Below, piece after piece: positions 1 to 44,825 of a stretch of DNA of 44,825 nt. The notes beneath the pieces are model-generated. The model had not been told where the DNA came from. It did no database searches and saw only the letters and a list, made by a program, of their open reading frames with translations. Origin of the DNA: Escherichia phage Gluttony_ev152; sequence record NC_073087.1; one strand, written 5' to 3'. Numbering within the stretch: the first letter of the stretch is position 1; every line of letters starts with the position of its first letter. The position numbers were made by a program, and so were the translations under genes.

Positions 1-381
1 CTCGCGAGCGCAACGCGCCTCAACCAGTCCGCGACGGATGCCGCTGGTGGCTTTTACCTCATAGGTCCAGACGGCATCGATCACATGCTCGCGGAAGTCG
101 GGGCCGGACTTTACCTTGCGCTTGCCGACCATGATGATATCGCCGCGGTCGATGGTATTGGCGCTAAACAAGCCGGTACGCATTAGTAAGCCTTGCGGTA
201 TGCAACTACGCCCGCCCGCCTGCCCCTCAAGGTACATACCTGCAAACATCTCGCCCAGAACACCGACAAGACGGCTTTGCTTGCACGCGTCAGACTTTAA
301 GCGCCACTGGTCAAACTCGATGCTTGCTATCATCGCCGCCAGGTGGAATTGTTTACCGGATATTTCATATTCGCCGTACAT
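1..381 (-). CDS. hypothetical protein, 3' end truncated by window edge
   Basis: Minus-strand frame open from ATG at 379-381 to position 1 (begins MYGEYEISGKQFHLAAMIAS); not in supplied track; the + strand ORF 116..421 lies antisense to it. No family recognised. Confidence 0.45.
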   Translation of the reverse strand, partial: MYGEYEISGKQFHLAAMIASIEFDQWRLKSDACKQSRLVGVLGEMFAGMYLEGQAGGRSCIPQGLLMRTGLFSANTIDRGDIIMVGKRKVKSGPDFREHVIDAVWTYEVKATSGIRRGLVEARCARE

Positions 382-423
382 CGTGTGGTCCTCATTGATG
401 CGGGCCGAAGCCCGCGATTAGAA

Positions 424-918
424 TTATTTCAGTGCGCTACGTACCAGTGTTTTTTCCATGTTGCGGAAGTCTTCCGGCGTCATGAGGATTTTGGATCCGT
501 CTTCGCCGGTGAGCACGACCATAGGCTGGACGTCCTGGGCTACAACTCCGAAATTGGCGGCATTGAAATTAGTGGCTTTGATCTTGATAGGCCAACCTTT
601 AAGGCTGTCGTATTGAGCTGCCGTTGTATCGATCTGAATCTCATCATGCACGGTCATGTAAGACTCGCCCAGCAGGGCGGCATACGCCACCAGGTCCACG
701 ATGTTATCTTCCTGGTGTTTACGGTGCTGGCGTACCAGCTTTAGGCAGATCAAGAAGTTCCAGGCTTCTTGCTCGGTCAGGTCGCGACCGGTAAGCGCGT
801 TAAACACGGCGGCAATTTGTTTCGCGCTGCGTTCCTCTTTCGCGTTGTCATAGCCGTTTTCTTTCCCGCGCTGTTCCATAGTGGTGGCGGCGTTTTTGCA
901 GTATTCGTATGCTTTCAT
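424..918 (-). CDS. hypothetical protein (164 aa)
   Basis: Track ORF; ATG start; promoter-like TTGCAA-N18-TATAGT upstream on minus strand (965-994). Function unknown. Confidence 0.65.
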   Translation of the reverse strand: MKAYEYCKNAATTMEQRGKENGYDNAKEERSAKQIAAVFNALTGRDLTEQEAWNFLICLKLVRQHRKHQEDNIVDLVAYAALLGESYMTVHDEIQIDTTAAQYDSLKGWPIKIKATNFNAANFGVVAQDVQPMVVLTGEDGSKILMTPEDFRNMEKTLVRSALK

Positions 919-964
919 GATGTGGTCCTGTTTATGGGAGGCCGTATTGCCTCCCGACGCGTTA

Positions 965-994
965 ACTATAGTGCAACCAACCTATTGGTTGCAA
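965..994 (-). promoter_or_regulatory. sigma70-like promoter candidate, TTGCAA-N18-TATAGT (minus strand)
   Basis: Minus-strand -35 TTGCAA (989-994) and -10 TATAGT (965-970), 18-nt spacer ending in TTGGTTGCAC. Confidence 0.5.
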
Positions 995-1452
995 GTGAAT
1001 TTTGCAACGTTTATTGAGTAAATTTTCGGGACCAAATCACCACACGCCCGACGAATTGCCGCGATGTTCTTCGGACAGTCTTCAATGATGACCAGTTCCG
1101 ACACGTCCGCATAGCAGACCATTTTGAAAACGGCGCACGCCTTAAACTCAGGCGGCGGGGTGTCGTCCAGCATGTGGCGCATGAACAATCGACCTACGGG
1201 GAAGACCTCCAATTGCTCGGCGGTGGTGTCCCAACATTCGCGCTGCCGGTTGGTCAGATACGCGATCTCGAAGCCTTGCTCTTTGTACATGCGCAGCAGC
1301 GGCAGCATATCCATGTTCAGATCTTCGCGGACGTGCGCTTTGTGCCACTTCGCCCAGAAGGTTGATTTCGTTTTTATCCCCGGCACCAGGTCGGCACGCG
1401 CATCGCTTGAGCCGTTAATAACGCCATCCAAATCGCAAATCAGTAATTTCAT
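982..1452 (-). CDS. HAD-superfamily hydrolase/phosphatase-like protein
   Basis: N-terminal LICDLDGV (DxDGV-type HAD motif I) in 156-aa track ORF; co-oriented with replication module. Confidence 0.7.
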   Translation of the reverse strand: MKLLICDLDGVINGSSDARADLVPGIKTKSTFWAKWHKAHVREDLNMDMLPLLRMYKEQGFEIAYLTNRQRECWDTTAEQLEVFPVGRLFMRHMLDDTPPPEFKACAVFKMVCYADVSELVIIEDCPKNIAAIRRACGDLVPKIYSINVAKFTCNQ

Positions 1453-1673
1453 TTTAAACTCTCAATAAGGGTGTAACGGGCGCTTCGCGCAGTAAAGGAG
1501 TTGCACACGAAATGGCAACGCTGAGTCATGACAAGCCAACCGGTGAGGTCAAGGCCCAGGATGTATTCGGGGCGAGACGCGCGCACCACACGATTGCGTC
1601 GCGGGTCAATACCGTAGTCTTTTTGCATTTGGTCTACTACCGCGGGGTCGCGGTCAACGATTAAGATATTCAA
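1449..1673 (-). CDS. hypothetical protein (74 aa)
   Basis: Track ORF overlapping neighbours by a few nt in an operon-like arrangement; no motif recognised. Confidence 0.45.
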   Translation of the reverse strand: MNILIVDRDPAVVDQMQKDYGIDPRRNRVVRASRPEYILGLDLTGWLVMTQRCHFVCNSFTARSARYTLIESLK

Positions 1674-2139
1674 GGAGTTCTCCTTCGCTCATTATTTCAA
1701 TTTGTGCGCTGCCGATGGGCGGCGCTTCGTCAAATATTATCAATTGCTGGCATTTGTTATTGCTCGGCCCGACTTCACCGGTGACGGCGTGAATGAATCT
1801 AATCCGCCAGTCCAGAAGAATTATCAGGTTTGCAGTCTTCCGGGCCAGCCTCGCCCACTTCGTCGACGTGTCCTGATTCAGCAGCATGACAGTCCGGCGT
1901 CCGTGCGCTGCGCACTCTACCCACGGCAGCGGATCGGAATACGGCGGATTGCACCACTTCCACCCTTTCAACTCGGACCAGTCCACATCAAGCGCGCTGT
2001 GTTCCGCCGTGAAGTAACGCGGTAGCAGGTGGTTTGCATCGCTTGCCGCCATATCGTAACGGAATCGGTACTTCCGACGAAGCGGTTTAAATAAAGCTGG
2101 CGGCGTGCGCCAGCTATCTTTTTGCTCACTCTTCTGCAT
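1654..2139 (-). CDS. DNA N6-adenine methyltransferase (phage Dam family)
   Basis: DSWRTP near N-terminus and NPPYS catalytic motif, hallmark of phage Dam-type MTases; 161 aa. Confidence 0.8.
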   Translation of the reverse strand: MQKSEQKDSWRTPPALFKPLRRKYRFRYDMAASDANHLLPRYFTAEHSALDVDWSELKGWKWCNPPYSDPLPWVECAAHGRRTVMLLNQDTSTKWARLARKTANLIILLDWRIRFIHAVTGEVGPSNNKCQQLIIFDEAPPIGSAQIEIMSEGELLEYLNR

Positions 2140-2584
2140 GATCTGGGTCTATCGCATACAGGGCAATTTTCTTGTCGCTGGACAGAACGCGCCGGACTCG
2201 GGCCATATCCGCCGGACCCAGCGGTCGGCCATCGGAATAGTAGCTGCCGTTCGCACGCCACGCTATCAGCACCAGGTCTTTCCGGTCGATCTTAGACTGG
2301 CGGCCCTTCGGGCGCACGTACGCCTCGGCCCGTTTGCAATGCTCGCGCAAACCTTCGGCTGTGAGTCGATTTAGTGCGACGGTGGTTGTGTACCCGGTGC
2401 GCTGCATAATACCCATCAACTCATACAGCAGATCGAAGCGCTCCTCTAATTCCTTGCGCGCCTTCTCCTCGCCTTCATAGCTCGCCAGGTAGGTGTCTGC
2501 CAGCGCGCTAACACGTTCGACCTGTTCGCGGGCTTCGAGGCATTGCGCGGCCCAGTAATTTTTCTCTTCTTGTAAAATTTTCAT
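2126..2584 (-). CDS. hypothetical protein (152 aa)
   Basis: Track ORF, tight coupling with flanking minus-strand genes. Confidence 0.55.
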   Translation of the reverse strand: MKILQEEKNYWAAQCLEAREQVERVSALADTYLASYEGEEKARKELEERFDLLYELMGIMQRTGYTTTVALNRLTAEGLREHCKRAEAYVRPKGRQSKIDRKDLVLIAWRANGSYYSDGRPLGPADMARVRRVLSSDKKIALYAIDPDHAEE

Positions 2585-2827
2585 TTATTTAATCTCCGTA
2601 GTGCGGATTTCCTTGCGAGGAATAAATTTGCCGTCTTTCTCGACCCAGCAAGTTCCGTAACGCCATTGGGTATTACGGCCTGTTTGCTCGACATATACGG
2701 TCTTGCATTCGTAGCGTTCCGTGTAGTAAATAGCCGCGGTAGGTACGAAAATACAAACGGCGATCATGAGGGTGAGTATCACCCAAAATCGAAGGTCGCC
2801 GTCGTAGTCGAAAAATAATGATTTCAT
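2585..2827 (-). CDS. small membrane protein
   Basis: Internal ATG (M15 of track ORF 2585..2869) preceded by GGAGA at proper spacing; hydrophobic segment WVILTLMIAVCIFVPTAAIYY. Confidence 0.5.
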   Translation of the reverse strand: MKSLFFDYDGDLRFWVILTLMIAVCIFVPTAAIYYTERYECKTVYVEQTGRNTQWRYGTCWVEKDGKFIPRKEIRTTEIK

Positions 2828-2871
2828 CGTGTTGTCTCCAGGTATTAAAAAGGGCGTCCAACCGGACACCC

Positions 2872-2900
2872 TTAAGATAATGCAACCAATCTAATTATGC
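2872..2900 (-). terminator. putative intrinsic terminator (minus strand)
   Basis: Forward AAAAAGGGCGTCCAACCGGACACCCTT; on minus strand a GC hairpin followed by T-run, downstream of gene ending at 2908. Confidence 0.4.
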
Positions 2901-2907
2901 AACCAAT

Positions 2908-3231
2908 TTACGAATAAAAATTTGGGTCGCGTGCAACGTCTACCAGATACAGATTGCTGATTCGGTTGCCGTAGTGGCCTGGTGTTCGCTGGCGGCACAC
3001 AACGGCGTAGCCTGGAGGAATTGTATTGCCGGTCGCGATAATCCACGCCACGCGTGCGCCCGATAGAGTTTTGCCGTTGCATTCGATGCGCGTTCCGCCA
3101 TCGGCAGTGTTAAGGTTGCCGATTTTGCAGCCGGTGGACTTCAGACGAATGACGCCGGTTTTGCTGTCGTAGGAGAATAACTGGTTAGTCATTGCAACCG
3201 AAAAATCAATGGCTTCGAATGTAGTATTCAT
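2908..3231 (-). CDS. putative AP2/HNH-associated DNA-binding protein
   Basis: IECNGKTLSGARVAWIIATG resembles the G-K-x-AHR-AW-x-G pattern of phage AP2-domain/HNH homing-endonuclease accessory domains; by eye only. Confidence 0.4.
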   Translation of the reverse strand: MNTTFEAIDFSVAMTNQLFSYDSKTGVIRLKSTGCKIGNLNTADGGTRIECNGKTLSGARVAWIIATGNTIPPGYAVVCRQRTPGHYGNRISNLYLVDVARDPNFYS

Positions 3232-3938
3232 TTTAAATTTTCCTCATTGACCGCTATCGCGAAGCCGCGCGGGGTGAGCGACCGGATTAATTTTGTGCGT
3301 GCTGATTTGCCTCCGAGGCGACTATACTGCTTCGAGTACCCTTTTTCAACGAAAACAGGTTTCTTCTCTGGCATACGGAAGCCGTTGCCGGTCCATAAGC
3401 AGGTCAGCTTCGGATATGAATCGCGGGCGTTGATGTATTCCGGGAAGAGCGGGTGTACGTCATCCTCCGGCAGATATCCCCCATACTCCCACGGGTCGAA
3501 TGAGTGATCCGGCTTGCGCCACTGGGTGGAAAGCACACTGCGCGGATTCTCAATCATATATGGCACTTCGAAGAAGTCACCCAGGTAAGCGGCGATCTTC
3601 GCGGTGCGCACCGCCTTAAGCTGAAAGGCTGGGTCTTTAGCTCGCTTGCGCGGGAAAGCGGGCGCACCGCTCACTGCCAGATCCGTGCACGGAGGAAACG
3701 CATAGATGATATCTGGCGTACCGAAATCGCCATTCATCGCACGGTCTACAAAGTCCAGATCGATAAACTCATTGCGATACCGGATTCCGCGACCATAAAT
3801 CCGGTAGTCAAGGTAAGACCCGTGGTCGGCTTCGGAGTAGTTGAAGCAATAACACTTATGCCCCATCTCGGCAGCACGCTCAATCATCAAGCCGCTGCCG
3901 TCAAACAATGACCAGATTGTCATTTTAGCAATAGTCAT
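3228..3938 (-). CDS. putative DNA methyltransferase (C5-cytosine-like)
   Basis: LFDGSG (SAM-binding FxGxG-like) and FPPCTDLAVSG (PC catalytic-type motif) plus ENPR; 236 aa is short for a canonical C5-MTase, so the assignment is tentative. Confidence 0.5.
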   Translation of the reverse strand: MTIAKMTIWSLFDGSGLMIERAAEMGHKCYCFNYSEADHGSYLDYRIYGRGIRYRNEFIDLDFVDRAMNGDFGTPDIIYAFPPCTDLAVSGAPAFPRKRAKDPAFQLKAVRTAKIAAYLGDFFEVPYMIENPRSVLSTQWRKPDHSFDPWEYGGYLPEDDVHPLFPEYINARDSYPKLTCLWTGNGFRMPEKKPVFVEKGYSKQYSRLGGKSARTKLIRSLTPRGFAIAVNEENLK

Positions 3939-5359
3939 TTGCGCGCCTTTTTAGCTTTCATGTATTCCATCAAGTCGTCCTGTATATCTTGCTTACTGTC
4001 GCGACGCTCGGCGACCAATTCGTCCAGTGTCCCGCGCGCCTGGATAATGTAGACGAATACCGGTCGAGGGTGTCCGGCCTGCATCTGGCGAACCGGCCCG
4101 ATACGTTCAACGATCTGCGAAAAGTGCTCAAAGTTCCAGGTATCGGAGAAGATTGCCAGGTGATGTCCGCCGTCCTGCAAGTTAAGGCCGTGGCCTGCCG
4201 ATGCCGGGTGTGCAAACATGATGGGGATCTCGCCTCTGTTCCACGCTTCCATATCCTTATTGCCCTGCTTACCCTTACCCAACGCGACGCCGTGCGGAAA
4301 TTTCTTCTTAAGACGTGCCAGGTCATGCTTATACTGATACGCAACGAGCAACGGCGCGCCGTTCAACTCCTCCACGATACTTTCCAGCGCGTCCAGTTTG
4401 GCGTCGTGAATCTTCACCCACTCGTCGGTCCTTTCGCCGTCTTCGTCCACCTTATACACAGCGCCGGAAGCAAGCTGAAGGCACTTAATTGTCTTAGATG
4501 CCGCGTTCGCCGCTTCCACTGTTCCGCTTTCCAGTTCGGCGAATAGCTCCGCTTCGAACTGGTCATAAATCTTGCGGGCTTTCTTCGGCAGGTCCACAAC
4601 AACAGGCGTATAGATTGGCTTGTCGCACCCGAAGTATTCAGCCGCGTCAACGGTGAGGGATACATCTGACAGACGTTGTTGTATTTCTTTCTCGGAGTTC
4701 TTTAGCGGGGCGTGCTGCATAGTGAAGCTGCCAGGCTTAACCGGCTTGCTAATGAACCAGCGATCGGTAAATGCCTTATAGCTACTGCCGAGGCGTTCGC
4801 CACCGTCGACAAACCACGTCTGACCCCATAAGTCTTTAAGCCCGTTTGGCGCTGGTGTGCCGGTAAGGTTAATCCAGCGCTTGACGTGTTTATGTGCAAT
4901 CGCTGCCAGTGCGCGGGCGCGCTTGCTCCCCTGCTTGCTACGATAGCCTTTCAGCTTAGTCGATTCATCGGCAACAACGACCGTAAAGGGCCACGCATCG
5001 CCGTAATAGTCGACCAGCCACTCAACCACATCGTAGTTAACACAAACCACGTTAGCGTCGCTCTCAAGCGCGGCAATACGGTACTTCTCCGGTCCGGTGC
5101 CGTCTACGACCAGCAGGGATGAGAACCGCCATTTCTCCTGTTCCGGGGGCCATGTACCCGACGCAACACGCAGCGGGGCCAGCACCAGTACGCGGTCCTC
5201 ATGATGGGACAGGACGCCAGTCTGGAACATTTTATTCAGCGCCCACATTGTCGCGCCGGTTTTACCGGATCCCATTGTCGCCCAGATATTACATCGCTTA
5301 TGCTTGAGGATGAACGCGGTTATCAACTTCTGATATTCGCGGCGTCGGAATCTTGCCAT
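3935..5359 (-). CDS. SNF2-family (DEAD/DEAH-like) helicase
   Basis: Walker A GSGKTG, DExx-type VVADEST, LTGTPAPN motif typical of SNF2 helicases; start set at internal ATG (M31 of track ORF) abutting upstream stop. Confidence 0.8.
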   Translation of the reverse strand: MARFRRREYQKLITAFILKHKRCNIWATMGSGKTGATMWALNKMFQTGVLSHHEDRVLVLAPLRVASGTWPPEQEKWRFSSLLVVDGTGPEKYRIAALESDANVVCVNYDVVEWLVDYYGDAWPFTVVVADESTKLKGYRSKQGSKRARALAAIAHKHVKRWINLTGTPAPNGLKDLWGQTWFVDGGERLGSSYKAFTDRWFISKPVKPGSFTMQHAPLKNSEKEIQQRLSDVSLTVDAAEYFGCDKPIYTPVVVDLPKKARKIYDQFEAELFAELESGTVEAANAASKTIKCLQLASGAVYKVDEDGERTDEWVKIHDAKLDALESIVEELNGAPLLVAYQYKHDLARLKKKFPHGVALGKGKQGNKDMEAWNRGEIPIMFAHPASAGHGLNLQDGGHHLAIFSDTWNFEHFSQIVERIGPVRQMQAGHPRPVFVYIIQARGTLDELVAERRDSKQDIQDDLMEYMKAKKARK

Positions 5360-5363
5360 GTCG

Positions 5364-5582
5364 TTATTCCGCCTTTTTCCAGACTTCGGTTTCACTGTTC
5401 CAGTTCCTTTTTGTAGCGTCGTAGTTGGTGGCGTGTCCGATGTGCACACCGGTAGCCCGGAAGCTCTTAAATTTTTGCCAGCACACCGTCAACGGCAGCG
5501 GATCATTCATGCCCGCGATAAACCATACGCGATCGCCCGGTTTACATTCGCCCAGCTTGGTGAGTCGGTAATGTTCTTTCAT
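5364..5582 (-). CDS. hypothetical protein
   Basis: Track ORF 5364..5597 begins at a TTG; ATG at 5582 has GGGAGA 7 nt upstream. Confidence 0.45.
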   Translation of the reverse strand: MKEHYRLTKLGECKPGDRVWFIAGMNDPLPLTVCWQKFKSFRATGVHIGHATNYDATKRNWNSETEVWKKAE

Positions 5583-5625
5583 CGTCATGTCTCCCAAAAA
5601 TGGCGGGACAAGCCCGCCGTATTAA

Positions 5626-5799
5626 TTATTTTTGTTCTGCACGGTAGCGGCGCTGCCGTTCGCGCTCTTTCTTATTGCGGCACGATTTGCACTCTGCCCG
5701 ATACCCGTCTGGACTGCGCGCAGTCTTACCGGTGTATTTGTGGAACTGGGATAGCGGCTTTACACAGCCGCAATTACTACAACGTTTTTCTTCAATCAT
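5626..5799 (-). CDS. small zinc-ribbon protein
   Basis: CSNCGC ... CKSCRN (two CxxC pairs) in a 57-aa product starting at internal ATG with AGGA RBS. Confidence 0.45.
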   Translation of the reverse strand: MIEEKRCSNCGCVKPLSQFHKYTGKTARSPDGYRAECKSCRNKKERERQRRYRAEQK

Positions 5800-5839
5800 C
5801 TCTAAAATCCTCGATGTGGCTAACCGGCACACTATACCG

Positions 5840-6118
5840 CTATGCGACCAATTCAGCAACCAATAAATCGCAGTCGGATATGTTGTCGATAACGCGAACG
5901 TCAGCACCGCGGCGGGCCATTCGATCATGTTCACGTACCTGGTGCGGCTTAGGTTTTCCTCCGGGGCGCTTCACTTCGACGAACACTATTTTGCCGTTGA
6001 TGATAATAATCAGGTCGGGCGCACCCGCGCGCCCCTCCCATGCCAGTTTTCGGCAGAATCCGCCGACCTCTTTCACCCGTTTCATCAGGTGACTTTGAAT
6101 CTTGCCTTCTGGTGTCAT
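5840..6118 (-). CDS. VRR-NUC domain nuclease
   Basis: PDLIIIINGKIVFVEVKRPGG fits the PD-(D/E)XK VRR-NUC signature; ATG overlaps the polymerase stop (TAATG). Confidence 0.65.
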   Translation of the reverse strand: MTPEGKIQSHLMKRVKEVGGFCRKLAWEGRAGAPDLIIIINGKIVFVEVKRPGGKPKPHQVREHDRMARRGADVRVIDNISDCDLLVAELVA

Positions 6119-8409
6119 TACTTCCTGTACCTGTACATGATGTCGCCTTCGGCGGCAAGTGGGAAGCCCTTCGCCCAAATAGGCAGGTCGCACATCAGCG
6201 CGCAAAGCTCCTCGGTCGTGTAGTCGTCAGTATCCGGCACTTCGGTGATCAATTCATCATGCACCGACAGGACGATTTTATACCCCGCAGCTTCAACGCC
6301 AGGCATGGACCACGCGAGAATATCGCGACACAACGCCTGTACGATGTTCTCCGTCAGTTTGCCGCCGTAGGTATACTGGAATCCCCACTGGCGCGTCGTC
6401 TGATTCTCGCCCTGATATTTAATGCGTGTGCTGGTGCGCTTCTTGCCGGTGTCTTCGTCAATCTCGGTAGTGACAGACAGCGCGATGCCGGGGTAGCTCA
6501 TGATGCGCCCCGACGGCAACTCAATTTTCAACCACCACCCCGCGGCGTCCGGGTCGTCGCGCTCCTCGTCGAAGGTTGGGTCGTGCTTCGCCTTCGTACG
6601 GACAATCTTGAGCGCTTTTCTACCGTCCGGGCGAACGTTCGCGCCAGCCCAGTATGCTTTGCCAGGATTGCGGATTGCACACAACACCGCGTCCTCAAGC
6701 TCGGCCCAAAAGGCTACCGTCTTCGGGTGCGCCTCACGCCACATACGTTTGATTGCGTCACAAGTAAGCCATACGTTTTTCGGCAGTATGTATGTTGGGC
6801 GCTCGTCTTTCTTACCTGGCTTCGGCGGGCGTTTCGCTTCGTTAATGCGGGCGTACTCATAGCCGCGTTTCGCCGCCGCCCAAATGTGATCCGGGAACGT
6901 GCCTTTCATCACGTCCGCCATAGTGTAAAGGTCGAGGCCCAGGTTTTTAGCGAACTGCAAGAACGCCGCGACGCCGCCACCATAGCCCAGTCCCAATTCG
7001 CACGCCTTACCAATCTGGCGTAAGTCCTTGCGGTTGGCTTTAATGTAATCCGGGTCGAGGCCGAACATCTTACCGGCAGTCTCGCAATAGATATCGCGAC
7101 CGGCCTTAAAGACCATTAACGCTGTTTTCTCGCCAGCGATCCAGGCAAGGCCGCGCCCTTCCACGTTGGAGTAGTCAGCTACGACAAACTTCTTGCCCTT
7201 TGCAGGGATGATGCACCCGCGAACGGTCGAGGCTGTCAGCTTCGATATGTCATACGCCCAGTGCGCTTTCCCACGTAACAGGGAGTTGATTCCGTTGGTG
7301 AGCATGTGCGACCGGACCCAAAAAGCGACGTCGCTCTCGCCTTCGCGGCGCTTAATCTTCCCTTCGTGGTCGTCGCTGTACTCGCCGCGTGCCAGGTTTT
7401 GAGGTTGAAAGCCTTTACCGGCCCAGCGTAGCGTGCGCTTTGCCCCACCATACTGAAGACAACCACGGCGGCGACCATCGGCGGACAGGCCATTGACAAG
7501 CGGATTGTATTTAGTAGATGCCGTTGATGACGCACCGAGGCGCATTTCGATAAGCGCTTTGCCCTCGTCCGGGAAGTCCGGGTCTTCCAGTAGGTCGTTT
7601 AGCGTGGATTTCTGCGCGTTGTGTATCGTGAATGCTGGCGCAATATCACGCAGGATTGGCAGGAAGTCATTGCCGGTCAGCTTACCGCCAAACCGCTCCC
7701 AGGCTTCTTCCTTCAATTCTTCCTTATGCGCCTGCACCGCTTTGATCGCGGCGTTCGCCAGGTCAACGTCAACGTAGAAGCCGCGGTCGTTAATCAACTG
7801 GTCGATGAGCAGGATTTCATCTTCCTTTGGTGAGTTGCCCCAGTCCGGTATGCGCCAGTAGACTTCACGCATGGCAACAATATCCAGCGCGGCATAGCGC
7901 AAGAATTTGGCCCATTCTTCGGGGTGCGTCTCGCGTGTGTAGCGGCGGATTTTGTAGGTCTTAGGGGTGGGCTTACAGAATCGTTTAATCAGCGCCTTGC
8001 CTGCCTTATCCTTCGCGTGCTCTGCGTCAACGCCCAGCACCTGGCACTGCATATCGAGGCTACCGGGCAGCGCGTGGCGAAAGGCCATAATCATGGTGTC
8101 TTCGATCTGGCTTACCGGCAGGTCAATACCCCACTTCTCGCGAATAACCAGGCGGTCAAACAGTAGGCCGTTAGCCATCACGATTTTTGCTTTCTTGCGG
8201 GATACATGGCGGAGCGCTTTGCGCAGTTCACGCGGCATTGTGGGGGATTCAGTGCAATCCCATGTCTGCACGCGGCCCTCGTCGATGGCGTATGTGCAAA
8301 TCATAATCTCGGTGGTTGGGTGCTCTGCGTAGGCGTACGCCCCAACTTTCTTCAGGTCCACCCCGCTAAATGTCTCGGTGTCGAGAAACAGGCGTTCGAA
8401 GTCTTTCAT
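6118..8409 (-). CDS. DNA polymerase, family A (PolI-like) with 3'-5' exonuclease domain
   Basis: 763-aa ORF; N-terminal LFLDTETF exo motif; C-terminal SVHDELITEV polymerase motif; largest minus-strand gene. Confidence 0.9.
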   Translation of the reverse strand: MKDFERLFLDTETFSGVDLKKVGAYAYAEHPTTEIMICTYAIDEGRVQTWDCTESPTMPRELRKALRHVSRKKAKIVMANGLLFDRLVIREKWGIDLPVSQIEDTMIMAFRHALPGSLDMQCQVLGVDAEHAKDKAGKALIKRFCKPTPKTYKIRRYTRETHPEEWAKFLRYAALDIVAMREVYWRIPDWGNSPKEDEILLIDQLINDRGFYVDVDLANAAIKAVQAHKEELKEEAWERFGGKLTGNDFLPILRDIAPAFTIHNAQKSTLNDLLEDPDFPDEGKALIEMRLGASSTASTKYNPLVNGLSADGRRRGCLQYGGAKRTLRWAGKGFQPQNLARGEYSDDHEGKIKRREGESDVAFWVRSHMLTNGINSLLRGKAHWAYDISKLTASTVRGCIIPAKGKKFVVADYSNVEGRGLAWIAGEKTALMVFKAGRDIYCETAGKMFGLDPDYIKANRKDLRQIGKACELGLGYGGGVAAFLQFAKNLGLDLYTMADVMKGTFPDHIWAAAKRGYEYARINEAKRPPKPGKKDERPTYILPKNVWLTCDAIKRMWREAHPKTVAFWAELEDAVLCAIRNPGKAYWAGANVRPDGRKALKIVRTKAKHDPTFDEERDDPDAAGWWLKIELPSGRIMSYPGIALSVTTEIDEDTGKKRTSTRIKYQGENQTTRQWGFQYTYGGKLTENIVQALCRDILAWSMPGVEAAGYKIVLSVHDELITEVPDTDDYTTEELCALMCDLPIWAKGFPLAAEGDIMYRYRK

Positions 8410-8591
8410 TGCTTTATCCTCACTACGGCGTCAGCGCTGCCGATCATGGCGAAGATGCCGTCTGACAGGGCGATCTCTTCGCCGTTGTTGCGAATCTCGG
8501 CAACTGTGAAATATTCCCCCAGTAGCTTGGACCATACTTGCATTCCGACTTTTACTTCGCTGGCTTTAATACGCATTTTTCATTGTCCTAT

Positions 8592-8617
8592 TAAAAAGCC
8601 CGCTTAATGCGGGCTTG
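8592..8617 (-). terminator. intrinsic terminator (minus strand)
   Basis: Forward AAAAAGCCCGCTTAATGCGGGCTT; minus-strand hairpin GCCCGC/GCGGGC plus T-run after SSB-like gene. Confidence 0.6.
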
Positions 8618-8634
8618 AATAGTGGGCTTTGCCC

Positions 8635-9438
8635 TTAACGGCGGCGACGTTTGCGTGGTGCTTCGTCTTCGTCGTCGTCCTCATCTTCGTCATCGCGTGG
8701 CTTACGACGTTTGCGAGGTTTTTCATCTTCCTCATCGTCGTCGTCATCGCGGCGCTTGGATTTCTTGGACTTGCGCGGCTTGTCATCTTCATCATCGTCA
8801 TCACGACGTTTTGACTTCTTAGCCTTGCGCGGTGCTTCGTCTTCGTCGTCGTTGTCCAGGTCTTCATCGGAGCAAGAAGACCCGCCACCGCCGAAGGCTT
8901 CACCGTCATCACGGAAGCGTAAACCCAGCAAGCCAGCGCCGAGTCCCTTGCCGTTGGTGTTGTTCCACGCCCAAATATCAAGGGACACGTTGCAATAACA
9001 ACCAGAGTAGATCTCCTGGCCTTCAATCTCGTCGCCGTCTATGGTCAGACCTTGTTCAGTCTGCTTCTCGCCGAGTGACGTTTGAATGATTGGTTGTTTG
9101 AACGATTTGGCGTTGATATACAACATGCCTTCGAATTCTTCGGTTACTTCATCGCGCTCGTCGCCGTCGCGAACTGCACATTCCTTAGAATCCTGGGCGT
9201 AGTGGCGGTCCATCCACTTATCGGCATTCTTCTCGGATTTCAGCTTATCGGTGAGCACTGCGCGCGCTGCCGCTTCCACTTTGTCCACCTGCGGATCTTC
9301 TTTATCCAGAAGAATCACGGCACGGTATGCCGGTTTTTGTCCATCCTGTTTAGGGGTATCACGTTCCCAAATTTTCAGGAAGCATACGCGCACATTTTTC
9401 AGGTTGACTTTAGCCATTTTCCAATTCCTCATTTTCAC
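8635..9438 (-). CDS. DUF2815-like phage single-stranded DNA-binding protein with charge-block repeat tail
   Basis: Position between polymerase and Cas4-like nuclease as in DUF2815/DUF2800 replication modules; C-terminal 90 aa of alternating poly-acidic and poly-basic blocks; sigma70-like promoter upstream (9483-9511). Confidence 0.6.
   Translation of the reverse strand: MKMRNWKMAKVNLKNVRVCFLKIWERDTPKQDGQKPAYRAVILLDKEDPQVDKVEAAARAVLTDKLKSEKNADKWMDRHYAQDSKECAVRDGDERDEVTEEFEGMLYINAKSFKQPIIQTSLGEKQTEQGLTIDGDEIEGQEIYSGCYCNVSLDIWAWNNTNGKGLGAGLLGLRFRDDGEAFGGGGSSCSDEDLDNDDEDEAPRKAKKSKRRDDDDEDDKPRKSKKSKRRDDDDDEEDEKPRKRRKPRDDEDEDDDEDEAPRKRRRR
8640..8870 (-). repeat. low-complexity GA/GAC-type repeats encoding acidic/basic tail of SSB-like protein
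   Basis: Reiterated TTCGTCTTCGTCGTC and GCGTGGCTT/GCGCGGCTT units on forward strand. Confidence 0.5.
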
Positions 9439-9482
9439 ATGTATCGGGGTTATTGTGAGCCACCCCGTCCGGCTTGGTTGCT

Positions 9483-9511
9483 AATCTACTTGGTTGCGTC
9501 TGAGCGGTCAA
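9483..9511 (-). promoter_or_regulatory. sigma70-like promoter candidate, TTGACC-N17-TAGATT (minus strand)
   Basis: Hexamers read on minus strand upstream of SSB-like gene; GCAACCAAG motif in spacer and just downstream of -10. Confidence 0.45.
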
Positions 9512-9750
9512 GCATTTTTATTAAAAAGATTTCGTGTCACGTAGTTGGTGGCGTTCTCGATCCAGCTTAACGGCGGGCGGTCGATGTTCTTCCCCACCCA
9601 GTCGACGGCAGCGTCGCTATATCCGTCGTCCAGCCAACGGGTTGGATGACGAATCATCCAGGCCACCATCAACACGCCTTGCACGCAATGCAGGATAAAG
9701 CCCAGCGCGCCGAGCAAAAACATCAATAAGATTGCGAATACTTTATTCAT
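9508..9750 (-). CDS. small membrane protein
   Basis: 80 aa with N-terminal hydrophobic helix FAILLMFLLGALGFIL; overlaps start of downstream gene. Confidence 0.45.
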   Translation of the reverse strand: MNKVFAILLMFLLGALGFILHCVQGVLMVAWMIRHPTRWLDDGYSDAAVDWVGKNIDRPPLSWIENATNYVTRNLFNKNA

Positions 9751-11173
9751 TGCTTAAGTCCTCGTCAGTAGCTACAGACCACGCAGGGCGCGGGTCGTCG
9801 ATGGGTGCTAATACCGGTTTAGCTGGTGCGCGCGTGATTTTATCACACAACTTTGCCCACACTTTCGGCTTCTCGTCCTTCAATACCTTCTCGGCATCAG
9901 TAGGGCTGAGTAATGTTTCTTTGTACATAACATCGCGCTTGATCCGGGCCTTCGTGAAGATTTCAATCACTTCGCTTTCGTCCGCCCACTTGCGGATCCC
10001 TTCCTTACCGGCAACCATTTTGAGGCCCAGCGATTCGCCATCGCCAGCCATAACCGCCTTGAATACCGCGGACTCGATAGCCTTGATGTGCTGGCGCATT
10101 GCGTCTAAACCTTCATACGCCTTGCGCAGTTCCGCGGCAGTCATAGCGCCGGAGGCCGCTTCTTTCTTGCCACGCTTCGCACGTCGTGCCGCTTTGCGGG
10201 CTTCGCGGGCCATATTGCGGTCATGATTGGCGCATTCTTCCTCTGTCGCAATACTCACGTCGTCGCCCAGGTCTTCGTCTGTTGCCGTTGGTTGGGTCAT
10301 CGTGTCGATTGCGGCCTTAGCGCGGGCGCTACACTGATCCGCAAATCTGCACCACTGACACGCATCAACGCTCGGTCGGAAGTCGGCACGGGTGAGTCCC
10401 TTTTTGCCGCGGGCGTACGCTTCCAGGGCGGCGATAGCACGCTTGGACGCAAACTTCGCGAATATCTCCAGGGCTTCTACCGAAATATCCCACTCCGACG
10501 CCCCGCCGCAATACGGCTGGAAGATAACCAGGCGCACGGTCGTGATGTCGTACATGGATTGCAGCTTGCGCAGCAGGCCGAGCGCATACAGCATAAGCTG
10601 TTTGTTTTCTTTCGCCTCGACCTTATGCCGCCCCGTCTTCAGGTCGCCAACAATCAGCATGTACGTGCCGTCGGTCTTCTTCATGACCATGACCATATCC
10701 GCAGTGCCGAACGTCTTAACCCGGTTGCCGTCGATCTCGAAGCCAGAGTGTAGGACGCGGGTCAGATCGGCGCGCATCTCAAGCTGAACAAACTCCGCCA
10801 CTTCGAGGAGCGGTCGCCAGTGGTCGATGTACGCGTCGCACTGTTTCACCATGTCGTCGTTGACCAGTACGCCGCCTTTCGGCGCTTTCGGGTGCGCCTT
10901 TACCGGCCCCTTACCTTCGTTCTCGACGTAACACCCTTTGTACGTCTTAGCGGTTATCAGCTTCTCACCGGCGATAATACGGTTTAGCACGACTTCAGAT
11001 ACGGTGTGCATACTCGTACCGTTAATCGCCGCTTGCCCGGATTCGTTCGGGATACCCTGTTCTACCACCAGGGCGGCGGGGCAACCCATCCATTTTTTAG
11101 CACCGGATGGCCCGAGTAATGAATGTTCCGTATTGCTACCGGATTGCGTTTTACGTTTTGGTTTAATCGCCAT
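9743..11173 (-). CDS. PD-(D/E)XK nuclease, Cas4/DUF2800-like
   Basis: 476 aa; cysteine cluster CQWCRFADQC typical of Cas4/RecB-family Fe-S nucleases; conserved neighbourhood with SSB and polymerase. Confidence 0.7.
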   Translation of the reverse strand: MAIKPKRKTQSGSNTEHSLLGPSGAKKWMGCPAALVVEQGIPNESGQAAINGTSMHTVSEVVLNRIIAGEKLITAKTYKGCYVENEGKGPVKAHPKAPKGGVLVNDDMVKQCDAYIDHWRPLLEVAEFVQLEMRADLTRVLHSGFEIDGNRVKTFGTADMVMVMKKTDGTYMLIVGDLKTGRHKVEAKENKQLMLYALGLLRKLQSMYDITTVRLVIFQPYCGGASEWDISVEALEIFAKFASKRAIAALEAYARGKKGLTRADFRPSVDACQWCRFADQCSARAKAAIDTMTQPTATDEDLGDDVSIATEEECANHDRNMAREARKAARRAKRGKKEAASGAMTAAELRKAYEGLDAMRQHIKAIESAVFKAVMAGDGESLGLKMVAGKEGIRKWADESEVIEIFTKARIKRDVMYKETLLSPTDAEKVLKDEKPKVWAKLCDKITRAPAKPVLAPIDDPRPAWSVATDEDLSNE

Positions 11174-11361
11174 TATTCCACCCTTGAAAACTGAGCAATG
11201 TAATAATCATGTTCAACATTGGCCCGCTTAGCGGCATTGTTCATGGTAGCCGCCAGTCCTCGAGCTTGCATCCAGCAGCAATTCCAGTTTTGATTCATAA
11301 TAATTTCTGGTTGCTCGTCGCCGGTAATACGGCAACGAAATAAAACAAAGAAGATAGCCAT
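11173..11361 (-). CDS. hypothetical protein (62 aa)
   Basis: Track ORF in operon context; weak. Confidence 0.35.
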   Translation of the reverse strand: MAIFFVLFRCRITGDEQPEIIMNQNWNCCWMQARGLAATMNNAAKRANVEHDYYIAQFSRVE

Positions 11362-11613
11362 TTATTTTGTCTCCCAGCGGTCAATTGTTCTTGCTTCGGA
11401 TGCAACTGCGAAGCGAACATATTCCAGATTGGAATCCGCCCAAATATAAAAGTCGGGATTAGTAAAGGTGGTGCGCTTGATTTGCGCGGGTGTATTGCGG
11501 CGTTTATCTATTACGGCAACTCGCGACTGAAAGCTGCCGATGCGTTCGAATAGCCAATAATAAGGGCGTTGGTCGCGTGAATCCACCGCCTCGATTAGCG
11601 TGAAGCGTGCCAT
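11362..11613 (-). CDS. hypothetical protein (83 aa)
   Basis: Track ORF directly following terminator-flanked repeat protein gene. Confidence 0.5.
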   Translation of the reverse strand: MARFTLIEAVDSRDQRPYYWLFERIGSFQSRVAVIDKRRNTPAQIKRTTFTNPDFYIWADSNLEYVRFAVASEARTIDRWETK

Positions 11614-11625
11614 TGTCTCGTCCTC

Positions 11626-11654
11626 TAAAAAGAGGCCCGCTAATCTGCGGGCCG
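11626..11654 (-). terminator. intrinsic terminator (minus strand)
   Basis: Forward AAAAAGAGGCCCGCTAATCTGCGGGCC; hairpin plus T-run on minus strand after gene ending 11662. Confidence 0.55.
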
Positions 11655-11661
11655 GAATATA

Positions 11662-12180
11662 TTAATCTTCCAGTTCGAAATAGGTTTCGACGATTTCTTT
11701 TAGCTCTTTGTGGAAGTCTTCGACGTCGTCATCTTCCAGCTTGGCGATTGATTTGATCTCGAACGATTCCAGCAGGTCGTCGAATTCGTCGTTCGCATCG
11801 TCGTCGTCACCACCGGCGATAATCGCGGCATACTGTTTGATCTCGTCGCGCATCTCTGCCAGCGGATCGGCATCTTTCTTACCTTTGCCTTTCGCCGGTG
11901 CTTTTTTAGACTTAGCCGGTTTTTCGTCTTCGGCGTCTTCGTCGTCGTCATCTTCTACGACTTCTTTTTTGGCCTTACCCTTCGCCGGTGCTTTTTTAGC
12001 TTTAGCCGGTTTTTCGTCTTCGGCGTCATCGTCGTCATCTTCGACAACTTCTTTTTTGGCCTTAGACGGCTTCTTGTCTTCCTGTTTACCAACGGCAGCG
12101 CCAACGGTTTCATAATGTTTAGCGATGGTTTCCAGTGCTACTACGCCGCGAGTGATCAGGTTTACGATTTGCTCAAACAT
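11662..12180 (-). CDS. acidic/basic charge-block repeat protein
   Basis: ATG at 12180 with GGAGATATACC upstream; two tandem 31-aa repeats KKEVVEDDDDDAEDEKPAKAKKAPAKGKAKK; first gene after the leftward promoter. Confidence 0.6.
   Translation of the reverse strand: MFEQIVNLITRGVVALETIAKHYETVGAAVGKQEDKKPSKAKKEVVEDDDDDAEDEKPAKAKKAPAKGKAKKEVVEDDDDEDAEDEKPAKSKKAPAKGKGKKDADPLAEMRDEIKQYAAIIAGGDDDDANDEFDDLLESFEIKSIAKLEDDDVEDFHKELKEIVETYFELED
11880..12070 (-). repeat. tandem repeat of about 93 nt in charge-block protein gene
   Basis: Two near-identical units (CCTTCGCCGGTGCTTTTTTAG...TTCTTTTTTGGCC), each encoding one 31-aa repeat. Confidence 0.6.
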
Positions 12181-12376
12181 GGTATATCTCCGATTGGTTA
12201 AGTTTAGGTGTCGGCAGTTAACTTCGTCGGTGGCCTTAACATATTGCCAGGTTACGCGTTCTCCCGTTCGGGTAGTGGACCTGGTTATATAATCACGGTT
12301 GGGAATCCTGACACTTCGATCCGGCCCCTGCGTTGCCCCTCTCCAGTTTGCGTCCTGCATCCTGTCGACGGAGTGA

Positions 12377-12406
12377 ATGATAGATTGGTTGCAGGATGGG
12401 TGTCAA
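12377..12406 (-). promoter_or_regulatory. leftward promoter candidate, TTGACA-N18-TATCAT
   Basis: Consensus -35 and near-consensus -10 on minus strand, TGCAACCAAT in spacer; about 200 nt upstream of first leftward gene. Confidence 0.55.
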
Positions 12407-12416
12407 CAACTAATTT

Positions 12417-12454
12417 CAAAAAAAAAAGCGCCGAGGCAAAATGCGACGGCGCTA
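12417..12454 (-). terminator. intrinsic terminator (minus strand) upstream of leftward promoter
   Basis: Forward A10-AGCGCCG...CGGCGCT; on minus strand hairpin followed by T10. Confidence 0.5.
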
Positions 12455-12523
12455 ACCAATAAGAGACAATGAGACGAGAATTATTATTACACGCGTGCGC
12501 GCCCGTTTCAATATCCAAAGGAT

Positions 12524-12552
12524 TTGACACCGTGCAGTTTTGGGTGTAGTTT
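12524..12552 (+). promoter_or_regulatory. rightward promoter candidate, TTGACA-N17-TAGTTT
   Basis: Consensus -35 with weaker -10; followed by inverted repeat TTGGTcattAACCAA and GAGGG RBS of HTH gene. Confidence 0.45.
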
Positions 12553-12583
12553 CGTTGGTCATTAACCAACTGAGGGCAGAGCA

Positions 12584-12913
12584 ATGAATGTAAACGACGC
12601 AATCGAAATGTTAACGAAGACTGTTTGCAGTGAGACAAGCCGGTCATGGGCATACACCGATGCCGTGGGGGCTGTGTTATTTGAAATCGAACGACTGCGG
12701 CTTACCGAAAAAGAATTGCGCGCCAGGCTGGAACTACTCAACGGTACAGCAGCAAGCAAGCTGCAAAAACACAATGAAGAAATGGAAGAATACAAAAAGC
12801 AGGTTATCCGTTTGCGCGCCGAGGGCAAATCTTGGGCGATGATTGCCGAGTTGACCGGAATTAATCAGAGCACAGTGCGCTCCTGGGTACGCAATAATAA
12901 AACTTCTAAGTAA
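12584..12913 (+). CDS. helix-turn-helix DNA-binding protein (putative regulator)
   Basis: C-terminal GKSWAMIAELTGINQSTVRSWV resembles resolvase/sigma-region-4-type HTH; first rightward gene after divergent promoter. Confidence 0.65.
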   Translation: MNVNDAIEMLTKTVCSETSRSWAYTDAVGAVLFEIERLRLTEKELRARLELLNGTAASKLQKHNEEMEEYKKQVIRLRAEGKSWAMIAELTGINQSTVRSWVRNNKTSK

Positions 12914-12923
12914 GGCCACGGCA

Positions 12924-15188
12924 ATGAGCTTGATTAAATTCGCTGTAACAAAACCCGCTAAAAAAGGCGAAAAAGCCAGGGCGGAAAACTTCCAGATGAC
13001 GACCGATGAGTTTTTCGAATTTATCAAAGATGCGAAAGAAATATCCTCGGTGCATATCAACAAGACGGAAGATAAAGCCGAGTATGCGCGCCGCAAGCGT
13101 AAGGCCGATGGCATCGTGGCGTATACCAGTGACGGATTGCGCCGCAAGACCAGTGCCGTGGACCGCTCGATCCTGTTCTTCGATATTGACCGCACCGACA
13201 CCCGCACCCTGCGCCGCTGCCGTAAGGCGTTCATCGACGCGGGTCTGGAACACGTATTTCACACCACCACCGGCGACCGCCACCCGCTGAAGGGCGGCAC
13301 GCGTTGCGCCCGTTTCCTGGTGCTCACTGACAAGCCTGTACCGGCTGAAGACCTGGGCCGCGTCCAGTATGCACTATTACACCAACTGGGCCTGTCAGAT
13401 GTGGACTTCGACGATTGCACGAAAGACACTAACCGCCTTATGTACCTACCACACCAGCAGTCTGTTATTAAGTGCCACTATGGCAAGCGCGCCCGCGTCC
13501 GTCGTCTGCTCCGCCTGGCTGATAAGCTGGGAGTGGAAAAAGAGGAAGTACGCCGCGAGCTTACCCAGGGCGACGACGCAGTGGCAGACGGCATTCTGGA
13601 CTGGTGCTTCCAGGCCGGATTCGAGGAGTTATCTTCTGGTCGCGGTTATGAAGTGCCGTGCCCGAACGAACATCTGCACAGCGGCGAAGGGTCGACGGCT
13701 ATCATGGTCAAGGATGGCGAGATCCGTTTCAAGTGTATGCACACCGGCAACGAGTGTTGCTCGGAGCTAAATAGACACCAGCACCTTGCGCTACGTCTCA
13801 TCGGGATACCGGACCACCTGAACGTCGAACCGCACAACATGTCACGTAAGCAAATCGCCGCCATCCTCCCAGGGCTGGACGACGAGGAAGTCGAATCCTT
13901 ATATGAACATATTGTTGATGCGGTTGGCGACGGCGAAGAATACGGCGTGTGCACCGATGCGGATCTGGATAACGAGCCGGTTGCGCTGTTCAGTAAGCAC
14001 GACCCGATTATCGAGGGGTTGGTTAACTTTAAATCAACCTGGTATATGGCGGGTGAGTCGAACATCGGTAAATCGTTCTACGTGCTGGGGCAAATGGGTG
14101 CGGTTGCCGCGGGGATTCCGTTCGGTGGCGCGAAGGTCGTCCAGTCTCATTGCTTCTATTTCGACGCGGAAGGTGGCGAAGCCTCTAACCAGCGCAAAGA
14201 AGCATTGCAGATTAAATATGAGCACGACCTGGACAAGCTGCACATTATCGATCTGCAATCACGCGGCTGGGATATCACCAGCAAATCCGGCTTGCGTGAA
14301 GTTATCAGCTTCATCAACCGCACCGCTAACGGCGAGCCGGTTGGCCTGGTGGCGTTCGACTCACTCAACCAGACTGTTGCGCTGCGGTCCGCCGATGCAA
14401 AACCGTTCGACGAGAATAACGCCAGCGATATGGGTGAAGTGGTCAAAGCGCTGAAGGCCATTGCGGAAAATACAGGCGGCAGTGCGGGCGTCATCCACCA
14501 CCCGGCGAAGGGTGCAAACGGCAGCAGATCTCCCCGTGGGTCCGGCGCGCTGCATGGCGCTGTCGATTCTGCGTTCTTCCTGGAGCAACCGGACGACAAT
14601 CAGCCGGGCCAATTGAACCTGTATCACGAAAAGGCACGTAACGGCATCAAGCAAGCGCCGCGCGGCTTCGTCCTGCTCAAGTGCAAGGTTAAGGTGGATC
14701 TCCGCAAGTCCGAAGCGTTCGAATCACACCAGTCCACCAGCACCGGGCCTGACTTCGGCGACGTGGTTGCCGGTTGGGACGTCAAGCCAATTGCATCCAC
14801 GCCACGCGACGAGACTCTTTATCTCGTACCGGTCGCCCTGGCACCGTTCGCCATCGAACAGGCGAAGGCCGCGGGCAAGGCCGCAGTTAAGGATGAGAAC
14901 GCCGCAGGACCGCGCAATGAAAAAGAGAAAGTGCTTTATGCGGCACTGGAAAAACTGATGGAAGATAACCCGGACCATACCGGATTCAGTAAATCGGCAA
15001 TTGTCCGCCAGGCGGGATTGGCAAAAGGTGGCACATCGACGAAGGCAATAGACGATATGGTCGAGCGCGGCGTGCTTGGGTTTTACACAGACCCACACAC
15101 CGGGGCCATCTATGGGTCGTCTAATATCGTCATCAAAACGAATATACCCATCACGCTTTCGGCTACCGATGACGACCTGAAAGATTAA
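12924..15188 (+). CDS. primase/helicase (RecA-like P-loop ATPase domain)
   Basis: 754 aa; Walker A GESNIGKS; IHHPAKG motif typical of RepA/AAA_25-type helicase domains; N-terminal region may be the primase part. Confidence 0.8.
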   Translation: MSLIKFAVTKPAKKGEKARAENFQMTTDEFFEFIKDAKEISSVHINKTEDKAEYARRKRKADGIVAYTSDGLRRKTSAVDRSILFFDIDRTDTRTLRRCRKAFIDAGLEHVFHTTTGDRHPLKGGTRCARFLVLTDKPVPAEDLGRVQYALLHQLGLSDVDFDDCTKDTNRLMYLPHQQSVIKCHYGKRARVRRLLRLADKLGVEKEEVRRELTQGDDAVADGILDWCFQAGFEELSSGRGYEVPCPNEHLHSGEGSTAIMVKDGEIRFKCMHTGNECCSELNRHQHLALRLIGIPDHLNVEPHNMSRKQIAAILPGLDDEEVESLYEHIVDAVGDGEEYGVCTDADLDNEPVALFSKHDPIIEGLVNFKSTWYMAGESNIGKSFYVLGQMGAVAAGIPFGGAKVVQSHCFYFDAEGGEASNQRKEALQIKYEHDLDKLHIIDLQSRGWDITSKSGLREVISFINRTANGEPVGLVAFDSLNQTVALRSADAKPFDENNASDMGEVVKALKAIAENTGGSAGVIHHPAKGANGSRSPRGSGALHGAVDSAFFLEQPDDNQPGQLNLYHEKARNGIKQAPRGFVLLKCKVKVDLRKSEAFESHQSTSTGPDFGDVVAGWDVKPIASTPRDETLYLVPVALAPFAIEQAKAAGKAAVKDENAAGPRNEKEKVLYAALEKLMEDNPDHTGFSKSAIVRQAGLAKGGTSTKAIDDMVERGVLGFYTDPHTGAIYGSSNIVIKTNIPITLSATDDDLKD

Positions 15189-15265
15189 ATCCTGCGCGCA
15201 TTGGTTGCCGATATGGGAATTCCCATATCGCTAAAAGGTTAAATTTTGCGCGCATTGGTTGCCAT
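15189..15265. promoter_or_regulatory. direct repeat - 20-bp perfect palindrome - direct repeat, candidate protein-binding or origin element
   Basis: TGCGCGCATTGGTTGCC twice flanking GATATGGGAATTCCCATATC, immediately after primase/helicase stop. Confidence 0.4.
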
Positions 15266-15348
15266 TTTGAGTGTTTTTATCAGGTCGTATTGGTTGCCGT
15301 GTAGTGTGAATATAGTGAATAGTTATGCAGTTTTGTTGCATAAAGTAA

Positions 15349-15510
15349 GCGGGACAAAAAGCGGGACAAACAAGGGGCGGGACAAAGCGGGACAGCACCC
15401 CCGTCCCGCCCCTGATGGCGCGGCCTGGAGAGGAGCGGGACAGGCGGGACAACCCCCAGTCTTTCAGACTAGACGGGGGTCAATGGCCCCCCTCGTCTGA
15501 GACTGAATAA
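15349..15510 (+). repeat. noncoding cassette A: GCGGGACA direct-repeat array plus conserved 53-nt element
   Basis: Six direct and one inverted copy of GCGGGACA(A/G) within about 100 bp, followed by AGTCTTTCAGACTAGACGGGGGTCAATGGCCCCCCTCGTCTGAGACTGAATAA (15458-15510). Confidence 0.7.
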
Positions 15511-15665
15511 AATCCGGGGATTGCAAAATACACGGCAGCATGATGCGAATTGCGGTCGACGATGAACTAGGCAACCAATGCGAGTTGCATTATGCTGAGT
15601 GAAAAATGCGGTTTGCAGTCGCAGCAGATAGCGATCAACTTTTTCATGCGCGTGATTAATATTGG

Positions 15666-15694
15666 TTGCGCCCAGCCTGGCACCTTGCTATATT
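15666..15694 (+). promoter_or_regulatory. promoter candidate, TTGCGC-N17-TATATT
   Basis: Hexamers with 17-nt spacer; ATTGGTTGC motif overlapping -35 and again immediately after -10; leader TATATTGGTTGCACACCAACATGAGGAC nearly identical to the leader at 26033-26061 on the minus strand. Confidence 0.55.
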
Positions 15695-15722
15695 GGTTGC
15701 ACACCAACATGAGGACTGAACA

Positions 15723-16028
15723 ATGAAAGCAATTATCTGGAATTACGCAATGGCGATGGCGAAGCTGTACGAAGCAAAACACACAAACGGCAACGCAGAC
15801 GACGCGCGCCAGGCTGTCATCCTGGCCCAGCAGGGAATCATGAACGCGTTCGACGATATGTTTGCCAGCCTGGACGAACTGGAACCTCTGCGCGTGGCAA
15901 TCTGCGAATATGCTATGGCATTTGCCCGTGAACGCCTGGCGTATCGCTTCGGGATCGGCGAGACGGCAGTGACAAACGTTGCCCGGATTAAAGCCCAGCG
16001 TGAGCTATTCGCCCAGCTTGCGAAATAA
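15723..16028 (+). CDS. hypothetical protein (101 aa)
   Basis: Track ORF with GAGGAC RBS and upstream TTGCGC-N17-TATATT promoter. Confidence 0.55.
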   Translation: MKAIIWNYAMAMAKLYEAKHTNGNADDARQAVILAQQGIMNAFDDMFASLDELEPLRVAICEYAMAFARERLAYRFGIGETAVTNVARIKAQRELFAQLAK

Positions 16029-16037
16029 GAGGCCAAA

Positions 16038-16307
16038 ATGACCCGTAGACGCGCAAAACAGCTTTCGTGGCATATCCCCCTGCATTGCATACGAATATGG
16101 GCTAAGAATGCGAATGAGGGGGATTCTGTATTCTGGTGCTATCGCGATGATGTGAAGCCGTTAACGCAGACTCGCTACTTGCACCAGTTCGCAGCAAAGC
16201 ACGGATTCTATGTGCGGACCTCCTTGCAACCAATGGGGATCCGTATTACATTACGCCGGAAGCCCGCCGTTGAGCGGGTAGGCAAACACTGGAGACTGAG
16301 AAAATGA
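16038..16307 (+). CDS. hypothetical protein (89 aa)
   Basis: Track ORF, tight spacing with neighbours. Confidence 0.5.
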   Translation: MTRRRAKQLSWHIPLHCIRIWAKNANEGDSVFWCYRDDVKPLTQTRYLHQFAAKHGFYVRTSLQPMGIRITLRRKPAVERVGKHWRLRK

Positions 16308-16852
16308 AATTACTATTCCGCCGCAACCACGACGGCTGTATCGTGGAGCCGGTCCAGGTAATGGCCTTGACTAAGAACGTGCTCCTATGCCACCAGGCAA
16401 GCGGCAAAGTATTCCGCACGCCAACCAGCACGCTGCCGCAGTTCTTCACAGTCCACACCCACGATATTGAGCGCGGCGATGTGCTGCGTGATATTCGCGA
16501 CGGGCAACTGTGGGTCGTCGAGTACACCTCCCAGCACGGCTTGCGTATGCAGACCCGCAAGGGCGGCGTAGTGGGTAACGTTCAGAGGGGTATGACCTAC
16601 TTCGGGCTAATCCACTTTGAGCGAGTGGGTCGCAAGTACAGCCTTCGCGACCGCCAGCCGCATGAGTGCGCTACTTACGACGCGACCCAGGTGCAATCTA
16701 AAATTCGCCGGGCCACGCGTGAGATAGTCAATCGCTTTGATGCCGTGACGAATGCGCAGCGCCATGCGCAGGAATACGGCGTTGGATTCATCCGGGTAGA
16801 ACGAGACGGCAGCATGAACGCCATTGACCCGCGCTCGGTGATTCTGAAATGA
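16304..16852 (+). CDS. hypothetical protein (182 aa)
   Basis: Track ORF with ATGA start overlap to upstream gene. Confidence 0.55.
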   Translation: MKLLFRRNHDGCIVEPVQVMALTKNVLLCHQASGKVFRTPTSTLPQFFTVHTHDIERGDVLRDIRDGQLWVVEYTSQHGLRMQTRKGGVVGNVQRGMTYFGLIHFERVGRKYSLRDRQPHECATYDATQVQSKIRRATREIVNRFDAVTNAQRHAQEYGVGFIRVERDGSMNAIDPRSVILK

Positions 16853-16989
16853 GTGCGGCTATCCGTGATATGCTGATGCACAACCGCTTTGAGATCGGCG
16901 GTCGGGTGTTTCGTAACTACTTCGTGGCGCGTGCCTGGGCGCGCCATATTGGCAAACCAGAGGGGGCAATACGATGCTACACGATTTGA
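16849..16989 (+). CDS. small hypothetical protein (46 aa)
   Basis: ATG overlapping stop of upstream gene (ATGA); not in track (below 60 aa); begins MSAAIRDMLMHNRF. Confidence 0.3.
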   Translation: MSAAIRDMLMHNRFEIGGRVFRNYFVARAWARHIGKPEGAIRCYTI

Positions 16990-17261
16990 TATATTGGTTT
17001 GGATTGGGGTGCGCGACACTCTTTGCTACGGTGCTGGCGCTGTTGGTATGGGTATTCCTGATTTGGCCCGCCGTAGAAGCTGCCAGCATTACCCGGATGA
17101 CGTTCCAGATATACAAGCGCCGGGGCATCACGGAGCACCCTACCAGGTTGCGCATGTGGTGGCTATGGTATCGGGATATGATAGGGGGCAGGATGTTCGA
17201 GGCCGTCCGATCGGAAGGGTGGGAGTGGAAAGGCGTCGGCAAGTGGTCAATTTTCGATTAA
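16974..17261 (+). CDS. small membrane protein
   Basis: 95 aa with long hydrophobic N-terminal helix LGCATLFATVLALLVWVFLIW. Confidence 0.45.
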   Translation: MLHDLIYWFGLGCATLFATVLALLVWVFLIWPAVEAASITRMTFQIYKRRGITEHPTRLRMWWLWYRDMIGGRMFEAVRSEGWEWKGVGKWSIFD

Positions 17262-17312
17262 TTATGCAAGCGTGATATAGTCCCAGTGAGATAAACTTAC
17301 TGGGACTTTTTT

Positions 17313-17603
17313 ATGGATAAGCTAAACGAGTGGTTATTCGCCCTCGCATGTCTGGCTGGCGGCTTCGTAGGCGCACGCATTCACGGCGAGGCTACGAAGG
17401 GGCCATTAAACTTCGTTTTATATATCGTGGTAGGCTTTCTGTGTGCCATATTTGGTGCGCCAGCTATTGCCGAGTGGGCTGGCTTATCTGGCGAGCGCAC
17501 TGTCGCCGGTTTGGGCTTCGTAACTGCAATCTTCTGGATGCCAATCGCCGACCGGATCAGGGAGACTATTGCGTCGTTCCGACTTCCGGGGGGTGCAAAA
17601 TGA
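17313..17603 (+). CDS. putative holin (multi-TM membrane protein)
   Basis: 96 aa with about 3 hydrophobic helices, immediately upstream of the endolysin. Confidence 0.5.
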   Translation: MDKLNEWLFALACLAGGFVGARIHGEATKGPLNFVLYIVVGFLCAIFGAPAIAEWAGLSGERTVAGLGFVTAIFWMPIADRIRETIASFRLPGGAK

Positions 17604-17845
17604 TTATCTCCGTCCTGTTGTTTGTTATCATAGGGGCTTCGTCCCTGTTTAACGTGTATGCGCCGTCCGTACAGGATGGCATTTTAGGCCGGGTGCTGTA
17701 TCTGTTAACGGCAATGGTCTGTATTATCGGATTGTTGCAAACAGGAGACGTATCTGACACCACCTGGACCGCGTTAATCTGGCTGTTTGCATTGCGCACG
17801 CTGCGTAATGCTGTTTTGAATGGGGTAAAACATGCGATTCAGTGA
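17600..17845 (+). CDS. putative holin/antiholin-like membrane protein
   Basis: In-frame ATG at 17600 (ATGA overlap with upstream gene) within track ORF 17330..17845; 81 aa with about 3 hydrophobic helices; overlaps endolysin start. Confidence 0.45.
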   Translation: MIISVLLFVIIGASSLFNVYAPSVQDGILGRVLYLLTAMVCIIGLLQTGDVSDTTWTALIWLFALRTLRNAVLNGVKHAIQ

Positions 17846-18323
17846 CAACGGTCTACGATTTACGGCAGCATGGGAGACGTTTAGCCCGGTGCCGTATTTC
17901 GCGACTAAGAAAGAGCAGGCCCGCGGCCTGTACACCTGGGGTTATGGTCACACTGGCACTAACCCGCCTCGAAGCATTACCCGCGAGGAAGCGCTGGAAC
18001 TGCTCAAGCGCGATGTGGCGTATGCGGAGGATTGGGTGAACAAATACGCACATCCGAGCATTAACCAGGCGCAATTCGACGCGCTGGTGGATCTGGTAAT
18101 CAACGCCGGTCCGGGTCCGATCGTACCGGATGACGTCTCGAACGACTTTGATGATGCGGTGCGACTGGGAGACTGGGAGAAGGTCCGTGCTATTCTGCCG
18201 CAGTTCCGCAAGCAAGGCGGGTCGGTGCTCTTAGGTCTGGTCCGTCGCGCAATTGGCAGACAGGCGTTGTTTGATGGTAAGCAGTGGGACGTTGCCGAGC
18301 GAATCGGGCGTAACGCAGCATAA
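17832..18323 (+). CDS. endolysin, phage lysozyme (GH24-like)
   Basis: AAWETFSPVPYF ... GLYTWGYGHTG matches the E-x8-D/T ... GYGHT core of T4/lambda-type lysozymes; no SAR-type hydrophobic N-terminus. Confidence 0.8.
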   Translation: MRFSDNGLRFTAAWETFSPVPYFATKKEQARGLYTWGYGHTGTNPPRSITREEALELLKRDVAYAEDWVNKYAHPSINQAQFDALVDLVINAGPGPIVPDDVSNDFDDAVRLGDWEKVRAILPQFRKQGGSVLLGLVRRAIGRQALFDGKQWDVAERIGRNAA

Positions 18324-18339
18324 TACGAGGTAACACAGT

Positions 18340-18750
18340 ATGTTAAAAAGCATTCTTGATCATAACGCTGACGCGCTCGCCGCGCTGGCTAAAACCGAAG
18401 ACCCTGGCGCACGCGCTATCATCGCGGACACTATCAGCCACGCCGGGGTCTTCGATGCGAAGCTGCCTAGCGTGCCGGAAAGTAAGCCGGTGGCAAGTGC
18501 GACCATAACCATCACCCCAGTGTCAGCCGCAGTCGGTGCGAAGGCCGCCGCGTCTGTTGCCGTCCTGCCATCCGACGCAACTAACAAGGCGGGGAAGTGG
18601 GTGTCCGCAAACCCGGAATGCGCGGCAATCAATCAGGCTACCGGCGAAATCACAGCAAAATCGGAGGGTGGTGTCCACATCTTTTGGGTGGCATCCGATG
18701 GTAGCGGGGCGATGGCGTCCGCCATCTTCACCGTAACGGAAGCAGGATAA
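18340..18750 (+). CDS. bacterial Ig-like (Big_2-type) domain protein
   Basis: C-terminal VLPSDATNKAGKWVSANPECAAINQATGEITAKSEGGVHIFWVASDG resembles Big_2 fold signature; followed by intrinsic terminator. Confidence 0.55.
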   Translation: MLKSILDHNADALAALAKTEDPGARAIIADTISHAGVFDAKLPSVPESKPVASATITITPVSAAVGAKAAASVAVLPSDATNKAGKWVSANPECAAINQATGEITAKSEGGVHIFWVASDGSGAMASAIFTVTEAG

Positions 18751-18759
18751 TAAAACCAC

Positions 18760-18786
18760 AAGCCCGGTTAATTCCGGGCTTTTTAT
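18760..18786 (+). terminator. intrinsic terminator
   Basis: GCCCGGTTAATTCCGGGC hairpin followed by TTTTTAT after Ig-like gene. Confidence 0.65.
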
Positions 18787-18849
18787 TGCTTGACTTGCAA
18801 CCAACTATCAGACCATACTGCGACCAACCAACGAGAGGAGTAGTAAACT

Positions 18850-18930
18850 ATGGCACGTAATGATATTTGGGTATTGGCAATCTGGTCAGCCGCCGCATTT
18901 ATCGGTATGGTTATTTGCGAATTGCTATAA
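18850..18930 (+). CDS. small hydrophobic peptide (26 aa)
   Basis: Strong RBS GAGAGGAG 8 nt upstream of ATG; MARNDIWVLAIWSAAAFIGMVICELL; not in track. Confidence 0.3.
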   Translation: MARNDIWVLAIWSAAAFIGMVICELL

Positions 18931-18991
18931 CCAGCCGCAGTAGGGACCGTGGTATATTGTCCTCGGACCAATAACCAGGAAGTTAATTAAT

Positions 18992-20134
18992 ATGCACCCG
19001 CAAACTAAAATCACCGACGAGCAATTGATCGACGAGTTGCAATCCGGCACTACCGCGAAAGAGATTGCGAAGAAGTACGGAATTGCTCTTCGAAACGTCT
19101 ACATGCGCAAAGCCCGCCTATCGAAGAAAGGGATTGGTCACGGCAACGATGACGTAATCCGTAAGCGCGTTGCCGATGGCTTTGGGGTTAAGCGCGTATC
19201 GGCCCTGGTGCGCGGTAATGGCGAAGAGGTCATGTCGTGGGTCATCACTGAGCAGGACAAGGAGCGCCAACTCGAAGCTATGCGCGCTGTTGTCGAGGGT
19301 ATGAACAGCGAAATCACACCGGCAGCGCCAGTAAACGCCCCGCCAGTACCGATCCAGGCGCTAGACTTGCTCAACTTGTACACCGTGTCCGACTTCCACC
19401 TGGGCATGTTGGCCTGGGGCGAGGAGACTGGCGAGGATTGGGATATGGCGATTGCCGAAGACCTGTTCTACCGCTGGTTTGTCGAAGCCTTCGCACGCGC
19501 ACCGGACGCAGGCACTGCCGTAATTAATATCCTCGGTGATATGGCGCATTTTGATAGCCTTGATGCCGTCACACCGGCAAGTGGTCACGTACTGGACGCG
19601 GATACCCGCTACCAGAAGCTGGTCCGCTACATGATTCGCATGGTGCGCAACGTGGTGGAACTGGCGCTGCAAAAACACCACAAAGTCAAACTGCTAATCG
19701 TCCAGGGGAATCATGACGAGTCTGGCATGATTTGGCTGGCTGAAATGTTCAATACGCTGTACGAGAACGAGCCGCGCGTCGATGTGGATACATCCCCGGA
19801 CGTATACAAAATGGTGCAGCACGGCAAGACAACGCTGTTCTTCCACCACGGGCACAAAGCGCGATTCGATGTTATCGAGCAGGTTATGATCGCTAAATTC
19901 AGACAGGCGTTCGGGTCGAGCGAATACAGCTACGCGCACGTAGGCCATTTGCACCACCAGAAGATTGTTGAATCCCGCAACATGATTGTTGAACAGCACA
20001 GGACGCTCGCAGCGAAAGACGCCTACGCCAGTCGTGGTGGTTGGATGTCCGGTCGCAGCGCCAACGTCATTACCTACAGCGCCAACTACGGCGAAGTAGC
20101 GCGCTTAACCATTAGCCCGGAAATGTTGAAGTAA
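18992..20134 (+). CDS. HTH domain fused to calcineurin-like metallophosphoesterase
   Basis: N-terminal TAKEIAKKYGIALRNVYMRK HTH-like segment; phosphoesterase motifs SDFHLG, GDMAHFD, GNHDE, HHGH, GHLHH in canonical order. Confidence 0.7.
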   Translation: MHPQTKITDEQLIDELQSGTTAKEIAKKYGIALRNVYMRKARLSKKGIGHGNDDVIRKRVADGFGVKRVSALVRGNGEEVMSWVITEQDKERQLEAMRAVVEGMNSEITPAAPVNAPPVPIQALDLLNLYTVSDFHLGMLAWGEETGEDWDMAIAEDLFYRWFVEAFARAPDAGTAVINILGDMAHFDSLDAVTPASGHVLDADTRYQKLVRYMIRMVRNVVELALQKHHKVKLLIVQGNHDESGMIWLAEMFNTLYENEPRVDVDTSPDVYKMVQHGKTTLFFHHGHKARFDVIEQVMIAKFRQAFGSSEYSYAHVGHLHHQKIVESRNMIVEQHRTLAAKDAYASRGGWMSGRSANVITYSANYGEVARLTISPEMLK

Positions 20135-20146
20135 CGGCAGCCAGTA

Positions 20147-20181
20147 AGCCACCCAGCCTGCCGATTTGGTGGGCTTTTTTG
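20147..20181 (+). terminator. intrinsic terminator
   Basis: GCCACCCA...TTGGTGGGC hairpin followed by TTTTTT after phosphoesterase gene. Confidence 0.55.
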
Positions 20182-20264
20182 TGCCTGTTATAATCCACCT
20201 TAGATGGCAGGGCCGTCTCCTATGTTGCCGATGGTCGGCGCATATGCACAAAAGGGCTTATATC

Positions 20265-20816
20265 ATGGCAGAAATTAAAGTTAAGGGCCGACGCGCCAAA
20301 CTGGACGGACGAGTAGCAGTAACCCCGCGCCGCAAACCAGGCGAGCAAACCGAGCATACCAATCTCGGACCTGAAATCGAGTACGGAAAGCGCCGTAAAG
20401 GCGGCAAATGTGGACGCCCTACTGACTACCGATCCGTTTACTGCGACCAGCTTCGCCGCTATTTTGCCGACGCCGACGCCTGGCAGGTAAACTACTCCGA
20501 TAAAGGCGCTGCGCAAGTAATCCCCCGCAACAAAATGCCAACCTTCGGTCGATTTGCCGCGGAAATCGGCGTGGGCGTAGCTTGCCTGTATCGCTGGGCG
20601 CGCGCACATGAGGAGTTCGCCGAGGCTATGGCTGACGCTATGGAGCTACAGAAAACATTCCTGATGGAAGCTGGCGGCGTGACCATCGCGGCAGGCTTCG
20701 CTACCTTCCTGCTTAAAGCCAACCACGGCGTCCGGGACGATGTGCCGCTGGATGACGACGAAGATGATAACGGCGACGTCGTTGTGGAACCTACCGGCAA
20801 AGGCCAGGGTGATTAA
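20265..20816 (+). CDS. terminase small subunit
   Basis: Immediately upstream of and overlapping terminase large subunit (TAATG); GRPTDY segment and acidic C-terminus typical of TerS; start at internal ATG (M34 of track ORF), first ATG lies in terminator region. Confidence 0.6.
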   Translation: MAEIKVKGRRAKLDGRVAVTPRRKPGEQTEHTNLGPEIEYGKRRKGGKCGRPTDYRSVYCDQLRRYFADADAWQVNYSDKGAAQVIPRNKMPTFGRFAAEIGVGVACLYRWARAHEEFAEAMADAMELQKTFLMEAGGVTIAAGFATFLLKANHGVRDDVPLDDDEDDNGDVVVEPTGKGQGD

Positions 20817-22201
20817 TGCGTAACTATGCGGCAGAACATCGCGCCCTTGAACGAGCGATCGCAAAGCGAAACCGACCGCCGCGCCCGACACGCGTTGCGC
20901 AGGCCGTCCGCCTTTACCAGCCTGATTGCTTGCCGCACCAGGTTGAACTACTGCGCGACACGAAGACTAAAATACTCGGCCTGTGTTCCGGCTTCGGCGG
21001 TGGAAAGTCGTGGGTCGCTGCGCGTAAGGTCATCCAGCTTTTAACCCTGAACCCAGGTCATGACGGCATCGTTACAGAACCGACTATTCCGCTCCTGGTT
21101 AAAATCATGTATCCGGAACTGGAGAAGGCATTCGACGAGGCTGGATTCCGGTGGAAGTTCAATAAGCAGGACAAGATTTATAGCGTGCTGGTGAAAGGGA
21201 AATGGACCCGCGTTATCTGTGAATCAATGGAGAACTATACCCGCCTGATCGGGGTCAACGCCGCATGGATTGTCGCCGATGAATTCGACACTACTAAGCA
21301 AGACGTCGCGCTGGCGGCGTATCACAAATTGCTCGGTCGTCTGCGTGCGGGCTTTGTCCGCCAGTTCGTCATCGTGTCCACCCCGGAAGGCTACCGGGCG
21401 ATGTATCAGATTTTCGAAGTGGAGAAGGATAGCCAGAAACGTTTGATCCGGGCGAAGACTACCGATAATCACCACTTACCGCCAGACTTTATCGACACGC
21501 TGCGCAGTCAGTATCCCGCTAACCTGATCGATGCGTACCTGAACGGCCTGTTTGTAAACCTTACGTCGGGCGCGGTATACAAGATGTTCAACCGGGAGGA
21601 GAACGCAAGCACCGAAGAAGTGCAGCCCGACGACACGCTGATTATCGGTATGGACTTTAACGTCACGAAAATGGCGGCGGTCGTGTACGTCAGACGGCAG
21701 CGCATCACCGAAAACAAGGAGTTCCGCGACGAGATACACGCAGTGGATGAATTTGTGGACCTGTTTGACACCCCAGCTATGATTGAGGCGATCGAGGAGC
21801 GCTACCCGGAACATTGTGCCGCCGGTAGGGTCGTCGTTTACCCGGATAGCAGCGGCAAATCCCGCAAGACGGTCAACGCGTCGTCGTCCGATATCGCACA
21901 ACTGGAAGACGCGGGCTTCGAGGTGGAGTATGACAGCGTTAACCCGCCTGTGAAAGACCGACTGATCGCGATGAATACGATGATGTGCAACTCGAAGGGC
22001 GTGCGCCAGTATTTTGTCAACCTGGATAAATGCCCTACACTAGCGAAATGTCTGGAACAGCAGGTTTACGACCTGAAGAAAGGCGAGCCGGATAAAACCG
22101 CCGGGGTGGACCACATGAACGATGCCGCGGGTTATCCAATTGCGCACCTGTTCCCTGTGATTCGTCCAATCGCCGTTGTTCCTACCGTAGATTTCTACTA
22201 A
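20816..22201 (+). CDS. terminase large subunit
   Basis: 461 aa; Walker A-like GFGGGKS; ATPase plus C-terminal nuclease region; canonical position before portal. Confidence 0.85.
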   Translation: MRNYAAEHRALERAIAKRNRPPRPTRVAQAVRLYQPDCLPHQVELLRDTKTKILGLCSGFGGGKSWVAARKVIQLLTLNPGHDGIVTEPTIPLLVKIMYPELEKAFDEAGFRWKFNKQDKIYSVLVKGKWTRVICESMENYTRLIGVNAAWIVADEFDTTKQDVALAAYHKLLGRLRAGFVRQFVIVSTPEGYRAMYQIFEVEKDSQKRLIRAKTTDNHHLPPDFIDTLRSQYPANLIDAYLNGLFVNLTSGAVYKMFNREENASTEEVQPDDTLIIGMDFNVTKMAAVVYVRRQRITENKEFRDEIHAVDEFVDLFDTPAMIEAIEERYPEHCAAGRVVVYPDSSGKSRKTVNASSSDIAQLEDAGFEVEYDSVNPPVKDRLIAMNTMMCNSKGVRQYFVNLDKCPTLAKCLEQQVYDLKKGEPDKTAGVDHMNDAAGYPIAHLFPVIRPIAVVPTVDFY

Positions 22202-22212
22202 GGAAACCGACC

Positions 22213-23733
22213 ATGACCGTTAACGTTGACAACCAGCACCCGCTCTATGCGCGCATCGCGCCAGAGTGGAAAATGATCCGTGACTGCGTAGCAGGGGAGC
22301 GCGCCGTGAAGGCGTGCGGGCCATTGTACCTGCCACACCCAGCCAGCGGCGACACTACCGACACGAAATCGCGGGCGCGGTATAAGGCGTACAAGCAACG
22401 CGCTGTATTCCTGAACGCCACCGCCCGCACACTTAACGCGCTGTTAGGCGTCGCCTTTGCAAAACCTGTAAGTCTGGACCTTTCCGGGGCGATGGCTGAC
22501 CTGATTGACGACGTAGACGGCAGCGGTATGCCATTGCCGCAACTTCTGCGCGGTGCTATGTCGGAAGTTCTGCAATCGGGACGCGCGGGCTTTATGGTGG
22601 ACTACGACCGCCAGGCTAACTTTGATGAACTGGGTAACGTAGTGCCACAGACAGCCGCCGAGATGGCGGCACACCGACCGCTTATCCGCCTGTATACGGC
22701 AGAGCAGATCATCAACTGGCGGCAGACACACGGCGTCGATACGCTAATTGTGCTGAAGGAAACGGACGAAATCAGCACCGAAGACCCGGACGATTTCGCA
22801 AACCACGAAGTAACAATCTGGACCGAGCTTCGCATGATTGACGGCAAGGCACACGCCCGCCGCTGGTTTTACAACGCGGACACGTCCGAAGTGAAGATGG
22901 ACTTGCCGCGAGGATTCACCAGAACCGATCTTGTGCCGTTGGTGGATGCTTCCGGTAATGCGCTTACGCAACTACCGTTTTGCTGGTGCGGTGCGGTGGA
23001 CAACAACGCAACGCCTGACGCCGCTCCGCTGGCGGATATCGCATCCATCAACATTAAGCACTACAACGCCGAAGCGGACGTCGCCGAGATCGCGCACATC
23101 GTGGGTCAGCCTACCCTGGTTGCGACGGGCTTGACTCAATCATGGGCTGACAAGAACCTGAAGGGAGGCATTGCCCTCGGTGCGACTAAGGGCGTTATCC
23201 TGGGCCAGAACATGGACGCTAAACTGATCCAGGCGGAGGAGCGCAACTTGTCGGTTGCACTGTGTGAGCGTCGCGAATTGCAAATGGCTAAACTAGGCGC
23301 AGCCCTGGTCGAGAAGGGGACCGCACCTAAGACGGCAACCGAGGCGGCCTACGATGCGCAGACTGATAACAGTATCCTGTCGCTTATCGCCGGTAACGTT
23401 GAGAAGGCTTTCAACCGTGCGCTGCAAATCGTGCAGCTATTCACGGGCGACACCGCCGACCAGCGCGTGACGCTGAACAAGTTCTACACTGAAATCACGG
23501 TTGATGCGCAGCTTATGACCGCGATGATGTCGGGTGTGCAGACTGGCACGGTCCGCCTAGCTGACTTCATCAAGTGGATGATGGCGCAGGGCGTCATCGA
23601 CGACTCGCAAACCGTCGAGCAGGTGGAAGACGAATTGCGAAATCAGAATCCATTGCCTCAAATGTCCCCGGATGCGGTAGAATCGACCGAAGAAGACCCG
23701 GACAAGGTAGCGGACAATGGCGAAGACAATTAA
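22213..23733 (+). CDS. portal protein
   Basis: 506 aa following terminase; acidic C-terminus; gene order. Confidence 0.8.
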   Translation: MTVNVDNQHPLYARIAPEWKMIRDCVAGERAVKACGPLYLPHPASGDTTDTKSRARYKAYKQRAVFLNATARTLNALLGVAFAKPVSLDLSGAMADLIDDVDGSGMPLPQLLRGAMSEVLQSGRAGFMVDYDRQANFDELGNVVPQTAAEMAAHRPLIRLYTAEQIINWRQTHGVDTLIVLKETDEISTEDPDDFANHEVTIWTELRMIDGKAHARRWFYNADTSEVKMDLPRGFTRTDLVPLVDASGNALTQLPFCWCGAVDNNATPDAAPLADIASINIKHYNAEADVAEIAHIVGQPTLVATGLTQSWADKNLKGGIALGATKGVILGQNMDAKLIQAEERNLSVALCERRELQMAKLGAALVEKGTAPKTATEAAYDAQTDNSILSLIAGNVEKAFNRALQIVQLFTGDTADQRVTLNKFYTEITVDAQLMTAMMSGVQTGTVRLADFIKWMMAQGVIDDSQTVEQVEDELRNQNPLPQMSPDAVESTEEDPDKVADNGEDN

Positions 23734-24820
23734 TCAAGATATGGCGGATCGAATGATTCGCCGTCACATCTTCACCCAGCGCCTGAGCAATGACCAGGCG
23801 CGAAGGGTGCTGGCTATGTGGGAGAAGTTCCGGCCCGCTTTACTGGGTAAGCTGACCGAGTTACTTGATGGTAAAAAGTCCATGAGCAACAAGGCACTTA
23901 CCACACTTTTAACGCAACTCGACAAGACCGTCAAAACGGAACTGCGCACCGAGTTTAAGGCGCTGGCTGAAAGCCTTCAGGAGTTCGCCGACACCGAGGC
24001 TGATTATCTCGCCGACACATTAACGGCAGCGATCCAGCCAGCGGTCGCCGTACCAGCGGTTGAGGTGGTGAGCGTAGTGACGGGCGCGCAGATTGCAGCG
24101 ACGGCAATGAAAAACCCGTTCCAGGGGAACACCATGATGCAATGGCCTGATTCACTTTCCGAGTGGACCAGGACGCAGATCGGCAATCAGGTGCGCGCCG
24201 GATTCATCCAGGGCAAGCCAACGATGGAAATTATTGCGGACGTGAGGCGCGCGCTAGGCGGTCGTAGTGCGCAAGCAATCTCAAGCGTTGTTAAGTCCGC
24301 GGTCAACCACTATGCGGCGACCGCCCGCGAATTAATGGTAAAAGCTAATGACGATATTCTCGAAGGTCGCCAATGGTTGGCCACATTGGACACGCACACT
24401 TCTCCCATGTGCCAGCTACGCGACCGCCTGTTCTATCCGGTTGATGTTACTCCCGCGACAAAAGGGAAGCGCGGCGGGAAAGTGGTGGCTGGATCACAAT
24501 ATGGCGCTGGTCCTGGCAAGCTGCATTATTGCTGCCGTTCTACGGAGACGTGGAAAGTCAAAGGCATGGAAGATTGGCCCAGTGGTAAGCGTCCGGCACT
24601 GAAGGCTGACGCAGGCAGATTGCTGAGTGAGCAGGTCGACGCGCAGACTGATTTCTTCTCATGGGTGCAGCGCCAGCCGCGCCATATCCTGGAAGAATTA
24701 TATGGAGTGCAACGCGCCGACCAGATTATGCGCGGCATGAAAGTGCCGAAGATGTTCACCGATTCTGGCGAACTGATGACTATTGCACAGCTTAAAAACC
24801 GGGGGTTATGGCGTGATTAA
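23717..24820 (+). CDS. head morphogenesis protein (SPP1 gp7 / Mu F-like)
   Basis: 367 aa directly after portal, overlapping it; typical position and size of minor capsid/head morphogenesis protein. Confidence 0.7.
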   Translation: MAKTINQDMADRMIRRHIFTQRLSNDQARRVLAMWEKFRPALLGKLTELLDGKKSMSNKALTTLLTQLDKTVKTELRTEFKALAESLQEFADTEADYLADTLTAAIQPAVAVPAVEVVSVVTGAQIAATAMKNPFQGNTMMQWPDSLSEWTRTQIGNQVRAGFIQGKPTMEIIADVRRALGGRSAQAISSVVKSAVNHYAATARELMVKANDDILEGRQWLATLDTHTSPMCQLRDRLFYPVDVTPATKGKRGGKVVAGSQYGAGPGKLHYCCRSTETWKVKGMEDWPSGKRPALKADAGRLLSEQVDAQTDFFSWVQRQPRHILEELYGVQRADQIMRGMKVPKMFTDSGELMTIAQLKNRGLWRD

Positions 24821-25142
24821 ATATGCAGCGATTGGACTGGTTATCGGTCTGGCGGTAGGATTCTGGCTAGGTGACTCCTATCGCGCTGGCGTAGTGGCGG
24901 AGGCGGCGCAAGAAGCGCAAGCCCAAGCCCAACGGCAGCAAACTAAAGTAATCGAGCGCTCCGTGCAGGCAGAACAAGCCCGCGACGTGGAATACCGGAC
25001 TATCACAAAAGAGGTTGTTAAATATGTTACGCGCCCTAACCGCCCTGATTGTAGTTTTGACGCTGAGCGCGTGCGGATCAAGCAGCGTGCCGTTGATGCC
25101 GCTAACGGAGTCGGCACTGCGACCGCCGTGCAAGTTCGATAA
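24783..25142 (+). CDS. i-spanin (Rz-like)
   Basis: N-terminal TM helix AAIGLVIGLAVGFWL followed by QA-rich coiled-coil; completely contains the o-spanin ORF in another frame. Alternative start GTG 24813 with GGGGG RBS. Confidence 0.6.
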   Translation: MHSLKTGGYGVIKYAAIGLVIGLAVGFWLGDSYRAGVVAEAAQEAQAQAQRQQTKVIERSVQAEQARDVEYRTITKEVVKYVTRPNRPDCSFDAERVRIKQRAVDAANGVGTATAVQVR

Positions 25143-25254
25143 CCCGTCTGCGGACCCCGACGAAGATTTGATGATTGACGTGAAAAATATGGAATGCGGG
25201 GCGAAGCTGAGGGCGCAGGTGTTGGAGTTGCAGCAAATAATTAAGGGGCCGTAA
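25015..25254 (+). CDS. o-spanin (Rz1-like outer-membrane lipoprotein)
   Basis: Signal peptide with lipobox LTLSAC, Pro-rich mature part; embedded in +1 frame of i-spanin gene; AGAGG RBS. Confidence 0.6.
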   Translation: MLNMLRALTALIVVLTLSACGSSSVPLMPLTESALRPPCKFDNPSADPDEDLMIDVKNMECGAKLRAQVLELQQIIKGP

Positions 25255-25266
25255 TGGCCCCTTTTC
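25243..25266 (+). terminator. intrinsic terminator
   Basis: GGGGCCGTAATGGCCCC plus TTTT overlapping o-spanin stop. Confidence 0.6.
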
Positions 25267-25268
25267 CG

Positions 25269-26033
25269 TTAGCGAGGAATGCCGCAAATCTCGTTGAGTG
25301 TTTTCACATCCAGCGCCACCGCCGTGGATTTTGGCTTGTCCGGGTAAGGGATGAATTGCTCAACTTCAGGCCATGCCTTGATCAGCTTCTTATCGGTATT
25401 GTGCATATCCAGCACGCCGGTAACAGTTAGTTTGAACGCGTCATACTTAGCTCGCAACTCGCGTCGGGCCTTGTCGTTACGGTCCAGGCGCTTGCAGAAA
25501 TCATGATCCGCCGGAAAATCAGCACGGCAGCGGGGCTTATAGATCGGCAGCGCTTTCCCATCCTCGTCCAATTCGCACACAGAAGCCAGCATAACTTCTT
25601 CGTACCCAGGCACAATATCGCCGAGATCGGGAGACAGCTTATTCATGTATTTATATTCCCAGTATCCGCGATGTACGCGGTATCGGAGACCGTCACCGCT
25701 CAAGGACAAGGTGCGAACATTTCCTCCTGCGTTGATTTCGAAAGTGGCGTCGTAAACTCGGTCGATACCTTTTGGGCGGTCGTGGTTATAGTAATACGTC
25801 GCCTTGTTGGTGTAGACGCTTACGCCGTACATCTGCGACTTGTCGTCGTGGATTAACTGTATATGCTCGCGTAGCGCGGCGAACGTGCGAATGCCTTTTG
25901 GCATACAGTCCATCGTAATTGCGTACGCCAGGTCGCGAGAGTCCATCATGATGGATTTGGCTTCGGTCGCGATTTCGTGGTCGCGCAGGATGTTAGCCAG
26001 AATCTGGTTTTTAATGTCTTTCGTCAGTCTCAT
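25269..26033 (-). CDS. hypothetical protein, reverse-oriented moron candidate
   Basis: 254-aa product from internal ATG with GAGGA RBS; own minus-strand promoter TTGCAA-N18-TATATT (26056-26085); lies between rightward spanin terminator and rightward scaffold gene. Confidence 0.55.
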   Translation of the reverse strand: MRLTKDIKNQILANILRDHEIATEAKSIMMDSRDLAYAITMDCMPKGIRTFAALREHIQLIHDDKSQMYGVSVYTNKATYYYNHDRPKGIDRVYDATFEINAGGNVRTLSLSGDGLRYRVHRGYWEYKYMNKLSPDLGDIVPGYEEVMLASVCELDEDGKALPIYKPRCRADFPADHDFCKRLDRNDKARRELRAKYDAFKLTVTGVLDMHNTDKKLIKAWPEVEQFIPYPDKPKSTAVALDVKTLNEICGIPR

Positions 26034-26055
26034 TTGTGTGTCCTCATGGTTGGTG

Positions 26056-26085
26056 TGCAACCAATATAGTGCAACCAATATGCGG
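26056..26085 (-). promoter_or_regulatory. promoter candidate for reverse-oriented ORF, TTGCAA-N18-TATATT
   Basis: Minus-strand hexamers with TTGGTTGCAC abutting -10 and repeated after it; drives ORF 25269..26033. Confidence 0.55.
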
Positions 26086-26182
26086 ATTGCAAGCGAATTT
26101 TGCGATTATTTTTATCACTGATAATATTAGAAGCGTGAAGTCGAGCGGGAGGCCTGCTCTGCCACAATCCCAGGGGGATAGC

Positions 26183-26887
26183 ATGAAACTTACTAAAGCA
26201 GAATATGACGCGTTGCCGGAAGGTATGAAGGCGCTTTTTGTTGCCGATGGTGACGGGTATAAATCAACGTTCATGACCGCAGAAGAAGTACAGGCGGAAA
26301 TCAAGGGTCTGAAAGACAACAACGCGAAGCTGGTGAGCGAGAAGAAAGCAGAAGCCGAACGCCGCGCCGAAGCTGAGCGCCTTGCGAAAGAGAAAGAGGA
26401 AGCCGCCGCGCGCAAAAACGGCGACCTCGAAGCGATCGATAAGTCCTGGAAGGATAAGTTTGCGAAACACGAAGCAGACACATCGGGAAAAATCGAAGCC
26501 TACCGCAAGCAGATCCACGATCTAACCATCGGCAGCGCTGCCAAAGACCTGGCATCGAAGCTATTCGGTAAGAATGCGGGCATCATGCAACGCCACGTAA
26601 TGGACCGCCTCACTCTGGAAGACGGCGAAGACGGCAGCTTGAAAGTGCGTGTCTTGCAGGATGGCAAACCGTCAGCGCTGACTATGGAAGAGCTTGAAAA
26701 AGAGTTCCGTAATAACGCCGATTTTGCATCCGTCCTGGCTGGCACGCCAGCCGGTGGCGCGCCTAGCAAACCGACGCAGGTTGTCGAAGATGTGAAGTCG
26801 AAAATCACTATGGGCCACAGCTTCGGTATCACTGACCTTACGAAACAGGCAGGTGAAATCATCGCTAAGATGGGCGACGACGAGTAA
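26183..26887 (+). CDS. head scaffolding protein
   Basis: Internal ATG with GGGGG RBS; KAEAERRAEAERLAKEKEEAAARK coiled-coil-rich sequence; directly upstream of major capsid gene; terminator follows. Confidence 0.65.
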   Translation: MKLTKAEYDALPEGMKALFVADGDGYKSTFMTAEEVQAEIKGLKDNNAKLVSEKKAEAERRAEAERLAKEKEEAAARKNGDLEAIDKSWKDKFAKHEADTSGKIEAYRKQIHDLTIGSAAKDLASKLFGKNAGIMQRHVMDRLTLEDGEDGSLKVRVLQDGKPSALTMEELEKEFRNNADFASVLAGTPAGGAPSKPTQVVEDVKSKITMGHSFGITDLTKQAGEIIAKMGDDE

Positions 26888-26891
26888 GCCG

Positions 26892-26917
26892 ATTGCCCGC
26901 GAAAGCGGGCAATTTTG
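26892..26917 (+). terminator. intrinsic terminator
   Basis: TTGCCCGCGAAAGCGGGCAA plus TTTT after scaffold gene. Confidence 0.6.
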
Positions 26918-26984
26918 CGAGCGCGTAAATCTAAGGTAACATTAACGTCACTGGGCGAATGCTCACAACTCAAAGGATTTCGAT

Positions 26985-28085
26985 ATGTCTTTAACAGTGT
27001 TCCAGCGTAAACTCGTTACCGCGGTTACGCAAATGATCCCCGACAACCTGAACGTTTTCAACGCCGCCGCCAATGGCGCTGTTGTTCTCGGTACTGGTGA
27101 AGTGCTGAAGGATGTTATTGAGAAAATGTCCGTAGGCTTGATCGCCAACCTCGTTACCGACCGTAACGCCTACGCCCCTGTCGGCACTCCGGCAACCGCG
27201 AAAGTTCTGGCGCGTATGCTGACCAACTCGGTTAACCTTTCCGCAAAAGTGGGTCCGGTAGCAATCACTAAGGCTATGATGGCTAAGATCGAAACCAACG
27301 TTAACAGCGTTGCGGCTGAGATTGCGGCACAGGCTACTCAAGCGATTATGCTGCATTACCTGAAGGCTGGTATTGGCGCAAGTAAAGCGGCGATCGAAAG
27401 CAACGCAGCGGCAAAATACACCCAACCGGCGCGCGTTGACGGCGTTGGCGGTCGTACCTTCCCGACCCTGGCAGACTTCCCGCTGGCGGCATCCAAGTTC
27501 GGCGATCAGGCGTCTTTGATTAAATCCTGGTTTATGGACGGCGTTACCTGGGCAAACTTCATTGCGTACCAGGCACTCCCTTCCGCTGAACAGGTATTCG
27601 CAATTGGCGATCTACAGGTAATGGGTGATGGCCTGGGCCGTCGATTCATTATCTCCGATGCCGCTGCCGATGCTATGGGCGCTGGTAACATGCTGGGTCT
27701 GGTTCCTGGCGCGGTTGCAGTTACCACCAACGGCCTCGATATGCTGGCGCAGGAGAAAGGCGGTAACGAGAACATCGAACGCTGGTGGCAGGGCGAGTTC
27801 GACTTCAACGTGGCCGTTAAAGGCTACCGTCTGAAGGCGTCCGCTCGTACCCCGATCGAAGGTGTGCGCTCGTTCAAGCTGGACGATATCACCACTTCCG
27901 CTAACTGGGAACTGGACCAGGGCCAGGTAGACAACGCACCGGCAACCGTGCAGGATGTTGGCGCTGTGGGGGATGGCGATACTAAAGGCCGTCGTAAGAC
28001 CCAGGCCGCACAGGCAGTGCCTACCCGCCACATCAAGGAAACGGCTGGCGTACTGGTTACGCTGACTGCGACTACCGCGTCTTAA
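26985..28085 (+). CDS. major capsid protein
   Basis: 366 aa after scaffold gene; followed by strong intrinsic terminator (high-expression gene pattern). Confidence 0.8.
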   Translation: MSLTVFQRKLVTAVTQMIPDNLNVFNAAANGAVVLGTGEVLKDVIEKMSVGLIANLVTDRNAYAPVGTPATAKVLARMLTNSVNLSAKVGPVAITKAMMAKIETNVNSVAAEIAAQATQAIMLHYLKAGIGASKAAIESNAAAKYTQPARVDGVGGRTFPTLADFPLAASKFGDQASLIKSWFMDGVTWANFIAYQALPSAEQVFAIGDLQVMGDGLGRRFIISDAAADAMGAGNMLGLVPGAVAVTTNGLDMLAQEKGGNENIERWWQGEFDFNVAVKGYRLKASARTPIEGVRSFKLDDITTSANWELDQGQVDNAPATVQDVGAVGDGDTKGRRKTQAAQAVPTRHIKETAGVLVTLTATTAS

Positions 28086-28101
28086 CGGGCGCAAATCCCA
28101 A

Positions 28102-28128
28102 AGGGGCGGGCTTATGCCCGCCTTTTTT
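28102..28128 (+). terminator. intrinsic terminator
   Basis: GGGGCGGGCTTATGCCCGCC plus TTTTTT after major capsid gene. Confidence 0.65.
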
Positions 28129-28143
28129 ATAGGAGTGAATACA

Positions 28144-28644
28144 ATGTATGGCGACCCGCAAACCTTTATTGATTATGCCGCTGCGCGAGGCGTTGAAGTC
28201 ACGCTGAGCGATGCAACGCGACACCTTACCGTCGCTAATGACTTCCTTAACGGCATCAACTGGATCGGAGAACCCGCAGACCAGACTGGCATCGACGCAT
28301 GGCCCCGCATCAATTACCCATCGGACGGTAAGCCGGTGCGCGACACGCTCACTGAAGTTGTGGCAGTAGTGCCTGCAGGGCAGATCGTAGATTTTGCATC
28401 AATCCCCATTGCCGTCGAGCAAGCCGTTTACAGGTTGGCGATGTTGGTGGCGGACGAGGTCGATATTTCTCCTGTTGGCAGTGGTAAGGAGACTATCCGC
28501 GAAACTGTTGGCCCGATCACGATGGAATATGACCCTGCGACGATTGGTAGCGGTGTCTCGTTCCCGTGGTGGGATGGCTTGCTGGGCCACTGGATTGACT
28601 CAGACGGCAACGCAGCGGGTAATTTTGATGTATTCCGGGGGTAA
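28144..28644 (+). CDS. putative head-tail connector/head completion protein
   Basis: ATG with AGGAG RBS (first ATG of track ORF sits inside terminator hairpin); gene order after capsid. Confidence 0.55.
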   Translation: MYGDPQTFIDYAAARGVEVTLSDATRHLTVANDFLNGINWIGEPADQTGIDAWPRINYPSDGKPVRDTLTEVVAVVPAGQIVDFASIPIAVEQAVYRLAMLVADEVDISPVGSGKETIRETVGPITMEYDPATIGSGVSFPWWDGLLGHWIDSDGNAAGNFDVFRG

Positions 28645-28645
28645 T

Positions 28646-28762
28646 ATGAATCCTGCATTACTGGCGGCTATTATCGCCGCAAATACTAAACGCCAACCAG
28701 AACCGGAACCAGCGCCAGAACCGGAACCACCGGTACAGGAGGATGATAATGGCGGGCTTTAA
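28646..28762 (+). CDS. small Pro/Glu-rich protein (38 aa)
   Basis: ATG 1 nt after upstream stop with GGGGG RBS; in-frame tail of track ORF 28394..28762; MNPALLAAIIAANTKRQPEPEPAPEPEPP. Confidence 0.3.
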   Translation: MNPALLAAIIAANTKRQPEPEPAPEPEPPVQEDDNGGL

Positions 28763-29102
28763 TTACGCGGGGTTAAAGCGGAAAGTCAATACGCTGATTA
28801 AAAAGTTCGGCATGATGGCTACGGTGACGCGTCCGGGGTCGGTTGACCGCGTAGACGGCGACGAAGTGATAATCCCGCCAACGTCGTTCGACGTCATCGG
28901 TCTTCGAGAGGAGTACAAGCCGAGCGAGATCGACGGGACGCGTATCGTTGCCGGTGATGTGAAGTTTTTGTGTCAGGCCGTCAAGCAGGTAAAGGTCGGG
29001 GATTTGGTTAGCCTGAACAATACAGACTACCGGGTTATCAATCCCAACCCCCTGCAACCGGCGGGCCAGACCATGCTGTTTCAACTACAGCTAAGGGGCT
29101 AA
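28749..29102 (+). CDS. putative head-tail joining protein
   Basis: ATG at 28749 has AGGAGG at optimal spacing (track start 28743 is too close to the RBS); gene order. Confidence 0.55.
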   Translation: MAGFNYAGLKRKVNTLIKKFGMMATVTRPGSVDRVDGDEVIIPPTSFDVIGLREEYKPSEIDGTRIVAGDVKFLCQAVKQVKVGDLVSLNNTDYRVINPNPLQPAGQTMLFQLQLRG

Positions 29103-29103
29103 C

Positions 29104-29697
29104 GTGGCTGAAGTCTACTCGTTCGCCGCCACTATTGCTACGTGGGTGGATAAGACGAAGGAGAACAACGACAAGGCGGTGCGGGCGTACGGTATGCAAA
29201 TACTCGGACGCCTGATCGAGATCTCCCCAGTGGGCGACCCCCGCCGGTGGAAAATTAACAGGGCTTACGCGCTCGCCCGCCAGCACGCAAACAAGGTGAA
29301 CGCCGCACAGCGTCGCAAGAATGGCGGCAAACTGAAGCGTGGACAGAAGAAGCACGCAAGTGTGCTGGTATCGTTCAAGACTAAAAACGGCAATGTAACA
29401 TTTCGCCAGCGTGGCTGGGCCGCGAAGAATTACACCGGCGGGCGCTTCCGGGGGAACTGGCAGGTGACATTTGATCGCCCGGCTGTCGGTGCTATTGACC
29501 GCGTTGACAAGGCCGGAACGGCAACATTAGCCGCGGGGCGTGAAGTGCTGGCGCATTACGATTCGAGTGAATACGGGTCGATCTGGTTTACTAACAACGT
29601 GCCATACGCGCAGCGACTTGAGTATGGCTGGAGTAAACAAGCGCCCGCGGGGATTGTTCGCGTCGTAGCGGCAGAAATTAATTCGAAGGTGAAATAA
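29104..29697 (+). CDS. putative tail/neck component (HK97 gp10-like position)
   Basis: GTG start with AAGGGG RBS; gene order between connector and tail terminator. Confidence 0.55.
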   Translation: MAEVYSFAATIATWVDKTKENNDKAVRAYGMQILGRLIEISPVGDPRRWKINRAYALARQHANKVNAAQRRKNGGKLKRGQKKHASVLVSFKTKNGNVTFRQRGWAAKNYTGGRFRGNWQVTFDRPAVGAIDRVDKAGTATLAAGREVLAHYDSSEYGSIWFTNNVPYAQRLEYGWSKQAPAGIVRVVAAEINSKVK

Positions 29698-30119
29698 TGA
29701 GCAATACCGCAATCCGCAAAGCGCTTAACAGCGTGGTAGAAGAGTTATCGGTAAGCCTGAGCACTAGCCAGCGCCCGATCCAGGTTAACTGGGAGAACGT
29801 GAGCGGCGACCACGCAAACGGCAGCGGTGTCTACCTGGAGCCGTACCTGCTACCGGCCCCGACCCAGTTTGTGGGCTTCCAGCAGAAGGGCCGGATCTAT
29901 GCTGGCGTATATCAAGTTGCCGTAGTGTTTCCCGCGGGCACTGGTACACAGTATGCGAGCGAACTGGCGGACGCCATCGCGACGTCGGATAAATGGCAGG
30001 CCGTAGGGATTTCCGGAGCGGCCTTCCAGCTTCAGGACTCGCCTTATACCAGTTCGGTGGTCGAGGACGTTGATCGCGCCCGCATCGTGGTTACAGTACC
30101 CTACACCTGTTGCGCCTGA
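29697..30119 (+). CDS. putative tail terminator/completion protein (gpU-like position)
   Basis: 140 aa, ATGA overlap with upstream gene, immediately precedes major tail protein gene. Confidence 0.55.
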   Translation: MSNTAIRKALNSVVEELSVSLSTSQRPIQVNWENVSGDHANGSGVYLEPYLLPAPTQFVGFQQKGRIYAGVYQVAVVFPAGTGTQYASELADAIATSDKWQAVGISGAAFQLQDSPYTSSVVEDVDRARIVVTVPYTCCA

Positions 30120-30179
30120 TTTGGCGCAATTCTGCGCGTGCTGTATCATTAAACCGTATATCTAAACAGGAGCTTTATT

Positions 30180-30905
30180 ATGGGTTATCAACTTCCCAAC
30201 GGGTCCAGCGTCCAGATCGGGTCCGTATTAGGCAGCGGCATCGCGGTTACGGCAGCTACCAACGCCGCCGCGTCGATCTCCGACCTTACGCAAGGTTGCG
30301 TAATTACCTGCGCGGCTTCGCATGGTCTGGTTGTTGGCGACGTTGTTATGTTCACTAAAACCCCGTGGGTCCGAGCGCTTAACCGCGCGTTCATCGTGGG
30401 TAAAGTGGATACTAACGACGTGACGCTGGCGCGCTTCGATACTCAAGACGTCACAAAATACCCTACCGGCGCTTTCGGCGTAGGCACGCCGGGCGAAGTG
30501 GTGAAGGTGTCGAGCTTTATCGACTTCCCGTTTATCACTAACGTTGCCGTGTCTGGTGGCGACCAGCAGACCACCACCTTCCAGCCGTTGCAGGTGAATA
30601 CCGCGATCAGTCTGAACACCACGAAAAACCCGTTGGTACAGACTTACACCTTCACCCACGACGAAGAAGACCCGATCCGCCCAATCCTGGAAGACCTGGA
30701 CGACACACAGAAAACCACTGTGATTAAGTTCACTAACCCAGCGGCAGCAAGCGGCAAAGGTGAGATTCGTATTTACCCAGCTAAGGTATCTTTCCAGAAG
30801 ATTCCGTCCGCTGAAGTAAACAACGTGGAAACGGTACAATCCACTCTGACCATGCAGTCTGATATGGTTATCTACCGTAAGGATCTGGTCGAGGCATTGT
30901 CTTGA
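30180..30905 (+). CDS. major tail (tube) protein
   Basis: 241 aa between tail terminator and G/GT chaperone; followed by strong terminator; gene order as lambda V. Confidence 0.7.
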   Translation: MGYQLPNGSSVQIGSVLGSGIAVTAATNAAASISDLTQGCVITCAASHGLVVGDVVMFTKTPWVRALNRAFIVGKVDTNDVTLARFDTQDVTKYPTGAFGVGTPGEVVKVSSFIDFPFITNVAVSGGDQQTTTFQPLQVNTAISLNTTKNPLVQTYTFTHDEEDPIRPILEDLDDTQKTTVIKFTNPAAASGKGEIRIYPAKVSFQKIPSAEVNNVETVQSTLTMQSDMVIYRKDLVEALS

Positions 30906-30933
30906 TTTGGTCGCTTAAATAGCGAGTGATAAT

Positions 30934-30959
30934 ATGGGGCCAGCACGGCCCCTTTTTTA
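30934..30959 (+). terminator. intrinsic terminator
   Basis: GGGGCCAGCACGGCCCC plus TTTTTT after major tail gene. Confidence 0.65.
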
Positions 30960-30974
30960 TTGGAGAATACTACA

Positions 30975-31337
30975 ATGGCTAAAGCACCACTCTTCACACT
31001 TGACCCTAAGCCAACCTTTAAGCTGCCGATTGAGATCCCGCGCCCTGGTGAGAACGAACCAGGCAAGATGACTTTCACCGTCCGCCACCGCCCTATCGAC
31101 GAATTTTCGCAGACCATGCAGGACACCGAACGCAAGTTGTCGGAATATGACGACAATGACCCGGACGGCTTTAACGTTATGGTCGAGGCCATCATGCACG
31201 TCGCAGAAGGCTGGAATCTGCCGGACGAATTTAACGCGGAGAACGTCCGCCGCCTGGTGGTCAACTATCCACGCGCGTTCGGTGTGTTCCACACGTCGTA
31301 CTATCTCGAACTGATGGGGTTGCGTGAAAAAAACTAA
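30975..31337 (+). CDS. tail assembly chaperone G
   Basis: ATG at 30975 with GGAG RBS (track ORF begins at a TTG at 30960); acidic protein between major tail and tape measure; slippery heptamer at 3' end. Confidence 0.65.
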   Translation: MAKAPLFTLDPKPTFKLPIEIPRPGENEPGKMTFTVRHRPIDEFSQTMQDTERKLSEYDDNDPDGFNVMVEAIMHVAEGWNLPDEFNAENVRRLVVNYPRAFGVFHTSYYLELMGLREKN

Positions 31338-31651
31338 TTGAGGCGGCGCGACGCTTTTATGGGCCGCCGCCACCCTCCGAAGATTTAGCCGCAAGTTTAT
31401 GGGGTGCGACCCCCGAAGATGTTTGTCCGCCTGTTGCGCTGTGGCCTGACAACGCGAAGATAGTCGCAGTCTTCACAGATTGCGCTACACAATGGCGCAC
31501 CGGATTTGGTGGCGCATACGGCATCGACTACGGCGTGCTGGAGTGGTTATTTAAGATGCACGGTATCGAAAACGAGCAGCGCGCGTTTAAAGATATCAAG
31601 CTAATGGAACGAATCGCGCTTGATGAGATGGCGCAGCAGAACCCCGCATAA
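30975..31651 (+). CDS. tail assembly chaperone GT, predicted -1 programmed frameshift product
   Basis: Heptamer A_AAA_AAC at 31328-31334 just before the G stop; the -1 frame is open for 105 codons from 31334 (LIEAARRFYGPPPP...) to TAA at 31649-31651 with no ATG start; matches lambda G/GT paradigm. Confidence 0.5.
31328..31334 (+). other. -1 ribosomal frameshift slippery heptamer A_AAA_AAC
   Basis: Located 1 codon before G stop; downstream -1 frame open without start codon. Confidence 0.5.
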
Positions 31652-31655
31652 TGAA

Positions 31656-31973
31656 GCGGGACAAAACGGGACGTCCCGTTTTGTCCCACCCCTGTGAAAC
31701 TGCATACCTACTCACTTCCATTGCATAATCTAAAAGCGGGACAAGCGGGACGTCCCGTTTTGTCCCACCCCACAAAAGTGCATACGTATTCGGTTTTCGT
31801 GCATAAAACAAACGGGACAAAAAGCGGGACAAACACTAGGCGGGACAAAGCGGGACAGCACCCCGTCCCCGCCAGTGCTGCCGCGGTTTTCAGCCGATCG
31901 GGACAGCGGGACAGCACCCCAGTCTTTCAGACTAGACGGGGGTCAACGGCCCCCCTCGTCTGAGACTGAATAA
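31656..31973 (+). repeat. noncoding cassette B: GGGACA repeat array with two 30-bp palindromes plus conserved 53-nt element
   Basis: Perfect palindrome GGGACAAAACGGGACGTCCCGTTTTGTCCC (31658-31687), near-copy at 31738-31766, about 10 direct GCGGGACA copies, then the same 53-nt element as cassette A with one substitution (31921-31973). Confidence 0.7.
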
Positions 31974-32036
31974 GGTTTGTTTTGAAATCGCTGATACAAT
32001 ATCCATCGGCAACTGCATAAAAAAGGGGACTGCATA

Positions 32037-34679
32037 ATGGCAGATCAGGCAGCAGGCATCACGCTAAAGGCTGATGTTGCACAAATCAGAACGGCAAATA
32101 CTGTGCTGGACTCCTTCGCACAGAAATCCGAGAACACAGAAAACAAGGTTAAGAAATTAAACGACACCCTCGGCAAATCCAAAAAGGTGACGAGTGACGC
32201 CGCGGGCGGAATGGAAAAGCTGGCAAACGAATCGCAGCGCGCCGCCGATGGCATGACGAAACAGGAGCGACTCGCCAACAGGTTAGGCATGTCGACTAAA
32301 AACCTGGGCTTTGCCTCGCGTAACGCCGCATTCCAGCTACAGGATATTGCGGTAACGCTTGAGATGGGGATGCCGGTTCACCGCGTCATGCTTCAGCAGT
32401 TACCGCAGCTAACTGGGGCGTTCGGTGGACTGGGTAACACGCTGCGTTATGTTGCGGGCTTCCTCGGCCCAGTAGGGATCGGCCTCGCCGCCGTAACGGC
32501 AACGTTAGGCGTGGGCGTGGCAATTACGTCCCGCGCAGAGAACCAGGTCGCCGCGCTTAACAAGACGCTGGCGCTGTCAGGTAACATTTCCGGCCTCACT
32601 GCAAACCAGATCCTGGTGTTATCCGAGAACGCCGAGCGCATGGGCGGATCATTCCGCAAGACGCGTGACACAATCCAGGCGCTGGCGGCGGCGGGTGTGA
32701 AAGCGGGTGGTGACTTCGGCGCATTGGCTAAGGTAGTTAATGACTTTGCGAAGGTGTCCAGCCAGCCGATCGAGGATGTGGTAGCGGCGGTGGCGAAGCT
32801 GTCAACCGACCCCGTTGGCGGACTGCGTGCGCTGGCGGATAAGTATCACGTCGTAAACGAAGCGCAGATCCAGCAGGTGCAGTCACTAGTGACGGCTGGT
32901 CGCGAAACCGAAGCGGTGGCGCTGGCTAACAAAACAGCCGCAGCGTCGTTTACCACTATGACCAATGAGATCAAGTCCAACATGGGTACGCTTGAGCGGT
33001 CGATGAACGTCGTTACATCGGCAGCTAAATCTATGTGGGATGCCATCCTGGATGTCGGGCGCGCGCAGTCCTCGAATGAGTCAGAGATGAAAGCGCGTGA
33101 ATCATTGCAGCGACTGACCACGGCTTACTATGCCGAGATGAAAGCGGTAAACGCTGCCGGTGGGGTGATGACCGAAGCGCAGAAAGCGCGTATTAACATG
33201 CTTTACAGCGAACTGGTAGCCCAGGAAAAAGTAGTGGCGTCGCTCACCCTGCGCAACCGTGCAGAGCGAGACAACGCAAGTGCCGCTGACGAAGCAGCAA
33301 AGGCGAACGAAGAGGCAAACCGCACCGCCCGCGACCGCGCCGCGTTCGAGAAGGAGTACGCAACCAACGCGAAGAGGCGCGCCGACGAGATCGCCCGCCT
33401 CAATTTGCTTAATAAGCGCGGCGTTATTGATGAGAAAGAACTAGCCGAGGCGGTTAAGCAGGTCAACGAGCGTTACAAAGACCCGGCACCGAAGAAGGCC
33501 GCCGCTGTTCGAGTCGATGCCGGGCTGAAAATGCTGGAGGTCGCACGGAGCGAACTGGCACAGCTTCGAGAATCAGGCAAGCAGATCGAGGCCAACTCTT
33601 CGACGCAGACCAGAACGCAACGCGCGCAAGCGGCCCTTAACAAGCTGATTGCCGACAACGAGCAGTTAATCGCTGCGAGCAAAGAAAGGGCGCTGACGGC
33701 AGCAGAGAAGCAGCAATTAGTCGAGTTCGGGCGCGTGAAGGAAGTCCGCGAGCAGATCGTCGAAGAAGCCAAATTGCTGGACGCGAAAGAGAAGCAGGTC
33801 AAGGCGCACGCGCAGATCGACGCCTTCGTTAAGAACCAGAACGCCGAGCTAAAAGCCACCGCGGCGGGCTATGCGCTTTCCACTCGCGAAGCGGCTAACC
33901 TGCGCGAAGAATTGCAGCTAATTGACCGCCTTAAGCGGGTGGGCGCTAGTGATACCGATATTGATCTGGCGGTGTCTAAACTGCGCGAAGTGCAGGAAGC
34001 ACAGACCGGTGCTAACGCCTCACTATGGGATGGATTCAGCCGTGGGCTTAAGGATAGCGTGGATGAAATGGGTAACGGCTATACGCAGATGGCGTCACTC
34101 ACAAAATTCACGTTCGGCGCTATGCAGGACACGATGAACGAGTTTTTCGAGACTGGCAAGCTGAACGCAAAGGATATGGTTAAGTCCATCCTGAGCGAAT
34201 TAATCAAGCTGGCTACCTCGCAGGCGTTCAAGTCCATCGTTAGCGCTTTCGGTGGCGACGGCGGCAAAAACGGATTGTTCGGCGCTATCTTCTCCGGCCT
34301 CACTAAGAATGCGGACGGCGGAGCGTACTCAGGGGGCAATCTCGCGGCCTATTCAGGGAAAGTGGTAAGCCAGCCTACCTTTTTCAGTTATGGCGTCCAG
34401 GCGTTCGCTAAGGGCGCAGGATTGATGGGCGAGGCTGGTCCTGAGGCCATCATGCCACTGAAGCGCGGGCCGGACGGGAAACTGGGCGTTGCCGCGTCTG
34501 GCGCAGGCGGAGGTATGGTCGTGACGACTAACGTTTACACGGGGACCGGTAAAACGGATACCAGTGTCAGCGGGCCGGACCCCCGTACTGCGCAGGCGTT
34601 CGGCAAGCAAATCACCGAGGCGGTGAAGGCCGAGATCGTGAAGGCGACGAAACCGGGTGGTGTACTTTACAAACGATGA
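32037..34679 (+). CDS. tail tape measure protein
   Basis: 880 aa, long alpha-helical Ala/Gln/Lys-rich central region, Gly-rich C-terminal part; canonical position. Confidence 0.85.
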   Translation: MADQAAGITLKADVAQIRTANTVLDSFAQKSENTENKVKKLNDTLGKSKKVTSDAAGGMEKLANESQRAADGMTKQERLANRLGMSTKNLGFASRNAAFQLQDIAVTLEMGMPVHRVMLQQLPQLTGAFGGLGNTLRYVAGFLGPVGIGLAAVTATLGVGVAITSRAENQVAALNKTLALSGNISGLTANQILVLSENAERMGGSFRKTRDTIQALAAAGVKAGGDFGALAKVVNDFAKVSSQPIEDVVAAVAKLSTDPVGGLRALADKYHVVNEAQIQQVQSLVTAGRETEAVALANKTAAASFTTMTNEIKSNMGTLERSMNVVTSAAKSMWDAILDVGRAQSSNESEMKARESLQRLTTAYYAEMKAVNAAGGVMTEAQKARINMLYSELVAQEKVVASLTLRNRAERDNASAADEAAKANEEANRTARDRAAFEKEYATNAKRRADEIARLNLLNKRGVIDEKELAEAVKQVNERYKDPAPKKAAAVRVDAGLKMLEVARSELAQLRESGKQIEANSSTQTRTQRAQAALNKLIADNEQLIAASKERALTAAEKQQLVEFGRVKEVREQIVEEAKLLDAKEKQVKAHAQIDAFVKNQNAELKATAAGYALSTREAANLREELQLIDRLKRVGASDTDIDLAVSKLREVQEAQTGANASLWDGFSRGLKDSVDEMGNGYTQMASLTKFTFGAMQDTMNEFFETGKLNAKDMVKSILSELIKLATSQAFKSIVSAFGGDGGKNGLFGAIFSGLTKNADGGAYSGGNLAAYSGKVVSQPTFFSYGVQAFAKGAGLMGEAGPEAIMPLKRGPDGKLGVAASGAGGGMVVTTNVYTGTGKTDTSVSGPDPRTAQAFGKQITEAVKAEIVKATKPGGVLYKR

Positions 34680-34685
34680 TAAAAT

Positions 34686-34716
34686 GGCCCTCACATCCAT
34701 CGTGGGGGCTTTTTTA
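34686..34716 (+). terminator. putative intrinsic terminator
   Basis: CCCTCAC-loop-GTGGGGG followed by TTTTTT directly after tape measure stop. Confidence 0.5.
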
Positions 34717-35315
34717 TGTCACAAGGTACAATCACTTTAACTAAGGGTAGTAAGACCGTTACAGGAGCGGGGACGGCGTTCCTTAGCGAGATCGGGAAGG
34801 TACTCGTATTCGCCCGCATCGACGGCAACGACTACACCGGCAAAATTGCGGCGTTCAACTCGAACACGGTCATTACACTGAAAGATAACTGGGCTGGCCC
34901 GACGAAATCCGGTGCGGCATATGAGCTAATCGAAGCACACGACCCGCGATCAAACGAATGGCCTTATTACTGGCACATGCAATTGCAGGGCGGTGGCGAC
35001 GTGCAGTTGGCTTTCCGGTCCGAGGAATTGCAATTCGGTAATGGCTACGGGCAGAACATCGCGGACGGCCCGAACGCCGAAACGAAACAATTCCCCGTGC
35101 AATTCGTCGGGCTAACTACTGATAAGTGGTGCGACCCCAAACTGGTTTATAACTTCCTTCGCGGGCACTTCGTCAAGCCGTTTGTCGTCACCGCGCCGGA
35201 TGGTGAAACAGGTTTATTCGTGGTCGAGCGTTCGAGCTTGTCGTACACGGACAACGGGCACTACACGGCAACGGTATCCGCCACCCTTAAGACTGCTATT
35301 GGATTCGTAAGATGA
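34716..35315 (+). CDS. minor tail protein (gpM-like C-terminal half, N-terminal extension)
   Basis: C-terminal FG-GYGQ ... FLRGH ... PDGETG resembles lambda gpM; N-terminal 25 aa share about 11/22 identities with the N-terminus of tail fiber ORF 42191. Confidence 0.6.
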   Translation: MSQGTITLTKGSKTVTGAGTAFLSEIGKVLVFARIDGNDYTGKIAAFNSNTVITLKDNWAGPTKSGAAYELIEAHDPRSNEWPYYWHMQLQGGGDVQLAFRSEELQFGNGYGQNIADGPNAETKQFPVQFVGLTTDKWCDPKLVYNFLRGHFVKPFVVTAPDGETGLFVVERSSLSYTDNGHYTATVSATLKTAIGFVR

Positions 35316-36100
35316 ATAAACTATATCGCGAGGCGACACGCTTCGACCCATCGGGCCGCGTTCGCCTGATTCACATTGACGCTCAGGACGTGGAACCTGG
35401 AGACGGCGCGATCGGAGCGGGGCATCACTATTTTCACTACTGCTTTATTCCGCACACTGCGGAGGATATTGCTGCCGCTGGGGGTGACGAGGATAAGCTG
35501 AAGCCAAAATCCATCTTCTTCGGCGGGCAGGAGTTCGAATTCTGGCCCTTCGATCTGTCTGGCCTTAACTTCTCCACATCGACGGCAGCAGAACCGCAAC
35601 TAACAATCGTCGATATTGGCGGCATAATAACCCGGCTGTCGCTGAACCACGACCAGCTACTTGGCGCGAAGGTTGAGATCATTGATACGTTCGCGAAGTT
35701 CCTGGACAACGGGACAGATCCAGACCCGACGCAGAAACGAGTTCAGGAGTATTACATCGACTCGCAGGTCGGGCGCAATCCGGGCAAGCAAATTACCTTC
35801 GCACTATCCTCGCCTGCGGATATGGAAGGGCAGGTCGTTCCCCGTCGCCAAATCATGAATATGTGCGAATGGGCGCTCAACGGGAAGTACGCCAGCGGGG
35901 ACGGTTGCACCTGGAACCTTGCGAAGCCCGGTATAAAGTATTACGACGAGCGAGGTAATGAAGTCATTGCGATGAATATGGACCGATGCGGCGGCTGTTT
36001 GTCCGACTGTTATCTTCGATTTGGGCAAGGGCTTGCGGACCCGAAAGCGGCGGTGCTGGACTTCGGCGGCTTTCCTGGGTCCAGATTAATTAAGGGGTAG
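35312..36100 (+). CDS. minor tail protein L
   Basis: C-terminal CGGCLSDC ... FGGF parallels the Cys cluster and FGGF motif at the C-terminus of lambda gpL. Confidence 0.75.
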   Translation: MNKLYREATRFDPSGRVRLIHIDAQDVEPGDGAIGAGHHYFHYCFIPHTAEDIAAAGGDEDKLKPKSIFFGGQEFEFWPFDLSGLNFSTSTAAEPQLTIVDIGGIITRLSLNHDQLLGAKVEIIDTFAKFLDNGTDPDPTQKRVQEYYIDSQVGRNPGKQITFALSSPADMEGQVVPRRQIMNMCEWALNGKYASGDGCTWNLAKPGIKYYDERGNEVIAMNMDRCGGCLSDCYLRFGQGLADPKAAVLDFGGFPGSRLIKG

Positions 36101-36102
36101 CC

Positions 36103-36843
36103 ATGTTAACGAAAAAGGTTAAAAGCGATATCGCCGCGCACGTTGCGGCATGTCTGCCGGAAGAAGCCTGTGGGTTGGTAGTCATGGTGGGTCGCAAGCA
36201 AGTATTCGTACCATGTCAGAACGTATTCGAAGACCCGACCGGCGTGCGTTCACGCAAAGACGCGTTTACGATTAGTGATATGGCCTGGATGGATGCCGAG
36301 GATATGGGCGACGTCGTGCGCGTAGTCCACTCGCATCCGGGCCAGCGAGAGCTTACCCCCTCACTGGGCGACGTTAACGGATGCAACGGCAGCGGCGTAG
36401 TCTGGACCATCACTAACGAATATGGCGACTTTATCGAGATCGACCCCGAAGACCCTCCGCTGGTGGGGCGTCGATTTGTTCTCGGAATTACGGATTGTTA
36501 CGGCCTCGTCATGGACTGGCACAAAAAGCAGGGTGTAAACCTGCCAGACTTCCGCGTGCCGTATAACTGGTGGGAGACAGGCGAAAATCTGTATATGGAT
36601 AATTGGTACGGCGCGGGCTTCAGGGAGTGTGAGGAAAATACTCCGGGGGCAATGGTCATCATGCAGATTAGCGCGCCAGTGCCTAACCACGCTGGGATAT
36701 TCCTTCCGGGCAACCAACTACTACACCATATCTACGGCAGCCTGTCGAGCGTGATCCCCTTCCGGGCAGGATTTTTCCGCGACAATGTGGTTAAATGGGT
36801 CCGGCATAAAGACCTACCGGGGAATATCACAGAATGGCAATGA
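36103..36843 (+). CDS. tail assembly protein K (JAMM/MPN + NlpC/P60 domains)
   Basis: HSHP (JAMM-type metal site) in N-terminal half and DCYGLV ... H (NlpC/P60 Cys-His) in C-terminal half, as in lambda gpK. Confidence 0.75.
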   Translation: MLTKKVKSDIAAHVAACLPEEACGLVVMVGRKQVFVPCQNVFEDPTGVRSRKDAFTISDMAWMDAEDMGDVVRVVHSHPGQRELTPSLGDVNGCNGSGVVWTITNEYGDFIEIDPEDPPLVGRRFVLGITDCYGLVMDWHKKQGVNLPDFRVPYNWWETGENLYMDNWYGAGFRECEENTPGAMVIMQISAPVPNHAGIFLPGNQLLHHIYGSLSSVIPFRAGFFRDNVVKWVRHKDLPGNITEWQ

Positions 36844-37451
36844 CAACGTTTAAATTGTACGGCGTCTTAGGACGTCGATTCGGTAAAGTGCATAAGCTGG
36901 ACTGCTTCACACCGGGCGAAGGAATCACCGGCTTGTGTGTGAAGTTGCCAGGGTTACAAGACTTTTTAATGTCAGCCCACCTGGACAACATGATGTTCAA
37001 AGTGCGCAAGGGCAATCACACCATGACCGGCTACGATGAGCTGGGCGAGTTCCACGGCGACCGCGTAGTGACCATCGCGCCGGTTATGACGGGCGCAAAA
37101 AGCGGACTGGGCCAATTGCTGGCGGGTGTAGCGATCGTGGTGGCGTCGTTCTATACCGGAGGGCTTGCAACTGCCGCTTTCGGAGCTTCAGCGGCTACCG
37201 CGGCCTCTATCGGCGCAGCGACGTTTTCGTTCGGGATGTCGATGGCGCTGGGTGGCGTTATGCAATTGTTATCACCGCAACCGAAAGGATTGCAGACACG
37301 GCAGGACGTGGATAACAAGGCGTCGTACGCGTTCGGCGGGCCGGTGAACACAACCGCGCAAGGCACGGCACTTGGTGTATTATGGGGCGAGCGTGAGATC
37401 GGCGGCGCTATTATTTCCGCCGGAATCGTAACCGAGGACTTGAACGAATGA
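36834..37451 (+). CDS. tail assembly protein I
   Basis: 205 aa with Gly/Ala-rich hydrophobic C-terminal part, overlapping both neighbours; position between K and J. Confidence 0.65.
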   Translation: MAMTTFKLYGVLGRRFGKVHKLDCFTPGEGITGLCVKLPGLQDFLMSAHLDNMMFKVRKGNHTMTGYDELGEFHGDRVVTIAPVMTGAKSGLGQLLAGVAIVVASFYTGGLATAAFGASAATAASIGAATFSFGMSMALGGVMQLLSPQPKGLQTRQDVDNKASYAFGGPVNTTAQGTALGVLWGEREIGGAIISAGIVTEDLNE

Positions 37452-40400
37452 CGATTATCTACGACGTCACGGGCCATAAAGGCGGCGGCGGAAAACAGCA
37501 CACCCCACAGGAGACGCCAGACAGCCTGCATTCGCTGGCTAAAATCCGCATCTTGCTCGCACTGGGCGAAGGGGAGTTCGAAAGTATTACGAGCGCCAGC
37601 GAATTACGGCAGCGCGTCTACCTGGACGGAACACCGATCCAGAACGCCGACCTGTCGGAAAACTTCCCCGGCGCGCGCGTGGAGTTCCGCCCGGGCACAC
37701 AGCACCAGGATGTGATCCACGGATTTTCAGCGGTGGAAAGTGAGCAATCTGTCGGCGTAAAACTGGAAAACGGCACGCCGTGGGTGCGCCAGGTTAACGA
37801 CACCAGTCTTGACGCCGTGCGCATTCGAATCGGCATTCCGGCCCTGTACACTAACGAAGATAATGGCGACCTGGTGGGCGGGCGCATCGACTATAAGATC
37901 GTTGTGTATACGGATAACGCCGACCCGCGTGAGTTCAGATTCGCCGCCGTTGGTAAAACAATGTCGCTATATGAGCGCGACCACCGCATCGAATTACCGC
38001 CGAACGTGAATACCGGCTGGCGAGTGGAGGTGCACCGCATAACGGCAGACTCCACATCGGCGAAAGTGGTTAATGATATCCAGGTGCAATCCATCACTGA
38101 GATTATCGACGCCCGCCTGCGTAACCCGCTAACCGCGCTGTTGTTTGTGGAGTTCGACGCCAAAGCGTTCCAGAACATCCCGCGCGTGTCCATCAAGTGC
38201 AAAGGCCGCAAAGTTCTAATACCGAACAACTACGACCCGATTAATCATACCTATTCCGGGGACTGGGACGGCACGTTTAAACGCGCATGGACGGATAACC
38301 CCGCGTGGCACTGGTACGATATTTGTATTACTGAGCGCTTCGGCCTCGGTCGGCGTATCAAACCGCAAATGTTAAACCGGTACGCGCTCTACCAGATTGC
38401 GCAGCGCTGCGATCAGTTGGTCAGCGACGGCAACGGTGGTCGAGAAATCCGCTTTAAGAATGATATGTACATTCAGTCACAGACGGATGCTTGGACCGTG
38501 CTTAAGGATTTAGCCGCTATCTTTGCCGGTATGACCTGGTGGGGAAATCAGATGTTGAATATCGTCAGTGACCAGCCGGTCGCAGCGGTATCGCACACCA
38601 TCACCAACGCTTCGGTCATTGATGGTCGATTCGACTACGCGTCCGGTAGCCAGAAAACTCGGTATTCCACATTCGCGGTAGCATACGGCAACACGAAGAA
38701 CCACTATGAAGATGCCATTGCTACGGGGCAGCGTGTCGAACTGGTACGCCGCCATAAGATTAACCGTCTGGATATAACGGCGATCGGCTGTACGCGTGAG
38801 TCAGAAGCGCAACGACGTGGGCACTGGGCGCTAATCTCCAACCAGCTTGACCAGCAAGTTAGCTTTAAGGTTGGCATGGAGGGACTTTTCTTTATTCCGG
38901 GTAGCGTAGTCGCGATCGCCGATACAAACATTTCTGGCGGCTTCGAGACACGCGGCGGTCGCCTGTTGCCGGACCCTGGCACGCGTACCGTGCTTAACAC
39001 GGACAGCGAAATCACGTTCCGCCCAGGTGATAAATTCCTGGTACGCACCGATAGCGGTAATGTGGAGACTCGCGAGATCGCCAGCGTCAACGGCAACAAG
39101 GTTACGCTAAAAACCGCACTGGACGCCGACCCGATTCCTGATCAGCCGTTTTGCGTCGATGGCAACGATATCCAGTTGCAGAAGTTCCGCATCACCGACC
39201 TGGAATATGACGACTCTACCAGCACTTTTTCAGTGCGCGGGATCGAGTACAACGATAGCAAATATGATGCCGTTGATAATGGCGCTCGCCTTGATCCGGG
39301 CATCTTTACTCAAGTGCCGGACGGCGTAATGAAGGGGCCGGAGTCCGTGACCATAACCCCGTCGCAGATTTCATCGCAAGGCCAGCTAATCACCAACGTG
39401 GATATTGTTTTCCCGCCGGTTAAGGACGCCGTGGTGTATGAAATCCAGTGGCGACGTACCAGCTTGCAGAATATGGAAATCCAGTGGGGTAACGACTGGG
39501 TGAACATCCCCCGCACGGCATCGAACGGCGCGCACATCCCTAACGTGTTCTCCGGTAACTACCAGGCACGCGTCCGCGCAATCGGTATGGGCGAGATTTC
39601 ATCCCCGTGGGTGTCGTCTGCCATCACGCCGATAGAAGGTCGTCTCGGCGGGCTTAACGCGCCTATCATCACCAACGCGATTTCGGGCCTCCACCAAATT
39701 TTGTGGAAGTGGAACCACAACAACGCCGCGACGGATATTTCGTACACCGAGCTTGAAGTGCGCAAGACCGGTGAAACGGAGTGGAAATTTCTTACCAACG
39801 TCCCATATCCGGGGGCGGAGTATGCGCAAACGTCACTGGAGTTCGGGATCTATCAGCAGTTGCGCGCCCGTGTAGCGGATAAAATCGGCAACCTGTCGGA
39901 CTGGTCGGCCCCGTTTGAAGGGCAGGTGAGTGACAAAGTTGACGAATACATGAAGGGGCTTGATGACGAGTTCTTGACTTCCGAGGACGGTAAACGCTTC
40001 CAGGAAGCGATCGACACCATGCCGCAAGGTATCTATGAGTCTATGCTTACGGACGCCCAGCAGCTATTCAATGCCCGCGCCGAGTATAAAGGGATTTATG
40101 CGGAAATCACGGTGGCGTATAACGTGGCGGCGGACGCGCATAAAGCCGTAGCGCAACTGGAAACGTTGATCGGCACGCGCCTTGATGACGCTGAAGCATC
40201 AATCCACACGTTGCAGACTGCGCAAAGCACACATGAACAAGCGTTCGCCCAGTACCAGCAAACTGTTGCCGCTAAGTTTTCGGGACAGGAAGCCGCCATC
40301 CAGCAGGTACAAACGGCAACGGCGGACGTGGCTGGCGCACTGGCGGAGTATAAGACCCAGGTCGCGGCGCAGTTCGGACAGCAGTCCGCAGCTATCGAGC

Positions 40401-40894
40401 AGAAGATGACGTCTTCGTTTAACCATGCTGGTGGCAGCGCCACGTACAGTCTTAAGGCTGGCGTGACGTATAACGGGACTTACTATGACGCCGGTATGCA
40501 GCTTTCAGTTGTGACGTCTGGCAACGCAGTTAAATCGCGTATTGCGTTCAAAGCCGACCAGTTCTATATCATGCACCCATCTAATGGGTCGCTTTCGTCC
40601 GCGTTTATCGTTGACGGCGGGCAGGTGTATATTGACACGGCACGCATCAAGGACGCGTCAATCAACTTTGCGCAGATCACGGACACGCTGCAATCAAATA
40701 ACTACGCTTCAGGGTCACGCGGCTGGCGTATCCAGAAAGGCGGCGCTGCGGAGTTCAACGAAGTAACGGTCCGCGGCAACCTGTACGCCACATCCGGTAA
40801 CTTCGGATTCTCCGGTGGGACCGTGACGATTGACAAGACAGGAGTAAACGTGCCGTTACCTGGCGGGGGAAGGGTTAAAGTCGGGACGTGGTAA
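37448..40894 (+). CDS. central tail fiber / host specificity protein J
   Basis: 1148 aa; N-terminus HKGGGGKQHTPQETPDSLHS resembles lambda J N-terminus (GKGSSKGHTPREAKDNL); follows M-L-K-I order. Confidence 0.85.
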   Translation: MTIIYDVTGHKGGGGKQHTPQETPDSLHSLAKIRILLALGEGEFESITSASELRQRVYLDGTPIQNADLSENFPGARVEFRPGTQHQDVIHGFSAVESEQSVGVKLENGTPWVRQVNDTSLDAVRIRIGIPALYTNEDNGDLVGGRIDYKIVVYTDNADPREFRFAAVGKTMSLYERDHRIELPPNVNTGWRVEVHRITADSTSAKVVNDIQVQSITEIIDARLRNPLTALLFVEFDAKAFQNIPRVSIKCKGRKVLIPNNYDPINHTYSGDWDGTFKRAWTDNPAWHWYDICITERFGLGRRIKPQMLNRYALYQIAQRCDQLVSDGNGGREIRFKNDMYIQSQTDAWTVLKDLAAIFAGMTWWGNQMLNIVSDQPVAAVSHTITNASVIDGRFDYASGSQKTRYSTFAVAYGNTKNHYEDAIATGQRVELVRRHKINRLDITAIGCTRESEAQRRGHWALISNQLDQQVSFKVGMEGLFFIPGSVVAIADTNISGGFETRGGRLLPDPGTRTVLNTDSEITFRPGDKFLVRTDSGNVETREIASVNGNKVTLKTALDADPIPDQPFCVDGNDIQLQKFRITDLEYDDSTSTFSVRGIEYNDSKYDAVDNGARLDPGIFTQVPDGVMKGPESVTITPSQISSQGQLITNVDIVFPPVKDAVVYEIQWRRTSLQNMEIQWGNDWVNIPRTASNGAHIPNVFSGNYQARVRAIGMGEISSPWVSSAITPIEGRLGGLNAPIITNAISGLHQILWKWNHNNAATDISYTELEVRKTGETEWKFLTNVPYPGAEYAQTSLEFGIYQQLRARVADKIGNLSDWSAPFEGQVSDKVDEYMKGLDDEFLTSEDGKRFQEAIDTMPQGIYESMLTDAQQLFNARAEYKGIYAEITVAYNVAADAHKAVAQLETLIGTRLDDAEASIHTLQTAQSTHEQAFAQYQQTVAAKFSGQEAAIQQVQTATADVAGALAEYKTQVAAQFGQQSAAIEQKMTSSFNHAGGSATYSLKAGVTYNGTYYDAGMQLSVVTSGNAVKSRIAFKADQFYIMHPSNGSLSSAFIVDGGQVYIDTARIKDASINFAQITDTLQSNNYASGSRGWRIQKGGAAEFNEVTVRGNLYATSGNFGFSGGTVTIDKTGVNVPLPGGGRVKVGTW

Positions 40895-40899
40895 ATGCG

Positions 40900-40924
40900 A
40901 TGGGGCCAGATGGCCCCATTTTCA
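40900..40924 (+). terminator. putative terminator between convergent genes
   Basis: GGGGCCAGATGGCCCC followed by ATTTTC; lies between J (+) and minus-strand ORF end. Confidence 0.45.
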
Positions 40925-41887
40925 ATACATATTCGGGATGACGAGTAGCGGTGTTGGTACTGCAATATTTTTACTTGGCATCTGGAATTGCTGCCGTGAG
41001 TAGTTGCCGATGACGCGGTTTTTAGCGACGCGCACATTATTACCCGCCATGCGTATGCCGTTCATGCGGACGTGGTTATAGCCACCGTTGTTCTGAATCA
41101 GTGCGCCGGTGTATGAAAGCTGGATCAGGCTGTTTCCAATATTCTGGTCGCCCGTTCCGATGTTAATAGTGCGGTCATATACGAACGGCTTGTTCACCGT
41201 CGAGAACGTAACCTGATTCTGGTTATTCGTCATGGTGATTCCGGCCCCCGGAGTGGGTGGTGTGTTGTTGAATATCACCAAATCCATGTCCACCGAAGCC
41301 GCCACATCGTCGATGCCTCCATAGGACGCGTTGCGGACGATAATACTGCCGCCATCGAAGCCTACTGATACGTTGCCATCATCCCATCGGGCGAACGGAA
41401 CACCGCCAACCGGCAAGGCCATACTACCGTTGACGCGCACGCGCTGTGCGTATCGGCAGGTCATTAGCTTAGACACGTTGGATATGGCGGTGAAGTCCGT
41501 CGAGTTAGCCACCAGTAAACCTGCGTTGCGCGAACCAACCGGCAGCACTTCCATTATGACGCCCGCCCATTGTGGTAAACCAGAGTACGCGCCATACGCA
41601 TCCTCCCCGCGCAGGGTGATACCACTATTACCGTTGCGAGTAACCGACGTAACGTAAAACGGGTCGGGAATTACCAGGGTCTGGTCAAACACCTCAATCA
41701 CTTCTACCGGGCGAGTGAGCGCGACGATGACCTGCGACCCATCCGTAAGCGGGGTGTTAATGGTTAGCGTCTTGTTGGACTGTGCCCGCTGGTTAAAGCT
41801 GGTGCAGTATGACGGCGCGCGGAGTCCCGCGGTTATCTCCATGCGCGGCCTTCCGTCGTTATAGTCGATAAGTATTCCAGCGCCCAT
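40922..41887 (-). CDS. hypothetical Asn/Gly/Thr-rich protein (beta-helix-like)
   Basis: Reverse-oriented; starts right after the lipoprotein gene stop (ATG 41887 with GGGAG RBS, alternative GTG 41896); repeated N/G/T-rich segments; no signal peptide. Confidence 0.5.
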   Translation of the reverse strand: MGAGILIDYNDGRPRMEITAGLRAPSYCTSFNQRAQSNKTLTINTPLTDGSQVIVALTRPVEVIEVFDQTLVIPDPFYVTSVTRNGNSGITLRGEDAYGAYSGLPQWAGVIMEVLPVGSRNAGLLVANSTDFTAISNVSKLMTCRYAQRVRVNGSMALPVGGVPFARWDDGNVSVGFDGGSIIVRNASYGGIDDVAASVDMDLVIFNNTPPTPGAGITMTNNQNQVTFSTVNKPFVYDRTINIGTGDQNIGNSLIQLSYTGALIQNNGGYNHVRMNGIRMAGNNVRVAKNRVIGNYSRQQFQMPSKNIAVPTPLLVIPNMY

Positions 41888-41889
41888 TA

Positions 41890-42111
41890 TTACCACTCCC
41901 GTGATTTAACTGATACTGTGCCTGAGAAATTGCCGTCGCTATCTGAAGACAGCCCAGTGAATCGCATGTCTACATCTCCTGCCGGTACTTTTTGCCCGTC
42001 AACGTAGCGCAACATGCAGCTACCGTAAGCAACCGTAACGCAATCGCCATTGTTGCGTTCTACGGCGCAACCGGACAAAAGAACCGCACAAATCATAATT
42101 AAAGTTTTCAT
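41890..42111 (-). CDS. small outer-membrane lipoprotein (Cor/Llp-like superinfection-exclusion candidate)
   Basis: 73 aa from internal ATG with AGGGGA RBS; signal peptide MKTLIMICAVLLSGC with lipobox LSGC; reverse-oriented between J and tail fiber genes. Confidence 0.55.
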   Translation of the reverse strand: MKTLIMICAVLLSGCAVERNNGDCVTVAYGSCMLRYVDGQKVPAGDVDMRFTGLSSDSDGNFSGTVSVKSREW

Positions 42112-42190
42112 GGTATCATCCCCTATATTTGGTTGAGTTTTAGTATTACACCGCTCAACCAGGATTGCAACCAATTACGAGGATTTAGCT

Positions 42191-44602
42191 ATGGCAGCGG
42201 GTACGCTATCCGTAACGAACAATAGCAAGGCGGTAGTAGGGGTCGGCACCACGTTTACCGCGTTTAAAGCTGGCGACTTCTTAACGTTGGTGGTAGGACA
42301 AGTCCCATACACCGTGGCAATCGCGTCCATTGAAAGCGCAACCGCGCTTACGCTGGTGCTGCCGTTCGACGGCCCAACGGCAACCGGCCTTGCGTGGGAC
42401 GGCGTTAAGCGCGATACCATGTCACTGGCAACGATGGGCGTTACCGTACAGGCACAGAAAGCGTTGCGATTGATGATCGCAGATGAAAACAACTGGCGCG
42501 CTATCTTCGGCGAAGAAGAAGAAATCTCGGTCACGCTACCGAACGGTCAAGTGGTGCAGGGTATGTCGTGGGGCTACCTGTCAAAACTGCTTAAAGACGT
42601 AGATCCTGTTGAATTGCAGGCTATCGCGGACCAGACCATCACGGCTAAAAACCAGGCGCAAGGATTCCGTAACGAGGCGGAAGGCTTCAAGAACACCGCG
42701 AATACCGCGAAAGATGCCGCAGTAGCTGCGAAGACAGCGGCGGAGACAGCTAAGTCGCAGGCCGTAACCGCTAAAGCGAAGACAGCGGCGGAGACAGCTA
42801 AGTCGCAGGCCGTAACCGCTAAAGACCAGGCCAAAGGATTTCGCGACGAGGCTGAAGGCTTCGCCAACAGCGCGGACGCGTCAAAGAAAGTGCCGTATGC
42901 TGGCGTAACATTACCGGCACCGACTGGAGTAAGGGATATGCTCAAGCGGTTGCGCGATTCGGTTAAGGGCGGCTTCTGGCGCGTCGATGATATTGCGCAG
43001 TTTCCATCTGGCGAGATGACCCCTTTCAGATACGGACCTGGCGTATGTGGCGGCGCGGGGGATACATTCTTTGCAATCAACGTTGACTGGCAAACCTCGC
43101 GCGTTAAAGTTTTCTCGGGAAACAACAACGCGATCAACGGTGCGTCGGGAAGTGTTAGCGCTATCGAACTGGCTAAGCTGGGGGCTAACGGGGACGTGGC
43201 GATCGGGGACGGCGGGACCGGTGCATCGAACGACCAGGGCGCGAGAAAAAACCTTCAGGCAATGCACGAGCGACAGGCATCGTTGGATACTGAAGATCTT
43301 AACGTCCTTCAGGGTGATAAGGCTGGGTTTTATTATCAGTCCCTGTCGGCTAACGCCACCCCCGAACGTAACTATCCTATTAACCAGGCGGGTTGTTTAC
43401 TGGTGCAAAGATCCGGTGCTAACGATCCGAAAAGCTGCATACAAACGTACACCTCATACCTTAACGGTCGGCGCTGGATTCGATGGCTGAGCAACGCGAC
43501 TACTGGCACTTGGTCCCAATGGTACGAATTATATAACGCAGGGTCGTCGCCGACTTTTTCTGGAGTAATTACTGGATCTGCGGTGCGCGCTTCCGTTGAC
43601 GGAAAGATCATAACTATTAAACCTGGCGTCAATGATGTAGTTATTCACAACTCGGCATCTAATAAATTTTTGCAATTAAAGGACGATGGCGGTCTTTCGT
43701 ATGACAACAAGCTGATCGCGTATAACGGCCTTGCCGCCAGTGGCACATTTGCTATGACCGTCCCTAGCATTAAAGTTACAACAGCCAATGGCGGATTTCG
43801 TATCGACGGAACAACGTCGACAAACAACCAGCCACTTCACGTAACAGGCTACAACTCCGCAGGCACGCGTCTTTGGTTTTTAGGGAAGGACACCGGGACG
43901 AACGCGCTATTCCTGAACGATGTTACATCGTCTAAGGTTGAGCTGATCACAGACGGCGTTGTGCTTGGTACAAAGAATTTTGCGGGCAAGGCATACGTCC
44001 AGGCCGCAAGTTTAGAGATCGACCGACCGAGCGGCAAGTATTTCAAAATGCAGAACGACGGCACCTCGTCGCACCCTGCAACCTTCAAATTATGGGGTAA
44101 CGGGTCTGAGAGGGCGTCGGTTATTGAGTGTGGTTTTGATAACGGCCCTGGGTGGGTGTTTTACGCGCAATATAACAGCAACGGCACGCGCCAGATGAAC
44201 GTTAACGGTACGGTAAACTGCACGACGGTAAACCAGTCGTCTGACCGCGAGTTGAAGGATAACATCAAGCCGATCGAGAACGCTCGCGCGGGCCTTGCTA
44301 AGATGGGCGGTTATACCTACACCCTGAAAAAAGACGGTATGCCGTACGCCGGGGTGATTGCACAGGAAGTAATGGACGTTGTGCCGGAAGCGGTGAGCAC
44401 GTTCGAAGACTACGAACACCTTGCGGGGCCAACGCAAGACGGCGAGGAACTGGTAGGGCGTCAGCGCTTCTTCCAGGTGGACTACGGCGCTATTGCGGCG
44501 TACGCGGTGCAAGTGTGTAAAGAACAGGAAGAGGAACTGGTGTCATTACGCAGCGAACTGGAGGAATTAAAAGCTGCCGTAGCGGCACTGACTAAAGCAT
44601 AA
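42191..44602 (+). CDS. tail fiber protein with C-terminal intramolecular chaperone (peptidase S74-like) domain
   Basis: 803 aa; C-terminus SDRELKDNIKPIENA ... GGYTYTLKKDG ... GVIAQEV ... QVDYGAIAAY ... coiled-coil matches the autoproteolytic chaperone domain of endosialidase and T5 L-shaped fiber type; internal 48-nt tandem duplication. Confidence 0.8.
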   Translation: MAAGTLSVTNNSKAVVGVGTTFTAFKAGDFLTLVVGQVPYTVAIASIESATALTLVLPFDGPTATGLAWDGVKRDTMSLATMGVTVQAQKALRLMIADENNWRAIFGEEEEISVTLPNGQVVQGMSWGYLSKLLKDVDPVELQAIADQTITAKNQAQGFRNEAEGFKNTANTAKDAAVAAKTAAETAKSQAVTAKAKTAAETAKSQAVTAKDQAKGFRDEAEGFANSADASKKVPYAGVTLPAPTGVRDMLKRLRDSVKGGFWRVDDIAQFPSGEMTPFRYGPGVCGGAGDTFFAINVDWQTSRVKVFSGNNNAINGASGSVSAIELAKLGANGDVAIGDGGTGASNDQGARKNLQAMHERQASLDTEDLNVLQGDKAGFYYQSLSANATPERNYPINQAGCLLVQRSGANDPKSCIQTYTSYLNGRRWIRWLSNATTGTWSQWYELYNAGSSPTFSGVITGSAVRASVDGKIITIKPGVNDVVIHNSASNKFLQLKDDGGLSYDNKLIAYNGLAASGTFAMTVPSIKVTTANGGFRIDGTTSTNNQPLHVTGYNSAGTRLWFLGKDTGTNALFLNDVTSSKVELITDGVVLGTKNFAGKAYVQAASLEIDRPSGKYFKMQNDGTSSHPATFKLWGNGSERASVIECGFDNGPGWVFYAQYNSNGTRQMNVNGTVNCTTVNQSSDRELKDNIKPIENARAGLAKMGGYTYTLKKDGMPYAGVIAQEVMDVVPEAVSTFEDYEHLAGPTQDGEELVGRQRFFQVDYGAIAAYAVQVCKEQEEELVSLRSELEELKAAVAALTKA
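42730..42825 (+). repeat. 48-nt tandem duplication inside tail fiber gene
   Basis: GAAGACAGCGGCGGAGACAGCTAAGTCGCAGGCCGTAACCGCTAAAG occurs twice back to back, encoding KTAAETAKSQAVTAK twice. Confidence 0.7.
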
Positions 44603-44605
44603 CGA

Positions 44606-44632
44606 GAAGGGGCCGCACGGCCCCTTTTTTTT
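44606..44632 (+). terminator. intrinsic terminator
   Basis: GGGGCCGCACGGCCCC plus T8 after tail fiber gene. Confidence 0.7.
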
Positions 44633-44825
44633 AGTTTGAGTTTTCCCAGTCCATTTTGCGCCTAACCAGCGGGCTTTCGTAATATTCCTTTCCTTCCACT
44701 TCCACTAAGGGCCAATCATTAACAATCACGTATGGCTCTGCGATATCCTCAATCACGCCGTGCGCGCTTTGCGGCCCTAACGATACACCCACCAGGATAA
44801 CACCGGCAACGCGACGTAACAGATA
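44631..44825 (-). CDS. hypothetical protein, 5' end outside window
   Basis: Minus-strand frame open from window edge to TAA at 44631-44633 (ends ...KEYYESPLVRRKMDWENSN); terminator hairpin directly downstream. Confidence 0.35.
   Translation of the reverse strand, partial: YLLRRVAGVILVGVSLGPQSAHGVIEDIAEPYVIVNDWPLVEVEGKEYYESPLVRRKMDWENSN

Follow-up and report, generated by a model that had tools for sequence, protein, structure and literature searches.

At what point of its genome does Escherichia phage Gluttony_ev152 encode the final step of host lysis, and in what arrangement? The question is raised by two overlapping plus-strand open reading frames between positions 24783 and 25254 of the window, that is, the whole stretch of 44,825 nucleotides analysed here (NC_073087.1). 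An initial annotation took these frames for an Rz-like inner membrane spanin (i-spanin) gene that completely contains the gene of an Rz1-like outer membrane lipoprotein (o-spanin). The analysis described below indicates that positions 24813-25254 very probably encode a two-component spanin of the 'Jersey' family and of the overlapped class, in the genome of a Dhillonvirus (HK578-like E. coli siphophage). At the nucleotide level the DNA is 100% identical to that of Escherichia phages jat and SM_A8; it matches 144 phage records, mostly of Escherichia and Dhillonvirus, and over the spanin stretch its identity to jat, SM_A8, and JLBYU60 is 99-100%. The pair is already known, being represented both in a published spanin catalogue (Kongari 2018, PMC6139136) and in RefSeq.

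The two genes and their products

The i-spanin gene occupies positions 24813..25142 of the plus strand and encodes 109 amino acids from a GTG start that overlaps the stop of the upstream head morphogenesis gene by 8 nt. As read from the sequence, a Shine-Dalgarno motif, GGGGG (24801..24805, plus strand), lies 7 nt ahead of this GTG. The same start and length are found in YP_002720087.1 of phage SSL-2009a (RefSeq) and in HK578_005, and the identical GGGGG motif has been marked for HK578 (Kongari 2018, PMC6139136, Table S1). The start at 24783 given by the initial annotation was rejected, since the TTG there is simply the earliest in that frame and falls within the upstream gene. The N-terminal transmembrane domain (TMD) that had been proposed is borne out by a hydrophobic helix at approximately residues 3-20 (24819-24872), with a maximum Kyte-Doolittle 15-residue mean of 2.33, and a Kyte-Doolittle scan of the whole protein revealed no second hydrophobic stretch. 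The periplasmic domain is predicted to be helical and contains a single cysteine, Cys80. A low-confidence single-sequence AF2 model (pLDDT 59), with helices at residues 3-72 and 84-97, may lend weak support to this helical content. The coiled coil also proposed for the protein is marginal, in that published tables place one at residues 29-56 of the SSL-2009a i-spanin but none in the near-identical HK578 protein (Kongari 2018, PMC6139136).

The o-spanin gene (25024..25254, plus strand) begins with ATG, is read in frame +1 with respect to the i-spanin gene, and encodes a precursor of 76 amino acids with a predicted mature form of 60. Its Shine-Dalgarno motif, AAGAGG (25009-25014), is located within the stretch encoding a conserved i-spanin motif, ITKEVVKY. 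The N-terminus, MLRALTALIVVLTLSAC followed by GSSS, has a predicted signal peptide (25024-25071) with Arg3 and a hydrophobic core, and the lipobox LSAC (25063-25074), found in the context LTLSAC as initially noted, with the lipobox cysteine, Cys17, at 25072-25074. The residue at position +2 is glycine, so the protein is without an Asp inner membrane retention signal. The periplasmic cysteines are Cys36 and Cys58, and two constant o-spanin cysteines have been noted for the Jersey family (Kongari 2018, PMC6139136). Proline content is modest (7 of the 60 mature residues), and the earlier description of this protein as Pro-rich fits only weakly.

Family searches place both proteins among predicted spanins. 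Specifically, a PHROG search matched the i-spanin to phrog_2536 (E 3.5e-36) and the o-spanin to phrog_5672 (E 2.5e-26) and phrog_1267 (E 2.4e-11), all three named 'Rz-like spanin'; RefSeq applies the same label to both spanin genes of SSL-2009a (NC_012223.2), and the o-spanin counterpart YP_008550147.1 is likewise annotated as an Rz-like spanin. The annotated i-spanin of phage K1ind1 also matches phrog_2536 (E 1.8e-56), and BLASTP aligns the two i-spanins at 41% identity over 81 aa and the two o-spanins at 48% identity over 46 aa, with i-spanin Cys80 and o-spanin Cys36 and Cys58 aligned to cysteines of K1ind1. No Pfam match was found for either protein at E up to 0.1, nor did either match an NCBIfam/Pfam spanin family, where only sub-threshold signal-peptide look-alikes appeared; K1ind1 and the IMG/VR relatives are likewise without a Pfam match. 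With the Pfam Rz and Rz1 models unmatched, membership in the lambda Rz/Rz1 sequence families was rejected, and the earlier term 'Rz-like' holds in the sense of the PHROG families and of a functional analogue, not of a member of the lambda sequence family.

Viewed against published descriptions of two-component spanins (Summer 2007; Kongari 2018, PMC6139136), the locus combines an i-spanin with an N-terminal TMD, an o-spanin with a lipobox, overlap of the two genes on one strand, and periplasmic cysteines. The Jersey family is composed of Jerseyvirus, Kagunavirus K1G/K1ind, and Dhillonvirus members, with a short second subfamily, 'EP23 to SO-1', and its i- and o-spanin families, of the overlapped class, include HK578, JL1, SSL-2009a, EK99P-1, and EP23 (Kongari 2018, PMC6139136). 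Taken together, PHROG matches, topology signals, the conservation of both frames detailed below, and the published catalogue uphold the initial assignment of the two products as i-spanin and o-spanin.

Genomic placement and transcription signals

Directly upstream of the pair lies, as had been stated, a head morphogenesis gene (23717..24820, plus strand; SPP1 gp7 / Mu F-like; phrog_241, E 6e-117), an annotation shared by its counterparts in SSL-2009a, JLBYU60, and rolling. The lysis cassette (17313..18323) is indeed remote, with the spanin pair 6.5 kb downstream of it. The cassette comprises, on the plus strand, a holin (17313..17603), a second holin (17600..17845) that shares an ATGA start/stop overlap with the first, and a T4-lysozyme-type endolysin without a SAR or signal sequence (17832..18323); its matches are phrog_2359 (E 1.3e-31), phrog_2508 (E 2e-26), phrog_7 (E 1.5e-34), and PF00959 (E 1.4e-19).

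This synteny is conserved. The pair is found directly 3' of the head morphogenesis gene in SSL-2009a, JLBYU60, and rolling, and in K1ind1 (Kagunavirus) and SETP7 (Jerseyvirus) the spanins lie in the head module, one or two small open reading frames past the head morphogenesis gene and before the scaffold/major capsid genes. The initial annotation had implied an unusual placement; in Dhillonvirus, Kagunavirus, and Jerseyvirus alike, however, the pair normally sits in the head module, and this position has already been published for related phages. It is conceivable, although we regard it as unlikely, that the placement is itself functional, the pair being kept in the head module so that spanin dosage or timing is tied to head assembly and not to the holin clock.

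At the 3' end of the pair, a G+C-rich hairpin followed by a T-run (25243..25263) lies between the spanin genes and a convergent minus-strand gene (25269..26078); its 5' arm is formed by the last o-spanin codons, the stop codon falls in the loop, and a 61-nt stretch around it folds at -21.2 kcal/mol. The hairpin is retained in 16 of 16 loci, including one compensatory change from AGGGGCC/GGCCCCT to GGGGGCC/GGCCCCC, and is also present in phage rolling. It is probably a bidirectional intrinsic terminator that ends a unit of packaging, head, and spanin genes. In Dhillonvirus the spanin pair would form the 3' end of the packaging and head morphogenesis unit, with coding sequence doubling as an arm of the predicted terminator.

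Two further hairpins lie between the cassette and the packaging genes. The first, a terminator-like hairpin on the plus strand with an 8-bp stem and a T-run (18760..18781), is situated past the lysis cassette and its Ig-domain open reading frame; none of 200 shuffled sequences folds equally well (z -3.4), and just past it lies a promoter-like site, TTGACT-18-CATACT (18790-18819, plus strand). Both elements are conserved in rolling, at positions 2251-2274 and 2282-2311 of locus L027. The second terminator-like plus-strand hairpin (20155-20175), conserved in rolling at 3844-3864 of the same locus, has an unexceptional fold of its own (z -1.2) and belongs to an element at 20155..20194 in which it precedes an extended -10 sequence, TGTTATAAT (20186-20194, plus strand), 72 nt ahead of the small-terminase ATG at 20266. 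This is the sole exact extended -10 in the window, where 0.83 matches are expected by chance, so that it is suggestive by position alone. A candidate transcription unit would accordingly run from a promoter near 20186 through the genes for TerS, TerL, portal, head morphogenesis, i-spanin, and o-spanin to the hairpin at 25243-25263. For evidence of this kind, sites were judged one by one, solely by where they lie and whether they are conserved; consensus scans for promoter- and terminator-like sites returned no overall excess over shuffles.

Do these signals separate the spanins from the holins and endolysin in transcription, as the initial annotation had asserted? It is possible, if somewhat doubtful, that one long rightward late transcript carries both sets of genes, which would then be apart physically but within the same transcription unit. 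Every gene from about 12.9 kb to 25254 is on the plus strand, the site counts and the unremarkable thermodynamics of the 20155-20175 hairpin are as such a transcript would have them, and read-through of terminators by antitermination is frequent in phages. Against this stand three hairpin and T-run sites (17279-17307, 18760-18781, and 20155-20175) that fall exactly in intergenic gaps and are all retained in a relative that is about 85% identical, the promoter-like elements that directly follow two of them, and the DNA-repair exonuclease gene in between. Separate transcription of the spanins and the holin/endolysin genes is a plausible reading of these sequence signals; the physical split in lysis functions is observed, and the boundaries of two units fit the conserved hairpins and promoter-like sites.

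Proposed role in lysis

A mechanism for the pair can be proposed by analogy, taken as a whole from work on lambda Rz/Rz1 and T4 PseT.3/PseT.2. Anchored in the inner membrane by its N-terminal TMD, the 109-aa i-spanin would extend a largely helical domain into the periplasm. The 76-aa o-spanin precursor would acquire its lipid at Cys17, undergo cleavage by signal peptidase II, and then, in keeping with the glycine at +2, be sent on to the outer membrane. Binding between the periplasmic domains would produce a complex that bridges the periplasm by passing through the meshes of the peptidoglycan, probably with homotypic disulfides formed via i-spanin Cys80 and via o-spanin Cys36 and Cys58. Release of the cytoplasmic T4-lysozyme-type endolysin by the two holins would lead to murein degradation, and the spanin complexes freed in this way may then fuse the inner and outer membranes as the final lysis step. 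Spanins are kept inactive by intact murein; co-regulation with the holins is therefore unnecessary, and an unlinked gene position is tolerated.

A search of the literature returned no experiments on any Jersey-family or Dhillonvirus spanin, and function is consequently assigned on the basis of homology to predicted spanins and of topology signals. Essentially all experimental spanin work concerns lambda Rz/Rz1, with the addition of tests of T4 PseT.2/PseT.3 in the catalogue itself (Kongari 2018, PMC6139136). Given that spanin function in the family has been predicted from sequence, that the curated Pfam/NCBIfam spanin models are unmatched, and that the pair appears to be transcribed with packaging and head genes and not with the holin, the two products could in principle be real envelope proteins that act in virion morphogenesis, DNA delivery, or superinfection exclusion and resemble spanins in outline. 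We consider such a role very unlikely. A type II inner membrane protein and an outer membrane lipoprotein with periplasmic cysteines, encoded by overlapping genes, are conserved from Dhillonvirus to Guernseyvirinae; the phage has a canonical holin/endolysin set and a Gram-negative host, yet no other spanin candidate; and unlinked T4 spanin genes complement lambda, which provides a precedent for distance from the cassette (Kongari 2018, PMC6139136).

Other candidates were sought throughout the window. Scanned for lipoboxes in six frames, the full 44.8 kb yielded only three. Besides the o-spanin, these are a frame at 7306..7431 inside a large minus-strand gene, judged spurious, and a credible minus-strand lipoprotein frame at 42111..41890, considered as a unimolecular spanin of the T1 gp11 type and rejected. 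The 73-aa product of the latter carries the lipobox LSGC, yet its C-terminus is polar and without a TMD; the product gave a match to phrog_4281 and a weak one to the Cor signal region. Among the open reading frames adjoining the endolysin gene, no TMD/lipobox pair was found; the frame at 18340..18750 was rejected as a Big_2 Ig-domain protein without TMD or lipobox.

Beyond correct annotation, the significance of the spanin assignment is small. In many Dhillonvirus GenBank records one or both spanin genes are designated 'hypothetical', or the o-spanin gene is omitted, and the features to record are the overlapped architecture and the GTG start at 24813. For the engineering of therapy candidates, the predicted outer membrane lysis function lies outside the lysis cassette, at the end of a head morphogenesis operon, where the o-spanin gene overlaps a predicted terminator and deletions can therefore affect lysis.

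Overlap, conservation, and comparison with known systems

The i-spanin gene stops at 25142 and the o-spanin gene at 25254; the architecture is therefore overlapped, as in P2 LysB/LysC, and not embedded, as in lambda Rz/Rz1. A dual-coding stretch of 119 nt (25024..25142, plus strand) is defined by the coordinates of both frames, and 112 nt of the o-spanin gene extend beyond the i-spanin stop. HK578 is classed as 'ovl' with a 119-bp overlap (Kongari 2018, PMC6139136, Table S4), and across Dhillonvirus loci the overlap ranges from 98 to 119 nt, with the o-spanin gene running past the i-spanin stop in all 16 and in K1ind1.

Both frames are under purifying selection. Outside the overlap, 58 of 95 variant alleles in the i-spanin gene are synonymous (25% expected), as are 30 of 49 (61%) in the o-spanin gene (21% expected), and in the portion of the latter covered by no other gene third-position changes are enriched (22/40). 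Variants within the overlap comprise 17 that are nonsynonymous for the i-spanin and synonymous for the o-spanin, 13 of the reverse type, and 12 that are nonsynonymous in both; none is silent for both proteins. Each of the 16 Dhillonvirus loci, at nucleotide identities as low as 80%, retains an open o-spanin frame with its lipobox, and the lipobox cysteine, Cys36, and Cys58 are invariant in all of them, as i-spanin Cys80 is across loci. Open frames in every locus, the synonymous excess, and the occurrence of only three lipobox candidates indicate that the pair is more than chance.

Two readings can be given practically no credence. That the lipoprotein gene is wholly nested within the i-spanin gene, as the words 'completely contains' had it, finds some encouragement in an o-spanin start that lies out of frame within the i-spanin gene and in the 'Rz-like' PHROG names, but it is ruled out by the two stops and contradicted by every Dhillonvirus locus, by the overlapped class published for HK578 and SSL-2009a (Kongari 2018, PMC6139136), and by the unmatched Pfam Rz/Rz1 models. 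That the frame at 25024..25254 is open by accident, covering part of a real gene and continuing past it, might be suspected from its absence in many GenBank records (jat and rolling, for example) and from phrog_5672, which covers only residues 32-76 and shows truncated calls to be common, but the conservation and synonymous excess reported above reject it at the level of sequence analysis, and the frame has its own Shine-Dalgarno motif and a homologue in K1ind1.

As a separate observation, an embedded o-spanin seems to be present in two IMG/VR loci (L025 and L026) that encode remote relatives of the i-spanin. Were this so, one family would cross the boundary between embedded and overlapped classes, a suggestion that we hold to be improbable, though not negligibly so; no family has been seen to cross it (Kongari 2018, PMC6139136).

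Among known systems, the overlapped pair of Gluttony_ev152 is closest to the published Jersey family. Its products are near-identical to the listed HK578 and SSL-2009a proteins, the HK578 i-spanin differing by a few residues; lengths of 109 and 76 aa, Shine-Dalgarno motif, start, overlapped class, and the 119-bp overlap are identical; and phrog_2536 is shared with K1ind1, as are the cysteine pattern and head-module position. Nothing substantial distinguishes the pair from this family, and Gluttony_ev152 represents one more isolate.

The overlapped prototype, P2 LysB/LysC, has the same gene layout: the o-spanin start lies within the i-spanin gene, in a different frame, and the o-spanin stop lies past that of the i-spanin. 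P2 lysB/lysC follow the holin and endolysin genes inside the lysis cassette, whereas the pair in Gluttony_ev152 is 6.5 kb from its cassette. The P2 proteins also constitute a sequence family separate from Jersey (Kongari 2018, PMC6139136).

With lambda Rz/Rz1 the pair shares a predicted topology, a type II inner membrane protein and an outer membrane lipoprotein, and presumably the disruption of the outer membrane by membrane fusion once the murein is degraded. It differs in being overlapped where lambda is embedded, in its lack of Pfam Rz/Rz1 matches, and in an o-spanin with a C-terminal helix, predicted in the family description, and two periplasmic cysteines. Lambda Rz1 is shorter, richer in proline, and has a single periplasmic cysteine, and the Rz/Rz1 genes close the SRRzRz1 cassette.

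Distance from the holin and endolysin genes is likewise found elsewhere. T7 18.5/18.7 are located between the two terminase genes, and spanins among packaging genes thus have precedent. The spanin genes of T4, PseT.3/PseT.2, are similarly distant from those for holin and endolysin, to which they are unlinked while complementing lambda (Kongari 2018, PMC6139136). T4 belongs to the separated class and T7 to the embedded class, and the sequence families of both differ from that of the pair described here. Lastly, the genome announcement of Schulenberg, a Guernseyvirinae-like E. coli siphophage of another genus, reports spanins separate from holin and endolysin (PMC6763661), the same separation as in Gluttony_ev152, with the architecture correctly described.

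An overlapped pair of probable spanin genes

Two overlapping ORFs can be read on the plus strand within 24783-25254, a region that the initial annotation described as an embedded spanin pair in which the i-spanin gene completely contains the o-spanin gene. Although the ORF pair is real, and its assignment to the spanins very probable, the architecture is overlapped rather than embedded: the i-spanin gene stops at 25142 and the o-spanin gene at 25254, resulting in a 119-nt overlap, with the o-spanin gene running 112 nt beyond the i-spanin stop. The TTG at 24783, the mechanical first start of the first open frame, lies inside the upstream gene (TAA stop 24818-24820) and 30 nt too far upstream to be favoured as the i-spanin start. 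The credible start is the GTG at 24813, 7 bases past GGGGG (24801-24805), and the same choice is made by RefSeq for SSL-2009a and by Kongari et al. for HK578 (PMC6139136). From this GTG the i-spanin comprises 109 aa, ending at 25142, and contains a single hydrophobic helix at residues about 3-20, in agreement with the N-terminal transmembrane segment originally claimed, with no second hydrophobic segment along the 109 aa and Cys80 as its sole Cys.

Lying in the +1 frame, the o-spanin gene runs from the ATG at 25024, 9 bases past AAGAGG (25009-25014), to 25254. The encoded protein, MLRALTALIVVLTLSAC followed by GSSS, displays a basic residue, a hydrophobic core, and the lipobox that had been proposed, read here as LSAC; its Cys is Cys17, and the +2 residue is Gly. 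Once mature, the protein measures 60 aa and includes 7 Pro and two more Cys, at 36 and 58.

Among distant relatives, the most conserved i-spanin motif is ITKEVVKY (residues 65-72). The o-spanin SD AAGAGG and the spacer leading to the o-spanin ATG (25009-25023) fall within the DNA encoding this motif; the overlapping gene's translation signal may account for part of the motif's conservation. Two IMG/VR contigs (L025:2698-3324 and L026:2812-3336) encode longer i-spanin-like proteins that have the ITKEVVKY core in common with the window i-spanin and match phrog_2536 (E 2e-9 and 5e-13, respectively), their best match being phrog_4952. By a regular-expression lipobox scan, a lipobox ORF appears to lie wholly within each of these genes, an embedded arrangement; Kongari et al. 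(2018, PMC6139136) report no family mixing embedded with overlapped or separated members.

Conservation and family membership

The pair was compared with 15 IMG/VR Dhillonvirus loci, 80-97% identical to the window over the spanin genes. All 16 sequences keep the o-spanin frame open and retain, without exception, its lipobox Cys, Cys36, and Cys58; the overlap measures either 98 nt or 119 nt, depending on where the i-spanin C-terminus falls (102 to 109 aa). In the 112 nt belonging to the o-spanin only, synonymous changes in the o-spanin frame account for 30 of 49 variant alleles, where random change would give 21%, and in the i-spanin-only part such changes account for 58 of 95 (25% expected); within the overlap, no change synonymous in both frames was found among the 16 sequences. 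Together these patterns indicate that both are real genes under purifying selection.

Over 24700-25300 the window shares 100% identity with two Escherichia phages, jat and SM_A8, and 144 phage records match this stretch, mostly Escherichia phages of the genus Dhillonvirus. The i-spanin matches phrog_2536 (E 3.5e-36) and the o-spanin phrog_5672 (E 2.5e-26) and phrog_1267 (E 2.4e-11), all annotated 'Rz-like spanin', and in RefSeq NC_012223.2 (SSL-2009a) both genes are labelled Rz-like spanins at unchanged relative coordinates. A spanin function for the pair, as predicted in this family, is very probably right, and both the pair and its location are already known from the literature and RefSeq.

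A six-frame lipoprotein-signal scan of the entire window returned three candidates: the ORF at 25024, one inside a large minus-strand gene that was judged spurious, and one at 42111..41890. The last (minus strand; MKTLIMICAVLLSGC..., 73 aa) was ruled out as a u-spanin, having no C-terminal TMD, and no other spanin candidate was found in the window. Besides a match to phrog_4281, it shows weak similarity to the Cor superinfection-exclusion protein in that protein's signal region; it lies beside a membrane protein gene (40922..41896, phrog_1265) and a tail-fibre gene (42191..44602), and is probably a receptor-masking exclusion lipoprotein.

Genomic position and transcription signals

The pair is located in the head module, as initially reported, and lies 6.5 kb from the endolysin gene. 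The plus strand carries, in order, a holin (17313..17603), a second holin (17600..17845, ATGA start/stop overlap), a T4-lysozyme-type endolysin without SAR or signal sequence (17832..18323), a Big_2 Ig-domain ORF (18340..18750), a DNA-repair exonuclease (18992..20134), the small and large terminases (about 20266..20816 and 20816..22201), the portal (22213..23733), and the head-morphogenesis gene (23717..24820), directly 3' of which lies the spanin pair. Next on the pair's far side is a minus-strand gene (25269..26078) that converges on it from within the head module, and beyond this gene come scaffold and major capsid, again on the plus strand. The converging gene matches Pfam Nmad5 (E 1.5e-57), named 'nucleotide modification associated domain 5', and phrog_1965, of unknown function; in rolling it is set apart from the spanins by one additional gene, also on the minus strand and annotated 'DNA polymerase III beta subunit'. 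The 136-aa ORF directly past the endolysin holds a Big_2 Ig-like domain (E 8e-11), a type usually found on decoration proteins of the head or tail. A PHROG of their own (11068) is formed by the first 48 aa of this ORF, and rolling has only a 55-aa ORF there.

SSL-2009a and JLBYU60 share this gene order, as does rolling, a more divergent Dhillonvirus. In a Dhillonvirus paper from 2025, the holins appear as 0031 and 0032, the endolysin as 0033, and the spanin as 0040, and a genome announcement for the Guernseyvirinae-like E. coli siphophage Schulenberg (PMC6763661) likewise describes spanin genes set apart from holin and endolysin. Judged by gene order, the position is typical for the lineage, not unusual.

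A scan for hairpins with T-runs, scored by fold z, identified three in intergenic gaps: 17279-17307, just before the holin (12-bp stem, z -6.8); 18760-18781, past the holin-endolysin cassette (z -3.4); and 20155-20175 (z -1.2). The second is followed by promoter-like TTGACT-18-CATACT (18790-18819) and the third by TGNTATAAT (20186-20194), which has no other exact occurrence in the window and lies 72 nt ahead of the TerS ATG. A further hairpin (25243-25263), whose 5' arm comprises the last o-spanin codons and whose loop holds the stop codon, occurs in 16/16 loci with a compensatory A-T to G-C change. These signals support a candidate unit in which a promoter near 20186 would serve TerS, TerL, portal, head morphogenesis, i-spanin, and o-spanin as far as a terminator, separately from the holin-endolysin unit. 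Read-through on one long transcript covering holin-endolysin and spanins would accord with overall counts of hairpin and promoter-like sites no higher than in shuffles; however, the three intergenic hairpins and TTGACT-18-CATACT recur at equivalent places in rolling, and such read-through appears the less likely alternative.

Conserved in rolling (L027:1020-1049), the very stable hairpin at 17279-17307, with T6 after it, ends 5 nt ahead of the ATG of the first holin (17313). Its 3' arm contains the likely holin SD (GGGA), so it may act as both terminator and translational gate on the holin. An unlisted 26-codon plus-strand ORF (18851-18931; MARNDIWVLAIWSAAAFIGMVICELL) comes after the promoter-like site at 18790-18819, in the interval from the lysis cassette to the exonuclease gene. 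Its SD, GAGAGGA, is strong, and its product would be a very small peptide with a single TMD.

Proposed action and comparison with known spanins

By extension from findings on lambda and T4 that PMC6139136 summarises, the i-spanin would anchor in the inner membrane while the o-spanin, lipidated at Cys17, would reach the outer membrane; the two would bind each other across the periplasm, with disulfides locking homodimers. The murein mesh would restrain these complexes until holins release the endolysin, whereupon the freed complexes would fuse the inner and outer membranes. Since murein integrity would gate activity, spanins could accumulate from any late transcript, and an unlinked gene position would be tolerated. 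The T4 spanin genes are likewise not near t and e, yet complement lambda (Kongari et al., PMC6139136).

Neither protein matched a family in Pfam or NCBIfam, placing the pair, by sequence, outside the lambda Rz/Rz1 families, which are moreover embedded whereas the window pair is overlapped. In Kagunavirus K1ind1 and Jerseyvirus SETP7, a homologous pair lies in the head module ahead of scaffold/major capsid, with one or two small ORFs separating it from the head-morphogenesis gene that the window pair directly adjoins. The annotated K1ind1 i-spanin (also phrog_2536, 1.8e-56) is 41% identical to that of the window over 81 aa, and the annotated K1ind1 o-spanin 48% over 46 aa, Cys being aligned in both. 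Kongari et al. (2018, PMC6139136) assign HK578, JL1, SSL-2009a, EK99P-1, and EP23 to the 'Jersey' i- and o-spanin families, of the 'Overlapped' class; in their description, the short subfamily consists of a pair of helices connected through a linker with one strand predicted, and the o-spanins have two constant Cys. For HK578, the supplementary tables of that study list an SD, a MIKYAAIG... start, protein sizes (109 and 76 aa), and a 119 bp overlap that are identical to those of the window pair.

What the first reader, a model, noticed from the sequence alone, without database searches (positions are those of the whole stretch)
25269..26085. Reverse-oriented 254-aa gene with its own promoter inserted in the head-gene module (moron candidate)
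It is the only minus-strand gene within the rightward packaging/head/tail block, sandwiched between the spanin terminator and the scaffold gene. It has a well-formed minus-strand promoter TTGCAA-N18-TATATT carrying two TTGGTTGCAC motifs and a GAGGA RBS. I recognise no family in the product (MRLTKDIKNQILANILRDHEIATEAK...). Independently transcribed inserts in structural modules often encode host-takeover, exclusion or anti-defence functions.
Basis: partly seen in the sequence, partly recalled or inferred. Interest (0 to 1): 0.55.

Follow-up and report, generated by a model that had tools for sequence, protein, structure and literature searches.

The report
Phage nmad5 accessory gene cassette
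The backwards-facing gene in the head-gene block of this E. coli phage is nmad5, a known, dispensable accessory gene of unknown biochemistry that sits in a swappable slot with its own promoter and terminator, so the find is real but largely already described.

Summary
A 254-aa minus-strand gene (25269-26033) has a GAGGA ribosome-binding site, a TTGCAA-N18-TATATT promoter carrying two TTGGTTGCAC copies, and a strong bidirectional terminator shared with the spanin genes.

The product does belong to a known family. It is a full-length Nmad5 protein (Pfam PF18757, E 1.2e-57). The window is a Dhillonvirus, and the protein is 100% identical to a deposited phage protein.

A 2025 paper showed that Dhillonvirus nmad5 can be deleted, apparently cannot be cloned alone, and that K216E (published as K296E) lets the phage escape the Tmn defence, while deletion does not.

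New here:
- The promoter and terminator form a constant slot with variable cargo: nmad5 alone, an extra gene plus nmad5, nmad5 plus a mini beta-clamp-like gene, that gene alone, or a deletion remnant.
- Outgroup phages have no such unit.
- The promoter motif recurs at about 11 sites across the genome.
- A confident structure model shows no enzyme fold, and the genome lacks the base-hypermodification genes that gave the family its name.

"Moron-like accessory cassette" is supported. "DNA modification enzyme" is not. The real function is still unknown; I favour a protein-binding effector.

The parts
25269..26033 (-). nmad5 coding sequence, 254 aa, stop TAA at 25269-25271
   Evidence: ORF and translation. 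Pfam PF18757 Nmad5 at 195.7 bits against a cut-off of 27, full length. phrog_1965. 100% identical to a protein deposited for Escherichia phage Gluttony_ev152.
26041..26045 (-). Shine-Dalgarno GAGGA, 7 nt before the ATG
   Evidence: Read from the sequence. Invariant in 12 relatives.
26063..26092 (-). Sigma-70-type promoter: -35 TTGCAA (26092-26087), 18-nt spacer, -10 TATATT (26068-26063)
   Evidence: Scan. Conserved in L013, rolling, TheodorHerzl, Teewinot and SM_S22, and kept upstream of other cargo genes. Transcription itself is not shown.
26050..26078 (-). Two tandem copies of TTGGTTGCAC (26078-26069 and 26064-26055) flanking the -10. The downstream copy forms the dyad TTGGT-TGCAC-ACCAA. Operator-like element.
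   Evidence: The 9-mer TTGGTTGCA occurs 11 times in the window. With one mismatch allowed in the 10-mer there are 15 sites against 3.6 expected, and 0 of 100 shuffles reach 15. Positions are conserved in Bas84. It is not a significant RNA hairpin.
25243..25263 (.). Bidirectional intrinsic terminator shared by the rightward spanin genes and leftward nmad5
   Evidence: It is duplicated on both sides of the extra beta-clamp-like gene in phage rolling, so it marks the cassette boundary.
26093..26184 (.). Rest of the divergent intergenic region up to the scaffold ATG at 26185. It must hold the promoter for the scaffold and head genes. Contains the inverted repeat 26107-26129.
   Evidence: 84% identical in L013. 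The promoter assignment is inference only.
15689..15722 (+). Second copy of the same -10/leader/RBS element (TATATTGGTTGCACACCAACATGAGGAC) in front of the gene starting at 15723. Indicates co-regulation with nmad5.
12584..12913 (+). 109-aa protein with a sigma-70 region-4-like helix-turn-helix. Candidate binder of the TTGGTTGCA motif (speculative).
   Evidence: Pfam PF13384 2.3e-7 and PF08281 2e-6. A motif copy lies at 12385 just upstream.

Best explanation
The region is a self-contained accessory expression cassette inserted backwards into the head-gene module of a Dhillonvirus. It consists of a host-type promoter carrying the phage's recurrent TTGGTTGCA operator-like motif, a cargo gene, and a bidirectional terminator.

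In this phage the cargo is nmad5. Its 29-kDa product has an almost invariant helical N- and C-terminal core and a fast-evolving central alpha/beta insert.

I infer that Nmad5 is not an enzyme here. I think it is a binding protein made independently of the late genes. It would dock through its conserved C-terminal module (T-x-K-K-L-x-x-x-W-P-E ... L-N-x-x-x-G-[LI]-P) onto a conserved host or phage DNA-metabolism or defence-related partner, and so modulate host takeover or immunity.

**Shown:** gene identity, cassette architecture, cargo variability, absence of the hypermodification pathway, absence of a recognisable catalytic fold.
**From the literature:** dispensable, apparently toxic on cloning, K216E gives escape from Tmn while deletion does not.
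**Inferred:** timing of expression, operator function of the motif, binding rather than catalysis, identity of the partner.
For: **Family and identity.**

**Cassette signals.**

**Constant slot, variable cargo.**
- The same promoter and terminator flank nmad5 alone in the window, Bas84, SECphi18 and L010, L011, L013 and L014.
- They flank a 109-aa, 135-aa, 53-aa or 172-aa gene plus nmad5 in L004-L009 and L012.
- They flank nmad5 plus a beta-clamp-like gene, with a duplicated terminator, in rolling.
- They flank the beta-clamp-like gene alone in TheodorHerzl, HK578 and SO-1.
- They flank an nmad5 deletion remnant in Teewinot.

**Insertion relative to outgroups.**

**Evolutionary pattern.**
- nmad5 diverges faster than its flanks: 67% against 78-84% nucleotide identity.
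- Variability is concentrated in residues 51-90 and 111-120.
- The C-terminal 22 codons show 14 synonymous and 1 non-synonymous difference against an allele that is 37% identical overall and lies in an unrelated contig.
- K216 lies inside the most conserved family motif.

**No sign of an enzyme.**
- The AlphaFold model is confident (pLDDT 89.8).
- Foldseek finds nothing in the PDB.
- BFVD returns only other Nmad5 proteins.
- No acidic, histidine or cysteine constellation is family-invariant; the near-invariant residues are T213, L217, W221, P222, E223, L246 and N247.

**No partner pathway.** The window has no aGPT-Pplase1 or 2, 5-hmdU kinase, radical-SAM, PLP enzyme or hydroxymethylase.

**Contexts of homologs.** They lie in early or accessory regions without modification genes in lambdoid HK542 (directly after N), Vibrio Athena1 and D270, Serratia Susuwatari and contig L026.

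**Published genetics.** PMC11846954.
Against: - No direct evidence of transcription, timing or binding exists. The promoter consensus match alone is at chance level.
- In Yuavirus and Vojvodinavirus, nmad5 sits inside the thymidine-hypermodification cluster, so a role tied to modified DNA is real for at least one lineage.
- A novel catalytic fold cannot be excluded by a failed fold search.
- Toxicity was reported only as a failure to clone. The fragment cloned under the 334-aa annotation would include the native promoter, so the result may reflect uncontrolled expression.
- No partner gene or host target was identified.
Confidence: 0.55

Rival explanations
1. Nmad5 is, as its name and the 2025 paper state, a DNA-modification enzyme or an obligatory cofactor of one. 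Under this view the Dhillonvirus genome carries an Nmad5-dependent base modification that Tmn senses.
For: - The family was named for its association with base-modification genes.
- In Pseudomonas Yuavirus PAC4, SN1 and Bordetella FP1 it lies between aGPT-Pplase1 and the hydroxymethylase.
- The window encodes DNA methyltransferases that could in principle be partners.
Against: - None of the hypermodification enzymes has a homolog in the window.
- No enzyme fold or invariant catalytic residues were found.
- Most lineages sampled carry nmad5 without any modification genes.
- Deleting nmad5 does not relieve Tmn sensitivity, so Tmn does not sense an Nmad5-dependent mark.
- The nmad5-less phages TheodorHerzl and Teewinot keep the same methyltransferases.
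- As a group, Dhillonviruses are described as less resistant to restriction-modification systems than the 7-deazaguanine-modified Queuovirinae.
Confidence: 0.15
2. Nmad5 is a dedicated anti-defence protein that inhibits a specific host immune system. On this view the slot is an anti-defence hot spot, and K216E simply extends Nmad5's inhibitory range to Tmn.
For: - The slot is variable, has its own promoter, and holds several unrelated small cargo genes.
- nmad5 evolves faster than its flanks and has a hypervariable patch.
- K216E behaves as a gain of function, because deletion does not allow escape.
- In lambdoid phages the homolog lies just after N, where I recall lambda carrying ral and sieB (position; the lambda comparison is from memory, not tested).
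Against: - No target system is known, and there is no PADLOC hit.
- No phenotype of the deletion on any defence system has been reported.
- The family spans phages of Escherichia, Pseudomonas, Vibrio, Bordetella and Serratia with a very conserved C-terminal motif. That fits a conserved housekeeping target better than a patchy defence system.
- Toxicity in defence-poor cloning strains argues for an essential host target.
Confidence: 0.2
3. Nmad5 is a transcription or DNA-binding regulator that acts on the divergent intergenic region, for example controlling the scaffold and head promoter, or that is itself the factor recognising TTGGTTGCA.
For: - It is transcribed divergently from the head genes, from a region rich in dyads.
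- It is mildly basic, with pI 8.1.
Against: - No helix-turn-helix or other DNA-binding fold was detected.
- Homologs occur in unrelated phages that lack this motif context.
- The gene is dispensable and is naturally deleted or replaced while the motif and promoter persist.
- A better candidate regulator exists at 12584-12913.
Confidence: 0.07
4. It is a virion structural or assembly protein that happens to be encoded on the opposite strand.
For: Only its position between the head-morphogenesis and scaffold genes.
Against: - It has no similarity to structural proteins.
- Homologs lie in early operons of other phages.
- It is absent or replaced in viable relatives, and the deletion is viable.
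Confidence: 0.03

Closest known systems
nmad5 of Dhillonvirus phages SM_S22 and SM_A8 (Yamashita et al. 2025, Commun Biol, PMC11846954)
   Same: It is the same gene at the same position. The SM_S22 region matches the window at about 91% nucleotide identity. K216, the site of the Tmn-escape substitution, is present in the window protein within DKKLIKAWP.
   Different: That paper calls it a DNA modification enzyme on the strength of the family name, and numbers SM_S22 residues from a 334-aa annotation. That annotation runs through the promoter and antisense into the scaffold gene.
Nmad5 (Pfam PF18757) in the thymidine-hypermodification clusters of Pseudomonas Yuavirus (M6, SN1, PAC4) and Bordetella FP1
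   Same: Same family. PAC4 Nmad5 hits window 25275-25529 at E 6e-11. The N-terminal RLT motif and the C-terminal WPE...LNxxxG[LI]P motif are shared.
   Different: Those proteins are about 186-190 aa and are flanked by aGPT-Pplase1 and a hydroxymethylase. The window protein is 254 aa with an expanded central insert, stands alone in the head module, and its genome lacks that pathway.
Morons of lambdoid phages (promoter-gene-terminator units inserted between conserved genes; concept recalled from the HK97/HK022 comparisons, not retrieved here)
   Same: It has its own promoter and terminator, is inserted between genes that are adjacent in outgroups, is polymorphic for presence, absence and cargo among close relatives, and is dispensable. 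The annotators of Sodalis phage SO-1 already flagged the gene in this slot as a possible moron.
   Different: As I recall them, classical morons are expressed from prophages and benefit the lysogen. Dhillonviruses are treated in the cited studies as plaque-forming, lytic phages, though I did not check the lifestyle directly. If so, the unit must act during lytic infection. The promoter also carries a phage-wide motif rather than being foreign to the genome.
Mini beta-clamp-like protein (phrog_3007; weak PF02767/TIGR00663 match) of HK578, TheodorHerzl and SO-1
   Same: It occupies exactly the same slot, behind the same promoter and in front of the same terminator.
   Different: It is an unrelated 172-aa protein resembling one domain of the DnaN sliding clamp. 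Its co-occurrence with nmad5 in rolling, in CHD5UKE2-like phages and in L005 shows the two are not simple alternatives.

Membership tests
Nmad5 (Pfam PF18757, phrog_1965) | Full-length match to the family profile above the curated threshold | tested here: met
   195.7 bits against a cut-off of 27, residues 1-253 on profile positions 1-206/206. phrog_1965 at E 8e-62.
Nmad5 (Pfam PF18757, phrog_1965) | Family sequence signatures: N-terminal x-R-L-T, central G-G, T-x-K-K-L-x-x-x-W-P-E, C-terminal L-N-x-x-x-G-[LI]-P | tested here: met
   All are present in the window protein. T213, L217, W221, P222, E223, L246 and N247 are at least 90% conserved across 138 diverse members.
Nmad5 (Pfam PF18757, phrog_1965) | Genomic association with base-modification genes, the basis of the family's name | tested here: not met
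   tblastn of the PAC4 hypermodification enzymes against the window gives no hit better than E 0.2, apart from Nmad5 itself. This is a contextual feature, not a sequence criterion, so family membership stands.
Moron / independently transcribed accessory cassette | Own promoter upstream of the gene | tested here: inconclusive
   A sigma-70-like promoter is found and strongly conserved, and is retained with different cargo. No transcript data are available.
Moron / independently transcribed accessory cassette | Own terminator downstream | tested here: met
   Hairpin 25243-25263 followed by a T-rich tail, -15.9 kcal/mol, z -3.2 on the minus strand. It is duplicated when a second cargo gene is added.
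Moron / independently transcribed accessory cassette | Inserted between genes that are adjacent in related phages | tested here: met
   Klebsiella vB_KPLY1 has head-morphogenesis 5454-6572 followed by scaffold 6605-7306 with a 32-bp gap. Providencia PSTCR7lys has no reverse gene there. Note that the Dhillonvirus insertion also includes the spanin genes.
Moron / independently transcribed accessory cassette | Presence/absence or cargo polymorphism among close relatives | tested here: met
   Among 57 full-length rows of a spread sample, about 27 have nmad5 only, about 27 are longer (extra genes), and 6 are shorter or replaced. Individual cases were resolved.
Moron / independently transcribed accessory cassette | Expression from a prophage with benefit to the lysogen | not tested
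   Dhillonviruses are treated in the cited studies as lytic, plaque-forming phages. The feature probably does not apply, so "moron-like" is the safer term.
DNA base-modifying enzymes | Recognisable catalytic fold or invariant catalytic residues | tested here: not met
DNA base-modifying enzymes | A modified base in virion DNA that depends on the gene | not testable with these tools
   This needs nucleoside LC-MS/MS or SMRT/nanopore data for wild-type and delta-nmad5 phage.
Known anti-phage defence components (PADLOC) | Match to a defence-system protein model | tested here: not met
   No PADLOC family at E up to 1.
Virion structural / assembly proteins | Sequence or fold similarity to capsid, scaffold, portal or tail proteins | tested here: not met
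   None was found in Pfam, PHROGs, PDB or BFVD.

The most novel reading that the evidence does not exclude
Nmad5 may be misnamed. On this reading it is not a nucleotide-modification factor but a widespread phage effector. Its invariant helical core and C-terminal peptide (TAVALDVKTLNEICGIPR in enterobacterial phages) would dock onto a conserved bacterial DNA-replication or repair or immune component, and its hypervariable central insert would be under arms-race selection.

The Dhillonvirus slot, which alternatively carries a one-domain mimic of the DnaN sliding clamp, would then be a dedicated hot spot for host replication- or defence-interfering genes, driven by a phage-wide operator and regulator circuit.
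Probability: 0.3. Interest if true: 0.6.

Novelty: already known. Interest (0 to 1): 0.35.

Why it matters
nmad5 is one of the few phage genes tied by genetics to the poorly understood Tmn (KAP NTPase) defence. The phage-therapy literature already proposes editing it. That literature treats it as a DNA-modification enzyme, which the evidence here does not support for Dhillonviruses.

If Nmad5 is a binding effector sitting in a swappable promoter-terminator slot, three things follow:
- The interpretation of Tmn sensing changes.
- The correct residue numbering is K216, not K296.
- The slot becomes a natural, tolerated site for inserting payload genes into these phages.

The recurrent TTGGTTGCA motif and the sigma-region-4-like protein offer a first handle on Dhillonvirus gene regulation. 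I found no transcript map for the genus in one literature search.

Tried and rejected
- **Sequence search of solved structures.** Both the single protein and the 138-sequence profile gave nothing below E 0.3.
- **First AlphaFold run.** With 8 close sequences the model was poor (pLDDT 55.7). It was replaced by the deep-alignment model.
- **Rfam.** No RNA family in 24500-26700.
- **5'-UTR stabilising hairpin.** Rejected: z -0.43 at nmad5 and no hairpin at the 15696 copy.
- **Ksap1.** This known Dhillonvirus trigger of KpAvs2 was considered and excluded. It is a 74-aa gene between the methyltransferase and phosphatase genes, elsewhere in the genome.
- **Co-lost partner gene.** Comparing the window with two nmad5-less genomes showed only the receptor-binding locus and a short region after the endolysin gene (18796-18942, not examined further) differing consistently. 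With n=2 this is uninformative.
- **Degenerate-pattern locus search with the deep alignment.** It failed because no stretch was conserved enough.
- **Literature.**
  - Iyer et al. 2013 could not be retrieved.
  - One search on aGPT-Pplase/Nmad terms was swamped by C. elegans NMAD-1 papers.
  - The DefensePredictor, OLD and daunorubicin papers mention NMAD domains or Dhillonviruses but say nothing about this gene.
- **Sigma-54 reading of the motif.** Considered and rejected on spacing.
Full report
**What is there.** The window is a complete or near-complete Dhillonvirus-type E. coli siphophage genome.
- The 1.2 kb around the finding match 153 phage records, nearly all Escherichia or Shigella phages of that genus, at 80-99% identity.
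- On the minus strand an ORF runs from the ATG at 26033 to the TAA at 25269-25271 and encodes 254 residues beginning MRLTKDIKNQ.
- GAGGA (26041-26045) lies 7 nt upstream of the ATG.
- The scan finds TTGCAA-N18-TATATT at 26092-26063.
- Two exact copies of TTGGTTGCAC lie at 26069-26078 and 26055-26064.
- A G+C-rich hairpin at 25243-25263, directly after the stop codon, folds at -15.9 kcal/mol on the minus strand and -15.4 on the plus strand (z -3.2 and -2.5). It therefore serves both nmad5 and the convergent spanin genes.

**Is the promoter more than chance?** The hexamer match alone is not: one site was found against 1.9 expected in shuffles. Conservation is what counts.
- In metagenomic relative L013, Nmad5 is only 63% identical in protein and 67% in DNA.
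  - The 100 nt upstream of its ATG are 84% identical.
  - That stretch keeps TTGCAT-N17-TATATT and both motif copies.
- The same promoter is kept in phages where a different gene follows it.
- The -10, leader and ribosome-binding-site segment TATATTGGTTGCACACCAAC(C)ATGAGGAC recurs almost exactly at 15689-15720 on the plus strand, in front of the gene at 15723.

**The motif is genome-wide.**
- TTGGTTGCA occurs 11 times exactly. With one mismatch allowed in the 10-mer there are 15 sites against 3.6 +/- 1.8 expected, and no shuffle reaches 15.
- Most sites are intergenic, and several are paired:
  - an inverted pair at 971/985;
  - a tandem pair at 2880/2897;
  - two copies at 15662/15693;
  - a tandem pair at 26055/26069.
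- Single copies lie in the early divergent region (12385) and upstream of the second reverse-oriented gene pair in the tail block (42165).
- At three sites the motif directly abuts a -10-like hexamer. At others its TTGCAN part sits where a -35 would be.
- The same set of positions carries the motif in phage Bas84.
- The dyad TTGGT-TGCAC-ACCAA is not a significant RNA hairpin, so I read it as a DNA operator or promoter element.
- A 109-aa protein encoded at 12584-12913 has a helix-turn-helix of the sigma-70 region-4 type. It is a reasonable but untested candidate for the factor that binds the motif.

**Identity of the product.**
- It scores 195.7 bits against a threshold of 27, and it matches phrog_1965, a family of unknown function.
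- It is 100% identical to a protein deposited for Escherichia phage Gluttony_ev152.
- An exhaustive profile search finds 371 family representatives at 50% clustering. Among the 150 best listed, most complete ones are 170-250 residues and none carries an additional domain.
- In a 138-sequence alignment the positions conserved in at least 90% of members are T213, L217, W221, P222, E223, L246 and N247. The consensus is x-R-L-T at the N terminus, G-G in the middle, and T-x-K-K-L-x-x-x-W-P-E ... L-N-x-x-x-G-L-P at the C terminus.

**What is already published.** Yamashita et al. 2025 (PMC11846954) worked on Dhillonviruses SM_S22 and SM_A8.
- Spontaneous escape from the Tmn defence mapped to one substitution in nmad5: K216E in SM_A8 and K296E in SM_S22.
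- Reverting the substitution restored sensitivity, and engineering it in gave resistance.
- Deleting nmad5 gave a viable phage that was still sensitive to Tmn.
- Cloning of nmad5 failed, which the authors attributed to toxicity.
- They call the protein a DNA modification enzyme by citing the 2013 computational paper that named the family.

I could not retrieve that 2013 paper.

The window protein has K216 in the sequence D-K-K-L-I-K-A-W-P, inside the most conserved motif of the family.

The 80-residue numbering difference is an annotation artefact. The 334-aa SM_S22 CDS starts far upstream, reads through the promoter, and is antisense to the start of the scaffold gene. A fragment cloned on that annotation would carry the native promoter, which may bear on the reported toxicity.

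**The slot is constant and the cargo varies.** Comparing relatives gives the main new result.
- A spread sample of 60 of the 157 records that match window 24300-27300 contains 57 rows where the full 3-kb region can be sized.
  - About 27 are the same length as the window.
  - About 27 are 175-930 bp longer.
  - Six are shorter.
- Inspection shows these states:
  - nmad5 alone: the window, Bas84, SECphi18, L010, L011, L013, L014.
  - An extra gene between the promoter and nmad5, separated from it by a GGGGCGAAAGCCCC stem-loop.
    - The extra gene is a 109-aa protein (phrog_24635) in L004, L006 and L007, and a 135-aa protein in L008 and L012.
    - It is a 53-aa protein in L009 and a 172-aa protein in L005.
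  - nmad5 followed by the 172-aa gene, with the terminator hairpin present after each gene: rolling.
  - The 172-aa gene alone, behind the identical promoter: TheodorHerzl, SO-1, and by alignment length HK578.
  - A remnant in which roughly the first 30-35 codons of nmad5 are fused to its last few codons, with the promoter intact: Teewinot.
  - Truncated copies in SM_S24 and JL1.
- The 172-aa protein weakly resembles one domain of the DnaN sliding clamp (PF02767 E 2.6e-5 to 7e-4, below the Pfam threshold; TIGR00663 E 2.4e-5; phrog_3007).
- The nearest outgroups by portal protein have the head-morphogenesis gene followed directly by the scaffold gene, with no reverse unit. These are Providencia PSTCR7lys (47% identity) and Klebsiella vB_KPLY1 (40%).

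The block is therefore an insertion into an otherwise contiguous head module. The promoter and terminator act as fixed ends between which genes are exchanged, added or lost. This meets the structural definition of a moron, and the annotators of SO-1 had already written "possible moron gene product" on the gene in this slot. Intact nmad5 is nevertheless the usual resident: 145 phage records have at least 80% protein coverage, out of about 157 that match the region.

**How the gene evolves.**
- Between the window and L013, nmad5 is 67% identical in DNA. The promoter, the scaffold gene and the head-morphogenesis gene are 84% identical, and the o-spanin gene is 78%.
- Among 37 Dhillonvirus alleles, variation is concentrated in residues 51-90 and 111-120. 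Residues 1-20 and 181-254 hardly vary, and 241-254 do not vary at all.
- An allele only 37% identical overall sits in an unrelated contig, among small same-strand genes. It has the same last 18 residues as the window protein. Over the last 22 codons there are 14 synonymous differences and 1 non-synonymous one.

That is strong purifying selection on a short C-terminal peptide next to a fast-changing centre. It is the pattern expected of a protein with a fixed docking surface and a contested surface.

**Structure.** With the deep alignment, AlphaFold gives a confident model (mean pLDDT 89.8, pTM 0.82).
- It has three N-terminal helices and a small beta-sheet with flanking short helices. This region is the expanded and variable part.
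- A 32-residue helix (178-209) follows, then two short helices carrying K216 and W221-P222-E223.
- A lower-confidence linker then leads to a terminal helix at 243-250.
- Foldseek finds nothing in the PDB (best E 1.7).
- The viral structure library returns only other Nmad5 proteins, from phages of Escherichia, Edwardsiella, Vibrio and an alphaproteobacterium.

No catalytic fold or invariant catalytic constellation is apparent.

**Does the name fit?**
- The association with base modification is real in Mesyanzhinovviridae. In PAC4, SN1 and FP1, nmad5 lies between aGPT-Pplase1 and the pyrimidine hydroxymethylase.
- None of those enzymes has a homolog in the window.
- In the other lineages I inspected the gene stands among early or accessory genes without modification enzymes:
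  - lambdoid HK542, immediately after the antiterminator N in the leftward early operon;
  - Vibrio Athena1, before replication gene O;
  - Vibrio D270 and Serratia Susuwatari, within runs of small unknown genes;
  - contig L026.
- TheodorHerzl and Teewinot, which lack nmad5, keep the same methyltransferases and core genes.
- Because deletion of nmad5 does not free the phage from Tmn, Tmn is not reading an Nmad5-dependent mark. K216E behaves as a change of function.

**Most likely mechanism.**
- I conclude with good confidence that this is a moron-like accessory cassette whose resident gene is nmad5.
- I conclude with moderate confidence that it is transcribed independently of the late genes, under the same control as the other TTGGTTGCA promoters.
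- For the protein itself I favour a non-catalytic binding role, in which the conserved N- and C-terminal core engages a conserved host or phage DNA-metabolism or immunity component. Four observations point that way:
  - the lack of an enzyme fold;
  - the selection pattern;
  - the gain-of-function genetics at K216;
  - the reported toxicity.
- This step is inference. The rivals remain open in decreasing order of likelihood: true modification cofactor, dedicated anti-defence inhibitor, regulator.

**Novelty and score.** The gene, its family, its position in Dhillonviruses and its link to Tmn are already public, so the finding is "already known" as an entity.
- the slot architecture with exchangeable cargo;
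- the phage-wide promoter motif and its candidate regulator;
- the K296/K216 annotation issue;
- the evidence against an enzymatic role.

I score interest at 0.35. The gene is a genuine unknown with a defence phenotype, but it would not surprise a phage specialist.

Noticed in passing
window 971-994, 2880-2906, 12385-12394, 15662-15702, 18795-18804, 26055-26078, 42165-42174: TTGGTTGCA(N) is a phage-wide recurrent motif: 11 exact 9-mers, and 15 sites with one mismatch against 3.6 expected. It sits mostly in intergenic promoter-like positions, often in tandem or inverted pairs, and the same positions carry it in phage Bas84. It is probably the operator or promoter signature of a regulatory circuit; I did not find a published description of it.
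   Followed up: partly
window 12584-12913 (+): A 109-aa protein with a sigma-70 region-4-like helix-turn-helix (PF08281, PF13384). It is the first gene of the helicase-primase operon in the early divergent region and is annotated "transposase" in Bas84. It is a candidate regulator for the TTGGTTGCA motif.
   Followed up: partly
window 40922-42174 (-): A second reverse-oriented unit in the structural block, comprising a DUF6453 protein (324 aa) and a phage lipoprotein-family protein (73 aa), lies between the J-like tail-tip gene and the lateral tail fibre gene. It has a motif copy upstream at 42165. It sits where the BASEL paper places the variable receptor-binding locus (downstream of gpJ), and it differs in TheodorHerzl and Teewinot.
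   Followed up: partly
L018:1173-1691 (TheodorHerzl), L019:1172-1684 (rolling), L005:5359-5919: A 172-aa protein resembling a single domain of the DnaN sliding clamp occupies the nmad5 slot in some Dhillonviruses. It occurs alone, upstream of nmad5, or downstream of it. PHROGs labels it "RusA-like resolvase", which looks like a mislabel.
   Followed up: partly
L003:3170-4174 (SM_S22 CDS0006): The published 334-aa nmad5 annotation of SM_S22 includes 80 spurious N-terminal residues. These read through the promoter and are antisense to the scaffold gene. The Tmn-escape residue K296 is K216 of the real 254-aa protein.
   Followed up: yes
window 24813-25254 (+): The i-spanin and embedded o-spanin genes lie between the head-morphogenesis gene and the nmad5 cassette, about 6 kb from the holin and endolysin genes (about 17313-18323). 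Outgroups vB_KPLY1 and PSTCR7lys have no spanins at this junction, so the spanins appear to have arrived there together with the reverse cassette or next to it.
   Followed up: partly
L004:5960-5990 and equivalents in L005-L008 and L012: A conserved GGGGCGAAAGCCCC stem-loop (GAAA tetraloop) lies between the extra upstream cargo gene and the nmad5 ribosome-binding site in two-gene versions of the cassette. It may be an RNA processing or stability element, or a recombination joint.
   Followed up: no
L015:4695-5318 (HK542_033); Stx1a/Stx2a-converting phages (H49-H54, H57-H58): Lambdoid phages carry an Nmad5-family gene directly after N in the leftward early operon. In the Stx-converting phage records listed, the matching region has no annotated feature.
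   Followed up: partly
window about 1452-1654 (-): By position, between the phosphatase and methyltransferase genes, this should hold the homolog of Ksap1, the 74-aa protein that activates the Klebsiella Avs2 defence in Dhillonvirus SECphi18 (PMC11564622). I did not examine it further.
   Followed up: no

What the first reader, a model, noticed from the sequence alone, without database searches (positions are those of the whole stretch)
31320..31651. Programmed -1 frameshift G/GT tail chaperone with A_AAA_AAC slippery site
One codon before the stop of the G-like gene lies the heptamer A AAA AAC (31328-31334). The -1 frame downstream is open for 105 codons without any start codon and ends at 31649-31651. 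The position between major tail and tape measure matches the conserved G/GT mechanism of long-tailed phages. The supplied ORF track misses the T part and instead lists a spurious minus-strand ORF 31596..31832.
Basis: partly seen in the sequence, partly recalled or inferred. Interest (0 to 1): 0.4.

Follow-up and report, generated by a model that had tools for sequence, protein, structure and literature searches.

The report
Frameshifted phage tail chaperone gene pair
This is the usual two-proteins-from-one-gene trick that long-tailed phages use to build their tails, here in an E. coli phage of the genus Dhillonvirus; it is real and strongly conserved, but ordinary, and matters mainly because public annotations of this phage group leave the longer protein out.

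Summary
The 120-codon gene at 30975-31337 ends ...GAA AAA AAC TAA. The heptamer A_AAA_AAC (31328-31334) directly abuts the stop, and the -1 frame is open from 31328 to the TAA at 31649-31651.

The two parts match the Pfam pair found in phage T1: G is Phage_TAC_4 (E=1.4e-23) and the -1 frame product is DUF1799 (E=5.8e-21). They do not match lambda's own G and T families. The pair lies between the tail tube gene and the tape measure gene.

Among 23 distinct Dhillonvirus sequences, variation in the -1 frame falls on third codon positions (22/10/70 for positions 1/2/3). In 155 of 164 related loci a canonical slippery heptamer (AAAAAAC, GGGAAAC or TTTAAAT) sits immediately before the G stop, down to about 30% protein identity. 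No start codon is conserved in the T frame.

A 7-bp all-G/C hairpin begins 7 nt after the heptamer. Its synonymous sites are unusually invariant (p=2.4e-4), so it is a candidate stimulator, but some related clades lack it.

Best reading: programmed -1 ribosomal frameshifting gives G (14.0 kDa) and a minor GT fusion (25.6 kDa). This is a new member of a known kind. None of the Dhillonvirus records I inspected annotates the fusion. Interest is low.

The parts
30180..30905 (+). Major tail tube protein gene (upstream context)
   Evidence: Pfam Phage_tail_3 E=1.6e-32; phrog_584 major tail protein E=3e-74.
30936..30958 (+). Intrinsic terminator-like hairpin plus T-run between the tail tube gene and G. 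It probably lowers transcription of G/GT and the tape measure gene relative to the tube gene (inferred).
   Evidence: Consensus scan: GGGGCC-AGCAC-GGCCCC then TTTTTT. A terminator is annotated at the equivalent place in T1 and in phage CS16.
30975..31337 (+). G: tail assembly (tape measure) chaperone gene, 120 aa, 13.96 kDa, zero frame
   Evidence: Translation; Pfam Phage_TAC_4 83.9 bits, E=1.4e-23, full-length match; phrog_569 E=9.8e-41. The identical protein occurs in many Dhillonvirus records under the names tape measure chaperone, tail assembly chaperone or hypothetical protein. Mass.
31328..31334 (+). Slippery heptamer A_AAA_AAC, in register with the G frame (P-site AAA, A-site AAC)
   Evidence: Read directly. 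Invariant in all 24 Dhillonvirus loci. AAAAAAC, GGGAAAC or TTTAAAT occupies the same place in 155 of 164 related loci.
31335..31337 (+). G stop codon TAA directly abutting the heptamer; possible 'shifty stop' contributor (inferred)
   Evidence: The stop immediately follows the heptamer in 155 of 164 loci, and in 8 more the slip-prone A_AAG or A_AAA lies one codon further upstream. In lambda the slip site G_GGA_AAG is followed by five more sense codons before the G stop.
31342..31371 (+). Candidate stimulatory hairpin: 7 G/C pairs, GGCGGCG (31342-31348) with CGCCGCC (31365-31371), 16-nt loop, starting 7 nt after the heptamer
   Evidence: RNA fold -17.7 kcal/mol, z=-1.8, 12 of 200 shuffles as good. 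Both arms are invariant in 23 distinct Dhillonvirus sequences while loop positions vary; third-codon positions from the slip site to the 3' arm vary at 2 of 12 against 68 of 93 in the rest of T, Fisher p=2.4e-4. A hairpin in the same columns occurs in T1-type and Ralstonia-type relatives, with some covariation, but not in Rtp-like or phiES15-like relatives.
31334..31651 (+). T segment: 105 codons plus stop in the -1 frame, expressed only as the C-terminal half of GT. GT = join(30975..31334, 31334..31651), 225 aa, 25.64 kDa.
   Evidence: Translation; Pfam DUF1799 75 bits, E=5.8e-21; phrog_680 E=1.6e-30, and phrog_17368, a 213-position profile that matches both G (positions 1-107) and T (150-212). 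Variable sites by codon position 22/10/70; synonymous/non-synonymous codon differences 310/99 in this frame against 65/366 and 28/405 in the other two frames. Mass.
32037..34679 (+). Tape measure protein gene (downstream context)
   Evidence: Pfam TMP_2 E=2.3e-43 and Tape_meas_lam_C E=7.2e-14; phrog_24 E=4e-181.

Best explanation
The locus is a tail assembly chaperone gene pair expressed by programmed -1 ribosomal frameshifting.

Most ribosomes translate G (30975-31337) and terminate at TAA, giving a 120-aa chaperone. A minority slip back one base on A_AAA_AAC: tRNA-Lys and tRNA-Asn re-pair with AAA AAA, or tRNA-Asn slips in the P site while the stop codon waits in the A site. These ribosomes then read CTA at 31334 and continue for 105 codons, giving a 225-aa GT fusion, ...REKN-LIEAARRF....

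By analogy with lambda, many copies of G plus the G half of GT coat the tape measure protein. The T half recruits the tail tube protein so that it polymerises around the tape measure. Neither protein stays in the virion.

The stop codon abutting the heptamer and the G/C hairpin 7 nt downstream probably tune the slip frequency.

Shown here: the sequence anatomy, the domain identities, coding selection in the -1 frame, and conservation of the site. Inferred: that the slip occurs on the ribosome, its frequency, the role of the hairpin and the stop codon, and the binding partners.
For: - Anatomy and register of the heptamer, and both stop codons.
- G is Phage_TAC_4 and the -1 product is DUF1799, flanked by tail tube and tape measure genes.
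- T1 gp40 and gp39 carry the same Pfam pair.
- A PHROG profile (phrog_17368) spans both halves, which suggests fused proteins of this kind have been deposited for relatives.
- The -1 frame is under purifying selection in 23 distinct Dhillonvirus sequences (variable sites 22/10/70; synonymous/non-synonymous 310/99 against 65/366 and 28/405), with 0 stops against 3-8 in the other frames.
- 155 of 164 related loci have AAAAAAC, GGGAAAC or TTTAAAT directly before the G stop, and T is always in the -1 frame.
- The T-frame start codon position is not conserved. In Dhillonvirus the first one lies 29-74 codons after the slip site.
- T homology begins at the first codon after the shift (L1, A4, Y9 and the prolines at 11-13 conserved), upstream of the Pfam match.
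- Relatives that use G_GGA_AAC or T_TTA_AAT have no long homopolymer run, which favours ribosomal over transcriptional slippage.
- Synonymous-site suppression over the hairpin.
[quoted passage not shown] The lambda mechanism, the 30:1 ratio and the use of A_AAA_AAC in g-t frameshifting are in PMC5009743.
Against: No protein evidence: the fusion has not been detected for this phage group in anything I could search.

A_AAA_AAC is reported to be much less shift-prone than A_AAA_AAG in E. coli (PMC5009743), so efficiency may be low. That would fit a chaperone needed in small amounts, but it is untested.

Support for the hairpin is moderate. The fold z-score is only -1.8. Its arms lie on Ala (GCG) and Pro (CCG) codons of a conserved A...PP motif, so protein and codon-usage constraints may explain part of the conservation. 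Rtp-like and phiES15-like relatives lack it.

The run of seven A (31327-31333) could also allow some transcriptional slippage.
Confidence: 0.9

Rival explanations
1. GT is made by transcriptional slippage. RNA polymerase inserts one extra A in the run of seven A (31327-31333), giving an mRNA in which G and T are in one frame. The junction would read ...REKK-LIEAARR.
For: The heptamer lies in an uninterrupted run of seven A. phiES15-like relatives also have seven A, and T1-like and Rtp-like relatives have six. Only a few percent of GT is likely to be needed (lambda ratio 30:1, PMC5009743).
Against: Ralstonia-type relatives use G_GGA_AAC and Xop411 uses T_TTA_AAT at the same position, with no long homopolymer. 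What is conserved across the family is the X_XXY_YYZ register, not run length. From general knowledge, efficient slippage by bacterial RNA polymerase usually needs runs of about 8-9 or more. The downstream hairpin, 7 nt after the heptamer, is spaced as expected for a ribosomal stimulator.
Confidence: 0.06
2. T is a separate small protein started independently, either at GTG 31535 (38 aa, as some records annotate) or by termination-reinitiation at a non-canonical codon such as ATT 31337-31339.
For: Several public records annotate 31-38-aa 'DUF1799' or 'hypothetical' ORFs here. In Rtp and Xop411 a start codon lies near the beginning of the T frame and T is annotated as a separate gene.
Against: A 38-aa product would drop about two thirds of the DUF1799 domain, which spans residues 23-99. 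The first 67 codons are nevertheless under purifying selection and are conserved from codon 1. The position of the first start codon varies widely among relatives. No Shine-Dalgarno-like sequence precedes 31334-31340, and the ATT is not conserved (AAA in T1; ATA or ATC in others).
Confidence: 0.03
3. Artefact or decay: G and T are really one gene broken by a homopolymer sequencing error, or T is a decaying remnant with no function.
For: Homopolymer runs are error-prone in sequencing. One relative (Salmonella phage STSR3, L034) has one A fewer at this site and a differently annotated G.
Against: The same A6C-plus-stop arrangement is found in 24 independently sequenced Dhillonvirus loci and 139 loci overall. 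T shows clear purifying selection and no stops.
Confidence: 0.01

Closest known systems
Tape measure chaperones of phage T1 and T1-like phages (Drexlerviridae; T1 gp40/gp39, the pair named TfmB / 'tape measure chaperone' in some T1-like records)
   Same: Same Pfam pair, Phage_TAC_4 plus DUF1799. Same gene order: tube gene, terminator, G, T, tape measure gene. Same heptamer A_AAA_AAC directly before TAA. In T1 proper, a hairpin in the same columns 7 nt downstream. The T parts are 38% identical. The frameshift is acknowledged for T1-like phage Stevie (PMC4319613).
   Different: Different genus (Dhillonvirus). In T1 the T stop is followed by a terminator and the tape measure gene starts about 40 nt later. 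Here a conserved 385-nt non-coding repeat region separates T from the tape measure gene. The hairpin sequence differs (GGCGGCG/CGCCGCC here, GGCGGTT/AACCGCC in T1).
Bacteriophage lambda G / GT
   Same: Same logic and position: a chaperone gene between the tail tube gene (V) and the tape measure gene (H), with a -1 shift near its 3' end into an ORF that has no start of its own, giving a minor fusion protein (PMC5009743).
   Different: No detectable sequence relationship. Lambda G is Phage_TAC_2 and lambda T is Phage_tail_T. BLASTP gives E>0.2 and hhalign gives 0.9% probability. Lambda slips on G_GGA_AAG with five more sense codons before the G stop, and T overlaps H. Here the slip site is A_AAA_AAC abutting the stop.
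g-t frameshifting of haloarchaeal siphoviruses HCTV-1, HCTV-2 and HCTV-5
   Same: One of them is reported to use the same heptamer A_AAA_AAC, and another uses G_GGA_AAC as in the Ralstonia-type relatives found here (PMC5009743).
   Different: Archaeal hosts. No sequence comparison was made here.

Membership tests
G/GT-type programmed -1 frameshift tail chaperone cassette (functional class defined on lambda and other long-tailed phages) | Two overlapping ORFs located between the major tail (tube) gene and the tape measure gene | tested here: met
   Phage_tail_3 at 30180-30905; TMP_2 plus Tape_meas_lam_C at 32037-34679; G and T lie between them.
G/GT-type programmed -1 frameshift tail chaperone cassette (functional class defined on lambda and other long-tailed phages) | The downstream ORF is in the -1 frame relative to G and has no conserved initiation site of its own | tested here: met
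   The frame relation is -1 in all 164 loci. The first T-frame start codon lies 29-74 codons downstream in Dhillonvirus and is variable elsewhere.
G/GT-type programmed -1 frameshift tail chaperone cassette (functional class defined on lambda and other long-tailed phages) | A slippery X_XXY_YYZ heptamer, in register, within the overlap of the two frames | tested here: met
   A_AAA_AAC at 31328-31334. The overlap of the two open frames is only 10 nt and contains it.
G/GT-type programmed -1 frameshift tail chaperone cassette (functional class defined on lambda and other long-tailed phages) | The arrangement is conserved in relatives despite sequence divergence | tested here: met
   155 of 164 loci have a canonical heptamer directly before the stop, down to about 30% T identity.
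G/GT-type programmed -1 frameshift tail chaperone cassette (functional class defined on lambda and other long-tailed phages) | Two proteins, G and a minor GT fusion, are actually made, and both are needed for tail assembly | not testable with these tools
   Needs mass spectrometry or a Western blot, plus genetics.
G/GT-type programmed -1 frameshift tail chaperone cassette (functional class defined on lambda and other long-tailed phages) | G binds the tape measure protein and T binds the major tail protein | not testable with these tools
   Inferred from lambda only (PMC5009743).
Pfam PF08748 Phage_TAC_4 | Score above the curated gathering threshold over the full domain | tested here: met
   83.9 bits against a cut-off of 21.1; residues 1-120 on profile positions 1-124 of 124.
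Pfam PF08809 DUF1799 | Score above the curated gathering threshold over the full domain | tested here: met
   75 bits against a cut-off of 26; residues 23-99 of the -1 frame product on profile positions 1-80 of 80.
Lambda gpG (PF06894 Phage_TAC_2) and gpT (PF06223 Phage_tail_T) sequence families | Detectable sequence or profile similarity to lambda G and T | tested here: not met
   No Pfam hit to either family at E<=0.1. BLASTP E=4.4 for G and 0.24 for T. hhalign probability 0.9%. A fold-level relationship was not tested.
Transcriptional slippage sites | A long homopolymeric A or T run (typically 8-9 or more, from general knowledge), conserved as a run among relatives | tested here: not met
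   The run here is A7. Relatives have A6, or GGGAAAC or TTTAAAT with no long run.

The most novel reading that the evidence does not exclude
In the whole Phage_TAC_4/DUF1799 chaperone family the frameshift signal may have three parts: the heptamer, the G stop codon that always abuts it, and, in the Dhillonvirus, T1 and Ralstonia-type clades, a G/C hairpin 7 nt downstream. If so, the G:GT ratio would be set by competition between release-factor binding and tRNA slippage (a 'shifty stop' variant), which differs from lambda, where five sense codons follow the slip site. The evidence does not exclude this, but it rests only on positional conservation (155 of 164 loci) and on synonymous-site suppression.
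Probability: 0.3. Interest if true: 0.3.

Novelty: new member of a known kind. Interest (0 to 1): 0.15.

Why it matters
The main value is for annotation. None of the Dhillonvirus records I opened individually annotates the 225-aa GT fusion; they list nothing, or 31-38-aa fragments, or spurious ORFs over the T segment. In a spread sample of 60 of the 149 matching records, no feature over the T segment is named as a chaperone. The exact fusion sequence is absent from a 15-billion-protein collection, although G alone is present.

Dhillonviruses such as SECphi18 and SECphi4 are used in anti-phage defence studies, and tail assembly chaperones have been reported as defence triggers in other phages (PMC13434031). 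A complete protein list is therefore useful. Biologically this is another instance of a frameshift already known to be conserved in long-tailed phages.

Tried and rejected
- The word-indexed protein search with the full fusion returned only two 125-aa G-only relatives and no fusion, so it was not informative.
I used single T proteins from three clades instead.
- The PDB sequence search with GT found nothing at E<=1. I did not predict a structure, because only window sequences and a handful of returned proteins could be submitted, and the Pfam assignments were already decisive.
- A scan of the whole window for in-frame slippery heptamers followed by long -1 frames did not discriminate without gene calls, because spurious ORFs overlapping real genes score high. 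One apparent second case on the minus strand (ORF 3228..3938) is an ordinary ATGA-type overlap with the next gene, which has its own ATG.
- Folding 93 nt downstream of the heptamer gave no significant z-score. Only the local 41-nt hairpin is marginal, at z=-1.8.
- Rfam found nothing meaningful between 30900 and 32100.
- My first automatic classification mis-called three loci (L104, L118, L119) as lacking the heptamer. Direct inspection shows they have it.
- Literature searches for Dhillonvirus or HK578 together with frameshift or chaperone found no description of this site.
- A look-up of Xu et al. 2014 (PMC3907469) failed because the paper is not held.

Full report
**What the window is.** The region 30100-32100 is 95-98.7% identical to many Escherichia phages of the genus Dhillonvirus (HK578-like siphophages such as slur05, jat and Oekolampad). 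It matches 157 phage records in all.

**Checking the observation.** The gene at 30975-31337 has a GGAGA 8 nt upstream of its ATG and encodes 120 aa.
- Its zero frame ends TTG CGT GAA AAA AAC TAA. A_AAA_AAC therefore occupies 31328-31334 in the X_XXY_YYZ register, and its last codon is the last sense codon.
- The -1 frame has a TGA at 31325-31327, is open from 31328 to 31648, and stops at TAA 31649-31651. The two open frames overlap by only 10 nt, and that overlap contains the heptamer.
- After a -1 slip the next codon read is CTA at 31334, followed by 104 more codons.
- The frame contains no ATG. The first alternative start is GTG 31535, at codon 68.
- Openness alone is not remarkable: about 3% of -1 frame positions in long ORFs of this window are open for at least 105 codons.

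**What the two parts are.**
- G is a full-length match to Pfam Phage_TAC_4 (83.9 bits, E=1.4e-23).
- The -1 frame product is a full-length match to DUF1799 (75 bits, E=5.8e-21).
- The upstream gene is a tail tube protein (Phage_tail_3) and the downstream gene is a tape measure protein (TMP_2 plus Tape_meas_lam_C).
- PHROGs agrees. One 213-position profile (phrog_17368) matches G with its first half and T with its last third, which suggests fused proteins of this type have been deposited for relatives.
- T1 gp40 and gp39 carry the same Pfam pair, whereas lambda G and T belong to Phage_TAC_2 and Phage_tail_T.
- I found no similarity to lambda G or T by BLASTP or hhalign.

**Is the -1 frame really translated?** I compared 23 distinct Dhillonvirus sequences.
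- Variable sites in the T segment fall 22/10/70 on codon positions 1/2/3 of the -1 frame. G gives 10/6/79 in its own frame.
- Codon differences from the window are 310 synonymous to 99 non-synonymous in the -1 frame, against 65/366 and 28/405 in the other two frames.
- The -1 frame never contains a stop, while the other frames contain 3-8.
- An alignment of T segments from eleven lineages (30-48% identity) is conserved from the first codon after the shift: L1, A4, Y9 and the prolines at 11-13, all upstream of the Pfam match. Translation must therefore enter the frame at or very near the heptamer.

**Conservation of the site.** I collected 164 loci: Dhillonvirus, phiES15-like prophage-type phages, T1-like and Rtp-like Drexlerviridae, Ralstonia phages, Xanthomonas phage Xop411, and Klebsiella and Enterobacter phages.
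- 139 loci have AAAAAAC, 15 have GGGAAAC and 1 has TTTAAAT, each directly followed by the G stop.
- 8 loci have a slip-prone A_AAG or A_AAA one codon further upstream.
- 1 locus (STSR3) has one A fewer, possibly a sequencing error.
- T is always in the -1 frame. The position of the first T-frame start codon is not conserved.
- Because GGGAAAC and TTTAAAT keep the X_XXY_YYZ pattern without a long homopolymer run, the conserved property is ribosomal slipperiness rather than polymerase stuttering.

**Possible stimulators.**
- The stop codon. It abuts the slip site throughout the family. In lambda, by contrast, five sense codons follow G_GGA_AAG.
- The hairpin. A hairpin of seven G/C pairs (31342-31348 with 31365-31371) starts 7 nt after the heptamer.
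- Evidence for the hairpin within Dhillonvirus: there is no variation from the heptamer to the end of the 5' arm or in the 3' arm, while loop positions vary. T-frame third positions vary at 2 of 12 sites in this stretch against 68 of 93 in the rest of T (Fisher p=2.4e-4, ignoring phylogeny).
- Evidence for the hairpin in relatives: T1-type and Ralstonia-type relatives form a hairpin in exactly the same alignment columns. Across 29 sequences, 78.8% of cells pair, against 73% in shuffles and 30-62% when the partner is slid by 1-3 columns. Two inner pairs switch between C-G/G-C and U-A.
- Evidence against the hairpin: the local fold z-score is only -1.8. The arms coincide with Ala and Pro codons of a conserved motif. 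Rtp-like and phiES15-like clades lack the hairpin.
- I treat the hairpin as a plausible, lineage-restricted stimulator, not an established one.

**Mechanism.** The best explanation is programmed -1 ribosomal frameshifting that gives G (13.96 kDa) and a minor GT fusion (25.64 kDa, junction ...REKN-LIEAARR).
- By analogy with lambda, G and the G half of GT coat the tape measure protein. The T half recruits the tube protein. The lambda ratio is about 30:1, and neither protein is in the virion (PMC5009743).
- The same review reports that A_AAA_AAC is less shift-prone than A_AAA_AAG in E. coli, which fits a low GT level. [quoted passage not shown]
- The terminator-like hairpin at 30936-30958 between the tube gene and G is also annotated in T1 and CS16. 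It probably lowers expression of the chaperone and tape measure genes relative to the tube gene.

**Rivals.** Transcriptional slippage on the A7 run, independent initiation of T, and a sequencing artefact or pseudogene are each argued against by the points above. I give them about 0.06, 0.03 and 0.01.

**Novelty.**
- The G/GT frameshift is long known to be conserved in long-tailed phages. The homologous T1-like chaperones are described as having 'a conserved translational frameshift' (PMC4319613).
- I found no description of the site for Dhillonvirus in the held literature.
- None of the Dhillonvirus records I opened annotates a joined CDS. In a spread sample of 60 of the 149 records that match the T segment, the features over it are named 'hypothetical protein', 'DUF1799 domain-containing protein' or nothing.
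- The exact fusion is not in the large protein collection, while G alone is.
- This is therefore a new, un-annotated member of a known kind, of low interest beyond correcting annotations.

Noticed in passing
window 31652-32036 and 15314-15510: T and the tape measure gene are separated by a 385-nt stretch that is at least as conserved among Dhillonviruses as the flanking genes. Its length varies by non-multiples of 3 (374-406 nt) and no ORF in it has a PHROG match, so it is probably functional non-coding sequence. About 200 nt of it (31777-31973) is repeated at 82-84% identity at 15314-15510, inside a 530-nt non-coding gap after an AAA_25-domain gene. The module is found only in Dhillonvirus records (157 records). 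One record (jat) calls it 'repeat_region' and HK578 annotates a 'terminator'. In T1 and lambda the T and tape measure genes are nearly adjacent. Function unknown.
   Followed up: partly
window 31657-31913 and 15350-15451: Arrays of the heptamer CGGGACA, all on the plus strand: 8 copies in the T/tape-measure spacer and 6 in the 15.3-kb copy. That is 14 of the 18 matches in the window, against 6.2 expected in the whole window and none of 100 shuffles reaching 18. The arrays look like binding sites for a DNA- or RNA-binding factor. Six of the 16 plus-strand TGCATA hexamers in the window also lie in the 385-nt spacer.
   Followed up: partly
window 31920-31968 (and 15457-15505): A long imperfect hairpin, CAGTCTTTCAGACTAGACGGGGGTCAACGGCCCCCCTCGTCTGAGACTG, ends the repeated module. 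It folds at -29.2 kcal/mol with z=-3.0, is almost identical in both copies, and is nearly invariant among 22 Dhillonvirus sequences. No T-run follows it, so it is not a classical intrinsic terminator.
   Followed up: partly
window 31664-31692 and 31743-31771: Two copies of a 29-nt unit, AA(A/G)CGGGACGTCCCGTTTTGTCCCACCCC, each containing the perfect palindrome CGGGACGTCCCG. They are part of an internal repeat of about 80 nt (31654-31751 against 31734-31830, 77% identical).
   Followed up: no
window 15177-15300, 15570-15591 and 15660-15708: The non-coding gap 15189-15722 also holds several copies of ATTGGTTGC(C) and its inverse (GCAACCAAT), including 33-nt direct repeats at 15177 and 15231. A related inverted pair links 15688-15708 with 26049-26069, and a 39-nt repeat containing TGCAACCAA occurs at 967 and 26065. 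These may be repeated promoter or operator sites.
   Followed up: no
locus L034 (Salmonella phage STSR3, MT500539.1), around locus position 1195-1204: At the chaperone slip site this record has TAAAAAC instead of the AAAAAAC of its relatives, and its G gene is annotated with a different end. This is probably a homopolymer sequencing error at the slippery run, or a natural variant.
   Followed up: no
window 8651-8869 and 11716-12058: Families of GTC/GTCGTC-rich direct repeats, including a 90-nt tandem duplication at 11868-12047. They probably encode acidic Asp/Glu-rich low-complexity protein segments on the minus strand.
   Followed up: no
window 42728-42823: A perfect 48-nt tandem duplication, GCGAAGACAGCGGCGGAGACAGCTAAGTCGCAGGCCGTAACCGCTAAA repeated twice, which corresponds to a 16-codon in-frame repeat if it is coding.
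   Followed up: no

Follow-up and report, generated by a model that had tools for sequence, protein, structure and literature searches.

What is a non-coding gap of 385 bp doing in the tail operon of a siphovirus, at a junction where genes normally almost touch? The question arises from Escherichia phage Gluttony_ev152 (NC_073087.1), of which the window, i.e., the whole stretch of 44,825 nucleotides that was analysed, represents a near-complete Dhillonvirus (HK578/SO-1-like) genome. The gap, here called cassette B in its entirety (positions 31652 to 32036, + strand), extends from the GT stop codon (31651) to the start of the tape measure gene (32037); G is a Phage_TAC_4 protein and T a DUF1799 protein reached in the -1 frame after GAAAAAAA. 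Among tape measure relatives elsewhere, the distance at this junction is mostly -50 to +40 nt, with a few values of up to 270 nt that unaccounted GT frameshifts may inflate. A reading of the letters without database searches (hereafter, the sequence-only reading) had called the gap non-coding and unusual for this junction, and both points held. A coding frame conserved at this site in relatives, which that reading had named as contrary evidence, was sought in 19 Dhillonvirus variants and no conserved ORF was found: the longest ORFs vary in frame, strand and length, and three variants lack any above 47 aa. No tRNA or tmRNA was found, Rfam 15 gave no match at the gathering threshold across the whole window, and sub-threshold hits in the gap were limited to miRNA-like noise (18–24 bits vs. 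cut-offs of 79–90). We propose, from the sequence comparisons described below, that cassette B probably arose by duplication and expansion of the cassette at which the phage starts replication.

The first part of the gap contains two groups of GGGAC pentamers. In iteron tetrad 1 (31658–31687), two GGGAC units face two GTCCC units head-to-head and form a perfect 30-bp palindrome, GGGACAAAACGGGACGTCCCGTTTTGTCCC. Tetrad 2 (31738–31766; GGGACAAGCGGGAC followed by GTCCCGTTTTGTCCC) lies 79–80 bp downstream and is a near-palindrome of 29 bp. The palindrome and its near-copy had been recognised beforehand, together with a TGCATAA box said to precede each; the box is present before the second but not the first, which instead has CGCATAA overlapping the GT stop codon. 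Within 31658–31913 there are 15 GGGAC/GTCCC pentamers, and CGGGACA occurs 18 times in the window vs. 6.2 expected, with eight copies in 31657–31913 and six in 15350–15451. Cassette B therefore has the hallmarks by which iterons are recognised, namely short repeats, both direct and inverted, clustered far above chance.

Perfect palindromes suggest a folded structure, and as single-stranded DNA tetrad 1 would form a hairpin of -15.4 kcal/mol (z -5.4). The annotations of HK578 and WFI label this first palindrome a terminator. An intrinsic terminator was rejected because the + strand has no T-run after the palindromes, as already pointed out from the letters, or after the 3′ hairpin described below; a terminator scan returned sites on the non-coding minus strand only. 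The perfect 30-bp symmetry is limited to Gluttony_ev152 and a few others (jat, SO-1, and WFI). Most relatives have a left-arm spacer of 4–6 nt, and their second palindrome has frequently degenerated, as several of them show. The pentamers are 94% conserved vs. 84% for the positions between them (p = 2e-5), and their spacing shifts by 1–2 bp. Since the pentamers are conserved while the spacing varies, the perfect palindrome is incidental, and this combination is expected of protein sites and not of a hairpin. The best reading of the alignments is thus a protein recognising head-to-head GGGAC units on DNA. Of the two interpretations offered earlier, a DNA-binding protein with GGGAC as the meaningful unit is supported by this pattern, whereas a cruciform or perfect palindrome as the conserved feature was not.

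The remainder of cassette B, all on the + strand, combines boxes, repeats and a hairpin. Boxes of the type TGCATAC-N14-TGCATAA occur three times vs. 0.04 expected. Box 1 (31701–31728), with a 21-bp register, sits in a spacer of 64% A+T (31693–31736), and box 2 (31779–31806; 66% A+T) opens the stretch that is paralogous to cassette A (see below). Downstream are an iteron array (31813–31869) with four direct CGGGACA copies (at 31813, 31825, 31841, and 31851) and an inverted GTCCC (31865–31869), two more direct CGGGACA iterons (31899–31913), a long imperfect hairpin module, CAGTCTTTCAGACTAGACGGGGGTCAACGGCCCCCCTCGTCTGAGACTG (31920–31968), and a leader of 63% A+T (31969–32036) with TGCATAA boxes at 32014 and 32031 and the ribosome-binding site of the tape measure gene. 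The A+T-rich spacers have 63–70% A+T vs. 45% for the genome, but are only 40–70 bp long. A sigma-54 promoter at the TGCATAA boxes was rejected because the GG-N10-GC spacing, checked by hand, is unsuitable.

Columns of the hairpin module are 97% identical, only the loop varies, and the fold z is -3.3. Its architecture is the same in seven other lineages, where the outer-stem sequences differ yet remain complementary. MAFFT gave no common register across lineages, so separate folds were used in place of formal pair counting, and there is no covariation within the genus because the stems are invariant inside Dhillonvirus. On these comparisons, structural conservation as a hairpin belongs to the 3′ module and not to the palindromes. 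Such conservation could indicate an RNA element in the late polycistronic transcript, with stem-loops that terminate, attenuate, process (via RNase III/E) or stabilise the RNA and thereby set the ratio of GT to tape measure protein. The + strand of the whole gap folds strongly (-155 kcal/mol, z -7), the stems of the module are conserved while its loops vary, the G-rich arm is always 5′, which makes the element strand-asymmetric, and the complementary outer stems and the terminator label in HK578 and WFI would also suit an RNA. However, the hairpins have no U-tract and no Rfam family match above the noise. The palindromes are not kept as hairpins, given the differing arm spacers and the degenerate tetrad 2, even though the pentamers persist. 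Furthermore, in every lineage the primary copy of the cassette is located after the helicase-primase gene, with a repeat that changes with the protein lineage, and an RNA stabiliser offers no reason for this. We consider the RNA explanation quite unlikely.

All 157 Dhillonvirus records contain cassette B, and in 151 of them the coverage is 80% or more. Both cassettes are kept at the same two sites in the 157 genomes, and their pentamers and hairpin are under purifying selection. The GenBank record of Sodalis phage SO-1 already marks both regions as repeats, and we found no description of the cassettes in the literature on Dhillonvirus, HK578, SO-1, SSL-2009a, and EP23, nor an experimental map of any Dhillonvirus replication origin. 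Two dispersed copies per genome, palindromes (common in mobile elements) and three GenBank records that end inside cassette B could also mean that the cassette is selfish or neutral repeat DNA which reached the tail operon by chance, for instance as a MITE-like insertion, a hotspot of recombination or a pac/cos signal. This is highly improbable given the fixed sites, the purifying selection and the absence of terminal inverted repeats and target duplications. No match to cassette B was found in 5,426 complete E. coli genomes or in 72,556 PLSDB plasmids, on which basis a repetitive or mobile element of the host (REP/MITE/IS) was rejected. A pac/cos signal was rejected as well, because the three records end at three different positions, as expected from assembly breaks at a repeat, and cassette B is distant from the terminase genes.

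The part of cassette B after the palindromes (~175 bp) had been described as the paralog of a second cassette, and alignment confirmed this with 84% identity over the 198 bp common to both. Cassette A (15316–15505, + strand), presumed to be the primary copy, lies ~130 bp after the stop codon of the helicase-primase gene. It contains the box TGAATAGTTATGCA-N7-TGCATAA, CGGGACA iterons at 15350, 15362, 15378, and 15388, an inverted GTCCC at 15403, two further CGGGACA iterons at 15436 and 15445, and the hairpin at 15457–15505. The array at 31813–31869 is laid out like that of cassette A, and Cornellvirus and other lineages have this layout with different iterons. An ARG-box (ArgR) in the TGAATAGTTATGCA leader was considered and rejected as weak: it has one site with at most two mismatches, and the four hits across the window do not significantly exceed the 1.25 expected. 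Neither cassette is marked by GC or AT skew, both of which follow gene orientation.

The gene upstream of cassette A (12924–15188, + strand) encodes a protein of 754 aa assigned to Pfam AAA_25 and to PHROG 3228 (“replicative helicase-primase”). The sequence-only reading had not connected the cassette with this gene or with replication. The protein consists of a putative AEP-like primase N-terminus, proposed from its sequence motifs alone (Pfam gave no primase domain), an AAA_25 helicase core of the RepA type with a weak PDB match to RSF1010 RepA (1g8y), and a predicted C-terminal winged helix (14919–15134, about aa 666–737) followed by a conserved acidic tail. Helix 3 of the predicted winged helix differs between iteron groups, notably at its start; when the last 121 aa were used by themselves as the protein query, only two fragments matched. 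We propose the helicase-primase as the trans-acting binder of the iterons.

Comparison with other viruses links the cassette to this gene. In every sampled lineage of the family, a non-coding stretch follows the 3′ end of the helicase-primase gene (37–83% identity). At 12 of the 18 IMG/VR loci, as well as in L182–L185, L263, L264, and VSiA, this stretch contains a 7-mer repeated 3–7 times, and a repeat array after the gene was not detectable in the L414/415/417/422 group, L265, Kagunavirus, and Jerseyvirus. The 7-mers are lineage-specific (CGGGACA, GGGGAGA, CTCGCAA or alternatively TTGCGAG, TCCGACA, CGGACAA, AGGGATA, GGGGATG, and TTCCGCACA); the flanking boxes (GTGAATAGTTATGCA, TTATTCAT, and CACGGCAGCA) are constant across lineages, as is the order of direct repeats, inverted copy, more repeats and long hairpin. 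The repeat type changes with the helicase-primase lineage (at least eight repeats), a covariation that is correlative and involves few groups. Linkage of the cassette to the gene was seen at more than 20 related loci and at 13 loci of unrelated AAA_25 helicases.

The unrelated loci came from a gene-blind scan of viral contigs for pairs of CGGGACA, which recovered at least 32 arrays; yields of the scans with short degenerate patterns (TCGCCCCG, TCCGACA, and partly CGGGACA) are lower bounds. Among the arrays listed, 13 adjoin, at the 3′ end, AAA_25 primase-helicase genes whose N-terminal primase domains are unrelated, and five lie inside O-like/DnaD-like initiator genes, which is the lambda-ori arrangement (array-helicase association among the arrays listed, Fisher p = 1.3e-6). 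Several CGGGACA arrays flank A+T-rich, IHF-like centres, and clear centres of this kind occur only in some other lineages. CGGGACA is common to proteins with seemingly unrelated winged-helix sequences, and a helicase of 43% identity has GGGGAGA. Thus, any specificity of the winged helix for its iteron is putative and the binder could be another protein.

A second cassette among late genes is also not restricted to Dhillonvirus. At least two other lineages have a second paralogous copy there, with the lineage's own iterons. In IMGVR_UViG_2700989012_000001 it immediately precedes the tape measure gene (88% over 52 nt, E 4e-14), and in phages of the L183/L407 type it follows a Mu-F-like head gene (85% over 78 nt, E 5e-22), with two exact copies in four of seven contigs.

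All cassette copies seen are co-oriented with transcription and located at gene or operon boundaries, and the box before each iteron group also matches a weak sigma-70 promoter geometry (TGCATA-17-CATAAT). The cassettes could therefore serve transcriptional control, with TGCATA-N15-TGCATAA as weak promoters and GGGAC as operator or activator sites for a late-timing phage regulator; cassette A would open the late region and cassette B would boost or gate the tape measure and distal tail genes. The boxes do have -35/17/-10 geometry with CATAAT or CATAAA 4–12 nt upstream of the first iteron, cassette A is set among ATTGGTTGC boxes that resemble promoter/operator motifs, and the equivalent region of Jerseyvirus has a promoter-like TTGCAT...TATAGT site. 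However, a consensus scan gave no sigma-70-like promoter at the boxes (at most 8 of 12 matches), the CGGGACA arrays of unrelated contigs are associated with replication initiator genes and not with any one downstream gene class, arrays within O-like initiator genes are a hallmark of origins, and the conserved hairpin would be left without a role. Overall, we regard control of transcription as unlikely; it keeps some weight because of the co-orientation, the boundary positions and the promoter-like boxes, and it partly overlaps the origin model because promoters are a normal component of origins.

For the origin model, the anatomy, the paralogy, the conservation pattern, the cross-lineage synteny, the covariation of iteron type with lineage and, as a prediction, the winged-helix fold are directly supported. 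What we infer beyond these, namely origin activity, the identity of the iteron-binding protein and the roles of the hairpin and of the second copy, could fit together as follows. The GGGAC pentamers would be iterons bound as double-stranded DNA by the C-terminal winged helix of the helicase-primase, which would alone act as initiator-helicase, similar to P4 alpha. Head-to-head tetrads (two direct and two inverted pentamers) and direct arrays would collect several subunits beside the spacers of 63–70% A+T. The conserved 3′ hairpin would fold once the DNA is single-stranded and may then provide a loading or priming signal, as do the ssi hairpins of IncQ oriV; a priming role is suggested purely by this analogy. 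Cassette A, just after the helicase-primase gene, would be the ancestral primary origin, and cassette B, 16.5 kb away in the tail operon, either a second origin or an initiator-bound roadblock or enhancer. As a roadblock, it might aid the switch from theta to concatemer-producing replication, as proposed for SPP1 oriR.

Parts of this design are known from other replicons. P4 alpha is one polypeptide with primase and helicase functions and a winged-helix DNA-binding domain at its C-terminus, and it recognises a short repeat, TGTTCACC, in two separate cis regions, ori and crr, ~4.5 kb apart in an 11.6-kb replicon. The one-polypeptide architecture and the short repeat in two separated cis regions are shared with the Dhillonvirus system; on the other hand, the P4 alpha helicase is of the SF3/D5 type and not a RecA-fold AAA_25 helicase, crr is not in a tail operon, and no sequence similarity to the P4 system was detected. 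Core origins of SV40 and papillomaviruses consist of four pentamers in two inverted pairs, a perfect palindrome beside an A+T tract, and nucleate head-to-head assembly of the initiator-helicase. These are eukaryotic viral systems in which the helicase is of the SF3 type and the DNA-binding domain is unrelated; the resemblance is one of grammar only. Lambda ori likewise has short repeats for a winged-helix-type initiator beside an A+T-rich region, and the CGGGACA arrays within O-like initiator genes of other viral contigs match it in placement; in the Dhillonvirus case, the repeats are outside the initiator gene, exist in two copies and have no O/P-type loader system.

RepA of the IncQ plasmid RSF1010 is of one family with the helicase core (AAA_25, the weak 1g8y match). 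RSF1010 oriV comprises iterons, G+C-rich and A+T-rich segments and then priming hairpins of ~40 nt (PMC8567376), and the origin grammar is comparable. In IncQ, however, iteron binding (RepC), helicase (RepA) and primase (RepB′, acting at ssiA/ssiB) reside on separate proteins, and the two ssi hairpins are on opposite strands, whereas here each cassette has one hairpin in constant orientation. In genome layout, the likeness is to SPP1, in which oriL and oriR have similar repeats and an A+T-rich DUE, both are bound by gp38, and oriR interrupts late structural genes, where fork stalling was proposed to cause the theta-to-sigma switch (PMC6316719, PMC3485210). Like Gluttony_ev152, SPP1 is a siphovirus of ~44 kb with two paralogous regions of direct repeats and an A+T-rich stretch, one at a replication gene and the other within late structural genes; the second cassette of L407-type relatives, after the Mu-F-like head gene, even occupies the oriR slot. 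The two systems have no sequence homology. In addition, gp38 is a separate organiser that needs the loader gp39 and the DnaB-type helicase gp40, whereas the putative binder here is the helicase-primase itself; oriL is inside gene 38, whereas cassette A follows its gene; and SPP1 lacks a conserved long hairpin and head-to-head tetrads.

A broader generalisation is possible but doubtful. RecA-fold AAA_25 helicase-primases that end in a winged helix may be widespread, self-contained phage initiator-helicases that assemble head-to-head on tetrads of GGAnA-type pentamers, like SV40 T-antigen and papillomavirus E1. The second cassette in the late operon might then be a second origin or a programmed barrier to forks, setting the time of the concatemeric switch and coupling it to expression of the late genes or the tape measure.

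Dhillonviruses are common E. coli phages that include BASEL collection phages, HK578, and SECphi18, and they are widely used in work on anti-phage defence. HK578 escapers of the replication-sensing OLD defence have mutations in this helicase-primase and in the promoter of its operon (bioRxiv 10.64898/2026.07.10.737580). If the cassettes are origins, they would provide exact targets at which a one-protein primase-helicase-initiator starts replication, and could explain helicase-primase escape mutations under OLD and Lamassu, two defence systems that sense hairpins or intermediates of replication. The “hypothetical proteins” and “terminators” annotated in the gap would probably be artefacts, and the two-origin design of SPP1 would recur in Gram-negative siphoviruses, with the second copy among the structural genes.

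The window is a near-complete genome of a Dhillonvirus, an HK578/SO-1-like virulent siphovirus of E. coli, and across the region of interest it shares 99% identity with phages jat, Oekolampad and TheodorHerzl (BLAST against GenBank phages). Leftward early and replication genes start at ~12.4 kb, and genes for a small HTH protein (12584-12913) and a 754-aa helicase-primase (12924-15188) run rightward, followed by small genes and then lysis, packaging, head and tail genes. In the tail region, the G chaperone (30960-31337, Phage_TAC_4) has a -1 frameshift extension (31337-31651, DUF1799, slippery sequence GAAAAAAA), and the gene for the 880-aa tape measure protein starts at 32037. The 385-bp noncoding gap between them, to which the sequence-only reading had drawn attention, is confirmed and is unlike the -50 to +40 nt that mostly precede tape measure relatives in other phage groups. 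A conserved reading frame was sought in 19 Dhillonvirus variants and none was found; the ORFs inside the gap vary in frame, strand and length, and the “hypothetical proteins” of several records are therefore unsupported.

This gap contains a repeat cassette (cassette B) that is present in 157 of 157 Dhillonvirus records, with no copy in the E. coli genomes or plasmids searched. Two records labeled Campylobacter phage A144 (MG065648) and “Acinetobacter” are ~96% identical to the Dhillonvirus region, probably reflecting mislabeling or contamination. Three others (LR990702, Maverick; MZ234029, CHD5UKE2; OX460974, Kente) start or end at differing positions within the equivalent of 31652-31963, most likely assembly breaks at the repeat shared with cassette A rather than physical genome ends. 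A mobile element or packaging signal is contradicted by the fixed positions, the lack of copies elsewhere and the scattered record ends.

The window has 18 copies of CGGGACA versus 6.2 expected, with 14 of the 18 in two clusters. As described previously, cassette B includes a perfect 30-bp palindrome (GGGACAAAACGGGAC joined to GTCCCGTTTTGTCCC; tetrad 1, 31658-31687) and a 29-bp near-copy (tetrad 2, 31738-31766). Further copies of CGGGACA lie at 31813, 31825, 31841, 31851, 31899 and 31907; a GTCCC in the opposite orientation is at 31865, and a 49-nt hairpin module (CAGTCTTTCAGACTAGACGGGGGTCAACGGCCCCCCTCGTCTGAGACTG) is at 31920-31968. The paralogy of cassette B to cassette A, the other cluster, which begins ~130 bp 3′ of the helicase-primase stop codon, also holds, at 84% identity (31777-31973 versus 15314-15510). 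A TGCATAA box had been reported before each palindrome, but the first is preceded by CGCATAA instead. Each iteron group does have a bipartite box 5′ of it, within a 63-70% A+T spacer: TGNATA-N15-TGCATAA, in a 21-bp register, at 15316-15343, 31701-31728 and 31779-31806 (three in the window versus 0.04 expected), and also at 32014-32037. The GTGAATAGTTATGCA leader resembles an ArgR box weakly. The Sodalis phage SO-1 record (NC_013600) annotates both regions as mutually similar repeat regions “A” and “B” of “possible” function, and phage jat carries a repeat_region; we found no published analysis in the literature searched. What is new here is the tie to a family-wide cis element whose iterons are lineage-specific, a winged helix as candidate binder, the finding that other lineages too have a second copy among their late genes, and a conserved hairpin.

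Within Dhillonvirus, the GGGAC/GTCCC pentamers are 94% conserved versus 84% for the intervening sequence (Mann-Whitney p = 2e-5). The left-arm spacer of tetrad 1 is 4, 5 or 6 nt depending on the phage and tetrad 2 lacks one pentamer in several, so the perfectly symmetrical form is not the one that is conserved. This pattern fits protein-binding sites in duplex DNA rather than an obligately pairing hairpin. The 49-nt module is 97% conserved, varying almost wholly in the apical loop. HK578 and WFI annotate the first palindrome as a terminator; a role in RNA, as terminator, attenuator or processing site, nevertheless seems improbable, given hairpins without U-tracts, no Rfam match, palindromes not conserved as hairpins, and repeats whose identity follows the helicase-primase lineage.

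That last point comes from relatives of the helicase-primase chosen without regard to any motif. The DNA 3′ of the stop codon is noncoding in all lineages examined, and in most of them it carries a lineage-dependent 7-mer 3-7 times: CGGGACA in Dhillonvirus and one 68% relative, GGGGAGA in Cornellvirus, CTCGCAA/TTGCGAG in contigs L183 and L185 and the L407 group, TCCGACA in L419, L425 and L432, CGGACAA in L421 and L427, AGGGATA in L420, GGGGATG in L433 and TTCCGCACA in L264. No repeat array was found at this position in the L414 group, L265, Kagunavirus or Jerseyvirus. The frame around the repeats is homologous: a GTGAATAGTTATGCA leader, in many cases present twice, precedes 2-4 direct repeats and 1-2 inverted ones; after a spacer come 1-3 further repeats and a long imperfect hairpin, followed by TTATTCAT and CACGGCAGCA. 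Hairpin architecture is constant (outer stem, internal loop, apical G-run/C-run stem with the G-run 5′ in all; -21 to -27 kcal/mol), and the outer stem is lineage-dependent (CAGTC/GACTG, ATCCTC/GAGGAT, GTCTCC/GGAGAT or ATCATCTA/TAGATGAT). The leader is kept in lineages with different iterons, suggesting that it is probably either the binding site of a conserved or host factor or a promoter.

Comparisons across lineages show that the second copy is more than a peculiarity of Dhillonvirus. Cornellvirus VSiA has a single cassette, 3′ of the helicase-primase gene, and tightly packed GT and tape measure genes. In IMGVR_UViG_2700989012_000001, whose helicase-primase shares 45% and whose tape measure shares 38% identity with those of the window, the 220 bp 5′ of the tape measure gene are paralogous to the post-helicase-primase region (88% over 52 nt, E 4e-14), and carry the repeats specific to that phage (TCGCCCCG, GCCCGCCCC) along with an IHF-like TTATTGATTTA and a hairpin formed by GACGGGGG...CCCCTCGTC. 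The L183/L407 lineage has its second cassette ~20 nt 3′ of a Mu-F-like head(-morphogenesis) gene and 5′ of the scaffold and capsid genes (L557 3540, L564 4603, L560 5669; L183 22100-22290), the same genomic slot as oriR of phage SPP1. This cassette shows 85% identity over 78 nt (E 5e-22) and holds a tetrad of two CTCGCAA facing two TTGCGAG; 4 of 7 contigs have a 26-mer of it in two exact copies. The repeat is the same in both paralogues of a genome and different between genomes, which suggests that both cassettes answer to one lineage-specific trans-acting factor.

Scanning IMG/VR for CGGGACA-N2-9-CGGGACA, blind to genes, yielded at least 120 loci. Among the matches listed, 32 were dense arrays (≥5 CGGGAC/GTCCCG within 300 bp), 13 of which adjoin the 3′ end of a RepA-type (AAA_25) helicase gene (Fisher p = 1.3e-6); these helicases carry varied primase modules (Prim-Pol with or without PriCT, Toprim plus zinc ribbon, DnaB-N). 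Another 5 of the 32 fall inside O-like/DnaD-like replication initiator genes, in the linker (L036 1722-1861, L046 7494-7650, L101 2258-2420, L102 3269-3420, L124 4473-4650), an arrangement like that of lambda ori; these in-gene arrays, on unrelated viral contigs, encode ..GTAAGQQRDK... Several arrays consist of direct and inverted sets flanking an A+T-rich, IHF-like center. By these associations, GGGAC arrays as a class accompany replication initiators. This cross-lineage partnership weighs against a transcriptional role for the cassettes, as does a promoter scan that returned no consensus-level promoter. Such a role is unlikely, even though the boxes match a weak -35/17/-10 geometry, every cassette copy is co-oriented with transcription, and promoters are frequent within origins.

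As a candidate iteron binder, we consider the helicase-primase itself. An AlphaFold2 model of its last 168 residues (33 homologues as input) predicts an H-b-H-H-b-b unit, a winged helix, at aa 666-737 (pLDDT ~80-88). Helix 3 begins with residues that are common within iteron groups and different between them (GGT-STK or GGT-NTT; GGD-RYK; SGN-YKK or SAH-YGK; GGR-RRP; GGGNxRRR; GGN-RRP; GGG-RYA; GGR-YSD), a match that is correlative and involves few independent groups. The distant AAA_25 helicases beside CGGGACA arrays have apparently unrelated C-terminal sequences. At its C-terminus the helicase-primase has a conserved acidic tail (..ATDDDLKD, 15165-15185), in which D751 and L752 do not vary across 25 homologues; it recalls the tails of T7 gp4 and SSB, which contact partner proteins.

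The small HTH protein is a less likely iteron binder; its more natural target would be ATTGGTTGC, probably an operator or promoter motif that it perhaps recognizes. This motif has 14-15 exact copies in the window, almost all intergenic and in both orientations (984, 2882, 2899, 5856, 12384, 15200, 15254, 15289, 15571, 15661, 15692, 16226, 26057, 26071, 42167), with six flanking cassette A and none in cassette B; related phages have lineage-specific cognates (GCAACCAAC, GTTGGCAGC, GTTGGCCGC, TGTTGGCTG). Between two of these boxes, directly 3′ of the helicase-primase stop codon, is a perfect 22-bp palindrome (GATATGGGAATTCCCATATC with flanks, 15209-15230) with no T-run after it.

Overall, we moderately favor reading the cassettes as an iteron origin that has a second copy at a distance. 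Phage SPP1 is a documented precedent for a two-cassette design, and P4 ori/crr, with its alpha protein (primase-helicase-winged-helix), is a second. The SPP1 oriL and oriR share a similar layout of repeats and A+T-rich sequence, are both bound by gp38, and oriR breaks into late structural genes, where fork-gp38 collision is the proposed trigger of the theta-to-sigma switch (PMC6316719, PMC3485210). For the hairpin, IncQ oriV offers the closest analogy: its RepA helicase is in the same family as that of the window, and RepB′ primase is described as starting on the ssiA/ssiB hairpins (PMC8567376). HK578 escapers of the replication-sensing OLD system map to this helicase-primase and its operon’s promoter (bioRxiv 10.64898/2026.07.10.737580), which is consistent, indirectly, with a replication role. 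In the proposed origin, the pentamers would be iterons for the helicase-primase winged helix, the tetrads and arrays would gather subunits beside easily melted A+T-rich spacers, and the hairpin would fold on the exposed strand as a loading or priming signal. Cassette A would be the primary origin; leftward and rightward transcription diverge close to it, so forks would mostly run co-directionally with genes. Cassette B may be a second origin or else a barrier to which the initiator binds.

Follow-up and report, generated by a model that had tools for sequence, protein, structure and literature searches.

Distal tail proteins that carry add-on domains are well known, as in pb9 of phage T5 and in the 'evolved' Dits of phages that infect Gram-positive bacteria, and small N-terminal domains that anchor side fibres are well known from lambda, T5, and the F-type pyocins. 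The add-on of pb9 is a barrel that is reportedly not N-terminal. In the pb9 structures (4jmq, 5mf2), a ring domain with the tube fold and an exposed OB-like barrel are combined in one polypeptide, and the distal tail protein (DTP) that we describe here is constructed in a like manner. The side-fibre anchors of F-type pyocins have been the subject of three independent cryo-EM studies in 2026, which assign the attachment of the trimeric side fibres to residues 2–76 of PA0643/PA0646 and PyoF13 (PMC13455828; PMC12874032; bioRxiv 2026.02.24.707460). Two protomers from each of three trimers come together in a pseudo-sixfold ring (PMC13455828; bioRxiv 2026.02.24.707460), and the stem helices that follow the domain enter grooves of the shaft, where they contribute half of the docking interface (PMC13455828). 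The study on the F2 pyocin describes the domain as an OB domain that is akin to the decorating domain of T5 pb9 (PMC13455828). In Ur-lambda, a distinct N-terminal domain of the fibre forms a 12-membered collar at the gpV/gpM junction, and this Stf collar contacts the gpM residues K2 and W6 at the outer surface (PMC12617516), while the T5 collar consists of a separate protein, p132 (PMC13455828; PMC12617516). Common to the collars of Ur-lambda Stf and of T5 p132 or DT57C LtfC are small beta domains that surround the junction of tube and DTP and link the side fibres to the tail.

F-type pyocins and Dhillonviruses both have lambda-like tail tips with homologous DTP, hub, and J proteins, and the pyocin side fibre begins with an OB-like barrel that is homologous to the one analyzed here, with the common pattern G-[ST]-[IVL]-x-[LV]-T...G-x-[GA]-T-x-F...Y...S-x-T. 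However, the pyocin domain heads a trimeric fibre with a stem helix, and its dock is the coiled-coil shaft of the central fibre rather than the DTP, which is short in pyocins (113 aa). The Dhillonvirus copy in question, by contrast, is fused to the presumably hexameric DTP, lacks a stem helix, and no longer has the AGDF loop. The resemblance to T5 pb9 is one of construction, not of family membership, as pb9 is absent from the PDB sequence matches of the DTP (phmmer and profile searches) and structural alignment gave 14% identity. The Ur-lambda Stf collar meets the N-terminal residues of gpM, and this is the point at which the extra domain is fused in the Dhillonvirus DTP. The Stf, p132, and LtfC collars nevertheless belong to another domain family, and they are made from 12 copies, with fibres or a dedicated protein as the source, as opposed to the six copies that would be fused to a DTP ring. 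For the lambda Stf-type family, there was no Pfam match in the DTP or in the lateral fibre, and the PDB sequence hits included no Stf chain. Fibres of N15 (gp25), ES18 (gp33), HK225, S135, and Drexlerviridae begin with a domain of the family that is found in the DTP, with 38–49% identity to the DTP copy in tblastn; these phages have lambda-like tips and short DTPs (about 115 aa in S135 and N15), and the domain is present on the fibre only.

The distal tail protein and its gene neighbourhood

The window, which is the whole stretch of DNA that was analyzed (44,825 nucleotides of Escherichia phage Gluttony_ev152, NC_073087.1), covers nearly all of a Dhillonvirus genome. The phage is one of the small HK578-type siphophages that infect E. 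coli. Dhillonviruses are common and easily grown coliphages, and their members in the BASEL collection serve as models. The tail region (34000–37500) shares 94–96% nucleotide identity with 156 phage records, including StarDew, SECphi4, welsh, and HK578. The tail genes are in the lambda order; the DTP gene directly follows the tape measure gene and stands ahead of the gpL-, gpK-, gpI-, and J-like genes (Table 1), and the tape measure genes are syntenic in the metagenomic relatives L001 and L004 (Pfam TMP_2 and Tape_meas_lam_C). A Shine–Dalgarno-like GGGGG run is found 7 nt 5' of the DTP start codon ATG, and the full-length product matches phrog_9922 with an E-value of 3e-141. The annotated start codons differ across GenBank, resulting in products of 199, 212, or 218 aa. 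The lateral fibre starts with an N-terminal anchor domain and continues through a stem helix and a coiled coil to a T5-like tip. This tip includes an intramolecular chaperone, the C-terminal Peptidase_S74 domain at residues 684–735 (Pfam). Lateral fibres of Dhillonviruses have been described for the BASEL collection (PMC11990801).

Table 1. Coordinates of the genes and domains considered, given as positions in the window.
Feature	Position	Strand	Remarks
Tape measure protein	32037..34679	+	880 aa; directly 5' of DTP gene; ORF
Distal tail protein (DTP, gp20-type, two domains) gene	34716..35315	+	199 aa; ORF, PF05939, phrog_9922
N-terminal fibre-anchor-type beta-barrel domain of DTP	34716..34934	+	aa 1-73
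DTP linker, EAHDPRSNEWPY	34935..34970	+	aa 74-85; barrel to start of tube fold; low pLDDT
gpM-type tail-tube-fold domain of DTP	34971..35276	+	aa 86-187 by Pfam; fold extends to aa 199
Mosaic cassette (whole DTP gene and first ~60 codons of gpL-like hub gene)	34719..35494	+	blastn vs L001
gpL-like hub protein	35312..36100	+	262 aa; PF05100; matches 23gd_C 'Hub protein gp21'
gpK-like JAB/NlpC protein	36103-36843		lambda-order tail module
gpI-like protein	36834-37451		lambda-order tail module
J-like central fibre / tail tip protein	37448..40894	+	1148 aa; Pfam; matches 23gd_D, F2-pyocin central fibre
DUF6453 protein and second small ORF		opposite	between J-like gene and lateral fibre in gene order
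Lateral tail fibre	42191..44602	+	803 aa; ORF, fibre PHROGs, Peptidase_S74
Fibre copy of beta-barrel domain	42191..42406	+	aa 1-72 of lateral fibre; BLASTP, shuffles, alignment, family HMM

The original prediction, made from the DNA letters, had recognized a gpM-like C-terminal part in a protein that is about 90 aa longer than lambda gpM, and both statements proved accurate. The Phage_min_tail family of lambda gpM (PF05939) matches with 44.2 bits at a gathering threshold of 39, covering positions 5–102 of the 108 positions of the HMM; T1 gp37 (9l9p_H) is matched with an E-value of 2.5e-12, and the synteny of the tail genes agrees with the assignment. Lambda gpM itself (8iyk_M) gave a weak profile match (E 0.26) in which its N-terminus aligns to residues of about 84–88 of the DTP. 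With 199 aa versus 109 aa, the length difference is as predicted, and the extension itself comprises about 80 aa. The short DTPs of relatives begin at a WPYYW motif, and the linker of some ten residues (EAHDPRSNEW) is conserved among DTP copies only. When the N-terminal domain was modeled alone by AF2 on the basis of a 29-sequence alignment, a small six-stranded OB-like beta-barrel was predicted with a pLDDT of 84.6. The model of the full 199-aa DTP, for which an 11-sequence alignment was used, reached a pLDDT below 50 in the N-terminal domain and was left out of the assessment of domain packing; because this full-length model was poor, we base the relative placement of the two domains on the linker and on the analogy to lambda. 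We conclude firmly that the DTP consists of two domains and that the extra one was captured from the family of side-fibre anchors.

The structure of an orthologue has been deposited with PDB entry 23gd, whose chain B, termed 'Distal tail protein gp20', has exactly the sequence of gp20 from the BASEL phage Oekolampad (Bas18) and agrees with the window DTP at 189 of 199 positions. Seven of the ten substitutions that distinguish the window DTP from Bas18 gp20 are inside the N-terminal domain, and the Bas18 protein has the same neighbours as the DTP in the window, namely the hub gp21 and the J-like tail tip protein gp24. The name given to this 95%-identical chain implies that the window DTP would likewise form a hexameric ring in the virion, placed where the tail tube meets the trimeric hub, and the two DTP chains that accompany single hub and J chains in 23gd are consistent with a C3 asymmetric unit. 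Sequence searches detected no relative of the lateral fibre among the chains of 23gd or elsewhere in the PDB; in the case of 23gd, the absence of a fibre chain may be due to flexibility, masking, or separate deposition. Our literature search found no paper on 23gd or on the Bas18 virion structure, and the one structural paper on Oekolampad that was found deals with the RBP in association with LptDE, with no mention of gp20.

A barrel domain shared with the lateral fibre

The first 22 residues of the DTP had been noted to share about 11 identities with the start of the tail fibre, and we count exactly 11. Pairwise and profile alignments now reveal homology over a domain of about 72 residues, which is more than a 22-residue motif: the similarity continues, in an ungapped-like manner, beyond the G/T/S-rich start, and BLASTP aligned the DTP and the fibre N-terminus with 26 identities in 74 positions and 55% positives (E 2e-7 with composition-based statistics). 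The alignment of residues 1–75 scored 100, compared to a mean of 26.5 (SD 4.9) for shuffled sequences, and none of 5000 shuffles reached that score. The same was found when the first 22 residues were aligned alone (61 versus 19.4 after shuffling; 0/5000) and when residues 23–75 were aligned alone (57 versus 20.4; 0/5000). Tail-fibre PHROG profiles match residues 1–72 of the DTP with E-values of about 2e-17 to 2e-11, and the family HMM matches the N-terminal domain with an E-value of 5e-32. The 29-sequence alignment is essentially gapless, and the DTP copy retains all 17 of its invariant or near-invariant columns. The family HMM detected no third copy in the window, and the domain thus occurs in the DTP and the fibre alone.

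It could be argued from the G/T/S richness of the first 22 DTP residues that the similarity is a chance resemblance of low-complexity sequences, as the original prediction itself had considered, and from the inconsistent GenBank start codons that the extension is an artefact of annotation or of a frameshift. A chance resemblance is contradicted by the composition-corrected BLASTP result, by the shuffles, including those of residues 23–75, and by profile E-values that range from 1e-17 to 1e-32 together with an essentially gapless family alignment. The artefact is contradicted by the continuous open reading frame and by the 199-aa chain that has been deposited in the PDB. We consider these two explanations to be vanishingly improbable, and we regard the identity of the DTP and the homology of its barrel to the fibre N-terminus as virtually certain.

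How large the family of this domain is became evident from a search of 1.84 billion proteins with a profile of the two window copies (E <= 0.001), which yielded 3823 cluster representatives. In nearly all of the best 150 of these 3823 representatives, the domain is located at the extreme N-terminus of proteins of 250–800 aa. Examples from the family end in Peptidase_S74 or Phage_tail_C_2 domains and are therefore tail fibres. Searching for the N-terminal module in other tail fibres, as had been proposed, shows that hundreds of fibre families carry the domain at their N-termini, and in INPHARED it heads fibres of N15 (gp25), ES18 (gp33), HK225, of several Salmonella, Cronobacter, and Erwinia phages, and of many Pseudomonas phages. 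The domain is a generic module, as tandem arrays of 3–13 barrel copies are also present in large cellular proteins that contain PKD domains. The signature of the family, as derived from the 29-sequence alignment, is M-x-x-G-T-[IL]-x-[LV]-T-x-x-S-x-x-V-x-G-x-G-T-x-F ... Y ... S-x-T ... G-P-x-x-x-G-x-A. No Pfam model matches residues 1–85 of the DTP or residues 1–680 of the fibre, and a large domain family without a Pfam model, with its 3823 cluster representatives, hereby gets named.

The 29-sequence profile also matches the N-terminus of the F2-pyocin side fibre (25ve_A, residues 5–76) with an E-value of 5e-9. Structural matches of the barrel in BFVD are the fibre N-termini of Drexlerviridae and their relatives, with TM scores of 0.7–0.8. 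Foldseek searches of the PDB, with a library up to April 2026, gave weak matches (E >0.04), and neither 23gd nor 25ve was among the PDB matches listed. The hub proteins of Chi, R4C, and JBD30 were named beside solved relatives of the barrel domain. The outcome of homologue searches depended on how they were carried out: a word-indexed search gave no match with the 82-aa N-terminal domain alone and six close matches with the fibre N-terminus, and it was the exhaustive search of representatives that found the 3823.

Cassette exchange and divergence of the two copies

The long DTP is a constant feature of cultured Dhillonviruses (156 of 156), and every DTP-linked copy of the barrel in INPHARED belongs to a Dhillonvirus. 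In agreement with this, the combination of barrel and gpM domain was found in Dhillonvirus proteins only when the best 150 of the 3823 representatives were inspected. A 'minor tail protein' of Salmonella phage S135 was considered as a second case of a DTP fusion and was rejected, as it is actually a fibre that is located after J. Metagenomic relatives have DTPs of 122–125 aa; in L001–L003, L004, and L028, the DTPs have 123–125 aa and lack the barrel. On its two flanks, L001 shares about 90% identity with the window, and L004 and L028 are more distant. [quoted passage not shown]

The boundaries of the difference to L001 are sharp. In blastn alignments, the identity of window and L001 is 92% up to position 34718, at the DTP start codon, then 67% over 34959–35469, and 89% from 35495 onward. 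In the L001 version of the cassette, the DTP measures 123 aa, and gpL, which carries an insert of about 150 aa, measures 415 aa. The insert had no match in Pfam and resembled only the 'Megatron' protein of R4C, and this weakly (E 2e-4). The barrel on the DTP and the insert on gpL are alternative peripheral add-ons at one tail position. As to the origin of the barrel, the DTP copy is 30–35% identical to the resident fibre versus 38–49% to some foreign fibres (tblastn and alignment). We had considered a recent intragenomic duplication of the 5' end of the fibre gene into the DTP gene, which we reject because of this low identity of the two copies and the closer similarity to foreign fibres. Domain shuffling would instead have brought the barrel over from the N-terminal end of a lateral fibre. 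The original prediction had offered two interpretations of the shared N-terminus, namely module exchange between fibre and tip proteins and a common docking site on the tail tip. The first one is supported by the mobility of the N-terminal module, the sharply bounded DTP cassette, and the closer relationship to foreign fibres, whereas the second one is not supported and has been weakened, as will be discussed below.

The two domains of the DTP evolve at different rates. The dN/dS values of the N-terminal domain are mostly 0.1–0.3 and increase up to 0.6 in the bov22_1 lineage, which indicates purifying selection, and the tube-fold domain is under very strong purifying selection with values of 0.02–0.07; non-synonymous change is 5–10 times faster in the N-terminal domain than in the tube fold. 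[quoted passage not shown] For the fibre copy, dN/dS is 0.04–0.18, and in bov15_1/bov22_1 the DTP copy has diverged with a dN of 0.23 versus 0.03 for the fibre copy. We looked for co-variation of the two copies and saw none, which counts as weak evidence against a docking of one copy to the other. The DTP copies also replace residues that are conserved in 81–96% of fibres (A3Q, T23L, G37D, W70Y, and P74E). The AGDF loop, the tryptophan that closes the last strand, and the V-P exit are present in 85–96% of 26 fibres, but in 7/7 DTP copies the G-D of AGDF is changed to K-V, the tryptophan to tyrosine, and the proline to glutamate. Moreover, the stem helix is absent from the DTP copies, in which the barrel is followed by the linker and then by the gpM tube fold. 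Because linker and tube fold replace the stem, and because the carrier is a ring protein, the DTP copy belongs to the domain family but is outside the fibre protein family.

With respect to function, one explanation would be that the barrel serves as a structural clamp that binds the last tube ring, gpL, or the neighbouring DTP—without any contact to host or fibre—and thereby stabilizes the junction of tube and tip or determines the order of assembly. The position of the barrel at the tube/DTP junction and the purifying selection would fit this explanation, and so would the fact that the alternative cassette alters the DTP jointly with the N-terminal part of gpL, which points to a contact between the two. 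However, relatives without the barrel assemble nearly identical tape measure, tube, and J proteins, and the 5–10-fold faster non-synonymous change in comparison with the tube fold would be unusual for a core contact. We therefore judge a clamp function to be quite improbable.

Role of the barrel and docking of the lateral fibre

A docking role is the natural first guess by analogy, as the closest characterized relatives of the barrel are attachment domains that form rings. Our default reading is nevertheless a role in decoration or adhesion, and that the barrel is a decoration rather than a fibre dock is, in our judgment, an even bet. The DTP would form a hexameric ring that closes the tail tube and is seated on the gpL/J hub. 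As the barrel is linked to the N-terminus of the tube fold, which faces outward in Ur-lambda, six barrels would be displayed outside the tube/DTP junction, at the position that is occupied by the 'collar' in analogous systems. There the barrel may act as an autonomous, built-in peripheral decoration of the tip, comparable to the OB-fold of T5 pb9 or to the add-ons of 'evolved' Dits, and it could provide weak accessory contacts to the cell surface or to neighbouring tail proteins without being the dock of the lateral fibre. The cassette swap in a phage that is otherwise about 90% identical, in which a long DTP with a plain gpL is exchanged for a short DTP with a gpL that carries the 150-aa insert, fits such an exchangeable decoration.

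That the barrel is not needed for fibre attachment is the better-supported reading, for four reasons: sister phages without the barrel keep the fibre anchor, the two copies evolve independently, the DTP copy has lost fibre-specific features, and an add-on of gpL can replace the barrel. Several observations weaken the predicted common docking site. The short-DTP relatives L001–L003, L004, and L028 keep the N-terminal domain and the stem of their fibres, there is no co-variation of the two copies, and the DTP copy has lost its stem helix along with the AGDF loop and the W...VP exit; in addition, the deposited tail-tip entry of Bas18 contains no fibre chain.

The lateral fibre probably docks by its own barrel and stem helix, and the place of docking could be the helical shaft of the J protein, as in the pyocin homologues, or directly the surface of tube and DTP. 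The J-like protein has a helical shaft at about residues 826–985, and its C-terminal part is homologous to the central fibre of the F2 pyocin (E 2.5e-19), but this homology does not begin until F2 residue 977. The pyocin docking site (953–956) falls within a stretch that has no counterpart in the Dhillonvirus J protein, and the start of the Dhillonvirus J shaft aligns to no pyocin chain. Because the pyocin docking site has no counterpart, fibre docking on J would be an analogy that is not based on homology. At the start of the J shaft, there is an acidic motif that is conserved in the window, L004, L028, and N15, and in a looser form in S135, and in all five the fibre carries the barrel domain. 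We regard this acidic motif as a candidate fibre-docking site.

A docking role of the DTP barrel would be realized if the six DTP barrels alternated with six fibre barrels in a 12-membered collar around the tube/DTP junction. Three trimeric fibres would then engage with two protomers each, as in the F-type pyocins, and the DTP copy would be their docking partner in quasi-homotypic contacts. The family is indeed known to pack side by side in a pseudo-sixfold ring to which each fibre contributes two of its three protomers (PMC13455828; bioRxiv 2026.02.24.707460), the DTP is the canonical level of side-fibre attachment, with 12-meric collars in lambda and T5 (PMC12617516; PMC13455828), and the barrel is tethered at the point at which the lambda collar meets gpM (PMC12617516). 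The retention of all fold-defining residues in the DTP copy and the purifying selection on the domain in 156 cultured Dhillonviruses agree with such an arrangement as well. Against it stand the same observations that argue against a common dock, as the fibre anchor persists in relatives with a barrel-less DTP, co-variation of the DTP and fibre copies is missing, the fibre-specific positions and the stem helix are lost from the DTP copy, and the Bas18 tip model was deposited with no fibre chain. On balance, a collar in which DTP and fibre barrels alternate is the main rival of the decoration reading, but it appears somewhat unlikely to us. If it were true, short-DTP sister phages would build the whole collar from fibre-borne barrels, and a swap of the DTP cassette would change the number of fibres per virion and the way in which they are held, which would be a simple genetic switch. 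The tail ring would then have 'domesticated' the fibre domain, which would serve as a template for its own partners. That the alternating collar sets the fibre stoichiometry in this way, with either three trimers that have two protomers engaged or two trimers, we consider unlikely.

In summary, the feature is a decorated distal tail protein in a well-sampled genus, for which the structure of an orthologue has already been deposited. It is unusual that the add-on of the DTP and the anchor of the fibre are members of one domain family within one virion, and it is also unusual that the barrel-bearing DTP behaves like a cassette that can be swapped between phages with otherwise nearly the same sequence. 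If the barrel is a decoration only, which is the default reading, this would be a tidy case of domain shuffling among tail proteins. If the DTP copy helps to attach fibres, it would represent a new way of building a fibre collar, and it would offer a handle for the engineering of fibre display.

Annotation and mosaicism of the distal tail protein gene

Public annotations of the start of the gpM-type distal tail protein (DTP) disagree, giving 199, 212 or 218 aa (window 34683-34716; GenBank records in L009 and L011; proteins P0001 and P0002), with some of the starts placed so far upstream that they overlap the tape measure gene at its 3' end. The form of 199 aa is supported both by the chain deposited in the PDB and by the GGGGG-N7-ATG context of its start.

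The gene belongs to a mosaic cassette (see the table) outside of which the metagenomic phage L001 is about 90% identical to the window. Within it, the window encodes the DTP with its N-domain and a gpL of 262 aa, whereas L001 encodes a DTP of 123 aa and a gpL of 415 aa, the latter including an insert of about 150 aa. No Pfam family was found for this insert, and the R4C 'Megatron' protein gave a weak match to it (E 2e-4). The Dhillonvirus tail region is also matched by records with non-Escherichia host labels, for example Campylobacter, Acinetobacter and Sodalis phage, among them MG065648.1 ('Campylobacter phage A144') with 94% identity to the window tail region; these records are probably mislabelled or contaminant sequences.

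Features of the tail region
Feature	Position	Strand	Remark
Mosaic cassette	window 34719-35494; L001 10004-11003		sharp borders; from comparison with L001
Conserved acidic motif of the J-like protein	~39923-40033 (aa ~826-862)		start of helical shaft
DUF6453 protein	40922-41896	-	between J and fibre genes, strand opposite theirs
Second small ORF	41890-42174	-	between J and fibre genes, strand opposite theirs
Tandem duplication, 48 bp	42728-42824		perfect (2.0 copies, 100% match); within lateral fibre gene

The J-like protein, the lateral fibre and the genes between them

The J-like protein of the window phage carries the motif D-[DE]-Y-[ML]-x-G-[LF]-x-[DE]-x-[FL]-[LM]-x-x-E-D-G-[KE], followed by I-[DN]-T-x-[PI]-[EQ]-[GA], which recurs in the J proteins of L004 and L028, two relatives with a short DTP, and of N15 (gp21, L029), and a looser version is present in S135 orf35 (L005). 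In all five phages, a lateral fibre bearing the barrel domain is found as well. The central fibres of F-pyocins have an acidic kink, and by analogy we regard the motif as a candidate fibre-docking site, although it does not align to the site in the pyocins.

At the slot between the J and fibre genes, relatives have an ORF for a small lipoprotein (PF24052). In S135 the corresponding gene lies after J and is oriented like it, and in Teewinot and N15 the slot is occupied by a different gene pair, annotated in N15 as outer membrane and membrane-associated proteins. Genes of this kind have been proposed in a 2025 modelling paper to encode tip-bound receptor-binding proteins (PMC12309495). In the fibre gene itself, the repeat unit of the duplication comprises 16 codons (AKTAAETAKSQAVTAK) in the coiled-coil shaft, and this looks like a recent change of shaft length.

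The barrel domain outside fibres

The search among cluster representatives also revealed proteins of 600-2900 aa (P0011-P0014, P0020, P0037 and P0052) with tandem arrays of 3-13 copies of the barrel (~65 aa each); some of these proteins also contain PKD domains. They are encoded on long contigs (up to 333 kb) that are apparently cellular, and one, from a Prochloraceae cyanobacterium MAG, is labelled 'putative baseplate assembly protein'. As tandem copies are present in such large proteins, the barrel domain is not confined to fibre N-termini.

Follow-up and report, generated by a model that had tools for sequence, protein, structure and literature searches.

Directly 3′ of gpJ, Maffei (2021) recognised what were termed 'bona fide RBP loci', which include cognate exclusion genes (PMC8594841). 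Such receptor-binding protein (RBP) loci are present in Drexlerviridae, Dhillonvirus, Nonagvirus and Seuratvirus (also given as Queuovirinae), and they are hotspots of host-range change (PMC8594841). In the same work LptD was identified as receptor for Bas14, Bas18 and further phages, and a later screen of 255 phages confirms an LptD-specific family at the RBP locus (preprint 10.64898/2026.04.02.716166); both sources propose that a separate RBP docks onto J. A FhuA-type allele of Dhillonvirus, the topic of PMC10373560 and PMC12309495, has no bearing on the allele treated here.

The closest described system is that of Oekolampad (Bas18). Spontaneous mutants resistant to this phage map to LptD (PMC12685063; the LptD mapping also in PMC8594841), and the LptD substitutions Y671N and D352Y abolish infection together with RBP binding in vitro (PMC12685063). 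Dunbar et al. (PNAS 2025, PMC12685063; PDB 9RPT, 9RPW, 9RQI and 9RPS) showed by cryo-EM that recombinant RBP_Oeko (bas18_0025) sits on Shigella LptDE at its extracellular face, the translocon being in an open state previously unseen, with an interface of ~1,700 Å2 and contacts to LptD EL3-5 and EL11. The companion lipoprotein SE_Oeko (bas18_0026) could not be expressed; the structure obtained on LptDE, likewise by cryo-EM, is that of Rtp45, a homologue with 35% identity. Rtp45 is bound from the periplasmic side, close to strands 5-8 and with LptE and LptM to either side of it; it carries a Cys30-Cys38 disulfide, its hairpin moves EL4 by up to 20 Å, and the resulting LptD conformation is incompatible with RBP binding (PMC12685063). 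The text of that paper yielded no assay of exclusion in vivo, either for Rtp45 or for SE_Oeko.

Rtp45 itself comes from Rtp, of the Drexlerviridae, in which rtp43 (J, plus strand) is neighboured by rtp44 (minus strand, DUF6453), preceded in turn by rtp45 (minus strand, PF24052); LptD is the predicted receptor of Rtp. Wietzorrek et al. in 2006 reportedly proposed a Cor-like role for Rtp45, without a test. Two further systems, both with FhuA as receptor, follow a similar logic. In T5 the RBP, pb5 (oad), is a monomer that recognises an outer-membrane protein; it is encoded beside Llp, a small periplasm-facing lipoprotein that blocks the receptor, the two genes being divergent. In T1, phi80, N15 and HK022 a small antisense lipoprotein, Cor, annotated as a superinfection exclusion factor, is encoded just 3′ of J-associated RBP genes.

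We analysed 44,825 nt of Escherichia phage Gluttony_ev152 (NC_073087.1), a stretch referred to below at its full length as the window. Judged by its nucleotide matches, the source is a Dhillonvirus coliphage of the Oekolampad type. A megablast search with positions 40800-42300 as query matched 153 phage records, nearly all of them Escherichia or Shigella Dhillonvirus, with vB_EcoS_SD276 as the top match (97% nucleotide identity) and Oekolampad matching over the full length at 94%. Only 62 of the 153 records reached a query coverage of at least 80%, which fits the allelic replacement already known at the RBP locus. The features of the locus are collected in Table 1. Pfam domains of the J-like protein, which is 98% identical to that of Oekolampad, are FNIII-A_GpJ, Phage-tail_3 and a C-terminal Phage_Tail_Tip.

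Table 1. Features of the locus, with positions in the window
Feature	Position	Strand	Remarks
J-like gene	37448-40894	+	Flanks the antisense pair on one side
PF09327 match in J	40391-40801	+	E 9e-40; presumed RBP docking site
GC-rich hairpin, 9-bp stem, 4-nt loop	40899-40920		Lies in the 27 nt that separate the stop codons of the converging J and RBP genes
RBP gene, 321 aa, DUF6453 family	40922-41887	-	Orthologue of bas18_0025 (RBP_Oeko), homologue of Rtp44; predicted LptD binder
Lipoprotein precursor gene, 73 aa, PF24052	41890-42111	-	Orthologue of bas18_0026 (SE_Oeko); putative superinfection-exclusion factor
Divergent intergenic region, 79 bp	42112-42190	-	Upstream of the lipoprotein gene
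Lateral tail fibre gene	42191-44602	+	Flanks the antisense pair on the other side

An earlier reading of the window, made from the sequence only, had noticed two minus-strand ORFs between J and the tail fibre gene, and their coordinates were confirmed. Both are genes rather than chance ORFs, since each matches a Pfam family: the product of the larger is a DUF6453 protein (PF20051; 404.3 bits against a cut-off of 25, E 4e-121, profile positions 1-290 of 291), and that of the smaller belongs to PF24052, 'Phage_lipoprotein' (76.6 bits against a cut-off of 27). The pair is the published module of an LptD RBP and an exclusion lipoprotein, already known and ordinary for this phage group. The genes have the order, orientation and 2-nt spacing seen in Oekolampad, where bas18_0025 and bas18_0026, annotated 'hypothetical', lie between genes for a 'J-like tail tip protein' and a 'lateral tail fiber protein', and the intergenic region and terminator hairpin are kept as well. 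The two phages differ at nine positions of the RBP and at a single position of the lipoprotein, and in the lateral fibre, which has 606 aa in Oekolampad and 803 aa, with a Peptidase_S74 chaperone domain (Pfam), in the window. The same gene order and orientation are found in Rtp, EK99P-1, NJ01, PEC9 and Oekolampad. Rtp, although it shares the layout and the predicted receptor, belongs to another phage family, its Rtp44 and Rtp45 are only 33% and 36% identical to the window proteins, its lipoprotein and RBP genes overlap by 1 nt where those of the window are spaced by 2 nt, and its locus is followed by recombination genes instead of a lateral fibre gene.

The larger gene had been read as an ORF of 324 aa. 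That ORF is real, and its mechanical start is GTG 41896, inside the last codons of the lipoprotein gene, but the protein has 321 aa when read from ATG 41887, where the gene begins in the annotation of every relative and where the solved protein has its N-terminus. Between the lipoprotein stop and this ATG, which has GGGAG ahead of it, there are 2 nt (TGG TAA ta ATG), so that the close spacing already remarked upon holds and the coupling of the two genes is tight. The protein is identical to Oekolampad bas18_0025 at 312 of 321 positions (97%), and Gln299, named as an LptD EL4 contact in RBP_Oeko, is among the residues kept. In a PDB sequence search it matched 9rpt_C, 9rpw and 9rqi ('Tail fiber protein') at E 1e-207. 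Its composition (G 10.3%, V 10.0%, N 9.7%, T 7.5%) agrees with the richness in N, G and T that had been noted; no signal peptide was found, as had also been noted, and hydropathy revealed no hydrophobic segment (Kyte-Doolittle maximum 1.22 over 19 residues).

The same reading had suggested beta-helix repeats in this protein, and here the structure prediction disagreed. An AF2 model built from a 28-sequence alignment (pLDDT 89.3, pTM 0.88) is all-beta, with 24 strands of which the longest has 14 residues, and a Foldseek search of the PDB with this model gave 9rpt_C (E 4.5e-36) as its sole match at E <= 0.001. By the model and this match the protein has the RBP_Oeko fold, a different all-beta fold from a beta-helix. 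No Pfam beta-helix family matched the protein, and no tandem repeats were found in the gene. A right-handed beta-helix tailspike or fibre was thus ruled out by the strand lengths, the absent repeats and the RBP_Oeko fold.

Given that the large protein is 97% identical to RBP_Oeko, whose structure was determined in complex with LptDE, we take it to be the phage's own receptor-binding protein rather than an unusual extra in a Cor cassette, and LptD is the predicted terminal receptor of this phage. The gene had earlier been regarded as an unusual companion for a Cor-type cassette, and its product, by implication, as non-structural; an RBP and a lipoprotein 3′ of J are in fact the normal layout, and the identity to RBP_Oeko in effect reassigns the product to the structural tail proteins. 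We found no direct demonstration that RBP_Oeko or the window RBP is present in virions.

The smaller gene runs from ATG 42111 to a stop at 41890 and encodes 73 aa with the N-terminus MKTLIMICAVLLSG/CAVE. The lipobox is L-S-G-C, with Cys15 as anchor residue and Ala at +2; the description of the product as a 73-aa lipoprotein with an LSGC lipobox stands, on the sequence and on the PF24052 profile alike. The precursor is identical to SE_Oeko at 72 of 73 positions (99%), matches phrog_4281 (E 1.6e-33, PHROG), and finds 9rps_D ('Phage lipoprotein') in a PDB sequence search at E 1.5e-8. When it is aligned to Rtp45 (36% identical), Cys15 corresponds to the lipid-anchor Cys20, and Cys24 and Cys32 to the disulfide pair Cys30 and Cys38. 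From this identity, the kept cysteines and the synteny we infer a role in exclusion, and by analogy with Rtp45 the lipoprotein most likely blocks LptD from the periplasmic side.

The likeness to Cor and Llp that had been proposed for this lipoprotein probably holds at the level of function, by way of Rtp45, which leaves LptD unable to bind the RBP, but extends poorly to the sequences, where homology is absent for Llp and marginal for Cor. With T5 Llp only the 15-residue signal peptide aligns, and the two share no Pfam family. The arrangements differ too, in that the window genes are tandem and those of T5 divergent, as do the modes of action described: long-range allostery for Llp and steric displacement for Rtp45 (PMC12685063). 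T1 Cor gave a BLASTP alignment of 28% identity over 53 aa (pairwise E 0.009), scored 17.7 bits on PF24052 (under the cut-off of 27), and was scored at E 0.0027 by a custom HMM of three sequences; phrog_1119 (Cor) matched residues 1-30 only of the window lipoprotein (E 5e-4). The RBP genes of T1 are unrelated to the one in the window and lie on the J strand. The lipoprotein thus belongs to the Rtp45 family and not with Llp, and an unproven kinship with Cor would be very remote at best.

The two genes most likely share one transcript, running from the 79-bp intergenic region to the hairpin that they would have in common with J. We infer this single operon from the 2-nt spacing and from the promoter and hairpin motifs. 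The 79-bp region is almost invariant in an alignment of five Dhillonvirus genomes. It holds a GGGGA Shine-Dalgarno sequence ahead of the lipoprotein gene and, found by eye, a candidate sigma-70-like promoter (TTGCAA at 42170-42165, a spacer of 17 nt, and TGt-AATACT at 42147-42142). The candidate is sub-threshold: a consensus promoter scan of positions 40600-42500 reported no site in this region at a threshold of 9/12. The hairpin folds at -18.0 kcal/mol on the plus strand and -16.5 kcal/mol on the minus strand (z ~ -2.8), and is likely a bidirectional transcription terminator, even though a terminator scan of the same positions left it below the T-run threshold. It is kept in the five Dhillonvirus genomes, and in Rtp a different, equally self-complementary sequence is found in the same place.

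Relatives of the two proteins indicate which of the genes is central to the module. DUF6453 has 116 cluster representatives at E <= 1e-3, including phage contigs of ~60 kb and chromosomes of Citrobacter, Salmonella, E. coli and Trabulsiella. In prophages of the Citrobacter type and of Trabulsiella the DUF6453 gene shares the strand of J and lies 1-3 nt beyond it, as expected for a tail gene, and no Rtp45-like ORF was found at E <= 1 within 5 kb of the prophage DUF6453 genes. One phage contig has an antisense RBP gene between J and a fibre gene with only 125 nt upstream of it, leaving no room for a lipoprotein gene, and here again there was no Rtp45-like ORF near the DUF6453 gene at E <= 1. Since DUF6453 genes persist beside J where the lipoprotein is absent, the RBP is the constant part of the module and the lipoprotein the optional part, the opposite of how the pair had been framed from the sequence alone.

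We estimate at roughly 90% the probability that the cassette is the LptD-specific 'RBP locus' of Dhillonvirus, that is, an RBP together with an LptD-blocking lipoprotein. On this reading the 321-aa DUF6453 protein, having no signal peptide, would be made in the cytoplasm and then join the J-like central fibre, a trimer, at its distal tip. When the phage meets a new host, the protein would insert into the LPS translocon LptDE through its extracellular mouth and contact LptD EL3-5 and EL11 in the open-barrel state, leading to irreversible adsorption and DNA ejection. The lipoprotein would be exported, lipidated at Cys15 and, with Ala at +2, delivered to the outer membrane's inner leaflet, where it would bind LptD from the periplasmic side with its hairpin up the lumen, as Rtp45 does. 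How the lipoprotein would block receptor binding can be read from the structure of Rtp45 at the periplasmic face of LptDE: the hairpin would displace EL4 and RBP binding would be lost, so that infected cells and debris would no longer capture progeny or superinfecting LptD-dependent phages.

The arrangement could also be that of a Cor/Llp-type cassette, in which the large protein, thought to be beta-helix-like, is a co-transcribed, non-structural partner that assists or extends the receptor block. The genes do point the same way, against the tail genes and with 2 nt between them, and the PHROG label of the large protein is 'membrane protein, moron'. We nevertheless consider this very unlikely, given that the large protein is 97% identical to one solved on the extracellular LptDE face, that it has neither a signal peptide nor a transmembrane segment and so cannot reach the envelope from inside, and that relatives retain DUF6453 beside J without any lipoprotein. 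It is hardly more plausible that the nine substitutions relative to RBP_Oeko have retargeted the window RBP away from LptD. RBP loci are hotspots of host-range change, but the LptD assignment holds for RBPs of the Rtp44/Bas01 type at only 33% identity, the cognate lipoprotein and J are 99% and 98% identical to those of Oekolampad, and Gln299 is kept.

Other readings concern the lipoprotein. A small outer-membrane lipoprotein is also what an o-spanin would be, and a lysis component of the Rz1 type was considered and rejected, its probability being close to nil: the protein matches no spanin family in Pfam or PHROG and instead the Rtp45 family, of which a member binds LptDE; no i-spanin partner adjoins its gene; and a lipobox scan of the whole window led to the phage's own overlapping Rz/Rz1 pair elsewhere, at 24783-25254 (genes at 24783-25142 and 25024-25254, with PHROG spanin matches at E 2.6e-36 and 2.5e-26). 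More room is left, if not much, for a lipoprotein that binds LptDE and has a main role other than exclusion of the kind proposed, such as modulation of LPS export or of outer-membrane integrity late in infection, or that excludes other LptD-dependent phages rather than protecting the phage's own progeny. Rtp45 does sit inside the translocon, between LptE and LptM; PMC12685063 yielded no in vivo data on exclusion by Rtp45 or SE_Oeko; and in Kuravirus podophages family members stand alone in the early region, far from the RBP genes. Against this, the consequence seen in the Rtp45 structure is precisely the loss of the conformation that binds the RBP, the lipoprotein gene strictly adjoins its cognate RBP gene in small siphophages, and Llp and Cor provide a precedent. 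We therefore regard such a role as unlikely and retain an RBP locus with an LptD-blocking lipoprotein as the preferred reading.

Searches by tblastn with both window proteins also matched Gordonclarkvirinae/Kuravirus podophages. In SU10, gp18 is the 322-aa 'tail needle' of a cryo-EM study (PMC9509320), and in both SU10 and Bas87 gp18 carries the Phage_Tail_Tip domain of J (91-95 bits) and is directly followed by gp19, a DUF6453 protein of 343 aa (83-89 bits). SU10_0104, in the early region, is a PF24052 lipoprotein (124 bits) that has the motif VPAG[DE]VD[MV]R[FY] in common with the window lipoprotein and Rtp45. The SU10 structure paper (PMC9509320) makes no mention of gp19. Mass spectrometry of SU10 virions detected gp16-18 and gp20-24, leaving gp19 as the sole undetected product in the gp16-gp24 block, which could be because it is present as a single copy per virion. 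These matches suggest an LptD-directed module in podophages. That a DUF6453 RBP, a PF24052 lipoprotein and a J tip domain form a portable LptD-targeting kit beyond siphophages is a tentative proposal, to which we give somewhat less than even odds; if it is true, gp19 would be an overlooked needle-tip RBP and LptD the terminal receptor of Kuravirus podophages. No link between these podophages and LptD was found in the literature searched.

LptD is essential and conserved, so phage proteins that engage it, the RBP from outside and the lipoprotein from inside, would be useful as probes of the LPS translocon. Further uses lie in receptor prediction from genomes, phage engineering and phage steering; these uses have already been published for the orthologue, which is 97-99% identical. 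The practical value for the present phage is a confident annotation, with LptD as predicted terminal receptor and a cognate putative exclusion factor, and its locus adds to the family one more natural variant, with nine substitutions in the RBP.

The exclusion lipoprotein is optional to the DUF6453 receptor-binding protein (RBP) gene, because such genes occur without one. In Citrobacter-type and Trabulsiella prophages, J is followed 1-3 nt downstream on the same strand by a DUF6453 gene, and no Rtp45-like ORF was found within 5 kb of it. One phage contig has an antisense DUF6453 gene between J and the fibre gene, laid out as in the window, with no lipoprotein gene beside it. Cor, the superinfection-exclusion lipoprotein of T1, matches the Rtp45 family weakly and below threshold, with 17.7 bits on PF24052 (residues 3-51) and E 0.0027 against a three-sequence HMM; a very remote kinship between Cor and lipoproteins of the Rtp45 type is possible.

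In the window, J and the RBP gene converge, and a hairpin lies between their stop codons. Its counterpart in Rtp, AAAGCCCC-GAAA-GGGGCTTT, has a completely different stem sequence, yet the hairpin is kept: what is conserved is the structure, not the sequence. The lateral tail fibre gene contains a perfect in-frame 48-bp tandem duplication (42728-42824; 2.0 copies, 100% match) that doubles the 16-aa stretch AKTAAETAKSQAVTAK; the encoded fibre is 803 aa long with a Peptidase_S74 chaperone, whereas that of Oekolampad has 606 aa. The window also encodes an overlapping Rz/Rz1-type spanin pair, whose o-spanin has the lipobox LSA|C; the pair lies inside the structural module, directly after a head-morphogenesis gene.

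Coordinates of the features compared, each in the numbering of its own locus
Feature	Locus	Coordinates	Strand	Evidence
Hairpin between J and RBP stops	window	40899-40920		
Hairpin between J and RBP stops	L005 (Rtp)	about 6727-6748		
Rz/Rz1-type spanin pair	window	24783-25142 and 25024-25254	+	PHROG E 2.6e-36 and 2.5e-26
Cor	L002 (T1, NC_005833)	11624-11851		
DUF6453 gene	L007/L008	5001-5945		
DUF6453 gene	L009/L010	5001-5966		
DUF6453 gene	L011	5001-5966		
gp18 + gp19 region	L016 (SU10, KM044272)	10089-12090		domain matches
gp18 + gp19 region	L015 (Bas87, PQ850594)	4689-6690		domain matches
Rtp45-family lipoprotein	L006 (SU10)	4968-5249		PF24052

The E. coli-type LptD module was found in Dhillonvirus or T1-like genomes labelled as Acinetobacter or Campylobacter phages. 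'Acinetobacter phage NJ01' (OQ221563, L013) has 85% nucleotide identity to the window across the locus, and 'Campylobacter phage A131' is the label of further such matches. These host labels look doubtful.

Counterparts of all three proteins, the RBP, the J tip and the lipoprotein, are encoded by podophages of Kuravirus/Gordonclarkvirinae (SU10, Bas87). The Phage_Tail_Tip domain of J is present in gp18, a 322-aa 'tail needle' (91-95 bits in SU10 and Bas87), and gp19 (343 aa), encoded directly after it, matches DUF6453 at 83-89 bits in both phages and 9rpt_C, the RBP_Oeko chain solved with LptDE, at E 7e-12 (phmmer). The early region of SU10 holds the lipoprotein (124 bits). The text of the SU10 cryo-EM paper does not mention gp19, nor was gp19 among the proteins detected by mass spectrometry of the SU10 virion, and the literature searched held no link between Kuravirus/Gordonclarkvirinae and LptD. 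Together, gp18, gp19 and the lipoprotein may constitute an LptD-binding module that has so far gone unrecognised.
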